A stretch of 64,000 bases of DNA from Candidatus Omnitrophica bacterium UBA6249 (GCA_002441305.1 DJVT01000014.1:101642-165641), one strand, 5' to 3'; positions 1 through 64,000 are shown, numbered from the stretch's first letter. Notes: generated by a model not told the origin, from the sequence alone. Made by a program: numbers and translations.

Positions 1-3000
1 TTACAACGCCAATTGTCGGAACTCTGCCATTTGCATTAGATAACCAGAATTTTCGTAGAAGTTGAACTACTGCTTGAGCTTCGATTATATTTCTTCTCTT
101 GATAAAAAACCCGGAAACCTTATGGTATCTGATACATCGATAATTACGGTACTGACCCGGATCGGGAGATATTTGGATTTGACCTTTGTAAAATGCATGA
201 TTAGAAAAATTAATTAATGCTTCATATTCGGATCTATAATGCCAGTCAAGCATTTTTCTACCTAAACGCAGGCAATTCTGTTCACTATATTTGCAGAAAC
301 GTGAAATACATTGATCCAAAAACGACTCGGCGGCTCTAAAATCTAAAGTTTCCTGTAAATCCATATTATCAGGATCATAATTTTCTGGCAGATTTGAATC
401 ATCATACACTGTCACACCAACCCTATTGGGCGGCAACTGATGTTCGTCCCCTGTAACAAATAACGATTCTCCTCTGAATACGGCAGGAATTGCCTTATAA
501 ACTTCGATTTGAGACGCTTCGTCAAAAATTACTAAATCAAATAAATCCGTCTTATTGGGCAAACACTGAGAAACATTTTCAGGAGACATTAGAGCGACAG
601 GAAAGAGATTCTGAATTTCTTCAAAATATTTCTTAAAAACATAACACACGCTTTTTTTCCTTCGTTTTAACCGCAAATCATGAATAAGCTGTGCGTTATA
701 AGCAACTTTAGATCCATTTTTTTTAATAGAACAAGCGATGTAATCCGCACATATATTTCTTTTTTCATCTAACTTGCTGTTTAAATTACTACGTTTGAGT
801 TCATAAACTGAATCATTAAAATTACGGAGTTTTGTATTTTCATTCTCAAGTTTATTTATCCAATATTTACAATAAGAAATAACCATTTCTCCGTGGGGAT
901 CATCGGATTTTAACTCGCAAAGATTCATGATGGTTTGACGTTCAGTGTCATTTAAGTGCGAAGATATATCATACCATTGACGTTCAGCATCATAGTTGGC
1001 AAGGTAGTATTTAATATCATTCAGCAAAGATAGAAAATCATCTTTTTCATCTATAGTGCTCCTTAACAGTTGTTTTGTTCCATCAGTAAAATTATCCTGC
1101 AATTTTATAAAATCAGCAAAAAATCGATCGGTCAATAACACATAATTCTCGAGATTTTCATAAATTTTGATAAATTTCATTAGTTCTGAATCTAAATTCG
1201 CATCATTGCTGAACACCATATCGAAATCGTCCTTTATTACTGCCATTTTTTTGTAAACATCAACTTGAGCTGTTAAATTTCCAATAAATCGTTGCAAGGA
1301 CTTATTTATTATAGGCGAAGGAAATCCCTCAAACTGTTTAAAATAATCAAATATGCCATTATTCTTTTTAATAATTTGAGAGGCGACAAGATCACTTAAA
1401 AATTTCTCAGGCTTAATATCACTTGTAATTCCATATTTGTTTGCAAGGTCTTCAAATTTTCTATGGGATTCGATTAATGAAATCCCTTCTTGCTGGGCAT
1501 GGTCACAATAAACTTGATATAACGATTGCAGGGCTTCGATAGCTTTCATGACCGTCTTAAACAATTCGACTGAGCTATATATCTGAGAAAAATCAGAGAG
1601 AGCTGAAATTTCGAGATCAGAATATAAAGGCTTAATGTAGTCTTTTAATTTTAGATAATGAATATTGGAATTAATAAGAGATTCACATTTATCCAACGAA
1701 TCAAACGTAACAGAAAAATTTTCTTTCAAAAAGGCTATAACCTCTTTTTTGTTTTTGTGCCATTTAGGGATAAAAAATCTCAGGGCATCTTTTTGTTTAG
1801 CTCTTAAATAATTAGATTTTTGCAAAATTTCTTCCCAAACAGCAATTCCGATTGCCTTGTTCAATACATTTTCTGTGTTTATATTTGTTAGAAACCTTTC
1901 GATCTCATCCTTATGTTTTCTGTAAGATATGATTTCTTCACTTTCGAATATTTTCTTTAGCAAATCCTTGTTTGCTTCAACATACTTACATATTTCAAGA
2001 GTATCTTCGTGCAATAGAGGAGTGATCCGATAATGGGTTAATTTATTGAATAATCCATGTGAGCCCACTTGAGAGCAAAACTTCTTAAACAATGTGGCTG
2101 GTGAAATAATCTTATTTTGTGTTTCGAAGAATAACTTCCGGTATCGATTAATAGTTTCACAATCATTTTCGATTGTATCCCATGAGATTGGCAATTCTCT
2201 AAAATCTTCTGGCAAATGACCCAATAGAGAATTCAAGACACAAATTTTTTCTTCAATTACTTCTGGAGTAATGTCGTCCCGTAACAGTTTCAGAACTGCG
2301 TCTTCTCTGTCCAATTTTCTTGCCAAATTTATACATTCGCTTAAACTATTCTTCTTTTTTCTTATATCTTCCAAATCCAAATCGTTCTTGAAAGCATATT
2401 GCTCAATATTCTTACGCTCAACGGAATATTTTTCATATAAGCCTTTAAAATTATCCATAGACTCGATCAATACTTGCACTTGATTAAAATTTACTGAATC
2501 ATTAAGTTTGATCGATGGTGGCATTTTTAATGCATAATATTTCTCTGCATCTCCTAAAATCTTACTAATTTTATTAATAAAAATTTCAAATTCGCTAAAT
2601 GCAAATTTTTCACATAAAGCTGGATCAAGATTGATTCGGGCACATTTTGCCAAAGCTTTAGAATACATCTCAAATAATGACAGCCCATTTTCTCGCTCTT
2701 GATGTAGTTCATTAGAATATTCATTCAAATACTGTAAATCTTCTTCAATATCTGCAGACATAGCTTCGAAATTTTGCTTTAATAATTTTAGTTTTTTGGC
2801 TGTTGTTTTTTCGCTTTTTTCAATGGTATCAAGTATTTCTTGAAAAACCCGATCTCTTTCCTTCTCAGGACTATGGATTAGAATAACATGGTCTTTCAAT
2901 CCAGCCCCCTGAAGTCGCTTGTAAACTACGTCTAAAGCGGCTCTCTTTTCACAACACACAAGCACCTTTTTCCCCAATGCCAAGTTATCAGCGACAATGT

Positions 3001-4165
3001 TAACAATAAGCTGGCTCTTGCCGGTTCCGGGGGGACCATCTGCAACAAAACCTGTCTGTTTCAGTTCTCGCAAGGAAAGAACAATTTGTTCCTGCGTGGA
3101 ATTGGCTGGTAAAACAAAATAACGATCCTTTTCTGCAACCTGAATAGCGTTTCTTAAATTTTCGTCAGAAATCGGATTTATATTTTCTTCTTCTGAACAA
3201 TTCCCGAGAATAATTTGATCAACAATTGGATCCTTCATGGATTGAACATTGTTTAGATATTCTTCATAGTCTTTAATCAAAGTTGATGAATACGTTGGGA
3301 ATTGTCCAATAACCGCATAGTTTAATAATTTCAAATTAAGATTCTTTTTAGGCGGAAGCTCGTCTTTTTTAATTTGATTAATAGGCTCGCAAACAGATAA
3401 AATGACCTTATCGTATTTTTCTTGCTTATTGTTTGATACGTTTAGCCTATTTTGAAGCTCCTCTTTTGTTAAATAACTCCCATTTTTATCCGTGTATAAT
3501 TCCTTTTCTACCAGACCGCCTTCAATAACAAAGTCTGACTTTTTTAAAAAGTCCAATGTTTTAGAAATAAGGTTTTTCAGATTCATTGAATCGCAAAGGT
3601 CTTTCAGTTTCCCTATTTCATCGCTATCAAATTTGAACCCATTACCTTTTTCTATCGCATCAAAAATAAGTTCATTCAAAGATGGTTCTGCATCAATCTC
3701 TACTATCCATGTTAACTTCTTTACTTTACCTGCTATGGCTTCCTTCTTTAGACTACAAGGAAAAAGAAACAATGGAGCCCTAAAATAATTATCGTTTTTT
3801 GTGTAAAATTCTAAAAATGGAAATCCTAAATGAAAAAAGGCATCTCCTTTATTTCTGATCAACGATTCATTTTCCCGGAATAATGTTGTCAAACTTCTCG
3901 TAATTCTCGTAAGTGGTGGGGGTTCATCTGATTCTGTAAATTGTTCTTGAGGAGCGGAGACGGGTGCGAGACGCAAGGATCTTTCCCCATCTAACAGCTT
4001 CGTTAATAACTCATAGCTTTTAAACTCCTCAAATTCATCGAGGTTGGAAAGGGCAAAGACACGATTTTTTGGTAACCGAGCAAGGCATAGAGTACGGTTA
4101 ATGGGCGAAATATTTTTCAATCGATTTTTTAACCACTCTAATTCTGATTTTCTTTTTTCTTCCAT
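1..4165 (-). CDS. Partial giant SF1 (Upf1/DNA2-like) helicase with a DUF4011-like N-terminal region. The C-terminus lies off-window.
   Basis: Not in the supplied ORF track because there is no stop in the window. My translation from ATG 4165 (MEEKRKSELEWLKNRL...) stays open for 1388 codons to position 2. Motifs seen: Walker A GPPGTGKSQ (~3014-3040), motif II FDLVIFDEASQ (~509-541), GDEHQLPP (~428-451), WHYRSEYEALINFSNHAFY (~185-244) and NIIEAQAVV...PTIGVV at the edge. Confidence 0.85.
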   Translation of the reverse strand, partial: MEEKRKSELEWLKNRLKNISPINRTLCLARLPKNRVFALSNLDEFEEFKSYELLTKLLDGERSLRLAPVSAPQEQFTESDEPPPLTRITRSLTTLFRENESLIRNKGDAFFHLGFPFLEFYTKNDNYFRAPLFLFPCSLKKEAIAGKVKKLTWIVEIDAEPSLNELIFDAIEKGNGFKFDSDEIGKLKDLCDSMNLKNLISKTLDFLKKSDFVIEGGLVEKELYTDKNGSYLTKEELQNRLNVSNNKQEKYDKVILSVCEPINQIKKDELPPKKNLNLKLLNYAVIGQFPTYSSTLIKDYEEYLNNVQSMKDPIVDQIILGNCSEEENINPISDENLRNAIQVAEKDRYFVLPANSTQEQIVLSLRELKQTGFVADGPPGTGKSQLIVNIVADNLALGKKVLVCCEKRAALDVVYKRLQGAGLKDHVILIHSPEKERDRVFQEILDTIEKSEKTTAKKLKLLKQNFEAMSADIEEDLQYLNEYSNELHQERENGLSLFEMYSKALAKCARINLDPALCEKFAFSEFEIFINKISKILGDAEKYYALKMPPSIKLNDSVNFNQVQVLIESMDNFKGLYEKYSVERKNIEQYAFKNDLDLEDIRKKKNSLSECINLARKLDREDAVLKLLRDDITPEVIEEKICVLNSLLGHLPEDFRELPISWDTIENDCETINRYRKLFFETQNKIISPATLFKKFCSQVGSHGLFNKLTHYRITPLLHEDTLEICKYVEANKDLLKKIFESEEIISYRKHKDEIERFLTNINTENVLNKAIGIAVWEEILQKSNYLRAKQKDALRFFIPKWHKNKKEVIAFLKENFSVTFDSLDKCESLINSNIHYLKLKDYIKPLYSDLEISALSDFSQIYSSVELFKTVMKAIEALQSLYQVYCDHAQQEGISLIESHRKFEDLANKYGITSDIKPEKFLSDLVASQIIKKNNGIFDYFKQFEGFPSPIINKSLQRFIGNLTAQVDVYKKMAVIKDDFDMVFSNDANLDSELMKFIKIYENLENYVLLTDRFFADFIKLQDNFTDGTKQLLRSTIDEKDDFLSLLNDIKYYLANYDAERQWYDISSHLNDTERQTIMNLCELKSDDPHGEMVISYCKYWINKLENENTKLRNFNDSVYELKRSNLNSKLDEKRNICADYIACSIKKNGSKVAYNAQLIHDLRLKRRKKSVCYVFKKYFEEIQNLFPVALMSPENVSQCLPNKTDLFDLVIFDEASQIEVYKAIPAVFRGESLFVTGDEHQLPPNRVGVTVYDDSNLPENYDPDNMDLQETLDFRAAESFLDQCISRFCKYSEQNCLRLGRKMLDWHYRSEYEALINFSNHAFYKGQIQISPDPGQYRNYRCIRYHKVSGFFIKRRNIIEAQAVVQLLRKFWLSNANGRVPTIGVV

Positions 4166-4211
4166 ATTAATATCTTTTGTTGCCTAAAGATCCATTGTTA
4201 CTAAACAAATC

Positions 4212-4403
4212 TCATTTTTCATTACGTTGATGTTTCTTTAGAAACTTTTCAATATGAAAAGCCTGAATTTTATTCGGCGTGACCTTACCGTTAAGCCACC
4301 GGCTAATGGTAGAGAAGGCAACGCCCAGCTCCTTAGCAAGCGTCTCCTGCGTGATCTTATTTTCAAGCCGGTAAAGTTCTAATTGTTTAAGAAGGTCATC
4401 CAT
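4212..4403 (-). CDS. XRE-family helix-turn-helix regulator (63 aa from the ATG)
   Basis: ITQETLAKELGVAFSTISRWLNGK is a classic XRE HTH. The track start at 4412 is a GTG. The ATG at 4403 has the SD AGAGGTG upstream. Confidence 0.75.
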   Translation of the reverse strand: MDDLLKQLELYRLENKITQETLAKELGVAFSTISRWLNGKVTPNKIQAFHIEKFLKKHQRNEK

Positions 4404-4427
4404 AAAAAACACCTCTTGTTCTTGAAA

Positions 4428-5123
4428 TCATTCGCCTATTCTTTGATAAAAAGTATCCTGCAATCTTTCAACTATCTCCCAACCATCTGGCAAAGCGTCA
4501 ATATTGTCTATAGATACCAACTCTCGCCAATCATCTTCTGAATTTCCTGACTCTTTTCTAACAATAAAAACTCTTTTATTTTTTCTGTCTATATACAATA
4601 GTGAATTATTATATATTCCGCCTCTATCAGCACTTTTCGCTATAATGGCACCGTTATACTTTTTTAAAAAATCGTCAGGATTTACTGTATCTCCTTGCCA
4701 ATATAAAACTTCCCACAGTATAGGGGCTATATGCAAATGCCCCGTAACAAGCCGTGCTGTATAATCTGAACAAACATTTAATTTTTTATCGCAAATAATA
4801 GTCGTGCTTTCATATTTAGTATCCGATACGTTCCAACCTCCCTTTATTTCTAAAAAATCTCCCATATCATAAAAGGCATATGGTGCAACAGTTCGAATCA
4901 TGCTTTTTTGTTCGCGGAAATATCCTCTAAAAGTCATTAAAATTACTAAAAAGGCAAACAAAACAATCAAAAAGAACCCAATTTTGTTTCTTTTTTCAAA
5001 AACAAATCTCCAAAATAAATACACCAGAAGCTGACAAGCAATAATTACATATAAATAATTGAATGTCAAAAAAACGGACAGAAAACCTATCAGAATTATA
5101 AGACCAATAAAAATTTTCTTCAT
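4428..5123 (-). CDS. Membrane protein with three predicted TM helices and a ~150-aa soluble C-terminal domain of unknown function
   Basis: Track ORF 4428..5162. The hydrophobic stretches are IFIGLIILIGFLSVFLTF, YVIIACQLLVYLFWRFVF and GFFLIVLFAFLVILMTF. I prefer the start at M14 (5123) because the predicted -10 box at 5161-5166 overlaps the first ATG. Confidence 0.6.
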   Translation of the reverse strand: MKKIFIGLIILIGFLSVFLTFNYLYVIIACQLLVYLFWRFVFEKRNKIGFFLIVLFAFLVILMTFRGYFREQKSMIRTVAPYAFYDMGDFLEIKGGWNVSDTKYESTTIICDKKLNVCSDYTARLVTGHLHIAPILWEVLYWQGDTVNPDDFLKKYNGAIIAKSADRGGIYNNSLLYIDRKNKRVFIVRKESGNSEDDWRELVSIDNIDALPDGWEIVERLQDTFYQRIGE

Positions 5124-5160
5124 TATTACTTTTCCCTTTGACCGATATTCCATTACTTCC

Positions 5161-5189
5161 ATTGTATTTCACTACTTCCAGCAAGTCAA
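5161..5189 (-). promoter_or_regulatory. Sigma70-type promoter for the TM/HTH/helicase operon
   Basis: The minus strand reads TTGACT-17 nt-TACAAT, with the -35 at 5184-5189 and the -10 at 5161-5166. Confidence 0.45.
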
Positions 5190-5480
5190 CCGTTTTATGC
5201 GTCATGCTAACTTTAGCAACCGGACATCGACTGACATTCAAATGTCATAAATGTCATACTTTTGGGCTGTTTTTGACGTTAAATATTGAAAGCACGTTTT
5301 ACGGAAGGGTAATACAAATAAGAAGTTATGGGGAAGGTGTTTACAAAAATAATCAGCAAACCCTATATGACATGACATCGATTTTTTTCTTCAACATCAC
5401 TGACAGACTGCGCCTCGCCCGACCCTCGCCCAAACCCCACCCGGAAGGACCCGCACATATTTTTGGCAAAACAAACCCAT

Positions 5481-6404
5481 TTAATCAGCCTGATCCGACC
5501 GCTCACCGGTGCTGTCCGGCAGGGATTGGAGCTTTTTCAATATAGCGAGGTTTTGAAAGATTGACTTCTGGATAGACTTCTCATAACGCATGACCTTCTC
5601 GGCGTTATCGCCAGCCGGGAGAGAGCATATCTTGATATTGACTTCCTCGGCGATCCTGTTCTTGAGCTTCTTCTGCTCAAGGTCGTAAATGGTCTTATTA
5701 TAGCCTTCGTTCTGCTTCTCAAGTTCCCGGACAAGTTCTTCGGCAATATCCTTGTCCGTATATTCGGCTTTTTTAAATACCGCTTTTAATTCCTCAAAGG
5801 AAAGCCCGCCTTCTTCAAACCGTAAATATTCATCTTCGCTCATGGCTTTTTCTTTGATAGCGTCCGCAACCATGATCAAATCTTCCTCAATATCGCTCTC
5901 CAAGCCTTCGCCTGACCATGTGGGAGCGTCAAAGCTGACAACGCCTTTCTTGAGGACCTTGATATAGGCGTTATTCCAGTCAAGAAACTCCTGCTGTTTC
6001 GCTATTTCCTCGTCAAGCTCGGCATTGGTCTTATTTTCCTTCTTGCCCTGCCAGTCCGCCTTGTTGTAATAGTCATAAATCACCATATCGAGGTATTTGC
6101 GAATGCTCCCGGTCTCAAAGCGTAAGACCCGGCGTAAACGCCAGAAGTCAACGGCGATCTTCTCAACAAGCAAATACTCCATCTGCCCGGAAGGATTAAG
6201 GCTTTTTGTGAGGTTATACAGCAGTTCGATATACTCGTCCTCATTCTCTCTGCCGTCACCGCTTGAAATAATCAAATCTTGAGCAAAAACGCCGTGCTTA
6301 ACGGCATTCTGGGCGACAATGGCTTTGCCTGTGTCCGTTACCGCACCCGTTGACATTAACGCATTCTTTTTATTGGCTTCAATCTGCTTTTCTGTTGTCA
6401 TCAT
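5481..6404 (-). CDS. Hypothetical protein (307 aa), element-borne
   Basis: Long ORF with no competing frame. It is an acidic, coiled-coil-rich protein and I recognise no catalytic motif. Confidence 0.6.
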   Translation of the reverse strand: MMTTEKQIEANKKNALMSTGAVTDTGKAIVAQNAVKHGVFAQDLIISSGDGRENEDEYIELLYNLTKSLNPSGQMEYLLVEKIAVDFWRLRRVLRFETGSIRKYLDMVIYDYYNKADWQGKKENKTNAELDEEIAKQQEFLDWNNAYIKVLKKGVVSFDAPTWSGEGLESDIEEDLIMVADAIKEKAMSEDEYLRFEEGGLSFEELKAVFKKAEYTDKDIAEELVRELEKQNEGYNKTIYDLEQKKLKNRIAEEVNIKICSLPAGDNAEKVMRYEKSIQKSIFQNLAILKKLQSLPDSTGERSDQAD

Positions 6405-6412
6405 AAACCCCC

Positions 6413-6907
6413 TTATTTGAATAGTTCTTTTGCCTGTTTTGCCGTGACGCCCATCTCCCGGAAAACACGGTCAAACTTATGGCTTTCTTTTGAGCTTTCA
6501 TAGGTGAGGTTATAACAATGCCTGCACCCGAAATATTTCCCGCCCCCTAAATGAAGCGATCCGACACGGCGATTGCATACCCGACCATTGATCACCAGAG
6601 GGCAGATAAACCACCACCGGCGACCCCCGAAATAGCAGGGCGTCCAGTCAAGCCGTGCCTTATAATCAAGCTCGGTCTTTTCGTCCGTGTTCCTGTCGGT
6701 CTGCGTGTATTGGAAGCGGATATACTCGTCACCCTCGACCGTGGAAACCACAAAGCCGATAGAGCCTGTCTTTTCACCGTTACGGCTCCAGTTCATCCCG
6801 CCCCAGCGGACACCGCCGTCAAAGTATTTATGCTCGTTAAGGAATTTCGTTGTGATTGTCTTGCATTCCTCAACCGTCCATCTGCTTGAATAAGACCATC
6901 TGCCCAT
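6413..6907 (-). CDS. Hypothetical zinc-ribbon protein (164 aa)
   Basis: The Cys pairs CPLVINGRVC ... CRHC suggest a zinc ribbon. The gene is tightly spaced with its neighbours on the same strand. Confidence 0.6.
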   Translation of the reverse strand: MGRWSYSSRWTVEECKTITTKFLNEHKYFDGGVRWGGMNWSRNGEKTGSIGFVVSTVEGDEYIRFQYTQTDRNTDEKTELDYKARLDWTPCYFGGRRWWFICPLVINGRVCNRRVGSLHLGGGKYFGCRHCYNLTYESSKESHKFDRVFREMGVTAKQAKELFK

Positions 6908-6960
6908 GAAAAATATTTTTTCTCCTGATTTTTTCCTAAATCAATAGGGAAATGTAAACC

Positions 6961-7317
6961 TTAAACGAGACTGACAACCGTTCCCTCGAATATATCAAGT
7001 GCCTGCTTGACTATATCCGGGAGCAGTCCTTTCGCCAGAAGCCGGTCAACAAGTTCTTTCTGCTTATCAGCCGTGAGGTTATTCCAGCGGAATGAAAAAG
7101 ACTTTTCCATCCTTTCAAGCTCCTGCTTGTCTTGATCCGTTGCCGTTGAGTTCTCACCCCGGACAAACGCCGACTTCTCACCGATAGCCTCATAAGCCGT
7201 GACAAGCTCCGCCAAGTCGTCCGGCACTGCGGAAACCGCACCGACCGCCTGCGTTGCTTCCTGCCTGCGTTCCTTTAACTTCCTGATACCATCCAATAAA
7301 TTAACCATCATACTCAC
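6961..7317 (-). CDS. Hypothetical protein (118 aa)
   Basis: ORF co-directional with the element's replication genes. No motif recognised. Confidence 0.5.
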   Translation of the reverse strand: MSMMVNLLDGIRKLKERRQEATQAVGAVSAVPDDLAELVTAYEAIGEKSAFVRGENSTATDQDKQELERMEKSFSFRWNNLTADKQKELVDRLLAKGLLPDIVKQALDIFEGTVVSLV

Positions 7318-7336
7318 CCCTTACTTACTTTGAGAC

Positions 7337-7435
7337 TTTAAGGCGTTTATGCTTAATCCCATATAAAACAAGCACTTACACCGCCTTAAAACCTGTCTTA
7401 AAACCGCCTTGAGTCCTTGAACCCAGTTTAAGGCG
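7337..7435. repeat. 9-mer TTTAAGGCG / CGCCTTAAA in alternating orientation at exact 45-bp spacing
   Basis: TTTAAGGCG sits at 7337-7345, CGCCTTAAA at 7382-7390 and TTTAAGGCG at 7427-7435. Extra TCTTAAA copies occur at ~7397 and ~7474-7488. Confidence 0.5.
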
Positions 7436-7523
7436 TCATAACCCATTGAAAACAAAGGGAAAACCGCTATTTGTCTTAAAGTCTTAAACTTATTTCCACA
7501 ATAGAGAAGAAACATTTTTGCCC

Positions 7524-10007
7524 CTATATCTTGAACCTCTCGCAGAGGTCTTGAAACTCCGTAACGTCCATGATGTAAACCCGCTTCTTATCGCCGTCTA
7601 TGCGTTTCTGTTCGGACTTGATCTTTATTCTCTTGAGCCGAGAGGTTAAAGCGTTCTTTTTCTGTATCCAGTCGTAATCATCGCTTTTCTGGAAATATTC
7701 AAACACCTCTTGCGAATCAAAGACCTTGATATTACCGTCCTCTTGCAAGGTCTTGACCTCATCCAGCATGACCTTAACCACGTTAAGCAGTTTATAGGTC
7801 TCGTTCTGTGAGACGCTGTCGGACTGCTTCTCATCAACGGACTTTTTGCTTAACGCTTCCATCATATCGGTTAGCCTTGTGCTGTTCTCCTGTGCGTCAA
7901 TGACATTGGCAAGCAGAAAAACCGGCTCCCAAATATCAAGCTCCCGGTTATTCAAATGGCTCATGCCCTGAATAACGTCACCCTGTGCGTGATAGACTTC
8001 GGCTATGTCTTTGGCGTAGATAAGAGCGAACATATAAAGCTCATCCCGAATGTTTCGCTGTAAATCAACAATCTCGGCTCTTTCCTTATACCTCTGGACA
8101 GTCTCATCGTCTTTCTTGCGTAATAGCGGAATACGGACGGTGCGATCCTGCAATACGTCATCAATTTCATTTATCCCGGCAAACATCTTGGGCGAATAGG
8201 CACTATACGACTTGACCACGAACCCGCCCTGACCGGTGCTTTCCGTCCGCTTTACAACACCAGCCTTGTTAAACCCGGCATTGAGCAGGCTGATAAGCGA
8301 TCCGTAAGTATCTTTGTCCCGCTTGCGTAACTGCTCGACCTCATCAATAAACATCGCAATAAGGTTATTGGATATATCCCGGAATATGACCGACTCCGTG
8401 GGATTAGTAATAAGCTCGCCATTAAAGGCAATGCTTGAAAGTATCTCCATTAAAAGCGTCTTGCCTGATCCTTTCTCGGCATTAAGCCATACATAAGGAT
8501 AATAACGGAAGATCATAAAAAGGTATGTCCCCATGACCCAAAGAGTAATAAAGCTCAAATACGAGTCATCAGGAAAGCAGATAAATCGCTTAATATAGTT
8601 ATAGACCTTCCAGTAAACGCCGGGAATGCTGACCGAAGCATTACCTTCAACAAAGGTGCGTATGCCCTTATATGAAAAGCGGGCAGTGTCAACACTCGTA
8701 TGCTTTAAAACAATGCCTTCGCTCTCGGCGTCCTCAAAAGAAAAAAGTCGTTGTTTTGAAGTTACAAGGCAAAGCGTGTCTTTGATTGCCACCGCAAAAG
8801 ACATAATGCCGTCTGAAAAGTCCTGTGCCGGGTGAACCGTCCGGGAGCCTTCCTCATTCGTGAGTATCTCTATTAAATCTTCCTTGCTTAACCGTTTTGA
8901 CTCCGTTTCCTTCGGCTCCTTGCGGTATCCCTTCAATACCTTCTCATAACCCTTGAGGTCGTCATTCGTGAAACTGAAATGATCCTTTATCGTGTATTTA
9001 AGGATTGCGTCCGCCTGTGCCTGATTAAGCCCTGCCATTTCTTTAAGAACATTATCAAGCAGGGCGGGAATCTTCGCCTTGTGTGTGTCCTGCGGGATTG
9101 CTTTTATTTTCTTCTCAAGGTCGGCAAGTTTATCTTCTGAAAGAATCGGCTCATCTTTTACCGGGGATGATACCTTTACATCAAAGCCGTATTTGTCTTT
9201 TGCGACCTTTAAGGCTTGAGTGAATTTGTCGCCCCTCAACTCGCCCGGCACGGCTTCCCGGCAGTCAATAATCCCTTCCAATACGCCAATAAGAGCCATA
9301 GCCCCGCCCCCCGAACCGCACCGGAAACAATGCCAGACGTTTTTGTCGGGATGAACAACGAAGTTATTGTTATTCGTTGAACCGTGGACAGGATGAGAGC
9401 ACACAAGCTGACCGCCGATTTTCTTCAACTGGACGCCCGCTTTATTCAGAACCTCGACAACGCTTATATCGTCAACCTCTGTTTCAGCGTCTCTCTGCGG
9501 ATATTCAAAGGGAATATATTCGATCAGCTCGCCATAGACAAGCTCACGGCTGAGGTGTGCGATAGCAACATCATTATGAACAGAATATATAACGCCAGTA
9601 TCAGGATGAACACTGCCCGGGGCAACCACTTGCGAACCTTTTGCGATAATTTCTCCATAATGTTCGTCTCCTTTTTTCAAAACGATTTTTTTCTGAATAT
9701 CTTTGTTGAGGTAATAATAATGAAAGCCTTTGCGGGTTTTGACCGTGAAAGTAGCGGGGAATTTCGCTTCAACAATCGTGCTTATTTCTTCGGTATCAGC
9801 GTCAATGACAATCAGATCGCCGTAACCGCCTAAGACGCCGTAATTATTTCCGCTCTCAAACCACGGCTCTATTTCAGAAAGGGAATAAGGCTTATTCTGC
9901 CAGTCCTGCTCGAAGGGGATTTTTGTCCGGGTTTTCAGCTTCACAAAGCCGAAGCCGTCTTTTTGTAACGCTTGTGGTATCTTCATTTTTTCAATCTCCA
10001 TATCCAT
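7524..10007 (-). CDS. Replication protein: PrimPol-type primase/polymerase, a primase-like zinc finger and a DUF3631-like P-loop ATPase
   Basis: The N-terminus has GVLGGYGDLIVIDADT (bifunctional primase/polymerase-like). The zinc finger is CSHPVHGSTNNNNFVVHPDKNVWHCFRCGSGG. The C-terminal P-loop is NAEKGSGKT, followed by FIDEVEQL. Confidence 0.85.
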   Translation of the reverse strand: MDMEIEKMKIPQALQKDGFGFVKLKTRTKIPFEQDWQNKPYSLSEIEPWFESGNNYGVLGGYGDLIVIDADTEEISTIVEAKFPATFTVKTRKGFHYYYLNKDIQKKIVLKKGDEHYGEIIAKGSQVVAPGSVHPDTGVIYSVHNDVAIAHLSRELVYGELIEYIPFEYPQRDAETEVDDISVVEVLNKAGVQLKKIGGQLVCSHPVHGSTNNNNFVVHPDKNVWHCFRCGSGGGAMALIGVLEGIIDCREAVPGELRGDKFTQALKVAKDKYGFDVKVSSPVKDEPILSEDKLADLEKKIKAIPQDTHKAKIPALLDNVLKEMAGLNQAQADAILKYTIKDHFSFTNDDLKGYEKVLKGYRKEPKETESKRLSKEDLIEILTNEEGSRTVHPAQDFSDGIMSFAVAIKDTLCLVTSKQRLFSFEDAESEGIVLKHTSVDTARFSYKGIRTFVEGNASVSIPGVYWKVYNYIKRFICFPDDSYLSFITLWVMGTYLFMIFRYYPYVWLNAEKGSGKTLLMEILSSIAFNGELITNPTESVIFRDISNNLIAMFIDEVEQLRKRDKDTYGSLISLLNAGFNKAGVVKRTESTGQGGFVVKSYSAYSPKMFAGINEIDDVLQDRTVRIPLLRKKDDETVQRYKERAEIVDLQRNIRDELYMFALIYAKDIAEVYHAQGDVIQGMSHLNNRELDIWEPVFLLANVIDAQENSTRLTDMMEALSKKSVDEKQSDSVSQNETYKLLNVVKVMLDEVKTLQEDGNIKVFDSQEVFEYFQKSDDYDWIQKKNALTSRLKRIKIKSEQKRIDGDKKRVYIMDVTEFQDLCERFKI

Positions 10008-10021
10008 CTTGCTCCTCTAAG

Positions 10022-10276
10022 TTAGGTATTAAAAACCATTGTCTTTAAGTCCTGAATGGCGTTCTTGAAAGCGGTAATACTGACAGAGCCGTCATTGAAA
10101 AATTCCTGTATCAATTCTTTGCGGTCGTCACGGTCATCGAATATAAAAACGAATTTATTGCCGTTGCGGAATTTATCTTTTAACCTCATGCCCCGGGCTT
10201 TCAGAAACGCCGAAAGATAAAGGTCACTTGTCCTGTATGTGTTCATTGTCTGCACCACCATTTTGACAATCTCCAT
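10022..10276 (-). CDS. DUF5659-like small protein
   Basis: TSDLYLSAFLKARG...FVFIFDD...FFNDGSVSITAFKNAIQDLK matches my memory of DUF5659 proteins from phage-like elements. The start is uncertain (M1, M6 or M11). Confidence 0.5.
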   Translation of the reverse strand: MEIVKMVVQTMNTYRTSDLYLSAFLKARGMRLKDKFRNGNKFVFIFDDRDDRKELIQEFFNDGSVSITAFKNAIQDLKTMVFNT

Positions 10277-10365
10277 CTAAAGCCTGCTTTGTCATATAGT
10301 CCCGGGCGATGATCCTCGCCAGTATGCGAAGCCCTTCCCGGGTGTGTTTATTCATAGGTTTTGCC

Positions 10366-10602
10366 TCAATACAAACGCTTTCCATTCTCCGCCTCTTTAA
10401 TAAGGAATAAGTCGTCAAATTTATGCTCGGGCAGATTGTTCATAATCCTTTCCCGAAGGCTTGGGGATGGATTGCGTGATCCGTCCATCAACTGCGACAT
10501 ATACCCACTGCTTACCTCTAACCTGTGAGCAAGCCAGTTTTGCGATTTATTCTTTCGTATAAGGATTTTTTTGATTTCTTTGCTTCGTAAAGTCACTTTC
10601 AT
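10366..10602 (-). CDS. XRE-family HTH protein in the Cro-like position
   Basis: QNWLAHRLEVSSGYMSQLMDG is an HTH. It is the first gene of the leftward operon and is divergent from the repressor-like gene. Confidence 0.7.
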   Translation of the reverse strand: MKVTLRSKEIKKILIRKNKSQNWLAHRLEVSSGYMSQLMDGSRNPSPSLRERIMNNLPEHKFDDLFLIKEAENGKRLY

Positions 10603-10646
10603 ATTGCCTCCTGTATTAACTGACAGCGAATTATCTTGTTAACAAT

Positions 10647-10675
10647 AGTATATCAACAAAGCAAGGTAATGTCAA
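10647..10675 (-). promoter_or_regulatory. Leftward sigma70-type promoter of the element switch
   Basis: The minus strand reads TTGACA (10670-10675)-17 nt-TATACT (10647-10652). The perfect palindrome TTGTTAACAA at 10636-10645 sits just downstream. Confidence 0.5.
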
Positions 10676-10695
10676 TCATTGGCTAATTATTTCGC

Positions 10696-10724
10696 TTGCA
10701 AAAGTTATCATCTTATGGTATGCT
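10696..10724 (+). promoter_or_regulatory. Rightward sigma70-type promoter for the XRE/ImmA-like/recombinase operon
   Basis: TTGCAA (10696-10701)-17 nt-TATGCT (10719-10724) with a TGn extended -10. The SD AAGGAGGG precedes ATG 10748. Confidence 0.5.
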
Positions 10725-10747
10725 ATTTCTAAAAGGAGGGAATAGCC

Positions 10748-11128
10748 ATGCAAGAATTATCAAAATACCTAAAGAAACTGCGAGGCAAACTGTCCATCAG
10801 ACACATCGCTGAAAAAACTGGTATTTCTAACGCCTATCTTTCACAACTAGAAGGCGGAAAAAGAGATAACCCCCACCCCGATGTATTAAAGAAACTGGCA
10901 AAGTTTTATGAACTCCCTGTGATTGAATTACTCAAAAAAGCGGGTTACTTGGATGAGGATAATAACGGAGAAGAAACCTATGAAGAAAAAATTGATAGGC
11001 TGTTTCAATACGTCACAAATAAACCGGATTATAAATACGGACACCGCATAAAAGGAACCGTAACGACTGAGGTTAAAAAGTTTGTAATCGAAATGTATGA
11101 AAAAGTTTCGGGAGAAACACTGCTGTGA
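10748..11128 (+). CDS. XRE-family HTH repressor-like protein (ImmR/cI-like position)
   Basis: LSIRHIAEKTGISNAYLSQLEGGKR is an HTH. The gene overlaps the next gene by 4 nt. Confidence 0.8.
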   Translation: MQELSKYLKKLRGKLSIRHIAEKTGISNAYLSQLEGGKRDNPHPDVLKKLAKFYELPVIELLKKAGYLDEDNNGEETYEEKIDRLFQYVTNKPDYKYGHRIKGTVTTEVKKFVIEMYEKVSGETLL

Positions 11129-12039
11129 GCAAAACCGTCACTAAAAAGAAAACAATCCGAGCCTTTTCTAAGCACTTGAAAAAGAAAAAGATTTCTTTAA
11201 CGCCCGATAGCATGGCTGATGAATTTCTTTCCTTCTTTTATAATCAAAATCCGCCTACAAGCCATTACTGGATTGATTCTTTCTGCTCAGAGATTGGTAT
11301 TGATGAAGTGCAATACACCACATTCCCGGATAACATGAGAGGTTTTCACGCTATCACACCAGACGGCAAAATAACAATTGTCCTTGAACAATCTTCGAAA
11401 TATGCAGGGAAAGTGCATACCCTCTACCATGAGCTTTATGAAATCATTTGCGAGCTTATGGATAAGCCGGAATTAAAAACAGAACGCAAGGCAAACCTCT
11501 TTTCCGCAAGCGTCATCATGCCTGAAAAACACTTCTTTGAATACGTTATAAGGCGGGGCTTGATGTTCAGCGAAATTAAAACATATTATTCTGAGATAGC
11601 CACAGATTCTATTTTGCTAAGGATAAATCATCTATTCAGAAAAAGAGGATTGTTTCACATCGCATATTTTTTAAAGAACAGTAACGCTTATAAACGTGCC
11701 TCTGCCGAGGATCATAAATATATGGCTGATTTTTCACTCCACCTTTCAACGTTAGATCAATTTGATTCGATCAATAATGAGGGATTCACTCAAAGAATTA
11801 TTGAAGAAACAATCCAACGCCTGCGACAACTTCCAGCGGATGAAATCTCTCTCATAAAATTTGATAGACCGAAGAAAACCGTATTAGCAGAACCTATTCT
11901 GCTTGACTGGAATGGAGCAATTAAAGAAATTGCTATACAGATAATAGATGACGAGGTTTATCAGAACCTCAGCAATCTTTTAAGGAGAGAAAATGAAAGT
12001 AGCACTTTATGCGAGAGTATCATCGGAAAAACAGGCTGA
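11125..12039 (+). CDS. ImmA/IrrE-like (DUF955-like) protein with a variant metal motif
   Basis: It lies directly downstream of the XRE gene. VHTLYHELYEIICE sits where ImmA has HExxH, but here the motif is HELYE. SASVIMPEKHF resembles the conserved ImmA segment. Confidence 0.5.
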   Translation: MSKTVTKKKTIRAFSKHLKKKKISLTPDSMADEFLSFFYNQNPPTSHYWIDSFCSEIGIDEVQYTTFPDNMRGFHAITPDGKITIVLEQSSKYAGKVHTLYHELYEIICELMDKPELKTERKANLFSASVIMPEKHFFEYVIRRGLMFSEIKTYYSEIATDSILLRINHLFRKRGLFHIAYFLKNSNAYKRASAEDHKYMADFSLHLSTLDQFDSINNEGFTQRIIEETIQRLRQLPADEISLIKFDRPKKTVLAEPILLDWNGAIKEIAIQIIDDEVYQNLSNLLRRENESSTLCESIIGKTG

Positions 12040-13570
12040 GAATGACCTGTCTATTTCCGCCCAGCTTAAAGCGTTAAGGAAACACGCCGAGAAGAACGGC
12101 TGGACTATTTATAAGGAATTTATTGACGAGGCTGAAAGTGCGTTGTCCGCTAACCGCCCGGCGTTTCAGGAAATGATCGCCACGGCTAAGAAGAAAGAAC
12201 CGCCATTCCAAACGATCCTGATATGGAAGTTTTCACGCTTCGCCCGCAACCGGGAAGATTCTATTATTTATAAATCACTGCTCAGGAAACACGGCGTCAC
12301 TGTCGTTTCAATGAATGAGCAAGTAGATGACTCTCCGGCAGGGAAACTCTTGGAAGGCATTATTGAAGTCATAGACGAATTTTATTCCATGAACCTCGCC
12401 GAAGATACGATCCGGGGCTTGCGTGAGAACGCTAACCGTGGCTTTCAAAACGGCAGTATCCCTGTCGGATATAAAGCCAAAAAGGTTATGGACGGCACGA
12501 ATGAACGGACAAAGCTCGAACCTGATGAAACCTTCGCTCCTATCGTGCAAAGGATATTTGACCTCTGCACCCGGGGCAACGGCATAAAAGAGATAGCGAA
12601 CATCCTTAACCGTGAAGGATTAAAAACGAATAAAGGCAAAGCGTGGAGCAATTCAACGGTGCAGTATATCCTCAAAAACGAAGCCTATACCGGCACCCTT
12701 GTTTATGGCAAAAAGTCCAGTAGTAAGCTCCGCACAAACGGAAAGCATGAAGCAATACGCCTTGAGGATAATCACCCGGCTCTTGTTAACCGGGAAACTT
12801 ACCTTTACGCTTTGGAGCTTATGTCAAAACGAAGCCCGAAAGTCGCCCATCCTCAAACACTCATAAGCGAATATTTATTAAGCGGGCTTATTGAATGCGG
12901 TAAATGCGGGGCGAAGATGTTCGGCTCTAAGGCGAAGTCCGGCAAGTTCTCATATTACGCTTGCCATAATTACGTTAAGCGTGGGAAAACGGTCTGCAAC
13001 GCAAAGCTGATCAATAAAAAGAAAATTGAAGCCCTTGTCATTGAACGCCTGAAAACGCATATCCTGACCGAAGAAAATCTCATGGAGCTTATGAACATGG
13101 TGCTTGATGAGATGAACGCAAACAAAAAAGACTCACAACAACAGCTTGAGACGATTGAAAAGCAACTGGAAGCCCTGCGAGGCAAACAAGGGAAGCTCTA
13201 TAACTCCCTTGAGACCGGCAAGCTGGACGTTGATGACCTTGCCCCGAGAATTAAAGAGATTAAAGCACAGATTGACACGCTGGAAACGAAACGGAATGAA
13301 GTTATCGAGGAAATACAAGCTCCGAGCAGTCTGCCTTTTAACGCAAAGAACCTCAAAGCCTACGTTCAAGACCTTGCCGACCTCTTGAGTAAAGGCTCAA
13401 TCGTTGAGCAAAAGTCCTTCCTTCGCTCCTTCATCGAGCGGATTGTTGTTAACCACCCGGAAGCCGAAGTTTTCTATAACATCCCCATAATAAACAACAA
13501 AGGCAGAACCTCAAAAAGTGAAGTTCTGCCCATGTTACAAATTGGCTCCCCCTCTAGGACTCGAACCTAG
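11993..13570 (+). CDS. Large serine recombinase (integrase)
   Basis: The N-terminus MKVALYARVSSEKQ...SISAQ is a resolvase catalytic domain. A recombinase domain, a Cys-rich zinc module (CGKCGAKM...YYACHNY...C) and a coiled coil follow. The last 28 nt of the ORF lie inside tRNA-Asn. Confidence 0.9.
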   Translation: MKVALYARVSSEKQAENDLSISAQLKALRKHAEKNGWTIYKEFIDEAESALSANRPAFQEMIATAKKKEPPFQTILIWKFSRFARNREDSIIYKSLLRKHGVTVVSMNEQVDDSPAGKLLEGIIEVIDEFYSMNLAEDTIRGLRENANRGFQNGSIPVGYKAKKVMDGTNERTKLEPDETFAPIVQRIFDLCTRGNGIKEIANILNREGLKTNKGKAWSNSTVQYILKNEAYTGTLVYGKKSSSKLRTNGKHEAIRLEDNHPALVNRETYLYALELMSKRSPKVAHPQTLISEYLLSGLIECGKCGAKMFGSKAKSGKFSYYACHNYVKRGKTVCNAKLINKKKIEALVIERLKTHILTEENLMELMNMVLDEMNANKKDSQQQLETIEKQLEALRGKQGKLYNSLETGKLDVDDLAPRIKEIKAQIDTLETKRNEVIEEIQAPSSLPFNAKNLKAYVQDLADLLSKGSIVEQKSFLRSFIERIVVNHPEAEVFYNIPIINNKGRTSKSEVLPMLQIGSPSRTRT

Positions 13571-13618
13571 GACCTGGAGATTAACAGTCTCTCGCTCTAC
13601 CAACTGAGCTAAGGGGGA
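13543..13618 (-). tRNA. tRNA-Asn (GTT), CCA encoded
   Basis: The minus strand reads TCCCCCTTAGCTCAGTTGGTAGAGCGAGAGACTGTTAATCTCCAGGTCCTAGGTTCGAGTCCTAGAGGGGGAGCCA. It folds as a cloverleaf with anticodon loop CTGTTAA. Confidence 0.9.
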
Positions 13619-13639
13619 ATTGTGGGTAGTATTGTAACA

Positions 13640-15571
13640 TTAGATAATTTGACTTTCAAGAGCTTTTATCTCTTCCTCAATCTCACGCACGAGTTTTTCA
13701 ATCTCCTTCATGCGGCGCCCGTATTCCTTAGCTGTATCCTCATCGCGGTAAAAATGCGGGTTAGACAAGGCGCGGGCCTTGGCGTATGTCTCAAGCTCCA
13801 GATTCTCCTTTTTCTTGAGAAGCCTATTGATCTTATCCCGGATAGAGGCATTGTGGGACTTGCGTTTTCTCTCTTCTTCCCTCCTGCGGCGCTCCTCTTC
13901 TTTGGCTTTTTCCCTATTTATCTCTTGCGGCTTCTTCGCTGCCGGGCGCATCTTGCGTTCCGCAACCCTATCCTCATCACTGAAGCTATCCCTCTTTTCA
14001 AGATAATAGTCGAAGGAGCCGGGAAATTTCCTTACCCTGCCAGATTTAACCTCAAAAACGCTGTTTGCCACAGATCTTACGAAATATATGTCGTGGCTGA
14101 TAAAAACTATCGTACCTTCGTATTCTTTAAGCGCCTTGACCAAGGCATCGACCGCATCAACGTCAAGATGCGTAGTCGGCTCATCCAAAAGAAGAAAGTT
14201 CGGGGGGTCAATAAGGAGTTTGGCCAGGATCAATCTGCTCTTCTCTCCTCCAGAAAGCACCTTGACCTTCTTTTCCGCATCATCTCCTCCAAATAAAAAA
14301 GCCCCGAGTATAGTCCTGATTGACTCCTCTGCCATGTACCCGGGCGCTGCCGAGTAAGCTTCCTGCAAAACGGTATTTTCCACATTCAGCACATCCGTGC
14401 GCGTTTGGGAAAAATATCCGATATCGACGTTATATCCAACCACCCGGTTACCCTTATCTATATTCACAATCCCCGCAAGCATTTTAAGCAAGGTGGATTT
14501 CCCTGCTCCGTTTTCCCCGGCAAGAACCGCCTTTTCCCCCTGGGCAATCTCGAAATCCAGGCCGTTGTATACCTGTATGTCCCCGTAAGACTTAAAGACC
14601 TCCTCCAGGCTGATAACCCGATGGCCCGACTTGCGCGTCTGCGGGAAAGAAAAATTACCGATGCTCTCGCGAGGATCCGGAGGAAGTATTATTTTATTCT
14701 CCTCCATCTTCTCGAGCACCCTGCGTTTGGCCCGCACGGAAGCCGCCTTATTCGGCTGGGCGTGGAACCTTGCGACAAAATGATCAAGCTGTTTTATCTT
14801 CTTTTCCTGCTCTTTAAATTGTTTAAGAAGGTGAGTGCGTTTCTCCTCTTTGATCTGTTCATAATGTTCATAGTTGCCTTGCACCTTCGAAATCGAGCCG
14901 TTTTCCAGGATAAAGGTATAATTGGTTACATCGGTCAAAAAAGCCTTGTCATGCGATATCATAATAAAGGTGCCCTGGAAAGCCGCCAGGTAGTCCTTGA
15001 GCCACAACGCCGCGTTCAAGTCGAGGTAGTTTGTAGGCTCATCGAGCAACAACAGGTCATAATGATATGTTAAAAGTTTGCCTAAGAGGGCGCGCATCTG
15101 CCATCCACCGCTCATCTGGCTTATTGGACGGTCGAAATCCTTCCCCTTGAACCCCAGGCCTGAGAGTATCTTTTTTGCTTTGTGCTCAAGTTCAAAGAAA
15201 CCCAGCACTTCAAGCTCATGGAGAACTTCCCCGTAACGCGCGCAATCCGCCTTGTTCTCCGCTTCGATCTTTTCCTTCTCCGTTTTAAAACGCATAATCC
15301 TCTCGTCGCCCTCGGTCAACTCCGCAAGCACCGTATAATCGGACTTGAAACTTGACTCCTGGGGAAGGTATCCGATATAAACTCCCTTATTCACCCGCAC
15401 TTCCCCTCCGGAAGGTTCGCTCTCCCCGAGGATCAACGAAAAAAGCGTACTCTTACCGGTACCGTTTGGCCCGATAAGGCCGATCTTCTCTCCCTGATTT
15501 ATGTTGAGAGAGATATTCTCGAATAAAACTTTTGAACCGTAGTTTTTCGATAGATTGATAATACTAATCAT
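13640..15571 (-). CDS. ABC-F family ATPase (EttA/Uup-like)
   Basis: Two cassettes (GPNGTGKST and GENGAGKST), signatures MSGGWQMR and LSGGEKSR, and a K/E/R-rich C-terminal tail. Confidence 0.9.
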   Translation of the reverse strand: MISIINLSKNYGSKVLFENISLNINQGEKIGLIGPNGTGKSTLFSLILGESEPSGGEVRVNKGVYIGYLPQESSFKSDYTVLAELTEGDERIMRFKTEKEKIEAENKADCARYGEVLHELEVLGFFELEHKAKKILSGLGFKGKDFDRPISQMSGGWQMRALLGKLLTYHYDLLLLDEPTNYLDLNAALWLKDYLAAFQGTFIMISHDKAFLTDVTNYTFILENGSISKVQGNYEHYEQIKEEKRTHLLKQFKEQEKKIKQLDHFVARFHAQPNKAASVRAKRRVLEKMEENKIILPPDPRESIGNFSFPQTRKSGHRVISLEEVFKSYGDIQVYNGLDFEIAQGEKAVLAGENGAGKSTLLKMLAGIVNIDKGNRVVGYNVDIGYFSQTRTDVLNVENTVLQEAYSAAPGYMAEESIRTILGAFLFGGDDAEKKVKVLSGGEKSRLILAKLLIDPPNFLLLDEPTTHLDVDAVDALVKALKEYEGTIVFISHDIYFVRSVANSVFEVKSGRVRKFPGSFDYYLEKRDSFSDEDRVAERKMRPAAKKPQEINREKAKEEERRRREEERKRKSHNASIRDKINRLLKKKENLELETYAKARALSNPHFYRDEDTAKEYGRRMKEIEKLVREIEEEIKALESQII

Positions 15572-15574
15572 TGG

Positions 15575-16174
15575 CTAAATCGTACGACGGGATTCTAATG
15601 ACTTCGAGAGAGTGGTGGAGTCCGCGTATTCCAAATTTGACCCGACCGGAATACCCAGGCCGATGCGGCTTACCTGCACCCCCAGCGGCTTAAGTAATTT
15701 GGTAAGATAGATTGAGGTAGTTTCCCCTTCCGTATCCGCATCAGTGGCGATAATCACTTCTTTAATGCTCCCCTGTTTTATCCTCTGGAGCAAGCCTTCG
15801 ATCTTAAGGTCGCTGGGCCCTTTGCCTTCAAGCGGAGATATCGACCCAAGCAGGACATGATAAACCCCCTGAAAATTCCCCGCCTTTTCGATCGCTGTGA
15901 CATCCCCCGGCTTTTCCACCACGCAAACAATATCCTTCTGCCTGCGCAAATCCTGGCAGATCACGCAGGTATCCTCTTCGCTTAGATTATTGCAGATCCT
16001 GCAAAAACGCACGCTCTCTTTAACCTTATTCAGAGACTCGGACAAAACCCGGACCTCGTCTTTAGAAGCACCCAGTAAATGCGCCACTATGCGTTCGGCG
16101 CTCCGCCTGCCGATACCGGGCAGCCTGATGAGGCAATCAAGAAGTTTTTCTATGGAAGCGGTATACGTAGCCAT
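15575..16174 (-). CDS. recR: Recombination protein RecR
   Basis: LPGIGRRSAERI (HhH), the C4 finger CRICNNLSEEDTCVIC and a Toprim region. It overlaps the dnaX stop (TGATG). Confidence 0.95.
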   Translation of the reverse strand: MATYTASIEKLLDCLIRLPGIGRRSAERIVAHLLGASKDEVRVLSESLNKVKESVRFCRICNNLSEEDTCVICQDLRRQKDIVCVVEKPGDVTAIEKAGNFQGVYHVLLGSISPLEGKGPSDLKIEGLLQRIKQGSIKEVIIATDADTEGETTSIYLTKLLKPLGVQVSRIGLGIPVGSNLEYADSTTLSKSLESRRTI

Positions 16175-17784
16175 CAGATCTCTTTAACCACCCTTCCTCC
16201 GAACATCTCCAGGGCGGATTTGATGAATGAATTCTCGTGCGCGCCCTGCTCGTGCGGGAGGCGCGCGGACAGAACAAAGCTCAACCTTATCTCCGACTTG
16301 CACAACTCGGAAAACACTTTTTCCACCAAATCCCTGTTCTCCTTCCTGTCCAGCGATTCTTTATGCAGGGAGCAATTCTTGGGGAAATCCACGGTCAGCT
16401 TATTACCCTTGATATTCGACGGCTCGCCTTCGCTCAAATAAGTAGATACGGACATCTTCTTGCCGGCAAGCATATCTATGGCATTCTTCCACACCTCTTT
16501 TACCCTGTCCAGAGAAATCTCCATATGAGGCTTTTCTTGCTCCGCCGGCCTGCCTTCAAGTGTTTCTTCATGGGCATGTTTTGGAGGGGAATATTTCTCG
16601 GTTTTTTCTGCGATAAACCCTTTCTGTTTTGCAGGAGAGGCCCCATGGGCCTCCGTTTTATGCGCCTGTTTATCCAAGGCAGGGCTGTGGTCGCTGCTTT
16701 TATTATAGGCCAGCCTTACCAGGCTTATCTCCAGGGGAATACGCTGGGAATCGAACCGCTTGGCCATATCCTGAGTTGCAACCAGGATGTTGAAACAAAT
16801 AAAAATCTCCTCAAGGGAAAGGCGCTGGCTTTGTTTCAACAGACGGTCGCATACCTCCTGCGGCAGATCGACCAGTTTCATATCGGCCTTGGAGACCTTG
16901 GCCACCATCAGATTCCTGAAATGTTCGATGAGGTTGACGAGAAAAACCCCGGGATCCTTGCCGTCGTCAATAATCCCGTTAAAAAGCTCCAGCGCCCCCT
17001 GGGGGTCCTTCTGGATTATCTTATCGGCGACAGAAAACAACACATCCTGTTCAACCATTCCCAGCACGGAAATAGCGTCTTTCAAAGAAACCGCGCCATG
17101 GGAAAAAGAAATAAGCTGGTCGAGGACGGATTCGGCATCCCTCATGGAGCCGTCGCTGCTCTTAGCCACCGCAAAAAGCACATCCCTGTCCACATCCGCC
17201 TTCTCCGCGCGGATAATCTTCTCAAGCTGGGAGATGATCTCGATCACCGGTATCCTGCGGAAGTCCATGCGCTGGCAGCGCGAGATAATCGTAGGCATGA
17301 CTTTCTGCGGGTGAGTGGTAGCGAAAATGAATTTCGCAAATTCCGGTGGTTCCTCAAGTGTTTTAAGCAGGGCGTTGAATCCGTCGGGGGTTATCTGGTG
17401 GACCTCGTCGATAATATAGACCTTATACCTGCCCTGAACGGGGGAGAATTTCACGTTCTCGCGCAAAGCCCTTATCTCGTCGATGCCGCGGTTGGAGGCT
17501 CCGTCGATCTCGATCACGTCCAGGGAGTTCCCCTGATTGATCCCCGCGCAGGAAGGGCAATTTTGGCAAGGAGTAGCCGTTGGGCCTTCTTTACAGTTTA
17601 AAGCCTTAGCCAGTATCCTGGCGGTCGAAGTCTTACCCACTCCCCTCGGCCCGGTGAAAAGATAGGCGTTGGCGATACGGCGTTTCTGAATCGCGTTCTT
17701 CAACGTGCCTACTATATGATCCTGCCCAACAATGCTGTCAAAATCTTGCGGGCGCCATTTTAAAGCCAAAACAGTATAAGCCAT
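16174..17784 (-). CDS. dnaX: DNA polymerase III subunit gamma/tau
   Basis: FTGPRGVGKTS Walker A, the zinc module CQNCPSC, and IIDEVHQ. Confidence 0.9.
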   Translation of the reverse strand: MAYTVLALKWRPQDFDSIVGQDHIVGTLKNAIQKRRIANAYLFTGPRGVGKTSTARILAKALNCKEGPTATPCQNCPSCAGINQGNSLDVIEIDGASNRGIDEIRALRENVKFSPVQGRYKVYIIDEVHQITPDGFNALLKTLEEPPEFAKFIFATTHPQKVMPTIISRCQRMDFRRIPVIEIISQLEKIIRAEKADVDRDVLFAVAKSSDGSMRDAESVLDQLISFSHGAVSLKDAISVLGMVEQDVLFSVADKIIQKDPQGALELFNGIIDDGKDPGVFLVNLIEHFRNLMVAKVSKADMKLVDLPQEVCDRLLKQSQRLSLEEIFICFNILVATQDMAKRFDSQRIPLEISLVRLAYNKSSDHSPALDKQAHKTEAHGASPAKQKGFIAEKTEKYSPPKHAHEETLEGRPAEQEKPHMEISLDRVKEVWKNAIDMLAGKKMSVSTYLSEGEPSNIKGNKLTVDFPKNCSLHKESLDRKENRDLVEKVFSELCKSEIRLSFVLSARLPHEQGAHENSFIKSALEMFGGRVVKEI

Positions 17785-17793
17785 TATGCGATT

Positions 17794-18027
17794 TTATTTC
17801 TTGTCGATTTTGATGCGCTGCACCTTTACCCCTTTTTCCGCCAGGTAAACAAAGACCTTCTCCAACTCCTGGTCTTCTCCTTCTATGGTCAGAATCGACC
17901 ATCCGGCATCCATGGAAAAAGAGGCTTCAATAATATTCAAACTTACATCGAATTTTTTACAAAGATAACAAATTATCGATTCATCCTGCAGGGTACCCGG
18001 AAAGGTCAGGCCGATGGACATCTTCAT
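17794..18027 (-). CDS. NIL-domain-like small protein
   Basis: The 77-aa sequence resembles the MetN C-terminal NIL fold (ICYLCKKFDVSLNIIEASF...GWSILTIEG). Confidence 0.55.
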   Translation of the reverse strand: MKMSIGLTFPGTLQDESIICYLCKKFDVSLNIIEASFSMDAGWSILTIEGEDQELEKVFVYLAEKGVKVQRIKIDKK

Positions 18028-18112
18028 TTCTCACTCCTTGCCAGAACGCGGCGGTTTTGGATATGTTTATTATACCAGAAAATCCCGCCAAGGATAGCAA
18101 AATCAAATCCGC

Positions 18113-19531
18113 TCAAACCTCCCCTATCTCGGGGATTATCTCGGGAGGGACCGCAGGCTCAACCATGCGCATCTTCCTCCATTTCCCCTCCCGGTACCTC
18201 CTGAACACGAAACCGGAAAAAACCAGGAAGAACAATACCATTGCCACCCATCCGGCCTGCGCAGGAAGATTCAGGAAGCGCAGTATAACGGCAAGTACAA
18301 CAACCATGGACCAATGCAAGGCAACGGACATGCGCATCGCCCAAAGCGTATCTCCTGCCCCGCGTAAAGCCCCGATAAAAATACATAACATTGCCTCCAC
18401 CAAGACATAAATCGAGGCAACACGCACCATGAATACGGAAACGGGAAAGGCGGAGGCAAACACCGCGTTCTCCTGAAGTGGCCTGAAGACATTCACCAGT
18501 AAAGCCGGAGACAGGGTAAAGAAGAGGAAAATGAAAGCCGAATACCCCATACCAAGCTTCAAACCTGACATAACCGAAATATGCGCCTTGTCCGGATGTC
18601 CCGATCCCATATATTTTCCCACCAGGCTGGTAATTCCAATCTCTATCCCTATCAAAGGGACGAAAGACACCAGGTCCCAGTTAAAAACCACCGTAGCGGC
18701 TGTGGCCATTACCGGGCCGAGGGAATGAAACATCATCACGATGGCGTTGAAGGCCAGGATATTCAAGAACATCTCCAAACCCGTGGGCGCCCCGTACCTT
18801 AAAAGCTTGACTGCCAAAAGGCGGTCGAAACGAAAGGAGCTTATCCCTATAGAGTACTCCCTGCGGTTACGCTTGCTGAAATAGGCGGAAAACAGGATAA
18901 TCAAGCCGACGATGCCGCCGCATATGGTGGCGATCGCCGCACCGTAAATCCCCAGGCGGGGGAATCCGAAATTACCGAAAATAAGCAGGTAATCCAACCC
19001 TATATTGGTAATCATCGCCGCAAAAGAAGCAAACATAACGATCCTTGTGCGGGCTATCCCGGAGAAAAATCCGCTCAGGCTCATGCGCATAAGGCTGATC
19101 ACGCATCCGTAGATCAGTATATTGAAATAACTTACCTGGAAGACAAGCTGCTCTTTCCCCACGCCGATAAAAGAAAACAACCAGTACGCCCCGGGGCGCA
19201 AGGCGAGTATAACAGGATAAGCGCACCAGGAAAAGATCAGCGCCTGGGATAGCACCAGCCCGCAGTCGCCTTTTTTCTTTGCCCCTAAATGCTGCGCAAC
19301 CAGGGCGGTAGTGAACCCCGTGAGCCCGAGGAAAAAAGACATCATCATAAAAGAAGCCAGCCCTCCCCCCATTACCGCGTTCATCAGTTCGGGGTCAAGC
19401 CGGGCCAGGAACAGGCGGTCGGTAAAAACCATCACCGTATCGCAGGCATGAGAAATGACCATGGGCAGGGAAATAGCCAAGACCTCGGCCATTCCGCCTT
19501 CTTTAACGGCAAGTTTCAGCGTATCTTTCAT
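18113..19531 (-). CDS. MATE family efflux transporter
   Basis: 472 aa with about 12 TM segments and the typical MATE N-terminus (LAISLPMVISHACDTVMVFTDRLFLARL). Confidence 0.85.
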   Translation of the reverse strand: MKDTLKLAVKEGGMAEVLAISLPMVISHACDTVMVFTDRLFLARLDPELMNAVMGGGLASFMMMSFFLGLTGFTTALVAQHLGAKKKGDCGLVLSQALIFSWCAYPVILALRPGAYWLFSFIGVGKEQLVFQVSYFNILIYGCVISLMRMSLSGFFSGIARTRIVMFASFAAMITNIGLDYLLIFGNFGFPRLGIYGAAIATICGGIVGLIILFSAYFSKRNRREYSIGISSFRFDRLLAVKLLRYGAPTGLEMFLNILAFNAIVMMFHSLGPVMATAATVVFNWDLVSFVPLIGIEIGITSLVGKYMGSGHPDKAHISVMSGLKLGMGYSAFIFLFFTLSPALLVNVFRPLQENAVFASAFPVSVFMVRVASIYVLVEAMLCIFIGALRGAGDTLWAMRMSVALHWSMVVVLAVILRFLNLPAQAGWVAMVLFFLVFSGFVFRRYREGKWRKMRMVEPAVPPEIIPEIGEV

Positions 19532-19590
19532 AAAAAATAAATCCGACGGGTGGCGTCGGAATTCGTTAGAGACAGATTAAAGTGATTTTC

Positions 19591-19679
19591 CGGAGAGGCT
19601 GGGATTCGAACCCAGGGACCCAGTTGCCCAGGTCAACTCATTAGCAGTGAGTTGCTTTCGACCACTCAGCCACCTCTCC
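19591..19679 (-). tRNA. tRNA-Ser (GCT)
   Basis: GGAGAGGTGGCTGAGTGGTCGAAAGCAACTCACTGCTAATGAGT... with a long variable arm and GGTTCGAATCC T-loop. Confidence 0.9.
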
Positions 19680-19684
19680 AATAT

Positions 19685-20146
19685 CTAAACGTTTTTTCTT
19701 TTCTTTCTAAAGAACTCTTTCAGAAGCAAACCGCACTCCTCTTCCAGGATGCCGCCGGAGACCTTTACCCGATGGTTCAATTTTTGATGGTTTACAATAT
19801 TGATGACCGAACCGCAGGCTCCGGTTTTGGGATCTTTGGCTCCGAAAAACAGATTTTTTATGCGCGCCAGGACTATCGCGCCCGCGCACATACTGCACGG
19901 CTCAATTGTAACATAGAGGCTTGCCCCGTTCAACCACTTTACGCCAAGGCAGGAGGCCGCGCTAGTTATGGCGATCATCTCCGCGTGCGCCGTCGGGTCT
20001 TTCAGGCGCTCGATCTGATTGTGGCCGCGGGCGATAACCCTGTCTTCATGGACAACCACCGCGCCCACAGGCACTTCATCCTCGTCAAAGGCCCGGGAAG
20101 CTTCCTTCAGGGCCTCCGACATATAGTACTGTTCGAGTTTACGCAT
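19685..20146 (-). CDS. tadA: tRNA adenosine(34) deaminase TadA
   Basis: HAEMIAI and PCSMCAGAI deaminase motifs. The track start at 20182 would overlap tRNA-Arg, so I prefer ATG 20146 (MRKLEQYYMSEALKEA). Confidence 0.9.
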   Translation of the reverse strand: MRKLEQYYMSEALKEASRAFDEDEVPVGAVVVHEDRVIARGHNQIERLKDPTAHAEMIAITSAASCLGVKWLNGASLYVTIEPCSMCAGAIVLARIKNLFFGAKDPKTGACGSVINIVNHQKLNHRVKVSGGILEEECGLLLKEFFRKKRKNV

Positions 20147-20152
20147 ATTAAT

Positions 20153-20226
20153 TGCGCCCAGCAGGAGTCGAACCTGCAACAACCAGCTCCGTAGGCTGAT
20201 GCTCTATCCAGTTGAGCTATGGGCGC
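20153..20226 (-). tRNA. tRNA-Arg (ACG)
   Basis: GCGCCCATAGCTCAACTGGATAGAGCATCAGCCTACGGAGCTGGTTGTTGCAGGTTCGACTCCTGCTGGGCGCA, with anticodon loop CTACGGA. Confidence 0.9.
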
Positions 20227-20289
20227 AAAGATTTCGGCAGCTTTAAGCTTTTTATTTTATCACGTTTAAAATATAAATCTACTTGCTTT

Positions 20290-22299
20290 TTAAGGCAGCT
20301 TCCAGACCAGGCTCTTATACTGATCGAGCATGCGATAGGTATTGAAGTTCGCCGCAACGCAAATGCACTCAATCATCATATCTATCCATGCGGAAGAGGC
20401 ATCAGCTTTCCCTTGACGATTAGTCTTATAGTAAAGGCCGATCAGCCTGGCCAAAGTAGCGTACAGCTCCGCGGAATCCTCTTGCATATGCAGGTCAAAT
20501 TCGTTGCCGATCATCCCTTCGTTATTCTTGTAGCCGAAAAATGCCCCGATTGGACGGTCGGATACCTCGGCCACCCATCCGTCTATCGTGCTCATCTGCA
20601 AGACGCCGTTTAAAATAGCCTTCATCCCGCTGGTTCCGGAAGCCTCAAAAGGCGGAAGGGGATTATTCAGCCAAACATCGACGCTGGAGGTAAGCAGTTT
20701 TCCCATCGATATATCGTAGTTTTCCAGGACGATTATCTTAAGCTTGCTGTAATCCTCGTTTAATTTATCCACCTTATCCAACACCTCGTTGATATAAGTA
20801 AAACCCAGATTGTCGTTGGGATGGGCTTTGCCCGCCAGGATAATCTGCAAAGGACCGGTCTCTTCTGCTATGCGCATCAGCTTGCCGATGTCGTGCAGGA
20901 TCAAGCTCGGCCTCTTGTAAGCGGCAATCCTCCTGGCCCAGCAAATTGTAAATATATTCTCGTCGAGCTTCCACTTATTGAGAAACTTACATAATCCTGC
21001 CTTATTGCTCTGGTGAGCCTGCCAGAGCCGGGAACGGAAGTCATTATCCTGCCGCAATTCCGCGGCTTTAGCCAAAACCATAGGATTGCTCTTAAAATCG
21101 GGGAACACCGCGGGGAACTGCGCAAAAAGATCCATAAAAGGCCGGGACATCCAGGTATAGGGATGGACGCCGTTAGTGACATATTGTATCCGGTCCTTAT
21201 ATTTGGGAAACTGGATATGCATGACCTTCTGGTGGTTGTGCGATACGGCATTGATCGCTGAGGCGATATTCATCGATAAAAGTGTCAAGTTCGCCAGGCC
21301 CGGCCTCTCCTTGCCGAACCTCTCCACGATATCCACATCCTCTTTTTTAAGCACCTTGCTCAAATCATCAAAAGAGAACCTGTCATGCCCGGCCTCCACC
21401 GGCGTATGGCAGGTATAGACAAATCTTTCCCTGAGCTTCTCCGTTTCCCGGTTATCCAGGCCGCGGGCCTTGGCGACAAAGGCAAACACCGCGTGGCCTT
21501 CATTCAAGTGGTAAATATCGACATTATACCCCATCTCGGCCAGCGCGTTTATCCCCCCGAAACCGAGTATCACCCTCTGCAATAGTTTCAGGAAAACATT
21601 ATCGCTGCGGTAAAGCTGTCCGGTAAGGTTCTTCGCGCGCTCGCTGTTGGAATCGATATTAGAATCAAGCAGTATCAAAGGGATTACCGCATCATGCTTA
21701 TAGCTGTAAACATAATATTTCCAAAGCCTAAAATTGACATCCTCCGGTTTCAGGGAAATCCTGATCCTGTTCTTTAAAGGGACCAGGCCGGGGTATGTGT
21801 GCGGATCCCAGTGCATTTTTTCCGGGGCCTGGCCGTATTTGAACCAGAACTTCTGCCGGAAGTATCCCGAGTTCCAGAGTATGCCTATCCCGACGGCAGG
21901 AAGCTTATAGTCGGCCATGGTCTTAATCGTATCTCCCGCCAGGACGCCTAAGCCGCCGCTATAGATGGGAAGGTCTATGATATTGTCCGCCTGCAAGGCA
22001 AAGAAATAATCCGCCACCCGGAAATTGGAAAACACCGCGTTTTCGGGGAGCTTATTCTCCTCTTTTAAAGGCAGGGAACTGGAAAACTTATTATAACAAC
22101 TGGTGGCCAGGCCGTACTCCATGGAAAAATAAGCGATACCTCCGCCGCCGGGTGAACGCAGCCTCTCCTCTGCTTCTATGATGCGCTCAAGCGGCATTCC
22201 GAAATAAGCGCCTTTGCCTATGTCTTTTGCGTAACGGCCGTCCGGGTCATCCACCTGGACGAGCGAATAAAATTTATCGGTAAGCTGTTCTTTACTCAT
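20290..22299 (-). CDS. glgP: Alpha-glucan (glycogen/maltodextrin) phosphorylase family protein
   Basis: 669 aa. EASGTSGMK is the PLP-lysine motif of GT35 phosphorylases. Confidence 0.85.
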   Translation of the reverse strand: MSKEQLTDKFYSLVQVDDPDGRYAKDIGKGAYFGMPLERIIEAEERLRSPGGGGIAYFSMEYGLATSCYNKFSSSLPLKEENKLPENAVFSNFRVADYFFALQADNIIDLPIYSGGLGVLAGDTIKTMADYKLPAVGIGILWNSGYFRQKFWFKYGQAPEKMHWDPHTYPGLVPLKNRIRISLKPEDVNFRLWKYYVYSYKHDAVIPLILLDSNIDSNSERAKNLTGQLYRSDNVFLKLLQRVILGFGGINALAEMGYNVDIYHLNEGHAVFAFVAKARGLDNRETEKLRERFVYTCHTPVEAGHDRFSFDDLSKVLKKEDVDIVERFGKERPGLANLTLLSMNIASAINAVSHNHQKVMHIQFPKYKDRIQYVTNGVHPYTWMSRPFMDLFAQFPAVFPDFKSNPMVLAKAAELRQDNDFRSRLWQAHQSNKAGLCKFLNKWKLDENIFTICWARRIAAYKRPSLILHDIGKLMRIAEETGPLQIILAGKAHPNDNLGFTYINEVLDKVDKLNEDYSKLKIIVLENYDISMGKLLTSSVDVWLNNPLPPFEASGTSGMKAILNGVLQMSTIDGWVAEVSDRPIGAFFGYKNNEGMIGNEFDLHMQEDSAELYATLARLIGLYYKTNRQGKADASSAWIDMMIECICVAANFNTYRMLDQYKSLVWKLP

Positions 22300-22302
22300 A
22301 TA

Positions 22303-22740
22303 TTACTTTTCTTTTCTTGTCCTTGTTTTCTTGCGCCAACGCAACGGATTTTCCTTATGTTTGCGCCGCAAGGGGGGAAAGGCGACGCCTGCCTCTTTAC
22401 ATTTCTTAAAATAGCTTACCGAACGCCTCCCCTGCTTATACTTGCCGGTCCTCTTGGGGATACCGCCTCTGGAAAGGGCCCTTTGCGAAACGCTGCTCTT
22501 TCTTGATACGGAAGCCAGGACATTCGCCGGCCTGCCTAATATATTCTTCCCGTCAAGGGCGGCTATGGCAGCCCAGGCTTCTTTATCATTCGGCATCTCT
22601 ACGAAACCAAAGCCTCTCGACTTGCTGCCGTCCTTTTCCATCACTATCGCAATGCCCGCAATAGCGCCAAAGACGGCAAACACCTTGTATATATCCTCTT
22701 CTCTGGCGGTAAACGACAAGTTGCCTACGAATATATTCAT
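22303..22740 (-). CDS. RRM-type RNA-binding protein with a basic C-terminal tail
   Basis: RNP2 is IFVGNL and RNP1 is RGFGFVEM. The tail is R/K-rich. Confidence 0.85.
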   Translation of the reverse strand: MNIFVGNLSFTAREEDIYKVFAVFGAIAGIAIVMEKDGSKSRGFGFVEMPNDKEAWAAIAALDGKNILGRPANVLASVSRKSSVSQRALSRGGIPKRTGKYKQGRRSVSYFKKCKEAGVAFPPLRRKHKENPLRWRKKTRTRKEK

Positions 22741-22825
22741 ATTTTATCTACAATACCATAACTCTTCGTTTATCTCAAGCGTTTTGACTGCCTTGCCGTC
22801 AGGACCGGCAATGGAGGGATTAATC

Positions 22826-25198
22826 TTAATACGGCCACTTCCAGCCGCGGATCTCCGGCATATCCTCGCCGTGCACAGAGATGTACTGCTTATGTTCGAT
22901 CAACTTGTTATGCAGCCATTCCTTGACATGCGCAGACTGGTTTTGCAGAGAAAGCACGCGGTCGATGACGTCATCTGCGAGGTTGAAACGGTCAAGTTCA
23001 TTCAACACCGTCATATCAAAAGGCGTGGTAGTCGTCCCCTCCTCTTTATACCCGCGCACATGCACATTCCTGTGGTTTGCCCTGCGGTAGAGCAAGCGGT
23101 GGATAAGCCAGGGGTAGCCGTGAAAAGCGAAAATTACCGGCTTGTCGGTAGTAAAAAGGCTGTCGAAGTCTTTATCGGAAAGCCCGTGCGGATGCTCGCT
23201 CTGGGGCTGAAGAGTCATCAAGTCTACTACATTAATCACCCTTATCTTCAAAACTGGGAATTTCTGCCTGAGGATATCCACCGCGGCCAGAGTTTCCAAA
23301 GTAGGGACATCTCCCGCGCAGGCCATAACCACATCCGGCTCTCCGTCGTAATCATTGCTTGCCCAATCCCATATGCCGATACCCTTGGTGCAATGCCTGA
23401 TCGCCTCGTCCATATTGAGATACTGCGGCCCGGGATGTTTGCCGGCCACGATGACATTTACATAGTGACGGCTGCGCAGACAGTGGTCGGTCACGGAAAG
23501 AAGAGTGTTGGTATCCGGAGGCAGGTATACCCTGATAACCTCGGCCTTTTTATTCACCACATGGTCTATGAAACCCGGGTCCTGGTGCGAGGAGCCGTTA
23601 TGGTCCTGCCTCCACACATGAGAGGTCAACAGGTAGTTAAGGGAAGATATCGGCCTGCGCCACGGGATGCGCCGCGACGTCTTCAGCCATTTAGCATGCT
23701 GGTTGAACATGGAATCGACAATATGGATAAAGGCTTCATAGCAGGAAAAGAAACCGTGCCTGCCGGTAAGAAGGTAGCCCTCCAGCCAGCCCTGACAGGT
23801 GTGCTCGCTCAAAATCTCCATCACCCTGCCGTCGGAAGCAAGGTGGTCGTCCTCAGGAAGTATCTTTGCCAACCACGTGCGGTCAGTAACATCCAGCAGC
23901 GCGCCCAGCCTGTTCGAAGTGGTCTCATCCGGTCCGAACACCCTGAAATTATTATTCTTCAGGCTTAACTTCATTACATCGCGCAGGAAATATCCCATGA
24001 CACGCGTCGGCTCGGATTCCACGTTCCCTGGTTTGGCGACGCCCACGGCATACTTGCGGAAATCAGGCAGGCGCAGGTCACGCAGCAGCAAACCACCGTT
24101 GGCATGAGGATTATCGCTCATGCGCCTCCTGCCTTTTGGCGCCAGCTCCGCAAAAGAAGATACAAAACGCCCGCGCTTGTCGAAAAGCTCCTCCGGCTTA
24201 TAGCTTTTCATCCATTTCTCAAGGGCCTTGATATGCCCGGGTTTTTCGGCCATCTCCGAAAAAGGCACCTGATGAGAACGCCAATATCCTTCCGTCTTCA
24301 AACCATCAATGCTCTTCGGTCCGGTCCAGCCTTTAGGAGTATTCAAGACTATCATCGGCCAGACGGGACGGACGGGTTTTTTGGCTTTGCGCGCCTTGAA
24401 TTGTATATCCCTGATCTCTCCTATTATCGCCTCCAGGGTTTTTGCCATAAGTTTATGCATAGTATAAGGATCCGAGCCTTCTACGAAATACGGCTTATAA
24501 CCGCAGCCCTCAAAAAACTTCTTTAGCTCGTCTTTCCCTATTCGTGCCATGATCGTAGGGTTGGATATCTTATATCCGTTCAAATGCAAAATGGGCAGAA
24601 CGACCCCGTCGGTCTTGGGATTAAGGAATTTATTGGAGTGCCAGGCAGTGGCTAATGGCCCGGTCTCGGCTTCTCCGTCTCCCACTACGCAGGCGACAAT
24701 CAGGGACGGGTTATCGAACACCGCGCCAAATGCGTGAGAGAGGGAATAACCGAGCTCGCCTCCTTCGTGCATCGAACCGGGGGTCTCCGCCCCGACATGG
24801 CTGGGGACGCCGCCGGGAAAAGAAAACTGCTTGAACAATTTCCTCATCCCCTCCTCATCCTGCGATACGTCAGGGTAATACTCGCTGTAAGAACCCTCCA
24901 GGTAAGCGTTGGCAACCAGGCCCGGTCCGCCGTGCCCCGGACCGGTTATATATATCATATCCAGATCGTACTTCTTGATCATCCGGTTAAGATGCACATA
25001 GATAAAATTAAGTCCGGGAGTAGTCCCCCAATGCCCCAGCAGGCGGGGCTTGATATGCCCAATATTAAGCGGGGATTTAAGCAAAGGGTTATCCAAAAGG
25101 TATATCTGCCCTACAGAAAGGTAATTCGCGGCGCGCCAATAGGCGTTGACCTTCTGCATCTCTCCCATAGTCATCTTATCCGTATTGGGACGTTTCAT
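22826..25198 (-). CDS. xfp: Phosphoketolase (xylulose-5-P/fructose-6-P)
   Basis: [23 protein letters not shown] and HEGGELGY motifs. The track start at 25228 is a TTG. ATG 25198 has the strong SD GGAGGGGGAG. Confidence 0.9.
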
Positions 25199-25224
25199 AT
25201 GCTCCCCCTCCTGTTTCCTCCGGG

Positions 25225-25872
25225 TCAAAAGATATAAGACAGGCCTAAAATACCGAAGCTGTTATTGATGCCGCTATTAGGCTTATCTATATCGCAATTG
25301 GAAAGATGCCGATAGCGGTACTCGACGGTAAAGGCAACATTCTTTTTGAGGAAAAAATGTATGCCGAAACCGGCATATTCGTTGAAATTAAACTGGGATC
25401 CCTGGTTCAAGCTGTGCTGGGAGATATAAAGAAAACCTACGCCGCCTTTTATATACGGCTGTATCCTGGAGGCCTCAGGGAGCAGGCCGATCTTCAGTAG
25501 GAAATTATTCCCTACCTCGATATTCCCGTTGGGATTGGAAACTCCCGCGATAAAGGGCTCTTCGACAAACTGCACCAAACCCGGAGGGTTAAGGCCGATC
25601 TTCTTAACCCAGGGCTTGATGTCAAAATCGAAATCAACGAAAATGGGGATAACATCGTACCTGCCTTTGGCGCGAAGATGCCCCGTGCCAAAGCCGGACA
25701 GCACCTCTATTCCCGCGAAACGGAAGCTCTTGCTTTGCACCGCATCCTTGGCGGATGCGGTAGAGCACATCCTGGAGTTCTTTGTCGTCTCGCTTTGCGC
25801 ACCGGCACATACAAAAGCAAAAAGGCAAGAACCCAGTGCCAATAACAGCGTCAAAAACTTTGTTTTCCTCAT
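25225..25872 (-). CDS. Outer-membrane beta-barrel, PagL-like acyloxyacyl hydrolase family
   Basis: Signal peptide, alternating beta-strand pattern, YRHLSN (a His-x-Ser-Asn-like motif) and a C-terminal F. Confidence 0.6.
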
Positions 25873-26073
25873 TCTCGACTCTCCTTGGATTGGAAATTTA
25901 TGGGCCCCAAAGCAGAAAAATCAAGATGCAAAACAGGAGAAATAAAATCTCCTCTTCAACGCAATTATTGTATCATAAGGCAAAACAAAATCCAGAAGAT
26001 TACCGTAAGAGTTCCATATAATGTAGACTACAATAAAAAACGGCAGGTTCCATAATAGGTTAGATCGATAATA

Positions 26074-26880
26074 CTACCAACTCTTTTTACAGTCTTCAAC
26101 TTCGTATTTATTGCCAATTTTCCTGAATTTATACCCCTTTACCACCCTCGGCCCCCTTACTCCTTTCCAAATCCCTCCGGGATTTGAAAAATATACCTCG
26201 ATATAATCATCGCTGCCTGACAATGACTCGACTTTATCAATTGCGTCGATATTTATATTTGTTAAACCCAGGCATTCCTCTTGCGTCTCTCGCTCCCGAA
26301 AATTTAACTCAGCCCAAGTATCCCCCTTATCCGCTGAAAGAGCAACCCGGTTTTCTTGTACCCCGCTTACATTAATGGCACCCCCTGAATTATCCGAATA
26401 ATAATTACGACGCAGATAAATGCATAAAAAATCATTTGATTCCAATAATCGATACCCTTCGATAACCGGATTAATCAACTCTGGATAATTTAAAACGATT
26501 TCTTCGGATGGATGAAAAGAACCGCAAACTAAAACAGTATTTCTCAATATCAAGTCATTTCCCTTTTTAACATCGATTGTCAATCTTCTCGAGAAACGAA
26601 CACCGGTATAATTTATTGCATAACCGGGCCCAACGATAGCTTTTATCTCCTTCTCTCCAAACGAAGGTTCTATAGTCAAACCGTATTTCTCTCCCCCCTT
26701 AAAGGTATATTCCTTTTCCAGGGGAACCTCTTCATAGGGTAATTTTTGAACTTTGACGTTATAAAAAGATTCCACTGCCGAACCGAATAAAACCCAAGTG
26801 AAATAAACTACGGGACGGCCGATAATAAACAGTAAAAAAACAATAGCTACTATTAACAGTATTCTGTTTTTCTTAATCAT
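26074..26880 (-). CDS. Membrane-anchored hypothetical protein (268 aa)
   Basis: N-terminal TM segment ILLIVAIVFLLFIIG. No recognisable domain. Lies in the low-G+C block. Confidence 0.55.
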   Translation of the reverse strand: MIKKNRILLIVAIVFLLFIIGRPVVYFTWVLFGSAVESFYNVKVQKLPYEEVPLEKEYTFKGGEKYGLTIEPSFGEKEIKAIVGPGYAINYTGVRFSRRLTIDVKKGNDLILRNTVLVCGSFHPSEEIVLNYPELINPVIEGYRLLESNDFLCIYLRRNYYSDNSGGAINVSGVQENRVALSADKGDTWAELNFRERETQEECLGLTNINIDAIDKVESLSGSDDYIEVYFSNPGGIWKGVRGPRVVKGYKFRKIGNKYEVEDCKKSW

Positions 26881-27002
26881 CCGTCTCTCCTTGTTATTCT
26901 CACTTTTTCACTGCTTAATGGCATAAATAACCGACTACAAAATCAATATATCTCAGGTTAATAGAACTACAAACGTTCCCGGGCGCTTGATAAAACCAGT
27001 CT

Positions 27003-29018
27003 TTATTTCATCAATAAAGATACTGCCATAGCAAACCCTAAGGTGATAATAACAACTGAAAATATTAATTTAACATGATACACAAAGCACGTAGATTCTT
27101 TATCCCTGGCTCTTAGCTTCTTGATTTCTATGTAAGGTACTGGTGAGCGCCTATACCAGCCGACAATTTCAACATCTTTTCCTATATACTCAACTGCCCT
27201 AAACAGGCCAAACAGGAAATTAAATATCCCCAAGGGCTGTCGGTAATCTAAGAAGATAATCCCGGTTTCATCCTGCATAACAAAATCTTCCGAAAAAATC
27301 AGCCCCGGAATACCCCTGCCGATAATTTTACCTTTTATCAAGCAGGATACGGGCCTAACCGCGGACACTTTCACTTTCTTCAAAAGGCTCCTTACGTTCA
27401 TTTCTGCAAAATCATAATTAGGATAAACAAAAAGAGTCTGCATCAAATAAGCCGATCCAAAAATGAATAAACCAAGCCATAAAAAGAAAATCTTTCCCCC
27501 CAGCACAAGCAATATAATGCCAAAAACAGCCGCGATGAAAGGCAGAATTTTAAAAGCCAAATCTATCAAAAAGTCATCCCAATAAGATTCCGGCTTTTTC
27601 TCATTAAATTCTATATATGGTTCTTTTCCTAACGCAGCTGACTGATTGCTTAAGAATTTCAGTCTTTTAGCGATCAATGGATGCGTGGATTGCAATTCGT
27701 AATACGCGGCCCAAGGATTCCAGAGATCCCATTTTGCCGCATCTTTCAGCTTCTCTTTATCAACCGCCCCGCCCATTTTTGTCGGCCCGGTATAACCACT
27801 AACCGCCAGCATTTTTGCTGTTCTTGAATCAAAAATACCCATCGGGCCCACCCCATTTAAAGTATCCCGCCTGTCTTTTTGTTTTATTCCGGTTTTTCTT
27901 GTATCGTCTCCGGCTAAACCGTAACCGATTTTTACTAAGGCAGAGGCCAGATTATTCGGGTTGCCTGTCACTTCTCCTGAAAACCTATCGGCAAAGAACT
28001 CCCTTATCCTCGAAAACCATAAGACGATAAATTCACTGATAACATACAATATATAAGCGGAAAGGGCTATCAGTAAACGGTAAGGCGCCGATTTATCTCT
28101 ACCCTGGCTCTTTATTCTAATCAGAGTCCTGTAAATATAGTATAAGATAAGTGGTACGAGTTGGGCTAAAGTCATAATTAACATATCCCAATGCACAGCA
28201 TGACCGATCTCATGAGCTACAACCGCCTCTGTTTCCTCTTCATTTAAAAGATCCAACAACCCCTGGGTTATCACTATTCTGGCATTATTAGGATGATGGC
28301 CATAAGTAAAAGCATTAGGCGAACCGTCCAAGATAATACCCATGCGGGGAAATTTCATTTTCTTGTCATTGCATACCTTATTAATGAAATTGTTTAAGTT
28401 GATCGGTAGATCCGTTGGCCCAACCCAGCGCATTTTAAATAAGAATTTTAAAGAAAGATCCATTAAGAATGGCCCGAGCAGGAAATGGATAGTCACAACT
28501 GCTATACCGACTATTAAAGCAAGAGATGCGGATATCTTTGTTAATTCAACCAAAATAATCAAAAATAGTGTTAATAAGGCATACATGCCAAACAATACCG
28601 CCCCTGAACGGAAGGCAAGATTAGGCAAAGGAAGCAACATCTTGGGCATACTCGATTTTCCTCCCCCAAGAGTGCCTTTATCTATTTGAACATTGGCTTT
28701 TATTGCGGGCAGTTTATTGATCTCACCCTTATCCAGCCAGATACCTCCTGATTCCGGACAATAATCAATATTGATTTCGCCTTCCAAAATCGGTAATTCT
28801 ACCATAGGGCTTCCAGATGGGGATAAGCGGGACGATGGCTTTTGAAGCTTCATAGCTTCTTCTATTTTAGACTTTAGGTAAGTCGGGATTTTCGTAAAAT
28901 GGTAAATTTCATCCTTATCCAGCCAGATGCCTTCACATTGAGGGCAAAAATCAACCTCCACTCCCTGCTTCGTCATAACTGAAACTAAATCTTCATTTTT
29001 ACAGTTTGGGCATTTCAT
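27003..29018 (-). CDS. M48-family (HtpX-like) metalloprotease with N-terminal TFIIB-type zinc ribbons
   Basis: CPNCKNE...CPQCEGIWLDKDEI plus a degenerate second copy (CPESGGIWLDKGEI). HEIGHAVHWD is the HExxH motif. Multiple TM segments. ATG 29018 has the SD GGAGG; the track start is 29060. Confidence 0.8.
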   Translation of the reverse strand: MKCPNCKNEDLVSVMTKQGVEVDFCPQCEGIWLDKDEIYHFTKIPTYLKSKIEEAMKLQKPSSRLSPSGSPMVELPILEGEINIDYCPESGGIWLDKGEINKLPAIKANVQIDKGTLGGGKSSMPKMLLPLPNLAFRSGAVLFGMYALLTLFLIILVELTKISASLALIVGIAVVTIHFLLGPFLMDLSLKFLFKMRWVGPTDLPINLNNFINKVCNDKKMKFPRMGIILDGSPNAFTYGHHPNNARIVITQGLLDLLNEEETEAVVAHEIGHAVHWDMLIMTLAQLVPLILYYIYRTLIRIKSQGRDKSAPYRLLIALSAYILYVISEFIVLWFSRIREFFADRFSGEVTGNPNNLASALVKIGYGLAGDDTRKTGIKQKDRRDTLNGVGPMGIFDSRTAKMLAVSGYTGPTKMGGAVDKEKLKDAAKWDLWNPWAAYYELQSTHPLIAKRLKFLSNQSAALGKEPYIEFNEKKPESYWDDFLIDLAFKILPFIAAVFGIILLVLGGKIFFLWLGLFIFGSAYLMQTLFVYPNYDFAEMNVRSLLKKVKVSAVRPVSCLIKGKIIGRGIPGLIFSEDFVMQDETGIIFLDYRQPLGIFNFLFGLFRAVEYIGKDVEIVGWYRRSPVPYIEIKKLRARDKESTCFVYHVKLIFSVVIITLGFAMAVSLLMK

Positions 29019-29194
29019 TTTCTGCCTCCGGTTTTGAAGTTCCCAAAGAAAATAGTTCAAATAGAACGCTGTTAAGACCCCTCCTGCAACGAAGAAACAA
29101 GAATATCCCCCCCGGCAGTCACAAAACTATTATAATCAATCATTTTCCAATACTTACCAAAACGGGGATATTTTTAAACACAAAAGTATTGTAT

Positions 29195-30688
29195 CTATAA
29201 TTTCCGAATATATTTTAAGACTCTGCTTTTGTTATCGTAACAACTTATATGCGGCTTCCCGTCACTGTCTAAACACATTGAAATAGTCCAGGCAACCGGA
29301 GTAAAATAACCGATATCCCGCGTCTCTATTGTTTCGATATTCCAAGAGTCATCGTTACAAAATGCATATTTAAGCTCCTCATCGGAACAACGGGAATAGA
29401 CTATGTGCGGTCTTTCTAATTTATCTAAAGCAATAACAGATTTACAACCCACATTCTTTTCTCGATCTATTGTCTGAATATCCCAATTCCTGCCGTTCCA
29501 AAAGGCATATTTCAAATCATAAGCATCGGCATCAAGATATGCAATATGAGGCAGCCCCTTTTTATCAATAGCAATAGCCGGTTCTAAACCCACTAAACCA
29601 ATATTATCCACAATCTGTTTATGCCATTGCTCTTCTGAATAGTATGCATATTTCAAATCACCGTTTTTCTGATCAAAATAAGCTATATGCGGCATCCCCT
29701 GATCATCCAAGGCTAAAGAAACATACATCCTCCCCTTATATTTATCGGCCGACATATCAATTAAGCCCGCATCAACTGTTTGAATATCCCATTTTGAACC
29801 GGTCCAAAAAGCATATTGTACGCCTCCCCTGTTAGTACAATAAGCTATATGCGGCCGGTCATTAGCATCTATAGCAAGAGAATTTTCAGTTCCCCATTGC
29901 TCAACAACCGTGATTTTCCATTCGCTGCCATCCCAGTACGCATACTTCAATAAATTCCCGTAGCCTGGCGCAGGAACACGCAAAGAGAAGCTTATATGAG
30001 GCCTGCATAGAGAATCTAAAGCAATGCTTGGCATATAGCCTTCTTCTACAGTTTGTATTTTCCATGCCGGCCCTATCCGGCATGCATATCTGATCCCCTC
30101 TTCATCTTCATAAGCTATATGCGGATTGTTATTCCCATCCAAGGCTATTGAAGAGCGGCCTCCCGTATCTTTCTTTGTATCCACCAATTCTGCTTCCCAG
30201 CCGGGAGCCAATGAGATTGCTGACTTGCCTTGTGCAACATTGGGGGCCCCAAACACCGGGCTCCTTACAGGAATTAAAATCATTAATATAAAAAAGGCTA
30301 TAAAGCTTAAAACAATATTCCTGAAAAATATAAGTACTGATTTTCCCGGTATTGAATTAACGCCATCATTCTCATTTACTCTCTTTGTTGACTTATAAGC
30401 ATCGTAAATATTAAATATCCAAACAAGAAAGCTGCAAATAAAAGTAATGACATAAGCGGTTGAAGTAACAGGTATATCTTTACCGCTTACCGGCAATGGT
30501 TCATTGAAAACTTTAATTAAAATAAAATATAAAACTGCTATCCCGATATAGCTTGCAAAGAATAAATACCCCTTACGCCTTTGGCCGTTATAAGCCTGCC
30601 CTAACCCCATGAATAAAAAACTCAAGATGCCGGCGATCATTGGTTCGCGGACGATATTCTTTTTGGCTGCATCTGCACTTACCTGCAT
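29195..30688 (-). CDS. Membrane-anchored protein with about 7 tandem ~45-aa repeats (probable beta-propeller)
   Basis: N-terminal TM region with GLGQAYNGQRRKG. The repeat unit is ..IALD....PHIAY......LKYA.W.G..W.I.TV. ATG 30688 has the SD AAGGAGG; the track start 30709 is a TTG. Confidence 0.7.
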   Translation of the reverse strand: MQVSADAAKKNIVREPMIAGILSFLFMGLGQAYNGQRRKGYLFFASYIGIAVLYFILIKVFNEPLPVSGKDIPVTSTAYVITFICSFLVWIFNIYDAYKSTKRVNENDGVNSIPGKSVLIFFRNIVLSFIAFFILMILIPVRSPVFGAPNVAQGKSAISLAPGWEAELVDTKKDTGGRSSIALDGNNNPHIAYEDEEGIRYACRIGPAWKIQTVEEGYMPSIALDSLCRPHISFSLRVPAPGYGNLLKYAYWDGSEWKITVVEQWGTENSLAIDANDRPHIAYCTNRGGVQYAFWTGSKWDIQTVDAGLIDMSADKYKGRMYVSLALDDQGMPHIAYFDQKNGDLKYAYYSEEQWHKQIVDNIGLVGLEPAIAIDKKGLPHIAYLDADAYDLKYAFWNGRNWDIQTIDREKNVGCKSVIALDKLERPHIVYSRCSDEELKYAFCNDDSWNIETIETRDIGYFTPVAWTISMCLDSDGKPHISCYDNKSRVLKYIRKL

Positions 30689-30734
30689 AATTGCCTCCTT
30701 CTTCTGCAATTACTCCATACAAATAACTATTCCA

Positions 30735-31217
30735 TCACCTGGGGTTATAGATAAAATCGGAAGACGTTATTTCATAACTGGAACCGCCGTAAACTTTCAA
30801 ATATGCTTTTCCTGTTTCAGGATGCCATGTTATGAAATTACATGCGCTGTGCGGCTCATTATCCTCTTTTATATTGTTTTTATTCACATCTTGCCAAAAA
30901 CGCATATCTACTAAGTAACGGCCCCGGCTCTGGATCATATCCCCGGGAATACTTATTGTAATTTTGTATCTCCCCGTTCCTGAAGACACGCTCTCGGTCT
31001 TTATGGGGATGTTTGCAGAACCGTTTTTAAAAAGCGCCACTTTGTCATAACGCTTAGCTACCCCGGATATCGTTATGGTTACTCCTTGTCTAACGACATA
31101 GGCATTGGCAGTCCGCGAAGAAGATTCTTCTGCAGCCCCGGCATAGACAGAAGCCACAGCCGGAAATAACGTTCCCATCAAAACCAACACCGTTATTCTG
31201 CAATTCTGTATTCTCAT
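30735..31217 (-). CDS. Secreted hypothetical protein (160 aa)
   Basis: Signal-peptide-like N-terminus (VLVLMGTLFPAVASVYA). No recognisable domain. Confidence 0.55.
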   Translation of the reverse strand: MRIQNCRITVLVLMGTLFPAVASVYAGAAEESSSRTANAYVVRQGVTITISGVAKRYDKVALFKNGSANIPIKTESVSSGTGRYKITISIPGDMIQSRGRYLVDMRFWQDVNKNNIKEDNEPHSACNFITWHPETGKAYLKVYGGSSYEITSSDFIYNPR

Positions 31218-31254
31218 TCTTGCTCCTGGCCAGAGGGATAATTAAACGGATGCC

Positions 31255-31289
31255 TTAACAGAAAAGGAGTGGCGACAAATTGTCACCAC
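31255..31289 (-). terminator. Rho-independent terminator downstream of tRNA-Ser(GGA)
   Basis: The minus strand reads GTGGTGACA-AUU-UGUCGCCAC followed by UCCUUUUCUGUU. Confidence 0.45.
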
Positions 31290-31419
31290 CCCTTACTAAA
31301 CTCATTATCCAGCTTACGCATCTTCTTGATATAGTCCTAAACATTAGTTAGGCAAATCAATAAGCGCTAAAACAACACCATTAAATACAAACCGCCGGGA
31401 TCCACCTAAGCGTCAACAA

Positions 31420-31507
31420 TGGCGGAGAGGCAGGGATTCGAACCCTGGGAGCCTTGCGACTCACGTGTTCTCCAGACACGCCCGTTCGACCACTCCGGCA
31501 CCTCTCC
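31420..31507 (-). tRNA. tRNA-Ser (GGA), CCA encoded
   Basis: GGAGAGGTGCCGGAGTGGTCGAACGGGCGTGTCTGGAGAACACG... with a long variable arm and GGTTCGAATCC. Confidence 0.9.
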
Positions 31508-31538
31508 ATAATCAGGTCTTCTGCCCTAAACCTTCCGG

Positions 31539-32876
31539 TTACAGGGCTTGCAAATATATAAATCTTAAGATAAACAATACCGCCAAGCAATAAACCAGCC
31601 AGGACACGCTCTTGCCTTTACCGGTAAGCAACTTCAAGGCGGCAAAACTTATAAAGCCAAAGGCAATTCCCGTAGCGATACTAAAAGTAAAAGGCATAAT
31701 CAGCATCACCAGGAACGCCGGGATAAATTCCGAATAGTCCTTCCAATCAATCTTGGTAATCGGATATACCATCATGCTCCCGACGACAATCAAAGCCGGG
31801 GCGGTAACCGGACGCAAGATAACTCCCAATGCGGTCTGATACCCTCCCCCGATCATGCTGATCAAAGGCATAAAGAACAAAGTAAGCAAAAACAATATTC
31901 CCGTTACCACGCTTACCAGACCAGAGCGCCCGCCTGAAGCTATGCCGGCGGCACTTTCTACGTAACTGGTCACTGTAGGTGTGCCGCAAAATGCGCCTAT
32001 GCATGTGCCTACCGCATCAGTAAGCATTGCCTTCCCGGCCCTGGGCAGTTTTCCCTGGCGCATAAACCCGCCTATCTCCCCTACTCCCGCCAGAGTTCCG
32101 ACTGTGTCAAAGATGTCCATAAAAAGGAATATAAACACCACCGAAAACAAACCTAATTTCAGCGCCCCGGCAATATCCATCTTCATGAAAGTAGGGGCGA
32201 TGGACGGTGGCATGGACACAACCCCCTGGTATTTTACCACCCCAAGCAGTACGCCGGCAAAGGCGGTAATCAGTATCCCCCAAAGCACGGCCCCGCCGAC
32301 TTTCTTTATCAATAAAACCCCCGTGACCACCAATCCGAATATAGCCAGTATGGACGGCACGCTGGTTACATCACCTAAAGTCACCAGGGTCGAAGGGTGC
32401 CTTACTACAATCCCGGAGTCGATAAAACCTATAAAGGCAATAAACAGCCCTATACCGCAGGCAGTAGCGTAACGAATAGAAACCGGGATAGCATCCATAA
32501 TCGCCTGCCTTAATTTGGTAAGCGTCAGGATTATAAAAATTACCCCCTCGATAAATACACAGCCTAAAGCCACCTGCCAGGATATCCCCATAGTCAGGCA
32601 TACGGCATAGGTAAAAAACGCGTTTTCCCCCATACCCGGGGCCTGGGCGATAGGGTAATTCGCATACAGCCCCATCAGGATCGTAGCAGCCGCAGCGGCT
32701 ATACAGGTAGCCATCATCGCCGCCCCGAAATCCATACCTGTCTGCGAAATCATTGCCGGATTGACGAAAACGATATAGGCCATGGCCATAAACGTGGTAA
32801 AACCGGCGACTACTTCCGTACGGATATCGGTATTAAGTTCTTTAAGCCTAAAAAAACTTTCGATCCTCTTAAGCAT
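31539..32876 (-). CDS. NCS2-family purine (adenine/guanine/hypoxanthine) permease, AzgA-like
   Basis: 445 aa, polytopic. The N-terminus FRLKELNTDIRTEVVAGFTTFMAMAYIVFVNP is typical of this family. Confidence 0.85.
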   Translation of the reverse strand: MLKRIESFFRLKELNTDIRTEVVAGFTTFMAMAYIVFVNPAMISQTGMDFGAAMMATCIAAAAATILMGLYANYPIAQAPGMGENAFFTYAVCLTMGISWQVALGCVFIEGVIFIILTLTKLRQAIMDAIPVSIRYATACGIGLFIAFIGFIDSGIVVRHPSTLVTLGDVTSVPSILAIFGLVVTGVLLIKKVGGAVLWGILITAFAGVLLGVVKYQGVVSMPPSIAPTFMKMDIAGALKLGLFSVVFIFLFMDIFDTVGTLAGVGEIGGFMRQGKLPRAGKAMLTDAVGTCIGAFCGTPTVTSYVESAAGIASGGRSGLVSVVTGILFLLTLFFMPLISMIGGGYQTALGVILRPVTAPALIVVGSMMVYPITKIDWKDYSEFIPAFLVMLIMPFTFSIATGIAFGFISFAALKLLTGKGKSVSWLVYCLAVLFILRFIYLQAL

Positions 32877-32884
32877 CTTTTAAA

Positions 32885-32972
32885 CGGAGAGTGGAGGATT
32901 CGAACCTCCGGTCATCTTGCGACGACAACGGTTTTCGAGACCGCCGCATTCAACCAGCTCTGCCAACTCTCC
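32885..32972 (-). tRNA. tRNA-Ser (CGA)
   Basis: GGAGAGTTGGCAGAGCTGGTTGAATGCGGCGGTCTCGAAAACCG... with a long variable arm and GGTTCGAATCC. Confidence 0.9.
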
Positions 32973-33001
32973 AAACCCGTTTCTGCCGAGAAATCAACCC
33001 C

Positions 33002-33781
33002 TTAAGACCTGATATCCTCCTGGGCGATTTCCGGATGATGGTAACGCCTCCTGCCTTCGGTGGATTTCTTGTACTGGATGGCCTCAGCCGGGCACCACTG
33101 CAAGCAGGCCATACAGTGCTGGCAATGGTCAAACCAGTAAGGTTTTCCATCCCGCATTTCTATATTGTCAACCGGGCAGACCTTTGCGCAAAGTCCGCAT
33201 TTTATACAGGTATCTTTAACCCAGAATCCGCTTGCCGCGCCGGGGATTCCCAAAGAGCCGATATTGTATATCAAAGAGTAAAGTATCAAGTTCGCAAGAA
33301 AAGGCTTTTCTTCGTATATCCCCCGCTTCCCTTCCAGAATAAACTGTGAAAGCTCCTTGGCCCTCACCTTTTCTTTACGGAACATCTCCTCCTGTTGTTC
33401 TTTGGATACGGCACCGTACAACGGGGTATAATTACCAGGCATCATTACCGAGAAACCGCAAGCCAAATCAATACCGCGCCGGTTCAGGATCTTGCGGGCC
33501 AGACTATGCACCCTCCCCGGCATACCTCCGAAAGTGGCTATGGAGAATATATAAGCCCCAGGCTTGAATTTCGCCTCTTTCAGGAAATCTTTTATAATCA
33601 GAGGCAGTCCAAACATGTAAACCGGGAATACGAGGCCTACCTTGTCATACTGCTCCACCCCTCCCTCGTCGATAGCCCTGGAAACGGGGATAAGCGAAAC
33701 ACCCTCCAGGCCCCAGGCTACATCCTTTGCCACTACAAGAGAATTGCCTGTAGCCGAAAAATAATATATGGCTGTGCTCAT
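33002..33781 (-). CDS. EFR1-family ferredoxin (flavodoxin-like domain plus 2x[4Fe-4S])
   Basis: The N-terminus is IYYFSATGNS. The Cys clusters are CIKCGLCAKVCP and CQHCMACLQWCP. Confidence 0.7.
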   Translation of the reverse strand: MSTAIYYFSATGNSLVVAKDVAWGLEGVSLIPVSRAIDEGGVEQYDKVGLVFPVYMFGLPLIIKDFLKEAKFKPGAYIFSIATFGGMPGRVHSLARKILNRRGIDLACGFSVMMPGNYTPLYGAVSKEQQEEMFRKEKVRAKELSQFILEGKRGIYEEKPFLANLILYSLIYNIGSLGIPGAASGFWVKDTCIKCGLCAKVCPVDNIEMRDGKPYWFDHCQHCMACLQWCPAEAIQYKKSTEGRRRYHHPEIAQEDIRS

Positions 33782-33813
33782 CTAAGCCTCCGGTAAAAAC
33801 TAAATAATGTGTT

Positions 33814-33904
33814 TGGCGGTGGGGCTGGGATTCGAACCCAGGGTGGAGATAATCCCCACAACAGTTTTCAAGACTGCCGCTTTCAACCGCTCAGCCACCC
33901 CACC
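33814..33904 (-). tRNA. tRNA-Ser (TGA), CCA encoded
   Basis: GGTGGGGTGGCTGAGCGGTTGAAAGCGGCAGTCTTGAAAACTGT... with a long variable arm and GGTTCGAATCC. Confidence 0.9.
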
Positions 33905-34609
33905 TTAAAACAAGAATAACTGCTTAAATACAGCGTAAAAGATCCTTCCGGCTATACCGAAAGAAACATTGCAGAAGTTCACAAACGAGAACTCCTTAAA
34001 AATCAGGCTGAAGCCGAGAGCGAACAGAGCAAGATTCAAAATGAAAATAAACGAAAACCCGAATATATAGTTGCCTTTTAAAAAATCACCTTTTTTATTC
34101 CGTATGCTCTTGGCGGAAAAAACAAGATGCAAAATGGCGCTGAAACCGATAAGAAACATCGCGCATTCCAGCAGGCGAGCCGACTTGATCGGGAATTGCA
34201 ACAGGCCGTAAATTATGAATATCAAGATCGTATACATCGGGAGCAGGAACGGGGCCACGTTCACCATAGGCTTGAAAAACCTAAAAACAACCTCCAAAAG
34301 CTTATGCCCTCTGCTGTATACCGGAGCCGGCTCCCATATAAACAGGTAAACCAGCAGAAAAGAAATCACCCCTGCCCAGAATACTCCCTGCAAATGTCCG
34401 TCCACAGCGCGGAATTCATTCAAAAAAGACACTGTGGTAGAAAAAACAAAAGGGAGGAATACCAGCCCTAAAATGAATTTTATCACCCCGAAGGCCTTAC
34501 CCGAAAACCACGATATCTTGGCGGAAAAATTGCCTCCGGAGCCGGAAGGCTCTTTGGATAAAGGAATATCCTGAATCAGGTTCTTATCGAAAGATTCTTT
34601 CCTGGCCAT
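33905..34609 (-). CDS. Polytopic membrane protein, function unknown (234 aa)
   Basis: About 6 hydrophobic segments. Its stop abuts the tRNA 5' end and its start overlaps the serS 3' end. Confidence 0.55.
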   Translation of the reverse strand: MARKESFDKNLIQDIPLSKEPSGSGGNFSAKISWFSGKAFGVIKFILGLVFLPFVFSTTVSFLNEFRAVDGHLQGVFWAGVISFLLVYLFIWEPAPVYSRGHKLLEVVFRFFKPMVNVAPFLLPMYTILIFIIYGLLQFPIKSARLLECAMFLIGFSAILHLVFSAKSIRNKKGDFLKGNYIFGFSFIFILNLALFALGFSLIFKEFSFVNFCNVSFGIAGRIFYAVFKQLFLF

Positions 34610-35855
34610 TCAAATACGGCCGCAGTGCCTCGGGAACCAGCACCGAACCGTCCTCTTGTTGATAGTTCTCCAATATCGCAACCACCGTGCGCGCCAAAGC
34701 GACCCCCGAACCATTCAGGGTATGCACAAAATCTGTTTTCTTGCCCTCCTTGCGGCGCACCCTTATATTCGCCCTACGCGCCTGGAAGTTCTCGAAATTG
34801 CTGCAGCTGGATACCTCCAGCCACTTATCCGCTCCGGCGGTATAAGCCTCGATGTCATAACATTTGCTGGCGGAAAAACTGATATCCTGTGTGGAAAGCA
34901 TTACTACCCGATAAGGCAGGCCCAGAAGCTGCAGGACCTCTTCGGCGTTAGCCAATAATTTCTCCAGTTCATCGTAAGAATCCTCAGGCCTGACGAACTT
35001 CACCATCTCCACCTTATCGAATTCATGCACGCGGATCAGGCCGCGGGTATCCTTGCCGTAAGAACCCGCCTCCCGCCTGAAACAGGCGGTATAAGCGGTA
35101 TAATAAACAGGAAGCCTGTCTTCATCTATAATCTCGTCGCGGAAAATATTAGTAACCGGGACCTCGGCGGTAGGGATAAGAAAAAGATCGTCATCCTGAA
35201 GCTTGTACATATCCTCTTCCAGCTTGGGAAGCTGCCCTGTCCCGAGCATGGAGGCGCGGTTTACCAAAAACGGCGGGAATATCTCGGTGTAGCCGTGTTT
35301 TCCTGTATGCAGGTCGAGCATAAAATTTATCAAAGCGCGTTCAAGCTTGGCTCCCCATCCTTTAAAGAGGATAAAATTCGAACCGGTGATTTTGGTCGCG
35401 CGGTTGAAATCCACGATATCCAGATTCTGACAAAGCTCTATGTGGCTGAGCGGCTTAAAAGAAAACTTCTTCGGCTCGCCCCAGCTGCGTATAACCCTGT
35501 TACAGGAAGGGTCTCCTACCGGCAGGGAGGCATGCGGGATATTCGGTATGCTCAAAAGCAGCTTGTTTAACTCCGCCTCCTCTTCCTTTATCCGAGGCTC
35601 AAGCTCGCCGATCCTTTTCGATATATCCCTCATCGAGGAGATTTTATCTTTAGCGTCTTTTTTCTGCTTAAGCAACAGGCTTATCTCGTCGTTAGCCTTA
35701 TTGCGCCTGGCCGCCAATTCCTCGAATTCGCTTAAGGCCTTGCGGCGCCTTTCGTCGACGGAAATAACGGCATCGATATCGATATCCAGAGCGCGGTTAC
35801 GCATCGCCTGTTTGACTAAATCTGTATTCTCCCTGATAAACCTTATATCTAACAT
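34584..35855 (-). CDS. serS: Seryl-tRNA synthetase
   Basis: MLDIRFIRENTDLV..., an N-terminal coiled coil and class II motifs (FRREAGSYGKDTRGLIRVHEF, GSGVALARTVVAILENYQ). Confidence 0.95.
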   Translation of the reverse strand: MLDIRFIRENTDLVKQAMRNRALDIDIDAVISVDERRRKALSEFEELAARRNKANDEISLLLKQKKDAKDKISSMRDISKRIGELEPRIKEEEAELNKLLLSIPNIPHASLPVGDPSCNRVIRSWGEPKKFSFKPLSHIELCQNLDIVDFNRATKITGSNFILFKGWGAKLERALINFMLDLHTGKHGYTEIFPPFLVNRASMLGTGQLPKLEEDMYKLQDDDLFLIPTAEVPVTNIFRDEIIDEDRLPVYYTAYTACFRREAGSYGKDTRGLIRVHEFDKVEMVKFVRPEDSYDELEKLLANAEEVLQLLGLPYRVVMLSTQDISFSASKCYDIEAYTAGADKWLEVSSCSNFENFQARRANIRVRRKEGKKTDFVHTLNGSGVALARTVVAILENYQQEDGSVLVPEALRPYLNGQERIFR

Positions 35856-35924
35856 TTTAGCCTTTAATTGTAAAAAATGCCCGTAAACTTTTAATATTAT
35901 ACCTTTAGATTACAAATCTTTCAA

Positions 35925-35975
35925 CAACATAAACAAATAAACCGGCCAGGGTAAACCACTTGACCCTAATGCCGG
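35925..35975 (-). terminator. Rho-independent terminator downstream of tRNA-Lys
   Basis: The minus strand reads CCGGCAUUAGGGU-loop-ACCCUGGCCGG followed by UUUAUUUGUUUAUGUUGUU. Confidence 0.45.
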
Positions 35976-36051
35976 TATCTATGCTATATCCTATGAACTG
36001 ACAGGCCCTTTTCACGCTAAAGGCTGCAGTTCAGGAAGGTTATGAAATTTA

Positions 36052-36124
36052 TGGGCCATGTTGGAGTCGAACCAACGACCTTGACATTAAGAGTGTCCTG
36101 CTCTACCAATTGAGCTAATGGCCC
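36052..36124 (-). tRNA. tRNA-Lys (CTT), intact copy at the island's left junction
   Basis: GGGCCATTAGCTCAATTGGTAGAGCAGGACACTCTTAATGTCAAGGTCGTTGGTTCGACTCCAACATGGCCCA. Confidence 0.9.
36085..36124. repeat. attL-side 40-bp direct repeat (tRNA-Lys positions 1-40)
   Basis: CATTAAGAGTGTCCTGCTCTACCAATTGAGCTAATGGCCC, identical to 44594-44633. Confidence 0.9.
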
Positions 36125-36147
36125 TATTTGTTACAATTTATTTATTA

Positions 36148-37251
36148 TCAAACATTTGCAAGATTGGCTTCTTGGATAGATCTTGCATCAGCTGTGTTTG
36201 GTGTCCAAATAGTGACCATTTTATGGTCTAAAACACTTACAGCCTGCATTTTATGGTTAGGAGACAGGTGGCTATATCTTAAAGTCATTTCCAATGACTT
36301 ATGCCCCAATAACTCCCTAACCGTATTCAAATCCACCCCAGCCATAACCAACCTAGAGGCAAAACTATGCCTTAAATCATGGAAGTGAAAGTTAATTATA
36401 CCTGCTTTTTCTATTGCTGACAAGAAAGATTTTTTAATATCTCCATAGGGATTACCCTGCCTGTCACCGAACACATATTCAGAATTAGTGTGCTTGGGAA
36501 TATTCATAAGGACATTAAGGACAGTTTGGTTCATTGCCACCTTCCTCCCTTCCCCATTTTTTGTGTCATATAAGCTGATATACCTATGCTCCATATTAAT
36601 ATCTTTCCATTTAAGCTTGAGGATTTCCCCCTTCCTCATTCCAGTATGCAGGGCCACAACCACTATCCTTTTGAGGTAATCATTACAATTAGGCAATAGC
36701 CTGGCTTCCTCTTCTTCTGTCAAATACCTGTCCCTTTGGTTATTTTCCTTAAACTTTTTAACATTCTTGCAGGGATTCTCTTTAGCCTTACCCCATTCAA
36801 TTGCCCTATTGAACATGGATTTCAACACTGCCAAAGACCTGTTAACTGTGCCATGTTTTACCTTCTCTGCCCTTTCGTTCTTGAACTTTAAGATATCAAC
36901 TGCCTTAATTTCACTTAGGAACTTATTACCAAAATACCTGTTGAGCAAACCTACTATCTTCTCATCAGTATAATAAGATTTCTTAGGCTTGGAATGGATT
37001 TTTAGGTAATCTTGGGAGAAATCTGAGAATTTTACCTCTGGCTCTTTCTTTATATCAAGATACTTGTGTTCAGCAATTTCCACCAATATCTTGTTCAGGG
37101 CAACTTCAGCTACAGACCTACTTAGGCCAATTCTCTTCCTGTGCCTTCTGCCATTGGCCCTGTAGTCAATCCAATATGCCCCTCTTTTAAAGACTACCCC
37201 CATCTTTTTCCTGTTTTTTGGATTATATGAGACTTTTTCAGCTTTGTCCAT
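36148..37251 (-). CDS. int: Tyrosine recombinase / phage-type integrase
   Basis: The C-terminal catalytic region has HTGMRKGE, HDLRHSFAS and LLGHKSLEMTLRYSHL. Confidence 0.9.
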   Translation of the reverse strand: MDKAEKVSYNPKNRKKMGVVFKRGAYWIDYRANGRRHRKRIGLSRSVAEVALNKILVEIAEHKYLDIKKEPEVKFSDFSQDYLKIHSKPKKSYYTDEKIVGLLNRYFGNKFLSEIKAVDILKFKNERAEKVKHGTVNRSLAVLKSMFNRAIEWGKAKENPCKNVKKFKENNQRDRYLTEEEEARLLPNCNDYLKRIVVVALHTGMRKGEILKLKWKDINMEHRYISLYDTKNGEGRKVAMNQTVLNVLMNIPKHTNSEYVFGDRQGNPYGDIKKSFLSAIEKAGIINFHFHDLRHSFASRLVMAGVDLNTVRELLGHKSLEMTLRYSHLSPNHKMQAVSVLDHKMVTIWTPNTADARSIQEANLANV

Positions 37252-37441
37252 GAAAATCCTCGTCGATAACAGGGCATTCTTTCTTCCTAAGCCAAAACTC
37301 TAATTTCCTTGGGTCAAACCTTACAGCTCTTCCAACCTTGTAAAAAGGGATCTTCCCCAGCTTCACCCATGCATAAATTGTATGGATGGATAAACCCAGG
37401 TAAACAGCTGTTTCTTTAGGATTAAGGAAACGTTTTTCCAT
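37238..37441 (-). CDS. Excisionase-type (MerR-like) HTH DNA-binding protein
   Basis: LNPKETAVYLGLSIHTIYAWVKLGKIPFYKVGRAVRF. It overlaps the int start by 14 nt. Confidence 0.75.
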   Translation of the reverse strand: MEKRFLNPKETAVYLGLSIHTIYAWVKLGKIPFYKVGRAVRFDPRKLEFWLRKKECPVIDEDFHGQS

Positions 37442-37462
37442 GTCTATTTTAGAGGTATTTAT

Positions 37463-37509
37463 GGTATTAATGGTATTTGTAGCTTAATAACATAAATACC
37501 ATTAATACC
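37463..37509. repeat. Perfect 16-bp inverted repeat GGTATTAATGGTATTT / AAATACCATTAATACC with a 15-nt spacer
   Basis: The arms are at 37463-37478 and 37494-37509. They are built from (A/T)AATACC heptamers. Confidence 0.8.
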
Positions 37510-37516
37510 AACAATA

Positions 37517-38914
37517 CTAAGCTATGCCATATCTCTGTAGTATATTAAGCAATTTCCCTTTATGTATCCAATAACCTCTTGTTGGTTTTCCATTGATATT
37601 TTCTTGTTTTCCCTTACCTATGTTCAAAGAACTGACTAATTTCCCTACAAACCTAGGCACAAACCAGTTTGGCCTATTAGTTTCTTCATAGCCTAATCTC
37701 TCCATAAAAGTTGAATATATACTTTGTGAACTTATGAATTGCCTATCCTCAAACTTCCTAAGGGCAAATCTTCCATCCTCATACATTTCTTTAATTGTTG
37801 AAAGCAACTTTCTATCAAACAATTCATCTACTTCTGCTATTCGATCTTCGGTCTTTTCTTTAGCAAGGCCTACCATTTCCTCTAAAAGAACATCATCAAT
37901 TAAATAAGCTAAAGCAAAAATGGGTTGCCACATTAAAAAATAGTATCCCCTTAAACCAAAATCCTTCCTCTGCATTCTCCCTTTTGCCTCTTTGACATCC
38001 TCATAACAACCTAATGTGAATTTATATAATTCATCTCTGATTCTTTGCCACACTGAGTCTTCTTCCCTAGGATAATTGTTAGCTTTATCCCCTCTAGAAG
38101 GAGACATATTAAACAAAATACATCGATTCTTAAGTGCCTCCTCATTAATACCATAGATATTAGCGATCATCTTAGGAGAATAAACTTCATAATGTCTTGG
38201 CATTATTCTCTGGTCCTTTCCTTTATCAGAACGAATTACCTTGGCCCCCTTCTTAAAACCAGCCCTAAGCAACCCAAGAAGGATACCCTCCTCTTTTGTA
38301 TTGGCTGCTTTCTCAAGTTCATCAAGAAGGATAGTGCCTCTTGAACACTCAACAACCCTATATATGCTTGCATCTGATATATTAGCAGTATTAATAGCAT
38401 TAAACGCAACCCGTTCTGTTACATCAATTGTCTTAGATTTACCAGATCCAGACGGGCCATTAAGAAGCGGGATTGGATAAGCATCAAAAAGTGGGAAAAA
38501 ATATGTACCCATAACCCATAAAGCCATATAGCTATACATTCTTGGGTCTGGATAATCTAAATATTGTTCATATTTTCTTTTAATTATCCTAAATATCTTC
38601 CTAGGATGAGAGGGATAATCTTCCCCCCTTAGCCATTTTTCAATACTAGAATAGCTCCACCTTCCTTCCTTTAAATAACAATTGCTAGATTTAAACAGCC
38701 CCCTACTAAGAAGCTCTTCATTTGAAAGAAGGAATTTTTCCCTTTTGCTTGTTATTAACCAATACTTAAAAGATGTTTCTTTACTTCCATTTTCATTAAT
38801 TTCAGTTTGGAGTGGCACAGCCACAATTGCTAAACCATTAGCAAAATCAAGAGCAGGATGAATCTTTGTTAATTCTCCTTCAACCACCCTCACTTCCACA
38901 TAATCACCCTTCAT
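37517..38914 (-). CDS. DUF3631-like P-loop ATPase (replication/helicase-loader-like), homologous to the C-terminal half of the 7524-10007 protein
   Basis: LLNGPSGSGKSKT, LLDELEKA and EVYSPKMIANI align by eye with NAEKGSGKT, FIDEVEQL and SAYSPKMFAGI in the other protein. ATG 38914 has the SD AGGAGG; the track start is 38971. Confidence 0.7.
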   Translation of the reverse strand: MKGDYVEVRVVEGELTKIHPALDFANGLAIVAVPLQTEINENGSKETSFKYWLITSKREKFLLSNEELLSRGLFKSSNCYLKEGRWSYSSIEKWLRGEDYPSHPRKIFRIIKRKYEQYLDYPDPRMYSYMALWVMGTYFFPLFDAYPIPLLNGPSGSGKSKTIDVTERVAFNAINTANISDASIYRVVECSRGTILLDELEKAANTKEEGILLGLLRAGFKKGAKVIRSDKGKDQRIMPRHYEVYSPKMIANIYGINEEALKNRCILFNMSPSRGDKANNYPREEDSVWQRIRDELYKFTLGCYEDVKEAKGRMQRKDFGLRGYYFLMWQPIFALAYLIDDVLLEEMVGLAKEKTEDRIAEVDELFDRKLLSTIKEMYEDGRFALRKFEDRQFISSQSIYSTFMERLGYEETNRPNWFVPRFVGKLVSSLNIGKGKQENINGKPTRGYWIHKGKLLNILQRYGIA

Positions 38915-39069
38915 CTTTCCTCCTACGTTAAAAAAATTAATAAGGTTATCCCAATAAAAAAGGGCCTTCACGGAAGTATGAATCTTTGCACTTCCAATGA
39001 GACCCTTCGGCTGATGTTAACTCATTTAAAACAAAATTTGGAACTTAATGCCTAAAGGTAAATAGTTTC

Positions 39070-39348
39070 TTACTTCATAATGACCCCCTCTTTTATTAAT
39101 TGTTTCATAGCCAATTTAGAAGGTATACTCTTTGCCTTCTCCCAACGGATTACTGCTAATCTTCCAACACCTAACTTTTTAGCTAAATCCTCCTGAGATA
39201 AACCATTTTTAATCCTATAGCCTTTTACCTTGGAAGCTAAATAAGATTTCCTTGCTTCATCTTTCAAGCCCTTTCCACCTCTAGTAGCTTTTTCAATTTG
39301 ACCTTGGATATCTTTAAGATTTTTAAGTAAAATTGATAACCTAGCCAT
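39070..39348 (-). CDS. XRE-family HTH protein (92 aa)
   Basis: LSQEDLAKKLGVGRLAVIRWEKAK is an HTH. Confidence 0.7.
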   Translation of the reverse strand: MARLSILLKNLKDIQGQIEKATRGGKGLKDEARKSYLASKVKGYRIKNGLSQEDLAKKLGVGRLAVIRWEKAKSIPSKLAMKQLIKEGVIMK

Positions 39349-39366
39349 ATCTCTCCTTTGTATTCA

Positions 39367-39395
39367 AGCATACACTAAATAATACATAATGTCAA
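39367..39395 (-). promoter_or_regulatory. Sigma70-type promoter for the 39348 HTH gene
   Basis: The minus strand reads TTGACA (39390-39395)-17 nt-TATGCT (39367-39372). Confidence 0.45.
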
Positions 39396-39510
39396 GTAAT
39401 TTTTTTATTTCTAAATGTTCTATATTATAGGGTTCTAAACTACCCTGTATTTTGGCGCATAAGCTAGTAAATTTGCACAATGTGATTCCAAATGCAATAT
39501 ACCGCCGGTA

Positions 39511-39551
39511 TAAAAATAACAGGCCTTAAAATGGCTATTTTGGCCTTTTTT
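39511..39551 (-). terminator. Hairpin terminator, potentially bidirectional, downstream of the TPR gene
   Basis: AGGCC-TT-AAAAT-GGCT-ATTTT-GGCCT, flanked by an A-run on one side and a T-run on the other. Confidence 0.45.
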
Positions 39552-39669
39552 ATAGCTAAAGCAATTGGGTATGGATAAAACTAGCTATGATTTCAGTTAT
39601 TCCATTAATTACTATTCACTTGCAAGATTATTTAAGGTAGGAATAAACTAAAGATTGGGAGGTTATTTT

Positions 39670-40410
39670 TCAGGATTTCTCATCTCCTAAATAAGGGCTA
39701 ATTTCCTTGACTATTTCTTCTGACCCATACATTTCAGGGTCTAATTTTAAACATTTCATATAATCTTCTTTTGCTTCTTTATGCCTTCCCAGTTTTCCAT
39801 AAAGTAGGCTACGTTGATAATAATATGTGGATAGGTTTACCACTCCCAAATTATCATCAGGTTTTATTTTTAAGGAAATCTCAGAATCCCTAATTGCTGA
39901 ATCAAAATCCTTCTTCATAGAATAAACAAAGGCCCTACTATTGAAAGATTCATAATCAGATGGATTAAGTTCTATAGCTCTACTAAAATTGCAAATGGAT
40001 TTATCCCATTCCTCTATTTTTGAATAACAATACCCCAAATTATAGTAGGTTCTTTGGCTGTTACGATCAAGCTTGATAACCCGATTGAGATAATTAATGG
40101 CTCCTCTAAAATCACCTCTACCTGTGCAATTATTAGCTAGCCTTTCCAACTGATGTTCATTAAGCTTAGCGTCCCTATAAAAAAACTCTATATATGTCCC
40201 AACAATAATACCTATTATGAAAGAAAAAATAACAGAGAATGCTCCTTTATCTATCAATTCTCTATAAGTTAAATATCTACCAGTCTCAGCATCTACAGCA
40301 AAATCTTTAGCAATAAGATAATGCGCGACTTTAAATACTATGATAACCCCTATGGTTATACCAATACCCAAGAAGATTTTCTTTATTATTGGCTTATATT
40401 TGTTGAGCAT
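39670..40410 (-). CDS. Membrane-anchored TPR-repeat protein (246 aa)
   Basis: Two N-terminal TM segments, followed by TPR-like repeats (AINYLNRVIKLDRNSQRTYYNLGYCY..., AIELNPSDYESFNSRAFVY...). Confidence 0.75.
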   Translation of the reverse strand: MLNKYKPIIKKIFLGIGITIGVIIVFKVAHYLIAKDFAVDAETGRYLTYRELIDKGAFSVIFSFIIGIIVGTYIEFFYRDAKLNEHQLERLANNCTGRGDFRGAINYLNRVIKLDRNSQRTYYNLGYCYSKIEEWDKSICNFSRAIELNPSDYESFNSRAFVYSMKKDFDSAIRDSEISLKIKPDDNLGVVNLSTYYYQRSLLYGKLGRHKEAKEDYMKCLKLDPEMYGSEEIVKEISPYLGDEKS

Positions 40411-40438
40411 AGCTTATCTCTATTAATACAAATATTTG

Positions 40439-40807
40439 TTATTTTGCCTCTTCTTTAATGATGTGGTGATAAATCTCCTCTTGCGACCTGTCAGGCATTA
40501 ATGTGCCATAATCCCCAGGCTGACCATAAAAAACAAGTTTGCCATCCTCAAATTGAAGCCAATAAGTCACATTCCCAGTCAAGCCATTGGCTGTAGGATA
40601 GCTTGGGGCATATAGTGTATATTCCCATGTTTCAATAAGCTTGCTATCTTGAGATCTAGCCTGGGCTCTTAATAAATAAGGCTTACCAACTATTTTCTGC
40701 ACTTCATCCTTAGACATACCCATTTTAAGTAGAGATATTTTATTAGCTGATAAGGTAGCACAGCCCATCATAAACAATATCATTACGAATAAAATCAATC
40801 TTTTCAT
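40439..40807 (-). CDS. Lipoprotein with a BamE/SmpA-like fold
   Basis: Lipobox LFMMGC. GMSKDEVQKIVGKPY is typical of BamE-like domains. Confidence 0.65.
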   Translation of the reverse strand: MKRLILFVMILFMMGCATLSANKISLLKMGMSKDEVQKIVGKPYLLRAQARSQDSKLIETWEYTLYAPSYPTANGLTGNVTYWLQFEDGKLVFYGQPGDYGTLMPDRSQEEIYHHIIKEEAK

Positions 40808-40921
40808 GCTATCTCCTTTCTCTTATTACTAAGATTATATCACCTAATATATTTGGTGTAAATGGTTAACACCGACAATAGTAGGTGGTAAATATTAAGG
40901 CTCTATTAGACAATATAGCCA

Positions 40922-41134
40922 ATGGAAAATATCAATATTAGATTTGGTAAAAAATTGAGGGGCTTAAGAAAAAAACACCAACTAACTCAGGAAGAACTTT
41001 CTGAAGCTTCAGGATTGGACTATAAATATATTCAAAGACTAGAAAGCAATAAACCTTCTTCCCCTACCTTGAACTCATTACAGAAACTTGCTAAGGCTTT
41101 TAAAATTACTTGTTCTCAATTGTTAAAAATTTAA
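40922..41134 (+). CDS. XRE-family HTH regulator (70 aa); the only plus-strand gene of the island
   Basis: LTQEELSEASGLDYKYIQRLESNK is an HTH. The gene is convergent with the ABC ATPase gene. Confidence 0.75.
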   Translation: MENINIRFGKKLRGLRKKHQLTQEELSEASGLDYKYIQRLESNKPSSPTLNSLQKLAKAFKITCSQLLKI

Positions 41135-41150
41135 GTTTCTATCCAGTGTT

Positions 41151-42917
41151 TTAAAAGTTGAATTTAAACAGCTTTTGTGTAGGAGTATAAACTGCAACGG
41201 CTTCTTGCTCTATCTTTTCAGAAGAAACCTGATCAGTGTCTCCAAAATCATGAGACAAAGTTCCTTCTTCATTGAGTGTCAAGATATACTGGAATCTATT
41301 CCCCTCCTTTTTCTTCTGCTCAAGAAAAGTATAGAGAGAAACAAAATGAGCCTTATCCATACCATCAAAAATTCCATCATGCACTAAAAATCTAGGAACA
41401 GGGATATTTTTTTTAATAGCATTAAATAATACTGTCAAATCATACACTAATGTACGTCCTTTGTTTTTCCCCTTAGAAAGAACATCAGGAAAATCGATAC
41501 CAATTTCTAACTTTGCATCTGTATTTAATTTATCACTAATTGTAAAAACAGACTGTTCTTTAGTTTCGGGATAAATTGCATTGTATATTTCATTAAAAAT
41601 TCCAGAAATCTGAGATACTTCTGTTGTTTGTATATCATCAATAAATCTTTTAACTTGGATAGCAATATCCTTATCTTTCTTTTCTAAATCTAATATTTCA
41701 TACTGAAGAGTATTGTAAGTTTTTAATTTTGCTTCTAAATCACTTAGTTTATTTTTCTTAATATTGAGCGTATAGAAGGCTTCGGTTAAATCATTAATGG
41801 CTCCTTTAGTAGAAAGGAAATTAAAAAGCTTTGTTCTCTGTTCTTCAAGACTATTAATACTATTTTCTCTTAATCTTATAGCTTCTTTCAATTTATCTAT
41901 TTCTTCTTTCATGAAATTCTCTCTAGAAATTGCAAGCTCTTTATTAAATTCAATAACTTCCTCTAGAGACTTTTTAACCTTTTCCCCCAGCAATTGATTA
42001 AACTCACTGTATATTCTTCCAATTCTAGTTTTCGAAATAGAGGGAACGGTTTTAAGACTGGCCAGGTAACTATTTATTTTATCTCTGTCAGAATAATTTT
42101 GATACCATAGGGCTTTAATTTCTTCGGTTAATTTATTGGCTTCCTGTTCAGCATCTTGATATTGTTCTCCGAGTTTAAAAGCATCTAAAGCATTTTTAAT
42201 TACTTCAACCTCTCTTTTCAGTTTATTAATCTCATTGTTTGCTTCTTTTATATCGGTTAGTGCGTAGTCTGTCTCGACAATATTTTTTACTTCCCTCAAA
42301 GCAGGAATTTTTCTCTTAAAAGACTCTTGAATCTTAAAATTATCTACCACAATTGAGTTATCAATATTCATCAGATAAAGATGGACTTGGTTTAGTTCTG
42401 CTGTAGACATCTCTTTGATATATTGTATAGGATCTAAGAATTTTGATGTCTTATGTTTCTGGATTTTTAGAAAGAATAACATTAAAGTTCTAAACCATTT
42501 CCCTTCTATCTTGCCTGGGTATTCCCTGTTGCTAAATAATAAGATAAATAACTTTGATTTTGCCTCGCTAAGAGGATATGTTGTGATTGCTCCGATTTGA
42601 CCATATTCAATTTCATTTGGATTGTTTGTATTCCTTTTAATGATAAATTCTTGACCGTTTACTTCAAACTCAAGCACTATTTTATATGAACTTATCTTTG
42701 GACTAGCAAGGGAAAGACGAGGATTGTGTTTTTCTTGAAATGAGGAGAGAAGACAAAAGTCTAATAGATCAAGTAAAGTAGATTTTCCAATACCGTTTAA
42801 GGATTTTTTGGGATCTCCTTTACGATCTTTCTTCCCATAAATAAAATTAATCCCATCAATAAAAGTGATGGAATTAAAGAGTCCTGTTGGTTCAGAGTAG
42901 AGACGTTTTAAAAACAT
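41151..42917 (-). CDS. Coiled-coil ABC ATPase, DUF2326 / LmuB-like (ABC-3C-type)
   Basis: The N-terminal Walker A is SLNGIGKST. A ~300-aa K/E/L-rich coiled-coil middle follows. The C-terminus has RFLVHDGIFDGMD (Walker B/D-loop-like) and QYILTLNE. Confidence 0.75.
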   Translation of the reverse strand: MFLKRLYSEPTGLFNSITFIDGINFIYGKKDRKGDPKKSLNGIGKSTLLDLLDFCLLSSFQEKHNPRLSLASPKISSYKIVLEFEVNGQEFIIKRNTNNPNEIEYGQIGAITTYPLSEAKSKLFILLFSNREYPGKIEGKWFRTLMLFFLKIQKHKTSKFLDPIQYIKEMSTAELNQVHLYLMNIDNSIVVDNFKIQESFKRKIPALREVKNIVETDYALTDIKEANNEINKLKREVEVIKNALDAFKLGEQYQDAEQEANKLTEEIKALWYQNYSDRDKINSYLASLKTVPSISKTRIGRIYSEFNQLLGEKVKKSLEEVIEFNKELAISRENFMKEEIDKLKEAIRLRENSINSLEEQRTKLFNFLSTKGAINDLTEAFYTLNIKKNKLSDLEAKLKTYNTLQYEILDLEKKDKDIAIQVKRFIDDIQTTEVSQISGIFNEIYNAIYPETKEQSVFTISDKLNTDAKLEIGIDFPDVLSKGKNKGRTLVYDLTVLFNAIKKNIPVPRFLVHDGIFDGMDKAHFVSLYTFLEQKKKEGNRFQYILTLNEEGTLSHDFGDTDQVSSEKIEQEAVAVYTPTQKLFKFNF

Positions 42918-43144
42918 TACTCTTTTCTTAAGTAAATTTGATAATCATTAAGTTCAATTATATTAGCTACCCACAATGTAGTTAGAATATCATGGAACCG
43001 AACTACATCAAGACCCGAAGCAAGTTTAACTTCTTGATAGAGAGTTTCAATGTTATATGGTTTTCTTTTTAGGATCTGGATTACTCCTGCCCCTAGAACC
43101 AAAAGATTCATTTTTAAATCTTCGTTTTTTCTAGGAATAAGCAT
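42917..43144 (-). CDS. Small middle-component-like protein (75 aa)
   Basis: It is translationally coupled on both sides (TAGATG upstream, TAATG downstream). Its size and position match the ABC-3C middle component / LmuC. Confidence 0.55.
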   Translation of the reverse strand: MLIPRKNEDLKMNLLVLGAGVIQILKRKPYNIETLYQEVKLASGLDVVRFHDILTTLWVANIIELNDYQIYLRKE

Positions 43145-43744
43145 CTATTGCTTTCTGTCTTTTTCTTTTGACGTTTTCTTACCAATATCACAGAATTCAA
43201 AGAAATGCAACACTAATGCTTTGGCATTAGATAAATAAAGAGGGTTGGTCTTTTGTTTTTCAGGCACAAAATTCTTTGCTAATTCTTCAATTATACTTAT
43301 ACTTTCAATCGCTGAATTAGTTGCAGACACATTTTTGACTCTACAATATTCTGATTGAACTAACTCTAGAAGACTTAATACTTCCATCGGGCTAGATTGA
43401 TATTTCTGTTTGAGGAATTTTTCAGACAATGTCTTTTGGGTCCAAACATTCATAACCATTTCTTCAATACGCCTAATTTGATCAGATTGAAAATTAATTT
43501 GTATTTTTTCCTGGAGACAAACAAAATCTTCGCTTAATTCTACGTCCTCTTTTGAATTAAATTCTTTATTAGAAGCTATTATATGGTTATAAATTTCTTC
43601 TATGATTCCCCAATCCTGTTCTTCTTTTTTACTAATACTAAGATACAAATTTGTATCTCTCCCGGAGGCAACATTGTTATTTCCATTTATATTTATTCCT
43701 TCATTATTATTTACCAATGTTTGTATCTCCTCCTGAAAGAACAT
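43145..43744 (-). CDS. 199-aa protein in the effector position of the ABC-3C-like operon, with no recognisable catalytic domain
   Basis: It is the first long gene of the coupled trio, with an Asn/Gly-rich N-terminus (NNNEGININGNNNVASGRDTN) and a helical remainder. Confidence 0.55.
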   Translation of the reverse strand: MFFQEEIQTLVNNNEGININGNNNVASGRDTNLYLSISKKEEQDWGIIEEIYNHIIASNKEFNSKEDVELSEDFVCLQEKIQINFQSDQIRRIEEMVMNVWTQKTLSEKFLKQKYQSSPMEVLSLLELVQSEYCRVKNVSATNSAIESISIIEELAKNFVPEKQKTNPLYLSNAKALVLHFFEFCDIGKKTSKEKDRKQ

Positions 43745-43874
43745 TCTTATTGCCTCTTACATTTTGTTTCACATTTAGATTATAATTTTTTTCAAGAGAA
43801 TTGACTTTAAATAAAGCAATACAGCTAATCACTAAAGAACCAATAGAGGCCAAATTGGCTAATATATTAAGCAT
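43707..43874 (-). CDS. Candidate 55-aa single-TM peptide (below the ORF-track cutoff)
   Basis: ATG 43874 is preceded by the SD GGAGAAGG. The sequence is MLNILANLASIGSLVISCIALFKV...NVRGNKNVLSGGDTNIGK. It overlaps the 199-aa gene by 38 nt in another frame. Confidence 0.35.
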   Translation of the reverse strand: MLNILANLASIGSLVISCIALFKVNSLEKNYNLNVKQNVRGNKNVLSGGDTNIGK

Positions 43875-43922
43875 CTTAACCTTCTCCTTCTACTTTAAAT
43901 AAGACTTTAATGTCAGTTTTTT

Positions 43923-43950
43923 ATTATATCACTCTGCTTTTTGTATACAA
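43923..43950 (-). promoter_or_regulatory. Extended -10 promoter for the ABC-3C-like operon
   Basis: The minus strand reads TTGTAT-16 nt-(TGA)TATAAT, with a perfect -10 at 43923-43928. Confidence 0.4.
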
Positions 43951-44064
43951 GCAAATCTCAAGACAATAATTTTGTTCTTTAGAGGACGTTTTGAGGAATC
44001 TCTAGTGGATGGCTTTATACCCAAGATTAATTTATTCGCTGGTAGACAAACAGTAAGATATGTT

Positions 44065-44187
44065 TTATCTTACCTTAACCCAAAAATGGAAGTATTTAGC
44101 CTTTTTAGGGTAAATGATTCTACCATTTTTGTGCACGTACCTGGTAAAAATTTCTTTATACCCTGTACGTAATTCTCGCTGCTTCAT
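44065..44187 (-). CDS. Candidate 40-aa basic peptide
   Basis: ATG 44187 is preceded by the strong SD GGGAGGTGA. The sequence is MKQRELRTGYKEIFTRYVHKNGRIIYPKKAKYFHFWVKVR. Confidence 0.3.
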   Translation of the reverse strand: MKQRELRTGYKEIFTRYVHKNGRIIYPKKAKYFHFWVKVR

Positions 44188-44328
44188 CTTACCTCACCTC
44201 CCTTTGGACCAGATTGCTTAACACGCGGCCCAAATTGAAATAAAACCAAAGGGGCCCGGTAAGTACTAGCTGATCTCAGGAAAGCGAGAAATAGAAAGAA
44301 CAAGTATTGCCTACCAGCGCCAAAAATA

Positions 44329-44356
44329 AGTATATACCAAAAAACCAACTTGTCAA
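44329..44356 (-). promoter_or_regulatory. Sigma70-type promoter near the island's right end
   Basis: The minus strand reads TTGACA (44351-44356)-16 nt-TATACT (44329-44334). Confidence 0.4.
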
Positions 44357-44593
44357 ATAAAAATACTGTATTCTGTATACTGACTTAAATATATCTACAA
44401 CATATAGTAATAATACTTTCATTCTGTAACTTCATGAATCAGTCATATACAAACTGGTGTCCAAGTAGTGCCCATTTTTAATCTAAATCATAATAATCAA
44501 TACCAATCAATACCAACAAAAAATCCCCCATAAGTGATTCATTATGGAGGACTTAACTGATTTATCGTCGATAACTGGACAATCCTAAAATAT

Positions 44594-44633
44594 CATTAAG
44601 AGTGTCCTGCTCTACCAATTGAGCTAATGGCCC
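44594..44633. repeat. attR-side 40-bp direct repeat: the displaced native 5' half of tRNA-Lys
   Basis: It is identical to 36085-36124. No tRNA 3' half follows it; the adjacent sequence is ...CCTAAAATAT. Confidence 0.9.
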
Positions 44634-44708
44634 GAAGTAATCAACCGTTTATTTGCTCATGTTAAGCACCCAGGCAAAGAGATATCCCAGGCGCTAAGAT
44701 CAGGTGTT

Positions 44709-44737
44709 ATTGTAGCCTAAAACCGGTTATTTTGCAA
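44709..44737 (-). promoter_or_regulatory. Probable native tRNA-Lys promoter, now upstream of the orphan 5' fragment
   Basis: The minus strand reads TTGCAA (44732-44737)-17 nt-TACAAT (44709-44714), about 75 nt upstream of the fragment's 5' end. Confidence 0.5.
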
Positions 44738-44811
44738 CTTCAATTTAAATTAAAAGGAAATGCCGAAACCAAGGCGGTTTTCAATACGAGGAAAGATCCG
44801 TATTCGCTTAC

Positions 44812-45306
44812 TTACTCGGTTTTCTTTACTTTATTTTCTTCGGGAAACTGGCGGCCCTTCATAACCCCGTTCTCGTAAGTATCCGCGTATATAAGCTCGC
44901 CATCGGGGCGGTATGTCCTGGAAACCCCGTCCAACTTCCCGTCCTTATAACTCATTTCGGCCTGGAGCTTGCCGTTTTCAAAATAGAATCTCGATATCCC
45001 GTGGGATTTATCGTTCTTATAGTTGACCTTCGCCTGCAGTTTGCCGCTTTCGAAATAAAACCTTGCCTCCCCCTCTTTTTTGCCGTCTTTGTAGTTCCAT
45101 ATCAATTTCAGGCGGCCGTTCGGGTAATAGGACTTGAAGGCGCCGTTGAGCTTGCCCTGCTTGATTGCCCCGGTCTCCCGCAGTTTCCCGTCGGAATAAC
45201 GCGACTTGAAAGAGCCGCTTCCCGGTGCCTTGGTTTTCGATAAGAATAAGCCTATGACCGAACCGACAATGACCGCGCTCAATAATAAGATTATTTTTCT
45301 CTTCAT
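44812..45306 (-). CDS. MORN-repeat (YwqK-like) protein with an N-terminal signal/anchor
   Basis: The repeats are Y.NG.L......YK.GK..G; examples are YYPNGRLKLIWNYKDGKKEG and FYFENGKLQAEMSYKDGKLDG. Confidence 0.8.
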   Translation of the reverse strand: MKRKIILLLSAVIVGSVIGLFLSKTKAPGSGSFKSRYSDGKLRETGAIKQGKLNGAFKSYYPNGRLKLIWNYKDGKKEGEARFYFESGKLQAKVNYKNDKSHGISRFYFENGKLQAEMSYKDGKLDGVSRTYRPDGELIYADTYENGVMKGRQFPEENKVKKTE

Positions 45307-45412
45307 GCCACTTCTCCTTCCGGCGCCTGGTTAACCGATGATGTTTATTATCCTTCCTTTACGGCGTAAAATCAACTGTTTTTTCCCATTCTGCAGCCAA
45401 AAACAGCCCCCT

Positions 45413-45607
45413 TCAAATCATCATAAGAGCAATAAAACTGAACAAAATTATGAGCACGAGGATAATGACAAAAATGGAATGTTTCGGGTATTTCAGCCTG
45501 CCCATGAACCCTGCGGCGCGGCCAAGGCTTTCTCCGCAATACAGGCACAACAGGGCATCATCGTCGTAAATAGGCTTCTTGCAATGCGGGCAAATACATT
45601 CCGCCAT
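45413..45607 (-). CDS. Zinc-ribbon protein with a C-terminal TM anchor (64 aa)
   Basis: CPHC...CLYC, followed by the hydrophobic tail IFVIILVLIILFSFIALMMI. Confidence 0.5.
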   Translation of the reverse strand: MAECICPHCKKPIYDDDALLCLYCGESLGRAAGFMGRLKYPKHSIFVIILVLIILFSFIALMMI

Positions 45608-45798
45608 CAGAAACCGCTCCTTTCCCGGGCCTGCATATTAAAGGCCTGCCGCCGGAGCCAGAAACCATAACCTGCGGGAAAAACAGAATATTCAGGAGTA
45701 TTCGATATGGAGAGAAGAAAAGAAATACCGCTACGAAAAACAGGAATAGGCAATAAGTCGATGGGCTTATCGGAAATCATACTCGTCAACCTGCCGGT

Positions 45799-46137
45799 TT
45801 ACTTACCCTTTCCGGATGTCTCCCGCAGCCTGGCAGCCAGGTCGAGCAAAACAGGATCGCCGCGCATACCCAGCTCTTCCGCTTTACGCACATCCTTCCA
45901 GCTCGCCTCGTAATTGCCGTCGTGGAAATAAGCAACCGCCCTATTGTAATAGGCGCCCGCGTACCCCGGGTTAGCTTTAATCTCCTTACTGAATACGGCG
46001 ATTATATCCGCAAGCTCCTCCTTATCCATGGAGACGGGCGGGGCTATCTTTGCGGGCTGAAAATAATCACTGGTGTCTTTGCGGGTAGTGGCACAACCTG
46101 CTAACAGCAGGCATAAAAGGAAAATAAGTTTGTTCAT
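45799..46137 (-). CDS. TPR-containing lipoprotein
   Basis: Lipobox LLAGC and a TPR unit AGAYYNRAVAYFHDGNYEASWKDVRKAEELG. Confidence 0.7.
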   Translation of the reverse strand: MNKLIFLLCLLLAGCATTRKDTSDYFQPAKIAPPVSMDKEELADIIAVFSKEIKANPGYAGAYYNRAVAYFHDGNYEASWKDVRKAEELGMRGDPVLLDLAARLRETSGKGK

Positions 46138-46167
46138 TCCTCCCTCCTTTTATTCTATAATTTTACC

Positions 46168-46596
46168 TTAAAAAGACTCAAATTGCAATTCATCGCCATA
46201 CATTAAACCCATCCTATCCACGCTCCCGGCGTTAAGCTCCAGCACATACATGGCTTTCTCTTCCGGACAAAACATCTCATACTCCCCTGATCTTTCCGGT
46301 TGAGCGTCTCTTTTGATAAAAACCACCTTCCTGTATTTGTTTATCCAAATTATGTCCAGGGGGATAAGGGTGTTTTTCATATAAAAAGACCTTGGGGCTT
46401 CGTCATCATAGATAAAAAGCATACCTGAATCCTCCGGCAGGCTATCCACGAACATCAGCCCCTTCTCCTGCCGCAGCCTGTCTTCTGCCGTTTCTACGCG
46501 AAAACAGGAATCTTTAAAACATACTACCCTGCGCGCAGGCGGCTCTTCGGAAAAAGCCTCGGCCGCACCGATAAAAAACAAGATTATAAAGAACAG
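46168..46596 (-). CDS. DUF192-domain protein; start codon unresolved
   Basis: GLMFVDSLPEDSGMLFIY...MKNTLIPLDIIWI is DUF192-like. The track's N-terminal ~40 codons are actually tRNA-Arg(TCG). No ATG lies downstream of the tRNA, so CTG 46596 is only a placeholder. Confidence 0.65.
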   Translation of the reverse strand: MFFIILFFIGAAEAFSEEPPARRVVCFKDSCFRVETAEDRLRQEKGLMFVDSLPEDSGMLFIYDDEAPRSFYMKNTLIPLDIIWINKYRKVVFIKRDAQPERSGEYEMFCPEEKAMYVLELNAGSVDRMGLMYGDELQFESF

Positions 46597-46630
46597 TGTC
46601 TGTATTCCCTTAAGGGCTGTATGAGCTAAA

Positions 46631-46704
46631 CGCGCCTGGCAGGAATCGAACCTGCAACGCCTAGCTCCGAAGGCTAGCGCTCTATCCAATTGAGCTACAG
46701 GCGC
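46631..46704 (-). tRNA. tRNA-Arg (TCG)
   Basis: GCGCCTGTAGCTCAATTGGATAGAGCGCTAGCCTTCGGAGCTAGGCGTTGCAGGTTCGATTCCTGCCAGGCGCG. Confidence 0.9.
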
Positions 46705-46755
46705 ATAGGCATACAGGTTACAGGCCTCAGGGCAGAATAGGCCGCGCATATAAAA

Positions 46756-47475
46756 TTAAATAATCTCCGCTTTATCCCCGAGCATACCGCGGATCTCGGC
46801 CAACCTTTTTTTATCGACGGGCAGAACCCCGCTTTCTGCGGTAGAGCGCACAGGTGAATTAAGCTGCACCTTATCCGGGTTAATCAATTTAACCCATTTG
46901 ACCAGATCCTCGATATGTTTAATATCGTCGTTGATCCCGGAAAGCAGCATTATTTCAAGCCAAATCTGCCCGTTGAATTCTTTTCTCAAAGCAACCAGCC
47001 CTTCAAGGATAGAATCGAGCTCCACCCCGCTGCAGGGACGGTCGATCTTCTTGAATATTTCCTCGTCTACCGCATCCAGAGAAGGAACAATCAAATCCGC
47101 GCTTAATATGGATTTCCTTACCTCGGGCGAGCCTAAAAGAGTGGAATTCGTAATAACCGCTACCTTGGCCCCGGTAGCTTCCCGGGCCGATTCGATCACC
47201 TCTCCAATGCATGTATTCAATGTAGGCTCACCGAATCCCGAAAGCGTAACGAAATTCAGCTTCTTCGCTTCCACAGGATATTCAAGTAGCCATGACTTCA
47301 GCTCGGCTATTATCTCCGCGGCAGCTACATATTCCTTCCTCTCCGACACCTGGGAAGAAGTCCTCCCCCATTGACAGTAAATACAATCGAAATTACATAC
47401 CTTGCGCAAACTCAAGCTCAACCCCAGAGATAAACCCAGCCTGCGTGATTTAATCGGACCATAAATATATTTCAT
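46756..47475 (-). CDS. Radical SAM protein
   Basis: CNFDCIYC is a CxxxCxxC cluster near the N-terminus, after YGPIKSRRLGLSLG. Confidence 0.8.
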   Translation of the reverse strand: MKYIYGPIKSRRLGLSLGLSLSLRKVCNFDCIYCQWGRTSSQVSERKEYVAAAEIIAELKSWLLEYPVEAKKLNFVTLSGFGEPTLNTCIGEVIESAREATGAKVAVITNSTLLGSPEVRKSILSADLIVPSLDAVDEEIFKKIDRPCSGVELDSILEGLVALRKEFNGQIWLEIMLLSGINDDIKHIEDLVKWVKLINPDKVQLNSPVRSTAESGVLPVDKKRLAEIRGMLGDKAEII

Positions 47476-47556
47476 AGCTGACCCTGCCTATAAAATTCAG
47501 GGCGCCGCTCGTTCTAAGCAGCGCCCTTGACTGATTCATGAATACCCGGGTAAGAG

Positions 47557-47832
47557 TTATTTTACTTCCGTAACGCAATTATGCGTCCCAAGCGAATTGG
47601 CTACACAGCTGGTGCATTGGGGATCGTTCATCCACTCCCCGTCGACGACAAATTTATACTCGTATCTTCCGGGCTTCAGACCGACCTTCACCGACCAGTT
47701 ACCCTTGCTGTCCTTCTTGGCGGCCAATTTGCTGTTATCCCATTTATTGAAACTTCCGGCAAGCACGACCTTCTTGGCTCCAGGAGCATATAATTTAAAT
47801 TCCGTTATTTTCTTTCCAACTACGCGCGACAT
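47557..47832 (-). CDS. Glycogen-binding (CBM48/AMPK-beta-like E-set) domain protein
   Basis: FKLYAPGAKKVVLAGSFNKWD...GRYEYKFVVDGEWMNDP. Confidence 0.7.
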   Translation of the reverse strand: MSRVVGKKITEFKLYAPGAKKVVLAGSFNKWDNSKLAAKKDSKGNWSVKVGLKPGRYEYKFVVDGEWMNDPQCTSCVANSLGTHNCVTEVK

Positions 47833-47906
47833 ATCTACCTCCTTTTATATAAACTTATTCTTACACCAGAAACCCCGCCTGTCAAGAAAATTCATGTCAG
47901 GCAAGT

Positions 47907-48710
47907 TTATACTGCAACTATAGATACTCCTTTCTTATCAGCCAAACGGACGCTTTCCTCCCGGTCGATAAAAAGTGTTTTCTCCGCCTCAAAAGCCAGG
48001 CACTTAGCCCCGGCCTTAACCAGGCTCTTTACTGTGCCCAACCCCACAACCGGGACGTCGAAACGCATATCCTGCCTAGGCTTGCTTACCTTGACGATAA
48101 CAACATTTCTGCCTCCGGTCTTTCCCGAACGGCGGATCAACCTATCAGTGCCCTCAAAGGCCTCCACGGCTACTATCGCCTTGCTTTTTACAGCAACTGT
48201 CTGCCCTATATCGAGTTCGGCTACCGCCTTGGCCAGGTTGAGGCCGAAATAAACATCATCCCATGTATGAAAATCCGGCTGCAGCCTGGTAAGGGCGCCC
48301 TTTTTCGGCATGCAATCTTTGACAAAGATGGTCGAATCAAGAAGGATAAACCCCTCTCCTTCCAGCTTGCGCGCTACGGCCCCGAATAGGCTGTCCGCTT
48401 TTTTATCTTTTAGAGAATAGAGTATCTCTTTAAGTTCCCGGCTCTTGAGTATGTCTCTGCTGAAAAGCCTGAAAGGGCTGATCTGCCCCGCCATGGCCAC
48501 GTTCTTTACCCCTTCCGAGGAAAAAATACCGAATATTTTATTGAACTCCGAAAGGCTCAACCAGTGGACTTTGTCAACCAGTTGTTTTATGCGAGGGGAA
48601 GTGTCGCCTTTAATGGCAATGGCTACGATCTCGTATCCCTTTTTCCTGGCGCCCGAGGAAAAAAGCAAAGGGAATTTCTTGCTGCCGGCAATCAAACCGA
48701 TCTTTTCCAT
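47907..48710 (-). CDS. lpxI: UDP-2,3-diacylglucosamine diphosphatase LpxI
   Basis: The DUF1009/LpxI-like N-terminus is IGLIAGSKKFPLLF. It sits within the lpx cluster. Confidence 0.8.
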   Translation of the reverse strand: MEKIGLIAGSKKFPLLFSSGARKKGYEIVAIAIKGDTSPRIKQLVDKVHWLSLSEFNKIFGIFSSEGVKNVAMAGQISPFRLFSRDILKSRELKEILYSLKDKKADSLFGAVARKLEGEGFILLDSTIFVKDCMPKKGALTRLQPDFHTWDDVYFGLNLAKAVAELDIGQTVAVKSKAIVAVEAFEGTDRLIRRSGKTGGRNVVIVKVSKPRQDMRFDVPVVGLGTVKSLVKAGAKCLAFEAEKTLFIDREESVRLADKKGVSIVAV

Positions 48711-48731
48711 CTGGATAATCCTCTCCTGGTC

Positions 48732-49514
48732 CTAACGGCAGGAACGGACAAGGCCCCGTTCCGAATTTTTGACGAAATTTATCAGGTATTTGGTTTCTTC
48801 CGTACCGGACAATTCTTTCTCGGCCTTTAAAACGGAGTGTTTGATAGAAAATCCGGAGTTGAATATCAATTTAAACGCCCGGTCAATCTGCCTGATGGAT
48901 TCAGGCGGAATCTCCCTACGCCTCAGCCCGACAAGGTTCAAACCGTAGACGCGCGCAGGATGGCCGTCGCAGGTGGAAAAAGGGGGGATATCCTGTACGA
49001 CCTTGGAGCATCCCCCAATAATAGAAAGCATCCCGACTCTGACAAACTGATGGATAGCAACCAATCCCCCGATTACCGCCTTGTCTTCTATGGTAACGTG
49101 CCCGGCAAGCGTGCCGTTGTTCGCCAGGATGCACTCGTTTCCGATGCGGCAGTCGTGGGCGACATGACAATAGGCCATAAGCAGATTATTATTCCCGATC
49201 TCCGTCCTACCTCCCCCCTGGCTCGTCCCGGGATTAAGGGTGCAGTATTCGCGGATAATATTGTTATCCCCGATCCGCAAGAATACATCCTCCCCTTTGA
49301 ATTTCAAATCCTGAGGCTGGCTGCCTACTACCGCCCCGGTGAACACCTGGCATTTAGCGCCTATGGTGGTATTGCCGTCAATGACGCAGTGCGCGCCTAT
49401 TACGCTATCGTCTCCAATTAAGACATTATCCCCGATAACGGTATACGGCCCGACCGCCACATTCCTGCCCAGTTTAGCTTTCGGGGAAATTATCGAACTC
49501 GGATGTACAGACAT
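48732..49514 (-). CDS. lpxA: Acyl-ACP--UDP-GlcNAc O-acyltransferase LpxA
   Basis: Hexapeptide repeats. MSVHPSSIISPKAKLG is a typical start. ATG 49514 lies 2 nt after the upstream stop; the track start is 49535. Confidence 0.9.
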   Translation of the reverse strand: MSVHPSSIISPKAKLGRNVAVGPYTVIGDNVLIGDDSVIGAHCVIDGNTTIGAKCQVFTGAVVGSQPQDLKFKGEDVFLRIGDNNIIREYCTLNPGTSQGGGRTEIGNNNLLMAYCHVAHDCRIGNECILANNGTLAGHVTIEDKAVIGGLVAIHQFVRVGMLSIIGGCSKVVQDIPPFSTCDGHPARVYGLNLVGLRRREIPPESIRQIDRAFKLIFNSGFSIKHSVLKAEKELSGTEETKYLINFVKNSERGLVRSCR

Positions 49515-49516
49515 TC

Positions 49517-50806
49517 TCACTCCACTAAAGCGCAAACAAAATCGGCTTCCGCTACCACCTTGCCGTCCACCAGGGCTTTTCCGCGCACCTGGCCGGTTTT
49601 CGTTTTAACTTTTACCGCCTCGACTTCAAGATGAAGCTGGTCTCCCGGCACAACCGGCTTACGGAATTTCACATTATCAATCGACAGGAAAAATGCCAGT
49701 TTGCCCTTGTTCTCCTCGGAGGCGAGCATCATTACCCCTCCTACCTGGGCCATCGCCTCGACGATAATCACTCCCGGCATTACCGGACGCCCAGGGAAAT
49801 GCCCCCTGAAAAAATAATCATTTATAGTTACATTCTTTATCCCGACCGCGCGTTTGCCTTTTTCAAGATGGATTATCCTGTCCACGAACAAAAACGGCTC
49901 TCTGTGCGGGATAATCTTCATAATCTCGCTTACGTCTAAAACATCCCCCATGGCATCTGCTCCTTGTATTTTTGTTTTCTGTTCAAACACTTTCTGGGCA
50001 AGTTTAAGGTTCAGGGAATGCCCGCTCCTGAAAGCTACCACATGCCCGCGTATCGGGCAGGCGGCGAGATATAAATCCCCGATCAAATCGAGTACTTTAT
50101 GCCTGGCGAACTCATCCTTAAAACGCAGCTTGTTCCCGATTACCCCGTCCTCACCCACGACCAGGGTATTGTCATAACTGGCCCCAAGCCCCAGCCCCTG
50201 TTTCCTCAATTCGGAGGCCTCGCTCTCCAGGCAAAAAGTGCGCGCGGGGGCAATCTGGCTTTTGAAGGACTCGAGGTTCACGCTGATTTCGAAAGACTGG
50301 GAACGCAGAAGAGGATGGTTATAATCCAGGGTATAAGAAATCTTAAAATCGTCAGCAGGCAGTATGGTAATCGAAGAGTTGCCTTCCTTGACCGATATCG
50401 GCTCTTTGACCGTATGCACGTACCTGTCCTTGCCCTGCTCGACCGTCCCGGCACCTTCGAGCGCTTCCAGGAATTTAACCGCGCTGCCGTCCAGCCCGGG
50501 AAGCTCATTGCCGTCTATTTCTATGTCTATATTATCTATCCCCATACTGGAGAGCACGGACATAAGATGTTCGATGGTCTGCACCTCGGCGCCGTTATCG
50601 GCGATAGAGCTGCGCCGGGTGAATTTTGCCGCCAGGAACGACTGCACGTTGGCCGGGATCCTCGGATTGCCGGGGAGGTCCATACGGATAAAAGTCACGC
50701 CGGAACAAGGCTGCGCCGGCTTCAAAGTGATATTTACATTCTTACCCGTATGTATACCGATCCCGGAAAGTGAAATCTGGCGGGATATAGTTTGCTGTTT
50801 CGGCAT
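49517..50806 (-). CDS. lpxC: Bifunctional UDP-3-O-acyl-GlcNAc deacetylase / 3-hydroxyacyl-ACP dehydratase (LpxC-FabZ fusion)
   Basis: The N-terminal ~280 aa are LpxC-like. The C-terminus is a FabZ hotdog (PHREPFLFVDRI...GHFPGRPVMPGV). Confidence 0.9.
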   Translation of the reverse strand: MPKQQTISRQISLSGIGIHTGKNVNITLKPAQPCSGVTFIRMDLPGNPRIPANVQSFLAAKFTRRSSIADNGAEVQTIEHLMSVLSSMGIDNIDIEIDGNELPGLDGSAVKFLEALEGAGTVEQGKDRYVHTVKEPISVKEGNSSITILPADDFKISYTLDYNHPLLRSQSFEISVNLESFKSQIAPARTFCLESEASELRKQGLGLGASYDNTLVVGEDGVIGNKLRFKDEFARHKVLDLIGDLYLAACPIRGHVVAFRSGHSLNLKLAQKVFEQKTKIQGADAMGDVLDVSEIMKIIPHREPFLFVDRIIHLEKGKRAVGIKNVTINDYFFRGHFPGRPVMPGVIIVEAMAQVGGVMMLASEENKGKLAFFLSIDNVKFRKPVVPGDQLHLEVEAVKVKTKTGQVRGKALVDGKVVAEADFVCALVE

Positions 50807-51843
50807 TATTTATTTTCCAGTTTGGCTTCCAGCTCTTCTATCTTCTTTTTCAGCTCCCTGACCAGGCTGAAAAGCTTGGGCAGGTTCTGCAAGCTGGCGT
50901 TAACTCTCTGATTGGTCATATAAGGCCTGGCGGGATAACCGGATACCATGGTATCCGCGGGTACGGATTTGGCGACTCCCGATTGGGCGGTAACTATAGC
51001 ATTATCACCGACGGTAATATGGCCCACTAAGCCGGCCTGGCCGGCGAGGGTCACGTTATTGCCGATAATAGTGCTCCCTGATATGCCTACCTGGGCGACG
51101 ATCAACGAATTCTCTCCGATCACCACATTATGGGCAATCTGCACCAGGTTGTCTATCTTGGCGCCCTTTCCGATAACTGTCTTGTCGAAGCGCGCGCGGT
51201 CGATAGTGACATTTGCGCCTATCTCCACATCATCCGCAATCTCGACTGTCCCGACCTGGGGAATCTTATGGTGAGAACCTTTTATCGTGGCAAAACCAAA
51301 TCCGTCCGAGCCGATAACCGTACCGGAATGTATGATGACCCGGCTGCCGATATTAATACGTTCTCTTATGGAAACATGCGGATAAATCACGGTGCGGCTA
51401 CCGATCCTGGTATGGTGGCCGATGAAGCATCCGGCGTAGATAACGCTGTTATCCCCGATAGAAACATTGTCACCGATAACCACGTAAGGCCCGATAGCCA
51501 CATCTTTGCCCAGGGTCACATTCCTGCCCATAACTACGGTATAATCTATCCCCTGGAAATGCCCGGCGTCATCGGGAAGGAACATAGAGATAATCTTGGC
51601 GAATGCCAGAGAGGGGTTTTCCGTCAGGATCACCGGTTTATCTGTCTTTTGGGAATCAAAAGAGGTAACCACGGCGGTAGCCAGGGTCTTGTCCATAAGC
51701 GAACTGTATTTGGGGTTCGCCAGGAAGGTAATATCCCCTTTGACCGCCTCCCTGATCCCGGAAACGCCGGTAATCAGGGTATCCCCGTTACCGATGACTT
51801 TACCGTCAACAAACTTGGCTATCTCATTCAGGGTCTTTTGCAT
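50806..51843 (-). CDS. lpxD: UDP-3-O-acylglucosamine N-acyltransferase LpxD
   Basis: Left-handed beta-helix hexapeptide repeats and a C-terminal helix, in lpx cluster context. Confidence 0.9.
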
Positions 51844-51896
51844 TTTTCAACCCGCCGCAAGGCATTGACCTCCGGATAAATATCCCGAGGCAAGTT

Positions 51897-52406
51897 TTAT
51901 TTGCTGTTCTTGTTCAGTATAGCGATGACCTGGTCCGTTATCTCCATAGTCTTATTCTGATACACCAGAACCCTGTCGTTGAAGACCATGGTATAGCCTT
52001 CCTTCTCCGCGTATTTCTTTACCGCGGTCTCGATGTCCTTCAGGATCTCCCGCATCTTCTCGTCCTGCTCCTTGCGCAAATCCTCCTGCTTCTTGCGGTC
52101 GGAATCCTGGAAAGATTTCATCTTGCTGTCCAGCTCGCCCCTCTTGGCATCTCTGTCCTTGTCATTTAGCAGATTCAGCTTGTCCTGCAGGGACTTCAAC
52201 TCGGATATTTTCTTATCGCGCTCATCGGTATAAGCCTTCTCTTTATCATTGAGGACCTTATCGTAGTTCTTGGTCTTTCCATACTCGCTGAAGGCCTTGC
52301 TTAAATCTATATACCCTAATTTCTCCGCCGCCTGCGCGCTATGAGCAAATAAAGCCAGGCTGAAAACAGTTAAGACACCGCATAAAACTACCGCCGATCT
52401 TTTCAT
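51897..52406 (-). CDS. skp: OmpH/Skp periplasmic chaperone
   Basis: Signal peptide, a K/E/D-rich coiled-coil body, and a position between bamA and lpxD. Confidence 0.8.
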   Translation of the reverse strand: MKRSAVVLCGVLTVFSLALFAHSAQAAEKLGYIDLSKAFSEYGKTKNYDKVLNDKEKAYTDERDKKISELKSLQDKLNLLNDKDRDAKRGELDSKMKSFQDSDRKKQEDLRKEQDEKMREILKDIETAVKKYAEKEGYTMVFNDRVLVYQNKTMEITDQVIAILNKNSK

Positions 52407-52477
52407 CTTTCTCCTCCTTGTCCCGTTTTGTCTTGCTCAGGCGCAAAACGGGATTTATTGGTTGATTATCCGCTGTT

Positions 52478-54946
52478 TTAGAAATTATGGCTGGCGCTGA
52501 AATGGAACTGCCCGCTCTTCTTGCTGTCCTCGCCGGGCTCCTTGTCAAAAGGGATACCATAATCAAGCATTATCGGCCCTATGGGCGTCCTGATGCGTAG
52601 CCCAAGGCCCACGCTGGACTTGAACCCGCCGCTGTTAGATACCCCATTGGCATCCTTGTTCGAAAATATGTCCCCCACCTTCTCCCAAACATTACCTACG
52701 TCATAAAAAGCCGCCACTTTCAGGAAACTGAAAAGAGGATAAGTATACTCGATATTGGCGATGGCCATGGAAGCGCCGCCCAGGGGATCATGATCCCCGT
52801 CGCTGCTGACCGGGCCGACCTTCCTCTCTTCGTAGCCTCTGATCGTATAAGCGCCGCCGGCGAAGAACCTTTCGTAAATCGGTATCCTGTCCGTACTTCC
52901 GTACGGCTGGGCTAAACCTATTCTTCCCCTCACTTCAAGCACTGCCCCCCGGGGCATGGGGAAATAATGCGAAGCCCGTGCAAAGAATTTAGTGAAACTT
53001 TTGTCGCCGCCGAGCGGGCCGCCTGCAAAATCGAATGAAGCAGTAAATAAATTGCCTTTCCTGGTATCGAAGACATTATCCCTTGAATCGTAAGTCAGGC
53101 TGGGAGAAAGCGTGCTGATCAGGTTCTTTCCCATTTCCTCCGTCAAGTTGGTATCAGAACTGGAGGGATTGCTGAGATCGACCTCATCCAAACGATACAT
53201 AATATCCCCGCGCAAATACTCCGACAGCTCCCTGCCCAAGCGTATATCCCCTCCCGTGACTTTTTCGTCATAACCGTAACCTACATCCGTATCCCGGTCG
53301 TGCGTATGCCGGTAAAGGTCGAAACCGAAAGAAACCGGGTAATCGAACATCCAGGGTTCGGTAAAACTTAAATCAAAACCGTTGCTCAAGCTCCCGATGG
53401 AAGCGCGCACCTTCAAATTCTGCCCGGCCCCGGTAAAATACGGCCAGTTTTTCCAGTCGAAATTCTTCTGCTCGACTTCGACAAACCCGATGAACTCATC
53501 CACCGTGCTGTATCCGCCCCCGAAACTGAAAGAGCCGGTCTTGGTCTCTTTTACGTCGACCACCAAATCCTTTTTATCCGGCTCCCTGGTATCCTCGGTG
53601 TCGTAGCTGATCTCTTCGAAATAACCCAGGTTAGTCAGCCTCTCCTTGCTGCGGCGTAATTTTTCACCGTCAAACCTGTCCCCGGGATGAAGCCTTAATT
53701 CCCTGCGGATAACCACATCTTTTGTCTTGATGTTACCGCGTATTTTAATCTTATCCACATAGACAACCTGATGCTCATTGATCGCGTAGGTAATATCCAC
53801 CCTGCCGGTATCGGGGTTCACCACGGTAGAATCCTGGACCTGCGCCGATATGTACCCGCGGTCGAAGTACAAACCCTGCACCTCGGTAATATCCATTTTC
53901 ATGGCGTCCGCGCTAAAAACCTTGCCCGGCACGCACCGGGTCAGGCAGCTGAGTATCTTCTTTTCCGGGATATCCTTGTTGCCCCGTACCACTACCGAGC
54001 CTACGAGATATTTCTTGCCTTCATTTACCCGGATAATAACATACAAAAGATACGGCTGGGAAGGGTCCGTATCTACTTCATAATCGACCGCTACATCGGT
54101 AAACCCTTCGCGCTGATAGAAAGACTTGATCCTGCCCATATCCTCCTTGATCACTTCCTCTTTAAGGACCCCGGCGTTAAAAAACCAGGCGCGCTTTGTC
54201 TTGATCAGTTTCAAGATGCGCTTGGAGGGGAATGATTTATTCCCCTGGACAGTAATGTCCTTGATGCGGATCTTCCTGCCTTCGACGACATCGAAATTCA
54301 CATTCGCCTTGTTCGTCTCTTCGTCCAAATCTACTTTATAGCTCACCTCCGCCTGGCTGTACCCCATCTTCTCGTACATCTTCTTTAAAGTGCGCACATC
54401 CTCATTCAGGCTGGGGTAATCCAGGTACTGCGTCTGGCGGGATTTCAATTGCTGTTTCAGCTTCTCCTCTTTCATGGTAATACGGGTTATCCCGCTAAAG
54501 GATATCTTTTCTATAAGCGGGCGCTCCGCCACTTTCAGGATAACCTTCAGGCCGTCCTTGTAATCCTGCGTGTCTATTTTGATATCGTTGAAGAAACCGA
54601 GAAGGTAAAGCCTCTTTAAATCGTCGCTGATCACGTTTTCCTGGTAAGGGCTTCCCACGCGCGTCTTTATTTTGGAGATAATCACATTCGTGCTTATGGA
54701 CTTATTGCCTATGACTTCGATGGAGGTTACTTTTTTTAAAGAAGTCTCTTCCTGGCGCGGGGCGGAAGGGCTTTCCTGAGCAGGCTCTTGAGCGGAAGAG
54801 GGTGCTGCATCTTCTCCCGCCGGCGGAACGGAACTAGCGGACTCTTCACCCTCGGCCCAAAGCTGGGACAGGCGGAGTCCGGAAAAAGAAAGGAGTCCGC
54901 TGAGGATAAAGAAAATAAATAAGGGTATTAAGACTGTTTTGCGCAT
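52478..54946 (-). CDS. bamA: Outer membrane protein assembly factor BamA
   Basis: 822 aa with POTRA repeats followed by a beta-barrel and a C-terminal ...SASHNF. Confidence 0.9.
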   Translation of the reverse strand: MRKTVLIPLFIFFILSGLLSFSGLRLSQLWAEGEESASSVPPAGEDAAPSSAQEPAQESPSAPRQEETSLKKVTSIEVIGNKSISTNVIISKIKTRVGSPYQENVISDDLKRLYLLGFFNDIKIDTQDYKDGLKVILKVAERPLIEKISFSGITRITMKEEKLKQQLKSRQTQYLDYPSLNEDVRTLKKMYEKMGYSQAEVSYKVDLDEETNKANVNFDVVEGRKIRIKDITVQGNKSFPSKRILKLIKTKRAWFFNAGVLKEEVIKEDMGRIKSFYQREGFTDVAVDYEVDTDPSQPYLLYVIIRVNEGKKYLVGSVVVRGNKDIPEKKILSCLTRCVPGKVFSADAMKMDITEVQGLYFDRGYISAQVQDSTVVNPDTGRVDITYAINEHQVVYVDKIKIRGNIKTKDVVIRRELRLHPGDRFDGEKLRRSKERLTNLGYFEEISYDTEDTREPDKKDLVVDVKETKTGSFSFGGGYSTVDEFIGFVEVEQKNFDWKNWPYFTGAGQNLKVRASIGSLSNGFDLSFTEPWMFDYPVSFGFDLYRHTHDRDTDVGYGYDEKVTGGDIRLGRELSEYLRGDIMYRLDEVDLSNPSSSDTNLTEEMGKNLISTLSPSLTYDSRDNVFDTRKGNLFTASFDFAGGPLGGDKSFTKFFARASHYFPMPRGAVLEVRGRIGLAQPYGSTDRIPIYERFFAGGAYTIRGYEERKVGPVSSDGDHDPLGGASMAIANIEYTYPLFSFLKVAAFYDVGNVWEKVGDIFSNKDANGVSNSGGFKSSVGLGLRIRTPIGPIMLDYGIPFDKEPGEDSKKSGQFHFSASHNF

Positions 54947-55018
54947 TTGTGGCTATTATATAAGAATAGGCGGCTTAAATCAAACATTTTATCCGCCGGC
55001 CCGGGCAACACAAAAAAG

Positions 55019-56371
55019 TTATTCCAGGGCGCCGTCAATTTTCGATAAATTATCAAACCTGGTGAATTCCTTGATGAAAGCCAGCTTTATCGTGCCCACG
55101 GGGCCGTTACGCTGTTTGGCGATAATCGCCTCCGCTACTCCCTGGTTGTCGGGCGAAGGCGTATAATACTCCTCCCGCAATATCAAGACTACCACGTCCG
55201 CATCCTGTTCGATCGCTCCGGACTCCCTCAAATCGGAAAGCTGAGGGCGGTGGTCGGTGCGGGATTCCACCGCGCGGGACAACTGGCTAATGGCGATAAC
55301 TGGCACATTCAATTCCCTCGCCAGGGCCTTAAGCGAACGCGATATCTCGGAAATCTCCTGCTGGCGGCTCTCGGTATTCGTTACCGAACCGCGCATCAAC
55401 TGCATATAATCGAGAATAATCAGTTTTATATCGTGGTGTGATTTGAGGCGCCTGGCCCGGGCGCGCAGCTCCATCACCGATATGGCCGGAGTATCGTCGA
55501 TAAAAATCGGGGCCTCGGATAATTTTCCCGCGGCCGCGGTAAGCTTGGGCCAATCGCTGGTAGACAGATACCCGGTCCTGACCTTATGCGCGTCGACCCT
55601 GGCGTGGGAACAAAGCATCCTCTGCGCCAGCTGTTCCTTGGACATCTCCAGGCTGAAGATCGCGGTCGGGATCTTCTCGATCACGCCGGCGTATTCGGCC
55701 ATCCCGAGCGCAAAGGCGCTCTTGCCCATGGACGGCCTTCCGGCAACGATAATCAAGTCCGAAGGCTGCAGGCCGGCGGTCTTGATATCAAAATCTATGT
55801 ACCCTGTGGGGATCCCGGTAACGTGGGCCTTATTCTGGTAAAGCCGGTCAATGGTCTCGATGGAATCTTTGACGATCTCTTTGAGCGGAAGATAAGAACC
55901 CTGGTTCCTCCTGTCGCTTACTTCGAAGATAAGCCTCTCGGCGGTATCCACGACCTCGGCGATGTTGCCTTCGCTCTCATGGCAAAACGAAATGATCTTG
56001 GTAGAATTATTGATCAGGGTCCTGAGTATATATTTTTCCCTGACGATCCCCGCATAATGGTTTATATTCGCGGCTGTAGGCACCGCGTTGGCCAGCGAAG
56101 TAAGATAACTGGCCCCCCCTATGGAATCGAGGGAGTTGTCCTTTTTCAGGGCGTCGGCCAATGTTATCAAATCCACCGCCTTGTTGGCGTTATAAAGGTC
56201 GCTTATGGTCTGGAATATCTTCCTGTGGGTATCCTTATAAAAACAGCCCGCTTCGAGCTTTTCCACGGCGGAAGCAACCGCCTCTTCATCAAGAAGCATG
56301 GAGCCAAGCACGGCCATTTCCGCTTCCAGGTTCTGCGGGGGGAGTTTGTCTAAAATCGCATCTTGCGGCAT
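55019..56371 (-). CDS. dnaB: Replicative DNA helicase DnaB
   Basis: PPQNLEAEMAVLGSMLLD, the Walker A GRPSMGKSAF, and IAKQRNGPVG. Confidence 0.95.
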   Translation of the reverse strand: MPQDAILDKLPPQNLEAEMAVLGSMLLDEEAVASAVEKLEAGCFYKDTHRKIFQTISDLYNANKAVDLITLADALKKDNSLDSIGGASYLTSLANAVPTAANINHYAGIVREKYILRTLINNSTKIISFCHESEGNIAEVVDTAERLIFEVSDRRNQGSYLPLKEIVKDSIETIDRLYQNKAHVTGIPTGYIDFDIKTAGLQPSDLIIVAGRPSMGKSAFALGMAEYAGVIEKIPTAIFSLEMSKEQLAQRMLCSHARVDAHKVRTGYLSTSDWPKLTAAAGKLSEAPIFIDDTPAISVMELRARARRLKSHHDIKLIILDYMQLMRGSVTNTESRQQEISEISRSLKALARELNVPVIAISQLSRAVESRTDHRPQLSDLRESGAIEQDADVVVLILREEYYTPSPDNQGVAEAIIAKQRNGPVGTIKLAFIKEFTRFDNLSKIDGALE

Positions 56372-56373
56372 CT

Positions 56374-56817
56374 TTATTTCTTAACGACCCATAGCTTAAC
56401 CGTCGCGTTTACCTCCGCATGAAGCCTGACGGTTAATTCATAAATACCGAGGGATTTTATCGGCTCGGGGAGCTCGATAGCATTTTTCTCTATGGCAAAA
56501 CCCTCCTGCTTGAGGGCTTCCGATATATCATGTGAACTTATACTGCCGTATAATTTTTCTTCTCCCTGGACCAGGGCCGGGATGGTCAAAGAAAGTGCAT
56601 CCAGGCGCCCTTTCAGCTCTTCGGACTCTTTTTTATCCCGGGCATACTGTTCGGACCTTGCCTGCATGTCCTGTTCCAGCTTTTTTATCCCGCCGGCGGT
56701 AGCCTCCTGGGCCAGCTTATGGGGAAAAAGGAAATTCCTGGCATAGCCTTCTTTAACTTCCGCTACAGTACCGGCCCTGCCAACCTTAGCCACATCTTTA
56801 ATCAGAATTACTTTCAT
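56374..56817 (-). CDS. rplI: 50S ribosomal protein L9
   Basis: MKVILIKDVAKVGRAGTVAEVKEGYARNFLFP. Confidence 0.9.
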   Translation of the reverse strand: MKVILIKDVAKVGRAGTVAEVKEGYARNFLFPHKLAQEATAGGIKKLEQDMQARSEQYARDKKESEELKGRLDALSLTIPALVQGEEKLYGSISSHDISEALKQEGFAIEKNAIELPEPIKSLGIYELTVRLHAEVNATVKLWVVKK

Positions 56818-56822
56818 TCTCT

Positions 56823-57098
56823 TTAACGGGTATAAGGAAGAAGGGAAAGGAACCTGGCTTTATTGATCAATTCCCTGATTCTCCGCTGGTGCTTGGCGCA
56901 ATTGCCGGAAAAACGGCTGGAGACAATCTTGCCCTTTTCGGTCATGAATACTTCCAGCCTCTTGATATCCTTATAATCAATGGCGCCCATCTTATCCGCG
57001 CAGAAACGGCAGAATCTTTTTCTTGCCGGGCCAAGCGCATTTTTCTTCTTTTTGATTATCTTTTTATCTTTGCCGAAACCTCTGCCTTTCACCTTCAT
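56823..57098 (-). CDS. rpsR: 30S ribosomal protein S18
   Basis: CRFC....IDYKD...L..F..E.GKI..SR.SG.CAKHQR. Confidence 0.9.
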   Translation of the reverse strand: MKVKGRGFGKDKKIIKKKKNALGPARKRFCRFCADKMGAIDYKDIKRLEVFMTEKGKIVSSRFSGNCAKHQRRIRELINKARFLSLLPYTR

Positions 57099-57133
57099 TG
57101 TATCCCCCTGTATTCTCTGCTGTTTATTTTAAT

Positions 57134-57607
57134 TTAATTGGAATCCTCTTCGCTGGGCGGAACTTCGTCCATGCTGGTATCCGAAAGCCAGTTTGCCTCG
57201 CTTCCGGAATCATCGGCAGGCAGGGAATCCCCCTGCCCCTGATAGCCGGACGGCTGGGCCGGTGTTCTTGCCTGTGCCGGGGACCCCATAAATTGCACGC
57301 GCTCGGCCCTTACTTCGATTACAGAGCGTTTTGCCCCCGCATTATCCTCCCAGGAGCGCGACTGAAGCCTGCCCTCGACAAAAACCCCGCTGCCTTTACG
57401 CAAATACTGATTGCAGGTCTCCGCCTGCTTATTCCAGACCACGGCGGTGATAAAACAAACCTCTTCTTTCAACTCCTGGTCTTTGCTGCGGTATTTCCGG
57501 TTCACCGCCATCCTGAGGTTGGCCACGGCTGTGCCCTGCGGGGTATAACGCAACTCCGGGTCCTTGGTCAAATTTCCCATCAATAATACTTTATTGTAAC
57601 TGGCCAT
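57134..57607 (-). CDS. ssb: Single-stranded DNA-binding protein
   Basis: The OB fold begins YNKVLLMGNLTKDPELRYTPQGTAVANLRMAVN. The C-terminal tail is acidic. Confidence 0.9.
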   Translation of the reverse strand: MASYNKVLLMGNLTKDPELRYTPQGTAVANLRMAVNRKYRSKDQELKEEVCFITAVVWNKQAETCNQYLRKGSGVFVEGRLQSRSWEDNAGAKRSVIEVRAERVQFMGSPAQARTPAQPSGYQGQGDSLPADDSGSEANWLSDTSMDEVPPSEEDSN

Positions 57608-57640
57608 AACGCCCTCCTCGCCCTAATCCTCTATCCGAAG

Positions 57641-57931
57641 TTACGCATCCATACGGGTAAACAATACTCTTAAGATCCCCTCATTGAGCTTATAGATTCC
57701 GCGCATTTCCTTGATCGCCTGCGCGGGGGCGCTGAAAGATACCAGGTAATAAACGCCTTCCGTGAACTTCTTGATCGGGAAACAAAATTTGCGCCTCTCG
57801 GCCCACACCCCGGACTGGGAAACCTGTCCGCCGTTCTTGGTGACAGCGTCATCGATCTGTTTGAATAAGACTTTTCTGTCCTCTTCGGATAAATCAGGTT
57901 TGACGATCAACATTGCTTCATAATTATTCAT
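57641..57931 (-). CDS. rpsF: 30S ribosomal protein S6
   Basis: MNNYEAMLIVKPDLSEED...GVWAERRKFCFPIKK. Confidence 0.9.
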   Translation of the reverse strand: MNNYEAMLIVKPDLSEEDRKVLFKQIDDAVTKNGGQVSQSGVWAERRKFCFPIKKFTEGVYYLVSFSAPAQAIKEMRGIYKLNEGILRVLFTRMDA

Positions 57932-58502
57932 TTTTGCTCCTTGTGTTAAAACTGTCCATAGTAACGATTATGCCGTCTTTTATCCAGCTCAAACAACAAC
58001 TTACCGCTTCTTCTTTTGCCTGTTCGACCAAAACCTTTTCCTTGCGCGGAAACCCCGCCAGCACATAAGAAGAAGCGTCTTCCGGCCTGGGAGGACGGCC
58101 TATGCCTATACGCAGGCGGTTAAAATCATCCCTTCCCAGCCTTTCGATAATGGAAGAGAGCCCGCGCTGCCCCCCGCTTGAACCTTTTGCGCGTATCCTG
58201 ATCCTGCCCAATTCCAGGTCCATATCGTCGCAGACGACCAGGATATCGCGGGGTTCCAGTTTGAACCTTTTCAGCAGGGAACTGACCGCTGCGCCGCTTA
58301 AATTCATAAATGTCTGCGGCATAGCCAAAACAAGGCCGGTCCCTTCGAATGCGCACTCGGCCAGCATGGAAGATGCCTGGCGGTCTCTTTTAAATCCGGT
58401 TTTCAAGTAACGGGCCAGGTCCTTGACTACCATAAACCCGATATTATGACGGGAACCCGAGTAGCTGAAACCGGGATTGCCCAACCCTGCGATCAACTTC
58501 AC
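57924..58502 (-). CDS. pth: Peptidyl-tRNA hydrolase
   Basis: MKLIAGLGNPG..Y..SRHNIGFMV. Confidence 0.9.
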   Translation of the reverse strand: MKLIAGLGNPGFSYSGSRHNIGFMVVKDLARYLKTGFKRDRQASSMLAECAFEGTGLVLAMPQTFMNLSGAAVSSLLKRFKLEPRDILVVCDDMDLELGRIRIRAKGSSGGQRGLSSIIERLGRDDFNRLRIGIGRPPRPEDASSYVLAGFPRKEKVLVEQAKEEAVSCCLSWIKDGIIVTMDSFNTRSKNE

Positions 58503-58541
58503 CCCGCACCTTCTATTTTATAGGTATCCAGGAACAAAAGG

Positions 58542-59240
58542 CTACTTCTTCTCCTTGCCCTTTGCTTCTCCCTCGGCGGCCGCGCCCTCGGAGGCGGGTT
58601 CTTTCTTCTCCTTGATAACCTCAGGCTCCTGCTTCTCTTCGCCCTCTTCCCCTTCGGCCGGGGCTTCTTCTTTCATCGGAGCGGCAATATGCAAGACGAT
58701 CGCTTCAGGATCATTCAAAGGAGTGACCCCTTCCGGGAAAATTATATCTTTGACATGTATGGCCTCGCCCATCTTAAGGGCGGTTATATCGATTTCAATG
58801 TTCTCCGGAATATTGGTCGGCAGGCATTCCACTTCGAGCTCCCAAAGTATATGCTCCAGCGAACCGCCTTCCTGCTTAACCCCCACAGCTTCCCCTTTAA
58901 TCTCAACGCCCACGTTAACCTTGATCGCCTCGGTAAGAGATATCTCGTTAAAATCCAGATGCATAATCTCTTCGCTTACCGGGTCATACTGGATTTCCTT
59001 AACCAGGCATGAACGCCCTTCGGATTTCTTATCGTCTTTTATCTTCAGCTTGATGATCACGCTTTCCAGATGGTACTGGTGCACCAGCTTCAAAAGCGCG
59101 CTTTTGGAGAATTTTATCGATACGGGTTTGTCTTCTTTTGAATAAACCACGGAAGGCAAATACCCGCTGTTCCTCAACACTTTTGCCTTAGCGCTTCCCT
59201 GTTCCTGTCTTAATTCAGCTTCTAAAAATATCTCTTCCAT
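58542..59240 (-). CDS. rplY: 50S ribosomal protein L25 / general stress protein Ctc
   Basis: L25/Ctc N-terminal and beta-domain pattern (LRNSGYLPSVVY...VKEIQYDPV) with an acidic/Lys-rich tail. Confidence 0.85.
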   Translation of the reverse strand: MEEIFLEAELRQEQGSAKAKVLRNSGYLPSVVYSKEDKPVSIKFSKSALLKLVHQYHLESVIIKLKIKDDKKSEGRSCLVKEIQYDPVSEEIMHLDFNEISLTEAIKVNVGVEIKGEAVGVKQEGGSLEHILWELEVECLPTNIPENIEIDITALKMGEAIHVKDIIFPEGVTPLNDPEAIVLHIAAPMKEEAPAEGEEGEEKQEPEVIKEKKEPASEGAAAEGEAKGKEKK

Positions 59241-59278
59241 TCGTCTTTACCTTTCTTTCTTTATTTATTTTTATGTAT

Positions 59279-60217
59279 TTAATCAAACAGGCAACTTACC
59301 GATTCTTCGTTATGTATCCTTTTTATCGCTTCCGCCAAAAGGTTTGCCACGGAAAGCACCTGGATCTTCGGGTGCGCCTTTTCGGGAGAAAGCGGGATAC
59401 TGTCTGAAATAAGAAGTTTTTCCAGCCCCTTGCACTGGTCCACGCGCTGAATCGCCGGCCCGGAAAGTATGCCGTGCGCGATTGCGGCGTAAATGGACTT
59501 GGCCTTGGCTTTCTTCAGGGCCTCTACGGCCTCGATCAACGAACTCCCCGTAGCCACCAGGTCATCTACGATAATTACGTTCTTGCCCTCCACTTCGCCC
59601 ATGATATGCATGGCTTCCGCTTTTTCGGGCGAGACCCTGCGCTTGTCGATTATCGCCAGGCCGGAGGAAACCCTCTTGGCGTAAGCCCTTGCCATCTTTA
59701 TGCTCCCTACGTCGGGAGAAACGGCAACCAGGTCCTTTATGTTCATTTTAGAGAAGTATTCCACGAATACCCCGACGGAAAATAAATGGTCTACGGGAAT
59801 ATCGAAAAACCCCTGTATCTGCCCGGCGTGCAAATCCATGGTCAGGATGCGGTTTGCCCCGGCGGTAGTCAAAAGATTGGCTACCAATTTAGCGGTAATC
59901 GGCACACGCGGCTGGTCCTTCCTGTCCTGGCGGGCGTATCCGAAATACGGTATCACCGCGGTAATCCTGTGAGCGGACGCCCTTCTCAAGGCGTCGATCA
60001 TAATCAAAAGCTCCATGAGGTTGTCGTTAGAGGGAGGACAGGTAGGCTGGACTATAAATACGTCCTTTCCTCTCACGTTCTCGTTTATCTTTACCCTGAT
60101 CTCCCCTTCGCTGAACTTGCCGACCAAGGCATCCTGGAGCCTGATCTTAAGGGACTTGCAGATGTCCCTGGCCAAGGCAGCATGCGCATTACCGCTGAAA
60201 ACAGCTAATTTATCCAT
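59279..60217 (-). CDS. prs: Ribose-phosphate pyrophosphokinase
   Basis: GYARQDRK, and the PRPP-binding loop VIIVDDLVATGSS. Confidence 0.95.
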   Translation of the reverse strand: MDKLAVFSGNAHAALARDICKSLKIRLQDALVGKFSEGEIRVKINENVRGKDVFIVQPTCPPSNDNLMELLIMIDALRRASAHRITAVIPYFGYARQDRKDQPRVPITAKLVANLLTTAGANRILTMDLHAGQIQGFFDIPVDHLFSVGVFVEYFSKMNIKDLVAVSPDVGSIKMARAYAKRVSSGLAIIDKRRVSPEKAEAMHIMGEVEGKNVIIVDDLVATGSSLIEAVEALKKAKAKSIYAAIAHGILSGPAIQRVDQCKGLEKLLISDSIPLSPEKAHPKIQVLSVANLLAEAIKRIHNEESVSCLFD

Positions 60218-61511
60218 TTCTTCCCCCTACCCGTCTAGCGACAGGCAGGCCTGCCGAAAGCGTTTTTTTCTTTAAATTACGCGCCGGGACACCAGCGACC
60301 ACCGCTGAACCCGGGACATCCTTTGTGACCACGGAACCGGCTCCCGTAACCGCATTCGCGCCTATAACCACCGGAGCGACAATGATCGTATCGGAGCCGA
60401 TCCTGGCATTATCTTTAATCACCGTCTTGTGCTTGTTGAAACCGTCGAAATTGGCCGTAACCGTGCCTGCGCCTATATTGACCCTGGATCCTAAGGAACT
60501 GTCCCCGAGATAGGAAAAATGCTTTACGAAGGTACTGGCTCCTACGCGCGAACGCGAAATCTCGATGAAATTCCCCGCGGTAACCCCGTCCTTCAGCTCC
60601 GTTCCCTCGCGCAGATGGGCAAAAGGCCCGACTGAACAATGCCTTCCAATTTTAACATTCCTTTCAACCACTGTAAAGGGATAAATCACTGTATCCGCGC
60701 CTATTTTCGCGTCGAAACAGATAAAAGTCGAATCCGGGTCGATAATGCTTACCCCTTTGCGCATCAGGCCTTCATTGATCCTCCGGCGGATAAGCGAATC
60801 CGCCCTGGACAGCTCCTGCCGGGTATTGATTCCCAGCCCTTCGTCGGCATCCTCGGCCTTGAGACCCTCCACCAAACAGCCCTTCGCGGACAAGATCCCT
60901 ATCATATCCGTCAGGTAATATTCTTTTTTGCGGTTATTATTACGGATGCGCCCCAGGTACTTATCCAGGCTGCGCTTTTTAAACGCCATAATCCCGGTAT
61001 TTATCTCTTTGATGTCCTTCTGCGCCTCGTCGGCATCCTTTTCCTCGACGATCCCGCAGATGGAAAAATACTTATCCCGGATGATTCTTCCGTACCCGGA
61101 AGGTTTTTTCAATTCCGCCGTGAGCAATGTCGCATCCGCCCCGGACTGCTTATGGTAAGCAATAAGTTTTTTAAGTGTTTCTTTTCTCAGCAGCGGGTTA
61201 TCCCCGTAAAGCACGAGCACAGTGCCGCTAAAGCCTTTCAGGGATTTAAGCCCGGCCTTAATCGCGTCTGCCGTACCTTGCAGTTTTTTCTGGACGGCGA
61301 TCTTTACCCCGTCCGGCACGGCGCCGCTTACCATCTCGTGCTTGAATCCAAGCACTGCCACGCTCCGCGCTGGGCTTAAAGAAGCAACCAGGTCGAATAC
61401 ATAGCCGAGCATCGGCCTGCCGCAAATATTATGCAGCACCTTGGGTGTCTCGGAGCGCATACGGGTGCTTTTACCCGCCGCCAGTACTATGACCGCTATA
61501 TCCTTTTTCAT
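60210..61511 (-). CDS. glmU: Bifunctional GlcNAc-1-P uridyltransferase / GlcN-1-P acetyltransferase GlmU
   Basis: MKKDIAVIVLAAGKSTRM plus C-terminal hexapeptide repeats. The track start 61532 would overlap tRNA-Gln, so I prefer ATG 61511. Confidence 0.9.
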   Translation of the reverse strand: MKKDIAVIVLAAGKSTRMRSETPKVLHNICGRPMLGYVFDLVASLSPARSVAVLGFKHEMVSGAVPDGVKIAVQKKLQGTADAIKAGLKSLKGFSGTVLVLYGDNPLLRKETLKKLIAYHKQSGADATLLTAELKKPSGYGRIIRDKYFSICGIVEEKDADEAQKDIKEINTGIMAFKKRSLDKYLGRIRNNNRKKEYYLTDMIGILSAKGCLVEGLKAEDADEGLGINTRQELSRADSLIRRRINEGLMRKGVSIIDPDSTFICFDAKIGADTVIYPFTVVERNVKIGRHCSVGPFAHLREGTELKDGVTAGNFIEISRSRVGASTFVKHFSYLGDSSLGSRVNIGAGTVTANFDGFNKHKTVIKDNARIGSDTIIVAPVVIGANAVTGAGSVVTKDVPGSAVVAGVPARNLKKKTLSAGLPVARRVGGRNG

Positions 61512-61518
61512 ATTGAGA

Positions 61519-61592
61519 TGGTTGCCCGGCAAGGATTCGAACCTTGACAGTCAGACCCAAATTCTGATGTGCTGCCATTACACTACCGGGCA
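61519..61592 (-). tRNA. tRNA-Gln (TTG), CCA encoded
   Basis: TGCCCGGTAGTGTAATGGCAGCACATCAGAATTTGGGTCTGACTGTCAAGGTTCGAATCCTTGCCGGGCAACCA. Confidence 0.85.
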
Positions 61593-61690
61593 AAATTTAA
61601 TGTTCAATACCCATACCCGCAGACAAAAACGCCTTCTCACAGGGGTTGGCCGCAAAAGATCCGGATGCCGAAATGACCGCTCCAAGCACG

Positions 61691-62084
61691 CTATTTAGCC
61701 TTAAACTTGCCCTTCTCCTGTTCGTACGCTTCAAGGATTTTTTTCTGCAAATATTCTCTAAACTGTTGTGTTATGGGGTGTGCTATATCCTTATGCTCGG
61801 ACTGGCTGCCTGCCCCTTCCTCAGCGTGTTGCGGGGGGACCTCTGCCGGTAGAGCCGCAGCGCATTGATTGCAAAATTTACTGCGCAACTCATTCTTAAA
61901 AGAACATTTGGGGCAAGGATACTTTACTTTCCGGGAAGGCATGGCGATAAACAAACCGGCGGAGCCCTCGATGACCTTGATATTCCTTACCACAAAGACA
62001 TTGTCAAAAAGTTACCGTGGTATACGCCTTCAGTTTCTTATCCGGCGAATCCTTCAAAACTACTCTTACTTCCGTTATCTCCAT
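61691..62084 (-). pseudogene. spoVG: spoVG homologue interrupted by a +1 frameshift in a T5 run, and carrying a zinc-ribbon insertion
   Basis: ATG 62084 has the SD GGGGAGG and encodes MEITEVRVVLKDSPDKKLKAYTTVTF, then TGA at 62004-62006. The +1 frame continues DNVFVVRNIKVIEGSAGLFIAMPSRK...DIAHPIT (track ORF 61691..61993). Confidence 0.75.
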
Positions 62085-62164
62085 CGCCTACCTCCCCTGG
62101 TCCGTCCGCCGAAGAGCAGATCCTTCCGTCCGTACAGACAACTCTGATATCCGGGTTCACTCTA

Positions 62165-63049
62165 TTAAACCGAGGAACTTAAAAAAACCTGCCAAGATTT
62201 ATGTTTACTGCGTAATTTGTTGCTTAAATCTTTAGCATGTGCCCGGCCATCACAGATAGCAAATACCGTTGGGCCGCTTCCGGACATCATCGCTTTTTCC
62301 AACCCCATAGAGCAGAAAACACCTTTCACTCTTTTTACCAGGGGGTAGAGGCTGCTGGTAATACTCTCTAAATCATTATAAAGTAATATTTTAACATCAC
62401 GCTTATTTCTTGTCAATCTTGAAATATTCCCGCAAGGCAAAGATTTTTTCCCGCATTTCAGGAGAAAGGAATCGAATTTCTTGTAAACAAAAGGCGTGGA
62501 CACTTTTATGCCGGGATAAACGAGCACAAACCAAAGCTTCGTATGTTTAAGATAATCCAGAGGGGTTATCCTGTCGCCTTTTGCGCCGCCCAAAGCGAAC
62601 CTGGTTTCATAAATAAAAAATGGGACGTCACTGCCGATCCTTGAGCCGATACGGGAAAGCTCTTTCCTGGATAAACGCAGATGCCAGTATTTATTCAGCG
62701 CCAAAAGCACGCTTGCGGCATTTGAAGAACCGCCTCCCAGCCCCGCGCCCACGGGTATGCGCTTATCTATCTTTATATCAAGCCCCGATCCGATCCGGCA
62801 CTTCTTCCTTAAGGCCTCTGCGGCACGCGAACACAGATTGGTTCCGTCTTCAGGCACGTCAGGGTTGGCGCAATATATCTTTATCAGGCCGTCTTCTCTA
62901 TGCCTGATCCTGATCGTATCATGCAAATCTATGCGCGCGAATAATGTATCCAGATTATGGAAATTGTCTTTCCGCCTGCCTAAGATACGCAGGTAAAGAT
63001 TGACCTTGGCAAAAGATTTCACGGCCAAGACAGGGAAGGAGCGTCTCAT
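62165..63049 (-). CDS. ispE: 4-diphosphocytidyl-2-C-methyl-D-erythritol kinase
   Basis: GHMP kinase motif PVGAGLGGGSSNAA, and KVNLYLRILGRR near the N-terminus. Confidence 0.9.
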   Translation of the reverse strand: MRRSFPVLAVKSFAKVNLYLRILGRRKDNFHNLDTLFARIDLHDTIRIRHREDGLIKIYCANPDVPEDGTNLCSRAAEALRKKCRIGSGLDIKIDKRIPVGAGLGGGSSNAASVLLALNKYWHLRLSRKELSRIGSRIGSDVPFFIYETRFALGGAKGDRITPLDYLKHTKLWFVLVYPGIKVSTPFVYKKFDSFLLKCGKKSLPCGNISRLTRNKRDVKILLYNDLESITSSLYPLVKRVKGVFCSMGLEKAMMSGSGPTVFAICDGRAHAKDLSNKLRSKHKSWQVFLSSSV

Positions 63050-63060
63050 AAATTAACTAT

Positions 63061-63996
63061 TTATTCCGGGAAGTTGGATAAAACCGCCTTTTCTATATCC
63101 GCGCCGGTAAGGCTATACTCCTTAAGCAGGTCAGCCGGGTCACCCGACTGGCCGAAACGGTTACGCACGCCGACACGGACGACTTTGCGCGGATAATTCA
63201 GGGAAACCACCTCGTCCACTCCCGAGGCCAGCCCTCCGAAAACATTATGTTCCTCGCATACCAGGATAAGCTTGGTCTCCCTGGCCGCCTTGATTATTGC
63301 GTCTTCATCAAGCGGCCAGATAGTATGCATATTCATCAGGCGGACGCTTATGCCTTTACCTGCCAGGTTTTCCGCGGCCTTGATAGCCTCGGACACCATT
63401 ATCCCGCAGGCGATGATAGTTACATCTCCCCCTTCGCGGATCATCTGGGCTTTCCCGAACTCGAAATCACCGGGGTTGCCGATAGTAGGCACCTTGGCCC
63501 GGCCCAGGCGGATATAAAAAGGGCCTGACGTCCTTGCTGCCGTCATTACTGCCTCGGCCGTTTGCGGACCATCGGCAGGCACGATGATTTTCATATTCGG
63601 GATCACGCGCATAAGCGCTATATCCTCGAGGGCCTGGTGGCTTGCTCCGTCGGGCCCTACGGTAATCCCGGCATGCGTGGCGACTATTTTCACATTAAAA
63701 TTGTTATAGCCTATGGAAACGCGTATCTGGTCCCAGGCGCGCCCCGCGGCGAACACGGCGAAAGTGGAAAGAAAAACCGTTTTACCGCAGCTGGCCAAGC
63801 CCGCTGACACTGCCATCATGTTTTGCTCCGCAACCCCGAAATTAAAAAATCTGCCCGGGAACTTCTTGGCGAAAAGATTCGTACGCGTGGAACTGGAAAG
63901 ATCCGCATCCAATACAACTATGCCTTCGTCCTCCGCGCCAAGCTTCACTAAAGTCTGACCGTAAACATCCCTTTGATAAAGCTGTTCGGCTGTCAC
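63061..63996 (-). CDS. Transketolase, C-terminal (pyrimidine-binding) subunit
   Basis: RDVYGQTLVKLGAEDEGIVVLDADLSSST...FFNFGVAEQNMM. The TCA at 63998-64000 may be the stop of the N-terminal subunit gene. Confidence 0.85.
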   Translation of the reverse strand: MTAEQLYQRDVYGQTLVKLGAEDEGIVVLDADLSSSTRTNLFAKKFPGRFFNFGVAEQNMMAVSAGLASCGKTVFLSTFAVFAAGRAWDQIRVSIGYNNFNVKIVATHAGITVGPDGASHQALEDIALMRVIPNMKIIVPADGPQTAEAVMTAARTSGPFYIRLGRAKVPTIGNPGDFEFGKAQMIREGGDVTIIACGIMVSEAIKAAENLAGKGISVRLMNMHTIWPLDEDAIIKAARETKLILVCEEHNVFGGLASGVDEVVSLNYPRKVVRVGVRNRFGQSGDPADLLKEYSLTGADIEKAVLSNFPE

Positions 63997-64000
63997 TTCA

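Follow-up and report, generated by a model that had tools for sequence, protein, structure and literature searches.

This locus raises the question of how a tRNA gene can be expressed when an integrated island supplies its 5′ half and everything upstream of it. We examined a 64,000-nt stretch of Candidatus Omnitrophica bacterium UBA6249 (GCA_002441305.1, DJVT01000014.1:101642-165641; the window), in which ARAGORN places tRNA-Lys(CTT) on the minus strand at 36052–36124, the same coordinates as in a first-pass annotation of this DNA, and in which this gene is the top-scoring tRNA in Rfam (69.4 bits). That annotation had also reported perfect 40-bp direct repeats corresponding to tRNA positions 1–40, and these were found again: the copy within the intact gene, proximal to the integrase gene int (36085–36124, minus strand), is the attL core, and the far copy (44594–44633, minus strand), the displaced tRNA-Lys 5′ fragment, is the attR core. 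The copies are identical at 40/40 positions, lie 8,509 bp apart on the same strand, begin exactly at tRNA +1 and stop 2 nt beyond the anticodon loop (36087–36093). The insertion unit, with one repeat copy included, is 8,509 bp, and GC content is 30–38% between the repeats versus 47–51% in the flanks, where serS (34584–35855, minus strand) lies downstream of the tRNA and a MORN-repeat gene (44812–45306, minus strand) upstream of the native tRNA. An intact tDNA stands at one island end and a directly oriented cognate fragment at the other, with the duplicated fragment being the 5′ part of the tRNA and positioned upstream of the intact gene.

The island body (36125–44593, minus strand) is precisely absent from two MAGs of the same species, L244 (GCA_028711535.1) and L243 (GCA_028693475.1), while the occupied allele is present in L241 and L250. 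In L244 the 447-nt spacer between the MORN-repeat gene and serS is 100% identical to minus-strand window positions 44811–44594 joined to 36084–35856, and the L243 contig spans the empty site too, the overlap being the 40-nt repeat. The attB site could thereby be reconstructed from island-free relatives as the annotation had suggested, the tRNA has the predicted orientation relative to its flanks, and the two contigs join exactly at the repeat, which is thus no coincidence and bounds the insertion. The annotation's claim therefore passed both of the checks it had named as able to refute it. Because the empty sites of L244 and L243 match, base for base, the window with the island taken out, these genomes confirm that insertion was precise and displaced both the native upstream region and the 5′ fragment. 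In L244 and L243 the flank from 44634 onward runs without a break into the complete tRNA and is therefore the native tRNA-Lys upstream region; together with the native 5′ fragment it now lies 8.5 kb away from the working gene, which is preceded by island DNA, so the displacement to the far junction and the separation from the native upstream region had both been read correctly. The sequence of the recombinant tRNA is unchanged relative to L244. Logan contigs end within the repeat, and the two termini of one 8,539-bp contig overlap by 30 nt, as expected of a k = 31 assembly for a circle or a repeat-bounded insert alike.

Next to the tRNA, int (36148–37251, minus strand) encodes a 367-aa tyrosine integrase recognized by Pfam (Phage_integrase PF00589, 4.3e-36; Int_N, 9.5e-11), by a PHROG integrase match (2.8e-77) and by family alignment. 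It carries the catalytic R-H-R-H/Y signature of tyrosine recombinases, and R206, H291, R294, H317 and Y326 are invariant in an alignment of 23 homologues. The 3′ end of int borders the 5′ end of the tRNA, directly upstream of the gene as previously described, although 23 nt and not 24 separate the int stop from the tRNA. A 67-aa HTH_17 excisionase-like protein (37238–37441, minus strand; Pfam HTH_17, 1.3e-12; PHROG excisionase families) overlaps the start of int by 14 nt. The int family is large and mostly annotated as Omnitrophota. Among 70 informative metagenomic loci with int homologues at 41–60% identity, 59 have a co-oriented tRNA that starts about 0–40 nt from the int stop or overlaps it, an arrangement shared by just 3 of 76 distant integrases from viral contigs. 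Five islands could be delimited, and each repeat starts at tRNA +1 and ends 0–2 nt past the loop, at position 40 in the window, 41 in L096, 39 in L152 and 38 in L253 and L257. In L086 and L128, int is followed by the tRNA 5′ part and then by non-tRNA DNA, resembling attP or a tandem-island join, and one member of the closer subfamily, L098, has the canonical orientation. Judged from these loci, the 5′-half arrangement is the normal habit of the whole integrase family.

In its layout the attP site appears to resemble that of lambda, each arm bearing paired arm-type repeats and an IHF-consensus motif being present. On the P arm, a candidate pair of arm-type Int-binding sites (TGGTCAC-N4-TGGACAC; 36201–36218) lies in the 3′ coding end of int, and a second candidate pair on the P′ arm (TGGGCAC-N4-TGGACAC; 44457–44474) lies about 120 nt inside the far end, both as minus-strand repeat matches; these are the only two matches to the arm-type pair in the 64-kb window, against 0.19 expected. 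The same two-arm layout was seen in L096, L152 and L086, with the motifs varying in step between elements. Between the arm sites and the core is the IHF-consensus-like motif CAAatgtTTGATAAT (36144–36158, minus strand), the reverse complement of the IHF consensus WATCAANNNNTTR and, as a pattern match, a presumptive IHF site. In 23–27 family loci the motif precedes the tRNA at a constant distance; it is conserved across differing int reading frames and occurs in its strict form in 13 of 59 loci versus 0.2 expected. Like the attP of phage lambda, this site has paired direct repeats flanking the core, an IHF-consensus motif between arm sites and core, and an adjacent Xis-like gene, but here the P-arm sites and the IHF-like motif are pattern matches only and fall inside or at the very end of int. 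SSV-type integrases have attP within int and are split on integration, whereas int here is uninterrupted in the integrated island, a complete 367-aa ORF with the core starting 23 nt past its stop.

With the identity block bounded at the anticodon stem-loop in all five delimited islands, which repeat tRNA positions 1 to 38–41, we infer that strand crossover falls within the anticodon loop, a position set solely by where identity ends. In the mechanism we propose, attP would hold positions 1–40 of tRNA-Lys(CTT) directly after the int 3′ end, and Int, aided by the HTH_17 excisionase-like protein and probably by IHF, would connect the paired arm-type sites of the two attP arms with core sites located in the anticodon stem. 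Strand exchange inside the 7-nt loop, mirroring the usual anticodon-loop class of tRNA integration, would then yield a recombinant gene composed of island positions 1 to ~38 and the chromosomal 3′ part.

A gene rebuilt in this way would need its transcription from the island. The 23-nt spacer between int and the tRNA contains no promoter, in agreement with the first-pass annotation, and across 59 related loci the 90 nt preceding the tRNA show no enrichment of sigma-70-like promoters. The annotation had also placed a near-consensus promoter, TTGCAA-17-TACAAT, at the far junction; the sequence is present 75 nt upstream of the displaced fragment (44709–44737, minus strand) and within the true native upstream flank, but "near-consensus" overstates it because the match is 9/12 and its region holds 8 such matches against 5.1 ± 2.6 expected from shuffled sequence. 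The best candidate for island-supplied transcription is instead a promoter-like element inside int that points to the tRNA (TTGTCA-17-TATAAT; 36395–36423, minus strand), whose −10 box ends ~270 nt upstream of tRNA +1. It matches a sigma-70-like consensus, which may not apply in Omnitrophota, at 11/12 positions. Scores of at least 10/12 occur at the homologous position in 25 of 42 closer homologues, and the mean score in these 42 is 8.83 versus 7.20 ± 0.13 from synonymous recoding, a z of 12.3 that overstates independence because the sequences are related. Codon choice at the element is skewed accordingly, with Ile as ATA at 34 of 41 sites (36% overall) and Gly as GGT at 24 of 25 (27% overall). 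Consistent with a role tied to the 5′ arrangement, L098, the canonical-orientation member of the closer subfamily, lacks the element. In the related genome L016, a decayed island retains an int remnant that starts 2 codons before the −35 box and keeps everything from the embedded element to the tRNA. The remoter half of the family, which keeps the 5′ orientation, lacks the element too, as do about a quarter of the closer members, so it is not a universal solution. We predict that the recombinant tRNA is transcribed from this promoter (36423–36395), that normal 5′ processing would remove the leader, and that a hairpin and T-run resembling a terminator, which lie just within the far end (44521–44554, minus strand) and follow the displaced fragment by 40 nt toward the island, may limit read-in from the orphaned native promoter; the hairpin is suggestive only, with 1 terminator-like site in its region versus 1.3 expected by chance.

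In the integrated state, promoters of integrase genes tend to be weak or repressed. They would suit a tRNA poorly, which weighs against the likeliest alternative, namely that transcripts begun at the xis-int operon promoter, or further upstream, read through into the tRNA and that the embedded promoter serves otherwise. Such another purpose could be a circle-specific one, reading across attP into the far-end genes of the excised element. Much of the layout fits: int and the tRNA are co-oriented and 0–40 nt apart, sometimes overlapping, in 59 loci, no terminator-like site lies between them on the minus strand, a TGGACA-17-TATAAT match is found at the int start (37250–37222), and about half of the family keeps the orientation without the embedded promoter. 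In L086 a promoter that reads across attP would be of use, because the L086 core is followed in the same direction by an excisionase-like gene and a 456-aa gene. However, the hairpin after the core on the P′ arm of the window would block such read-across, and in the L016 remnant the 5′ part of int is gone together with its promoter, yet the embedded promoter and the tRNA are kept. We regard read-through as possible but clearly the less probable source of the tRNA.

A further alternative, which we consider improbable, is that the recombinant gene for tRNA-Lys(CTT) is expressed weakly or not at all and that this is tolerated since a tRNA-Lys(UUU) can read AAG, with 5′-half islands persisting mainly at dispensable tRNAs. 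In its favour, non-Met tRNAs that carry C at anticodon position 34, typically redundant with U34 isoacceptors, make up 31 of the 59 family targets, there is no canonical promoter near the tRNA, and L082 has, after int, a tRNA-Lys whose D-arm is defective and which ARAGORN leaves uncalled. Against it, Met-CAT (12 loci), Phe-GAA, Thr-TGT and Ser-TGA are targeted as well, as is the first gene in Met-Val and Thr-Tyr-Gly operons, and these cannot be silenced. Positions 1–40 are also restored without mismatch, and the repeat starts exactly at +1 in 5/5 delimited islands; since recombination needs identity only in the 7-nt overlap, identity beyond it argues for selection for a working tRNA. Finally, that the repeat is a coincidence or duplication artefact, and that the low-GC segment arrived by another route and has other boundaries, found no support and is refuted by the empty sites, with their exact join and identical reconstructed spacer, and opposed by the same 5′-part repeat in four other islands of the integrase family, leaving it practically no probability.

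We are therefore left with a site-specific integrative island as a very probable reading of the locus: it would carry defence cargo, hold tRNA positions 1–40 after int in its attP, exchange strands in the anticodon loop, drive the tRNA from the promoter embedded in int and limit read-in by the far-end hairpin. For the family, we give an even chance to a broader reading in which 5′-half capture is the default (~84–92% of loci) of a large, mostly Omnitrophota tyrosine-integrase clade, often at the first gene of an operon, and a promoter in synonymous int sites takes over the host tRNA or operon and may outlast island decay as a permanent tRNA promoter, as L016 suggests. This broader reading also has 5′ and 3′ use flipping within the family, and if it is true the canonical-orientation relatives show such flips.

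Reverse-orientation tRNA-gene islands were reportedly described by Zhao & Williams in 2002 (J Bacteriol 184:859), and insertion by way of the 5′ half is a rare but already known minority class. The Islander algorithm explicitly accepts the 5′-fragment configuration, and its 3,919 islands comprise 159 with a 5′ tDNA fragment and 3,760 with a 3′ fragment (PMC4383910); PMC6563490 cites earlier 5′-part examples, from Zhao & Williams 2002 on. As in the Islander 5′-fragment islands, a tyrosine-integrase island here carries the 5′ part of its target tRNA and supplies a new upstream region, with the displaced fragment upstream, but the configuration that is a 4% minority there is the default of a large family here, and here the candidate promoter is embedded in int. 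What is new is this 5′-half capture as an integrase-family norm, together with a candidate tRNA promoter inside int. Canonical anticodon-loop islands (Williams 2002 sublocation 'A'; 2,083 Islander islands) likewise have a crossover inferred in a loop flanked by a symmetric stem, restore the gene and place int at the junction with the intact tRNA. They differ in that their identity runs from the loop to the 3′ end and not from +1 to just past the loop; here it is also the 3′ end of int, not the 5′ end, that faces the tRNA, and the native promoter is lost. The dusA-specific integrase islands (PMC4482086) also integrate at a 5′ end and must replace the gene start and upstream signals, but their target is protein-coding and their integrase family is different. 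Archaeal 5′-distal tRNA elements (e.g., CalSub-E1 in tRNA-Ser), termed "considerably less frequent" in PMC6563490, use the 5′ region of the tRNA gene as well, but as single cases in archaeal hosts with unrelated integrases, compared to the clade-wide rule seen here.

The remainder of the island is cargo, beginning on the int side with a 484-aa protein (37517–38971, minus strand) that has no match in Pfam, NCBIfam, PADLOC or PDB. This is followed on the minus strand by a 92-aa HTH_3 regulator (39070–39348), a 246-aa TPR-repeat protein (39670–40410) and a small 122-aa protein with a weak BamE-like match (40439–40807), and on the plus strand by a 70-aa HTH_3 (RstR/HipB-like) regulator (40922–41134) divergent from a putative defence operon. 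That minus-strand operon encodes a 588-aa ABC-3C/PDC-M68B ATPase (DUF2326, LmuB-like; 41151–42917; Pfam DUF2326, 1.1e-21; PADLOC PDC-M68B, 4.7e-72), a 75-aa protein like the ABC-3C middle component MC6 (42917–43144; Pfam MC6, 1.5e-05, at 25.3 bits just under the gathering cutoff of 27.2) and a 199-aa ABC-3C CTD10/PDC-M68A-like effector (43145–43744) with weak matches (Pfam CTD10, 0.0026, at 18.8 below the cutoff of 28.1; PADLOC PDC-M68A, 2.5e-4). With a clear ATPase and sub-threshold MC6 and CTD10 matches, the cargo is best described as an ABC-3C/PDC-M68-like defence system.

The tRNA-Lys(CTT) gene lies on the minus strand at 36052-36124 (called by ARAGORN; 69.4 bits with Rfam, the highest-scoring tRNA of the window), and its positions 1-40 are found as a perfect 40-nt direct repeat at 36085-36124 and 44594-44633, reading GGGCCATTAGCTCAATTGGTAGAGCAGGACACTCTTAATG on the minus strand. 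Identity between the two copies starts exactly at tRNA +1 and stops 2 nt beyond the 7-nt anticodon loop (CTCTTAA), and GC content is 30-38% between the copies as opposed to 47-51% outside them. Using exact-sequence look-ups of both flanking proteins, we found contigs of the same species (SerS relatives point to a Candidatus Omnitrophota bacterium as the host), one of which (L244, GCA_028711535.1) has a MORN gene, then 447 nt, then serS, with this spacer showing 100% identity to minus-strand window positions 44811..44594 joined to 36084..35856. A second contig (L243, GCA_028693475.1) crosses the empty site too, its two alignment blocks sharing the 40-nt repeat, and the island itself is present at 99.995% identity in L241 and L250 (JGI 3300001592). 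Since the empty sites match the window minus the island, the insertion is precise and 8,509 bp long, the flank from 44634 upward is the native upstream region of tRNA-Lys, and the recombinant tRNA has the same sequence as the native one. These results bear out much of the first-pass annotation, which had equated perfect 40-bp repeats with positions 1-40 of a minus-strand tRNA, placed an integrase gene directly upstream of it, and proposed that the displaced native 5′ half stays at the far junction. The attB it had suggested reconstructing from island-free relatives is recovered in L244 and L243, where the tRNA is not in the opposite orientation and the flanks join at the repeat, so the repeat is not a coincidental one with the crossover elsewhere. 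A related Omnitrophota MAG without the island (L016, SerS 82% identical) was considered as an untouched attB and rejected, as an int pseudogene remnant sits upstream of its tRNA-Lys.

The attP junction of the excised island is predicted to read ...TTGTAACAAATA-GGGCC...CTTAATG-ATATTTTAGG.... Several Logan assemblies break within the 40-nt repeat (L242, ending at window 44604; L248, starting at 36114; L245; and L251), and the island contig of L251 is 8,509 + 30 nt long with a 30-nt terminal overlap. This overlap is not decisive evidence of an excised circle because a k = 31 assembler gives the same whenever a unit has a 40-nt repeat at its two ends; the breaks fit mixed occupied and empty alleles or a circle, and equally the behaviour of k = 31 assembly.

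Almost all of the island genes are on the minus strand. The tyrosine integrase gene int (36148-37251, minus) has its stop 23 nt from the tRNA 5′ end and is overlapped by an HTH_17 excisionase-like gene (xis); no further int copies or remnants were found in the window. Adjoining xis-int is a gene for a 484-aa protein (37517-38971, minus) for which Pfam, NCBIfam, PADLOC and PDB sequences gave no significant match and PHROG only a marginal one (E = 1.8e-4), to a family without known function; it shares no homology with the 456-aa protein encoded at the int homologue locus L086. The remaining genes encode two HTH_3 regulators, a TPR protein, a small BamE-like protein and a three-gene ABC-3C/PDC-M68-like defence operon (a DUF2326 ATPase matching PADLOC PDC-M68B at 4.7e-72, an MC6-like protein and a CTD10-like protein), making the cargo a candidate anti-phage system. 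Cargo is very different in two other islands that share the integrase family, with a large-terminase-like gene and RepA_N in one (L257:1286-11078, satellite- or prophage-remnant-like) and an nSTAND1 ATPase and PIN protein in the other (L253:2842-11085, defence-like).

Relatives of int are numerous, with 6,576 at E < 1e-20 among 8,000 scored database candidates, and where a source is annotated it is mostly Omnitrophota. Scanning metagenomes with an alignment of 23 sequences gave 80 loci (41-60% identity), 70 of which had enough sequence past int. A co-oriented tRNA starts about 0-40 nt from the int stop, or overlaps int, at 59 of these 70; a true tRNA in the opposite orientation, the canonical 3′-end arrangement, is found at 5 and no tRNA is called at 6. 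In two of the uncalled loci (L086 and L128), int is followed by tRNA positions 1-39 or 1-38 and next by non-tRNA DNA, which is how an attP or tandem-island join should look. As a rough control, a scan of viral contigs returned only distant integrases (30-48% identity), and the co-oriented arrangement occurred for 3 of 76. The repeat is the 5′ part of the tRNA in all five islands with a reachable far end, which besides the window island are L096 (tRNA-Met, positions 1-41, 6,433 bp), L152 (tRNA-Arg-CCG, positions 1-39 with one mismatch, 3,045 bp), L253 (tRNA-Thr-TGT, positions 1-38, 8,244 bp) and L257 (tRNA-Lys-CTT, positions 1-38, 9,793 bp), and all five repeats start at +1 and end 0-2 nt beyond the anticodon loop. 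At L098, L129, L138, L153 and L156 the tRNA follows right after int on the opposite strand, so that the 3′ ends of int and the tRNA face each other, and at L159 a tRNA-Thr 3′ half comes after int in reverse complement; from these members, 5′/3′ usage appears to have flipped inside one integrase family, with Met-CAT targeted in both ways.

Targets of the family include Lys-CTT, Met-CAT, Thr, Arg, Ala, Leu, Ser, Val, Phe and Gln, and the targeted gene often heads an operon (Met-Val, Lys-Gly or Thr-Tyr-Gly). Targeting is skewed toward C at anticodon position 34, with non-Met C34 tRNAs (among them Lys-CTT, Arg-CCT/CCG, Ala-CGC, Thr-CGT, Leu-CAA and Gln-CTG) making up 31 of 59 targets, though the loci are not independent samples; C34 tRNAs are usually redundant with U34 isoacceptors. 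At L082 (~7100-7200), int is followed by a tRNA-Lys(CTT) with a D-arm deletion in its 5′ part that ARAGORN does not call, possibly a defective island-supplied 5′ half. In many family members the int frame extends 9-47 nt into the tRNA gene before its stop (L103, L112, L119, L139 (-38); L096, L108, L126 (-9); L140, L141, L147, L148), and the integrase C-terminal tail would thus be encoded by the attP-borne tRNA 5′ half.

The identity boundary points to a crossover inside the anticodon loop, the anticodon stem arms serving as core sites, a mirror image of the common anticodon-loop class of tRNA integration. Recombination requires identity in the overlap only, yet perfect identity runs a further 31 nt back to +1, and this seems to indicate selection to rebuild a working tRNA. 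The window contains just two copies of the paired motif TGGWCAC-N4-TGGACAC (0.19 expected), one within the int 3′ coding end at 36201-36218 and one about 120 nt inside the far end at 44457-44474. The two-arm layout is found again in L096, L152 and L086, the latter two each with another motif, and the paired motifs are promising candidates as arm-type sites of Int. CAAnnnnTTGATAATAAA sits between these pairs and the core, is present in 23-27 loci at 25-28 or 15-16 nt ahead of the tRNA and is kept across different int reading frames; its strict form, which we take to be the reverse complement of the IHF consensus WATCAANNNNTTR, is found at 13 of 59 loci against 0.2 expected. The fixed distance of TTGATAATAAA had raised a tRNA -10 or -35 box, but sigma-70 geometry is absent and the IHF consensus is matched instead.

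The 23-nt spacer between int and the tRNA holds no promoter, in line with the first-pass annotation, which saw no convincing one there. The native promoter it described, TTGCAA-17-TACAAT at 44737-44709, is present, but "near-consensus" overstates a 9/12 match that is no better than chance; the chance caveat extends to a terminator-like hairpin (44554-44521) following the orphaned 5′ fragment. Over the 90 nt before the tRNA at 59 loci, sigma-70-like scores average 7.4 against 7.1 in int-internal control windows (Mann-Whitney p = 0.016), an enrichment that is not practically meaningful, with 0 loci reaching 10/12. The main alternative is that the tRNA is transcribed by read-through from the xis-int promoter. 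We favour an island-borne promoter inside int on the basis of synonymous-site bias and the remnant in L016. A promoter-like TTGTCA-17-TATAAT (36423-36395, 11/12 match) is embedded in the int codons for SFLSAIEKAGII, and the homologous position scores at least 10/12 in 25 of 42 closer homologues, in the forms TTTACA, TTGACC or TCGACA with a 17-nt spacer and TATAAT. Across these 42 the mean score is 8.83 as opposed to the 7.20 +/- 0.13 (z = 12.3) expected if these peptides are back-translated using the codon usage of the genes themselves. The Ile site uses ATA in 34/41 (36% across int genes), the Gly site GGT in 24/25 (27%) and the Thr site ACA in 24/35 (29%). The element is absent in the more distant half of the family and in L098, a canonical-orientation member of the closer subfamily. 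In L016, the int remnant directly precedes tRNA-Lys (L016:7287-7509), is 71% identical over residues 275-316, and has homology beginning 2 codons ahead of TTGACC-17-TATAAT (L016:7293-7321); it reaches the tRNA, and an internal deletion takes out the catalytic Tyr region. This suggests that DNA from an island has become the permanent upstream sequence of the host tRNA gene.

Elements normally recombine with the 3′-distal part of tRNA genes, and 5′-distal recombination is described as "considerably less frequent" in the account of PMC6563490, which cites Zhao & Williams 2002 and several archaeal cases. The Islander pipeline explicitly allows a 5′ fragment upstream of the tDNA, and its description gives 159 islands with a 5′ fragment versus 3,760 with a 3′ fragment (PMC4383910). 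The mirror-image architecture of the first-pass annotation is therefore correct but not new in kind, and the island joins a known minority class; dusA-specific islands, as presented in PMC4482086, are a protein-gene analogue. Going beyond precedent, on comparative grounds, would be the clade-wide preference, the candidate int-embedded promoter and the L016 remnant. We give roughly even chances to the reading that 5′-half capture is the clade's default and that an int-borne promoter takes over the host tRNA and can outlast the island, which if true would be of real interest to researchers of mobile elements and tRNA expression. A real int-embedded promoter would clearly exemplify a mobile element seizing transcription of a host tRNA gene, as well as coding sequence held at synonymous sites by a promoter, and would explain the fixation of integrase remnants as host regulatory DNA. 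Tools and intuition presume that tRNA islands regenerate the 3′ end; in this int clade the reverse is the rule, and island boundaries in candidate phyla will be missed or misplaced by mapping that searches only downstream of tRNA genes. The locus has gone from a suggestion made by sequence reading to a fully delimited, comparatively verified integration in an uncultured phylum, and the integrase family offers a natural recombinase set with varied tRNA specificities and both target orientations.

Elsewhere in the window there are two more low-GC stretches, 1-4400 (33-38%) and 26000-31000 (about 39-40%). The first has no ORF of at least 100 aa among the listed ORFs, which exclude those running off the window start, and the second has neither an integrase nor a tRNA-fragment repeat and encodes BNR-like, M48 peptidase and other proteins. 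At 19590-35855, serS lies amid four same-strand tRNA-Ser genes (GCT, GGA, CGA, TGA), and most related Omnitrophota contigs likewise have tRNA-Ser(TGA) and tRNA-Ser(CGA) downstream of serS.
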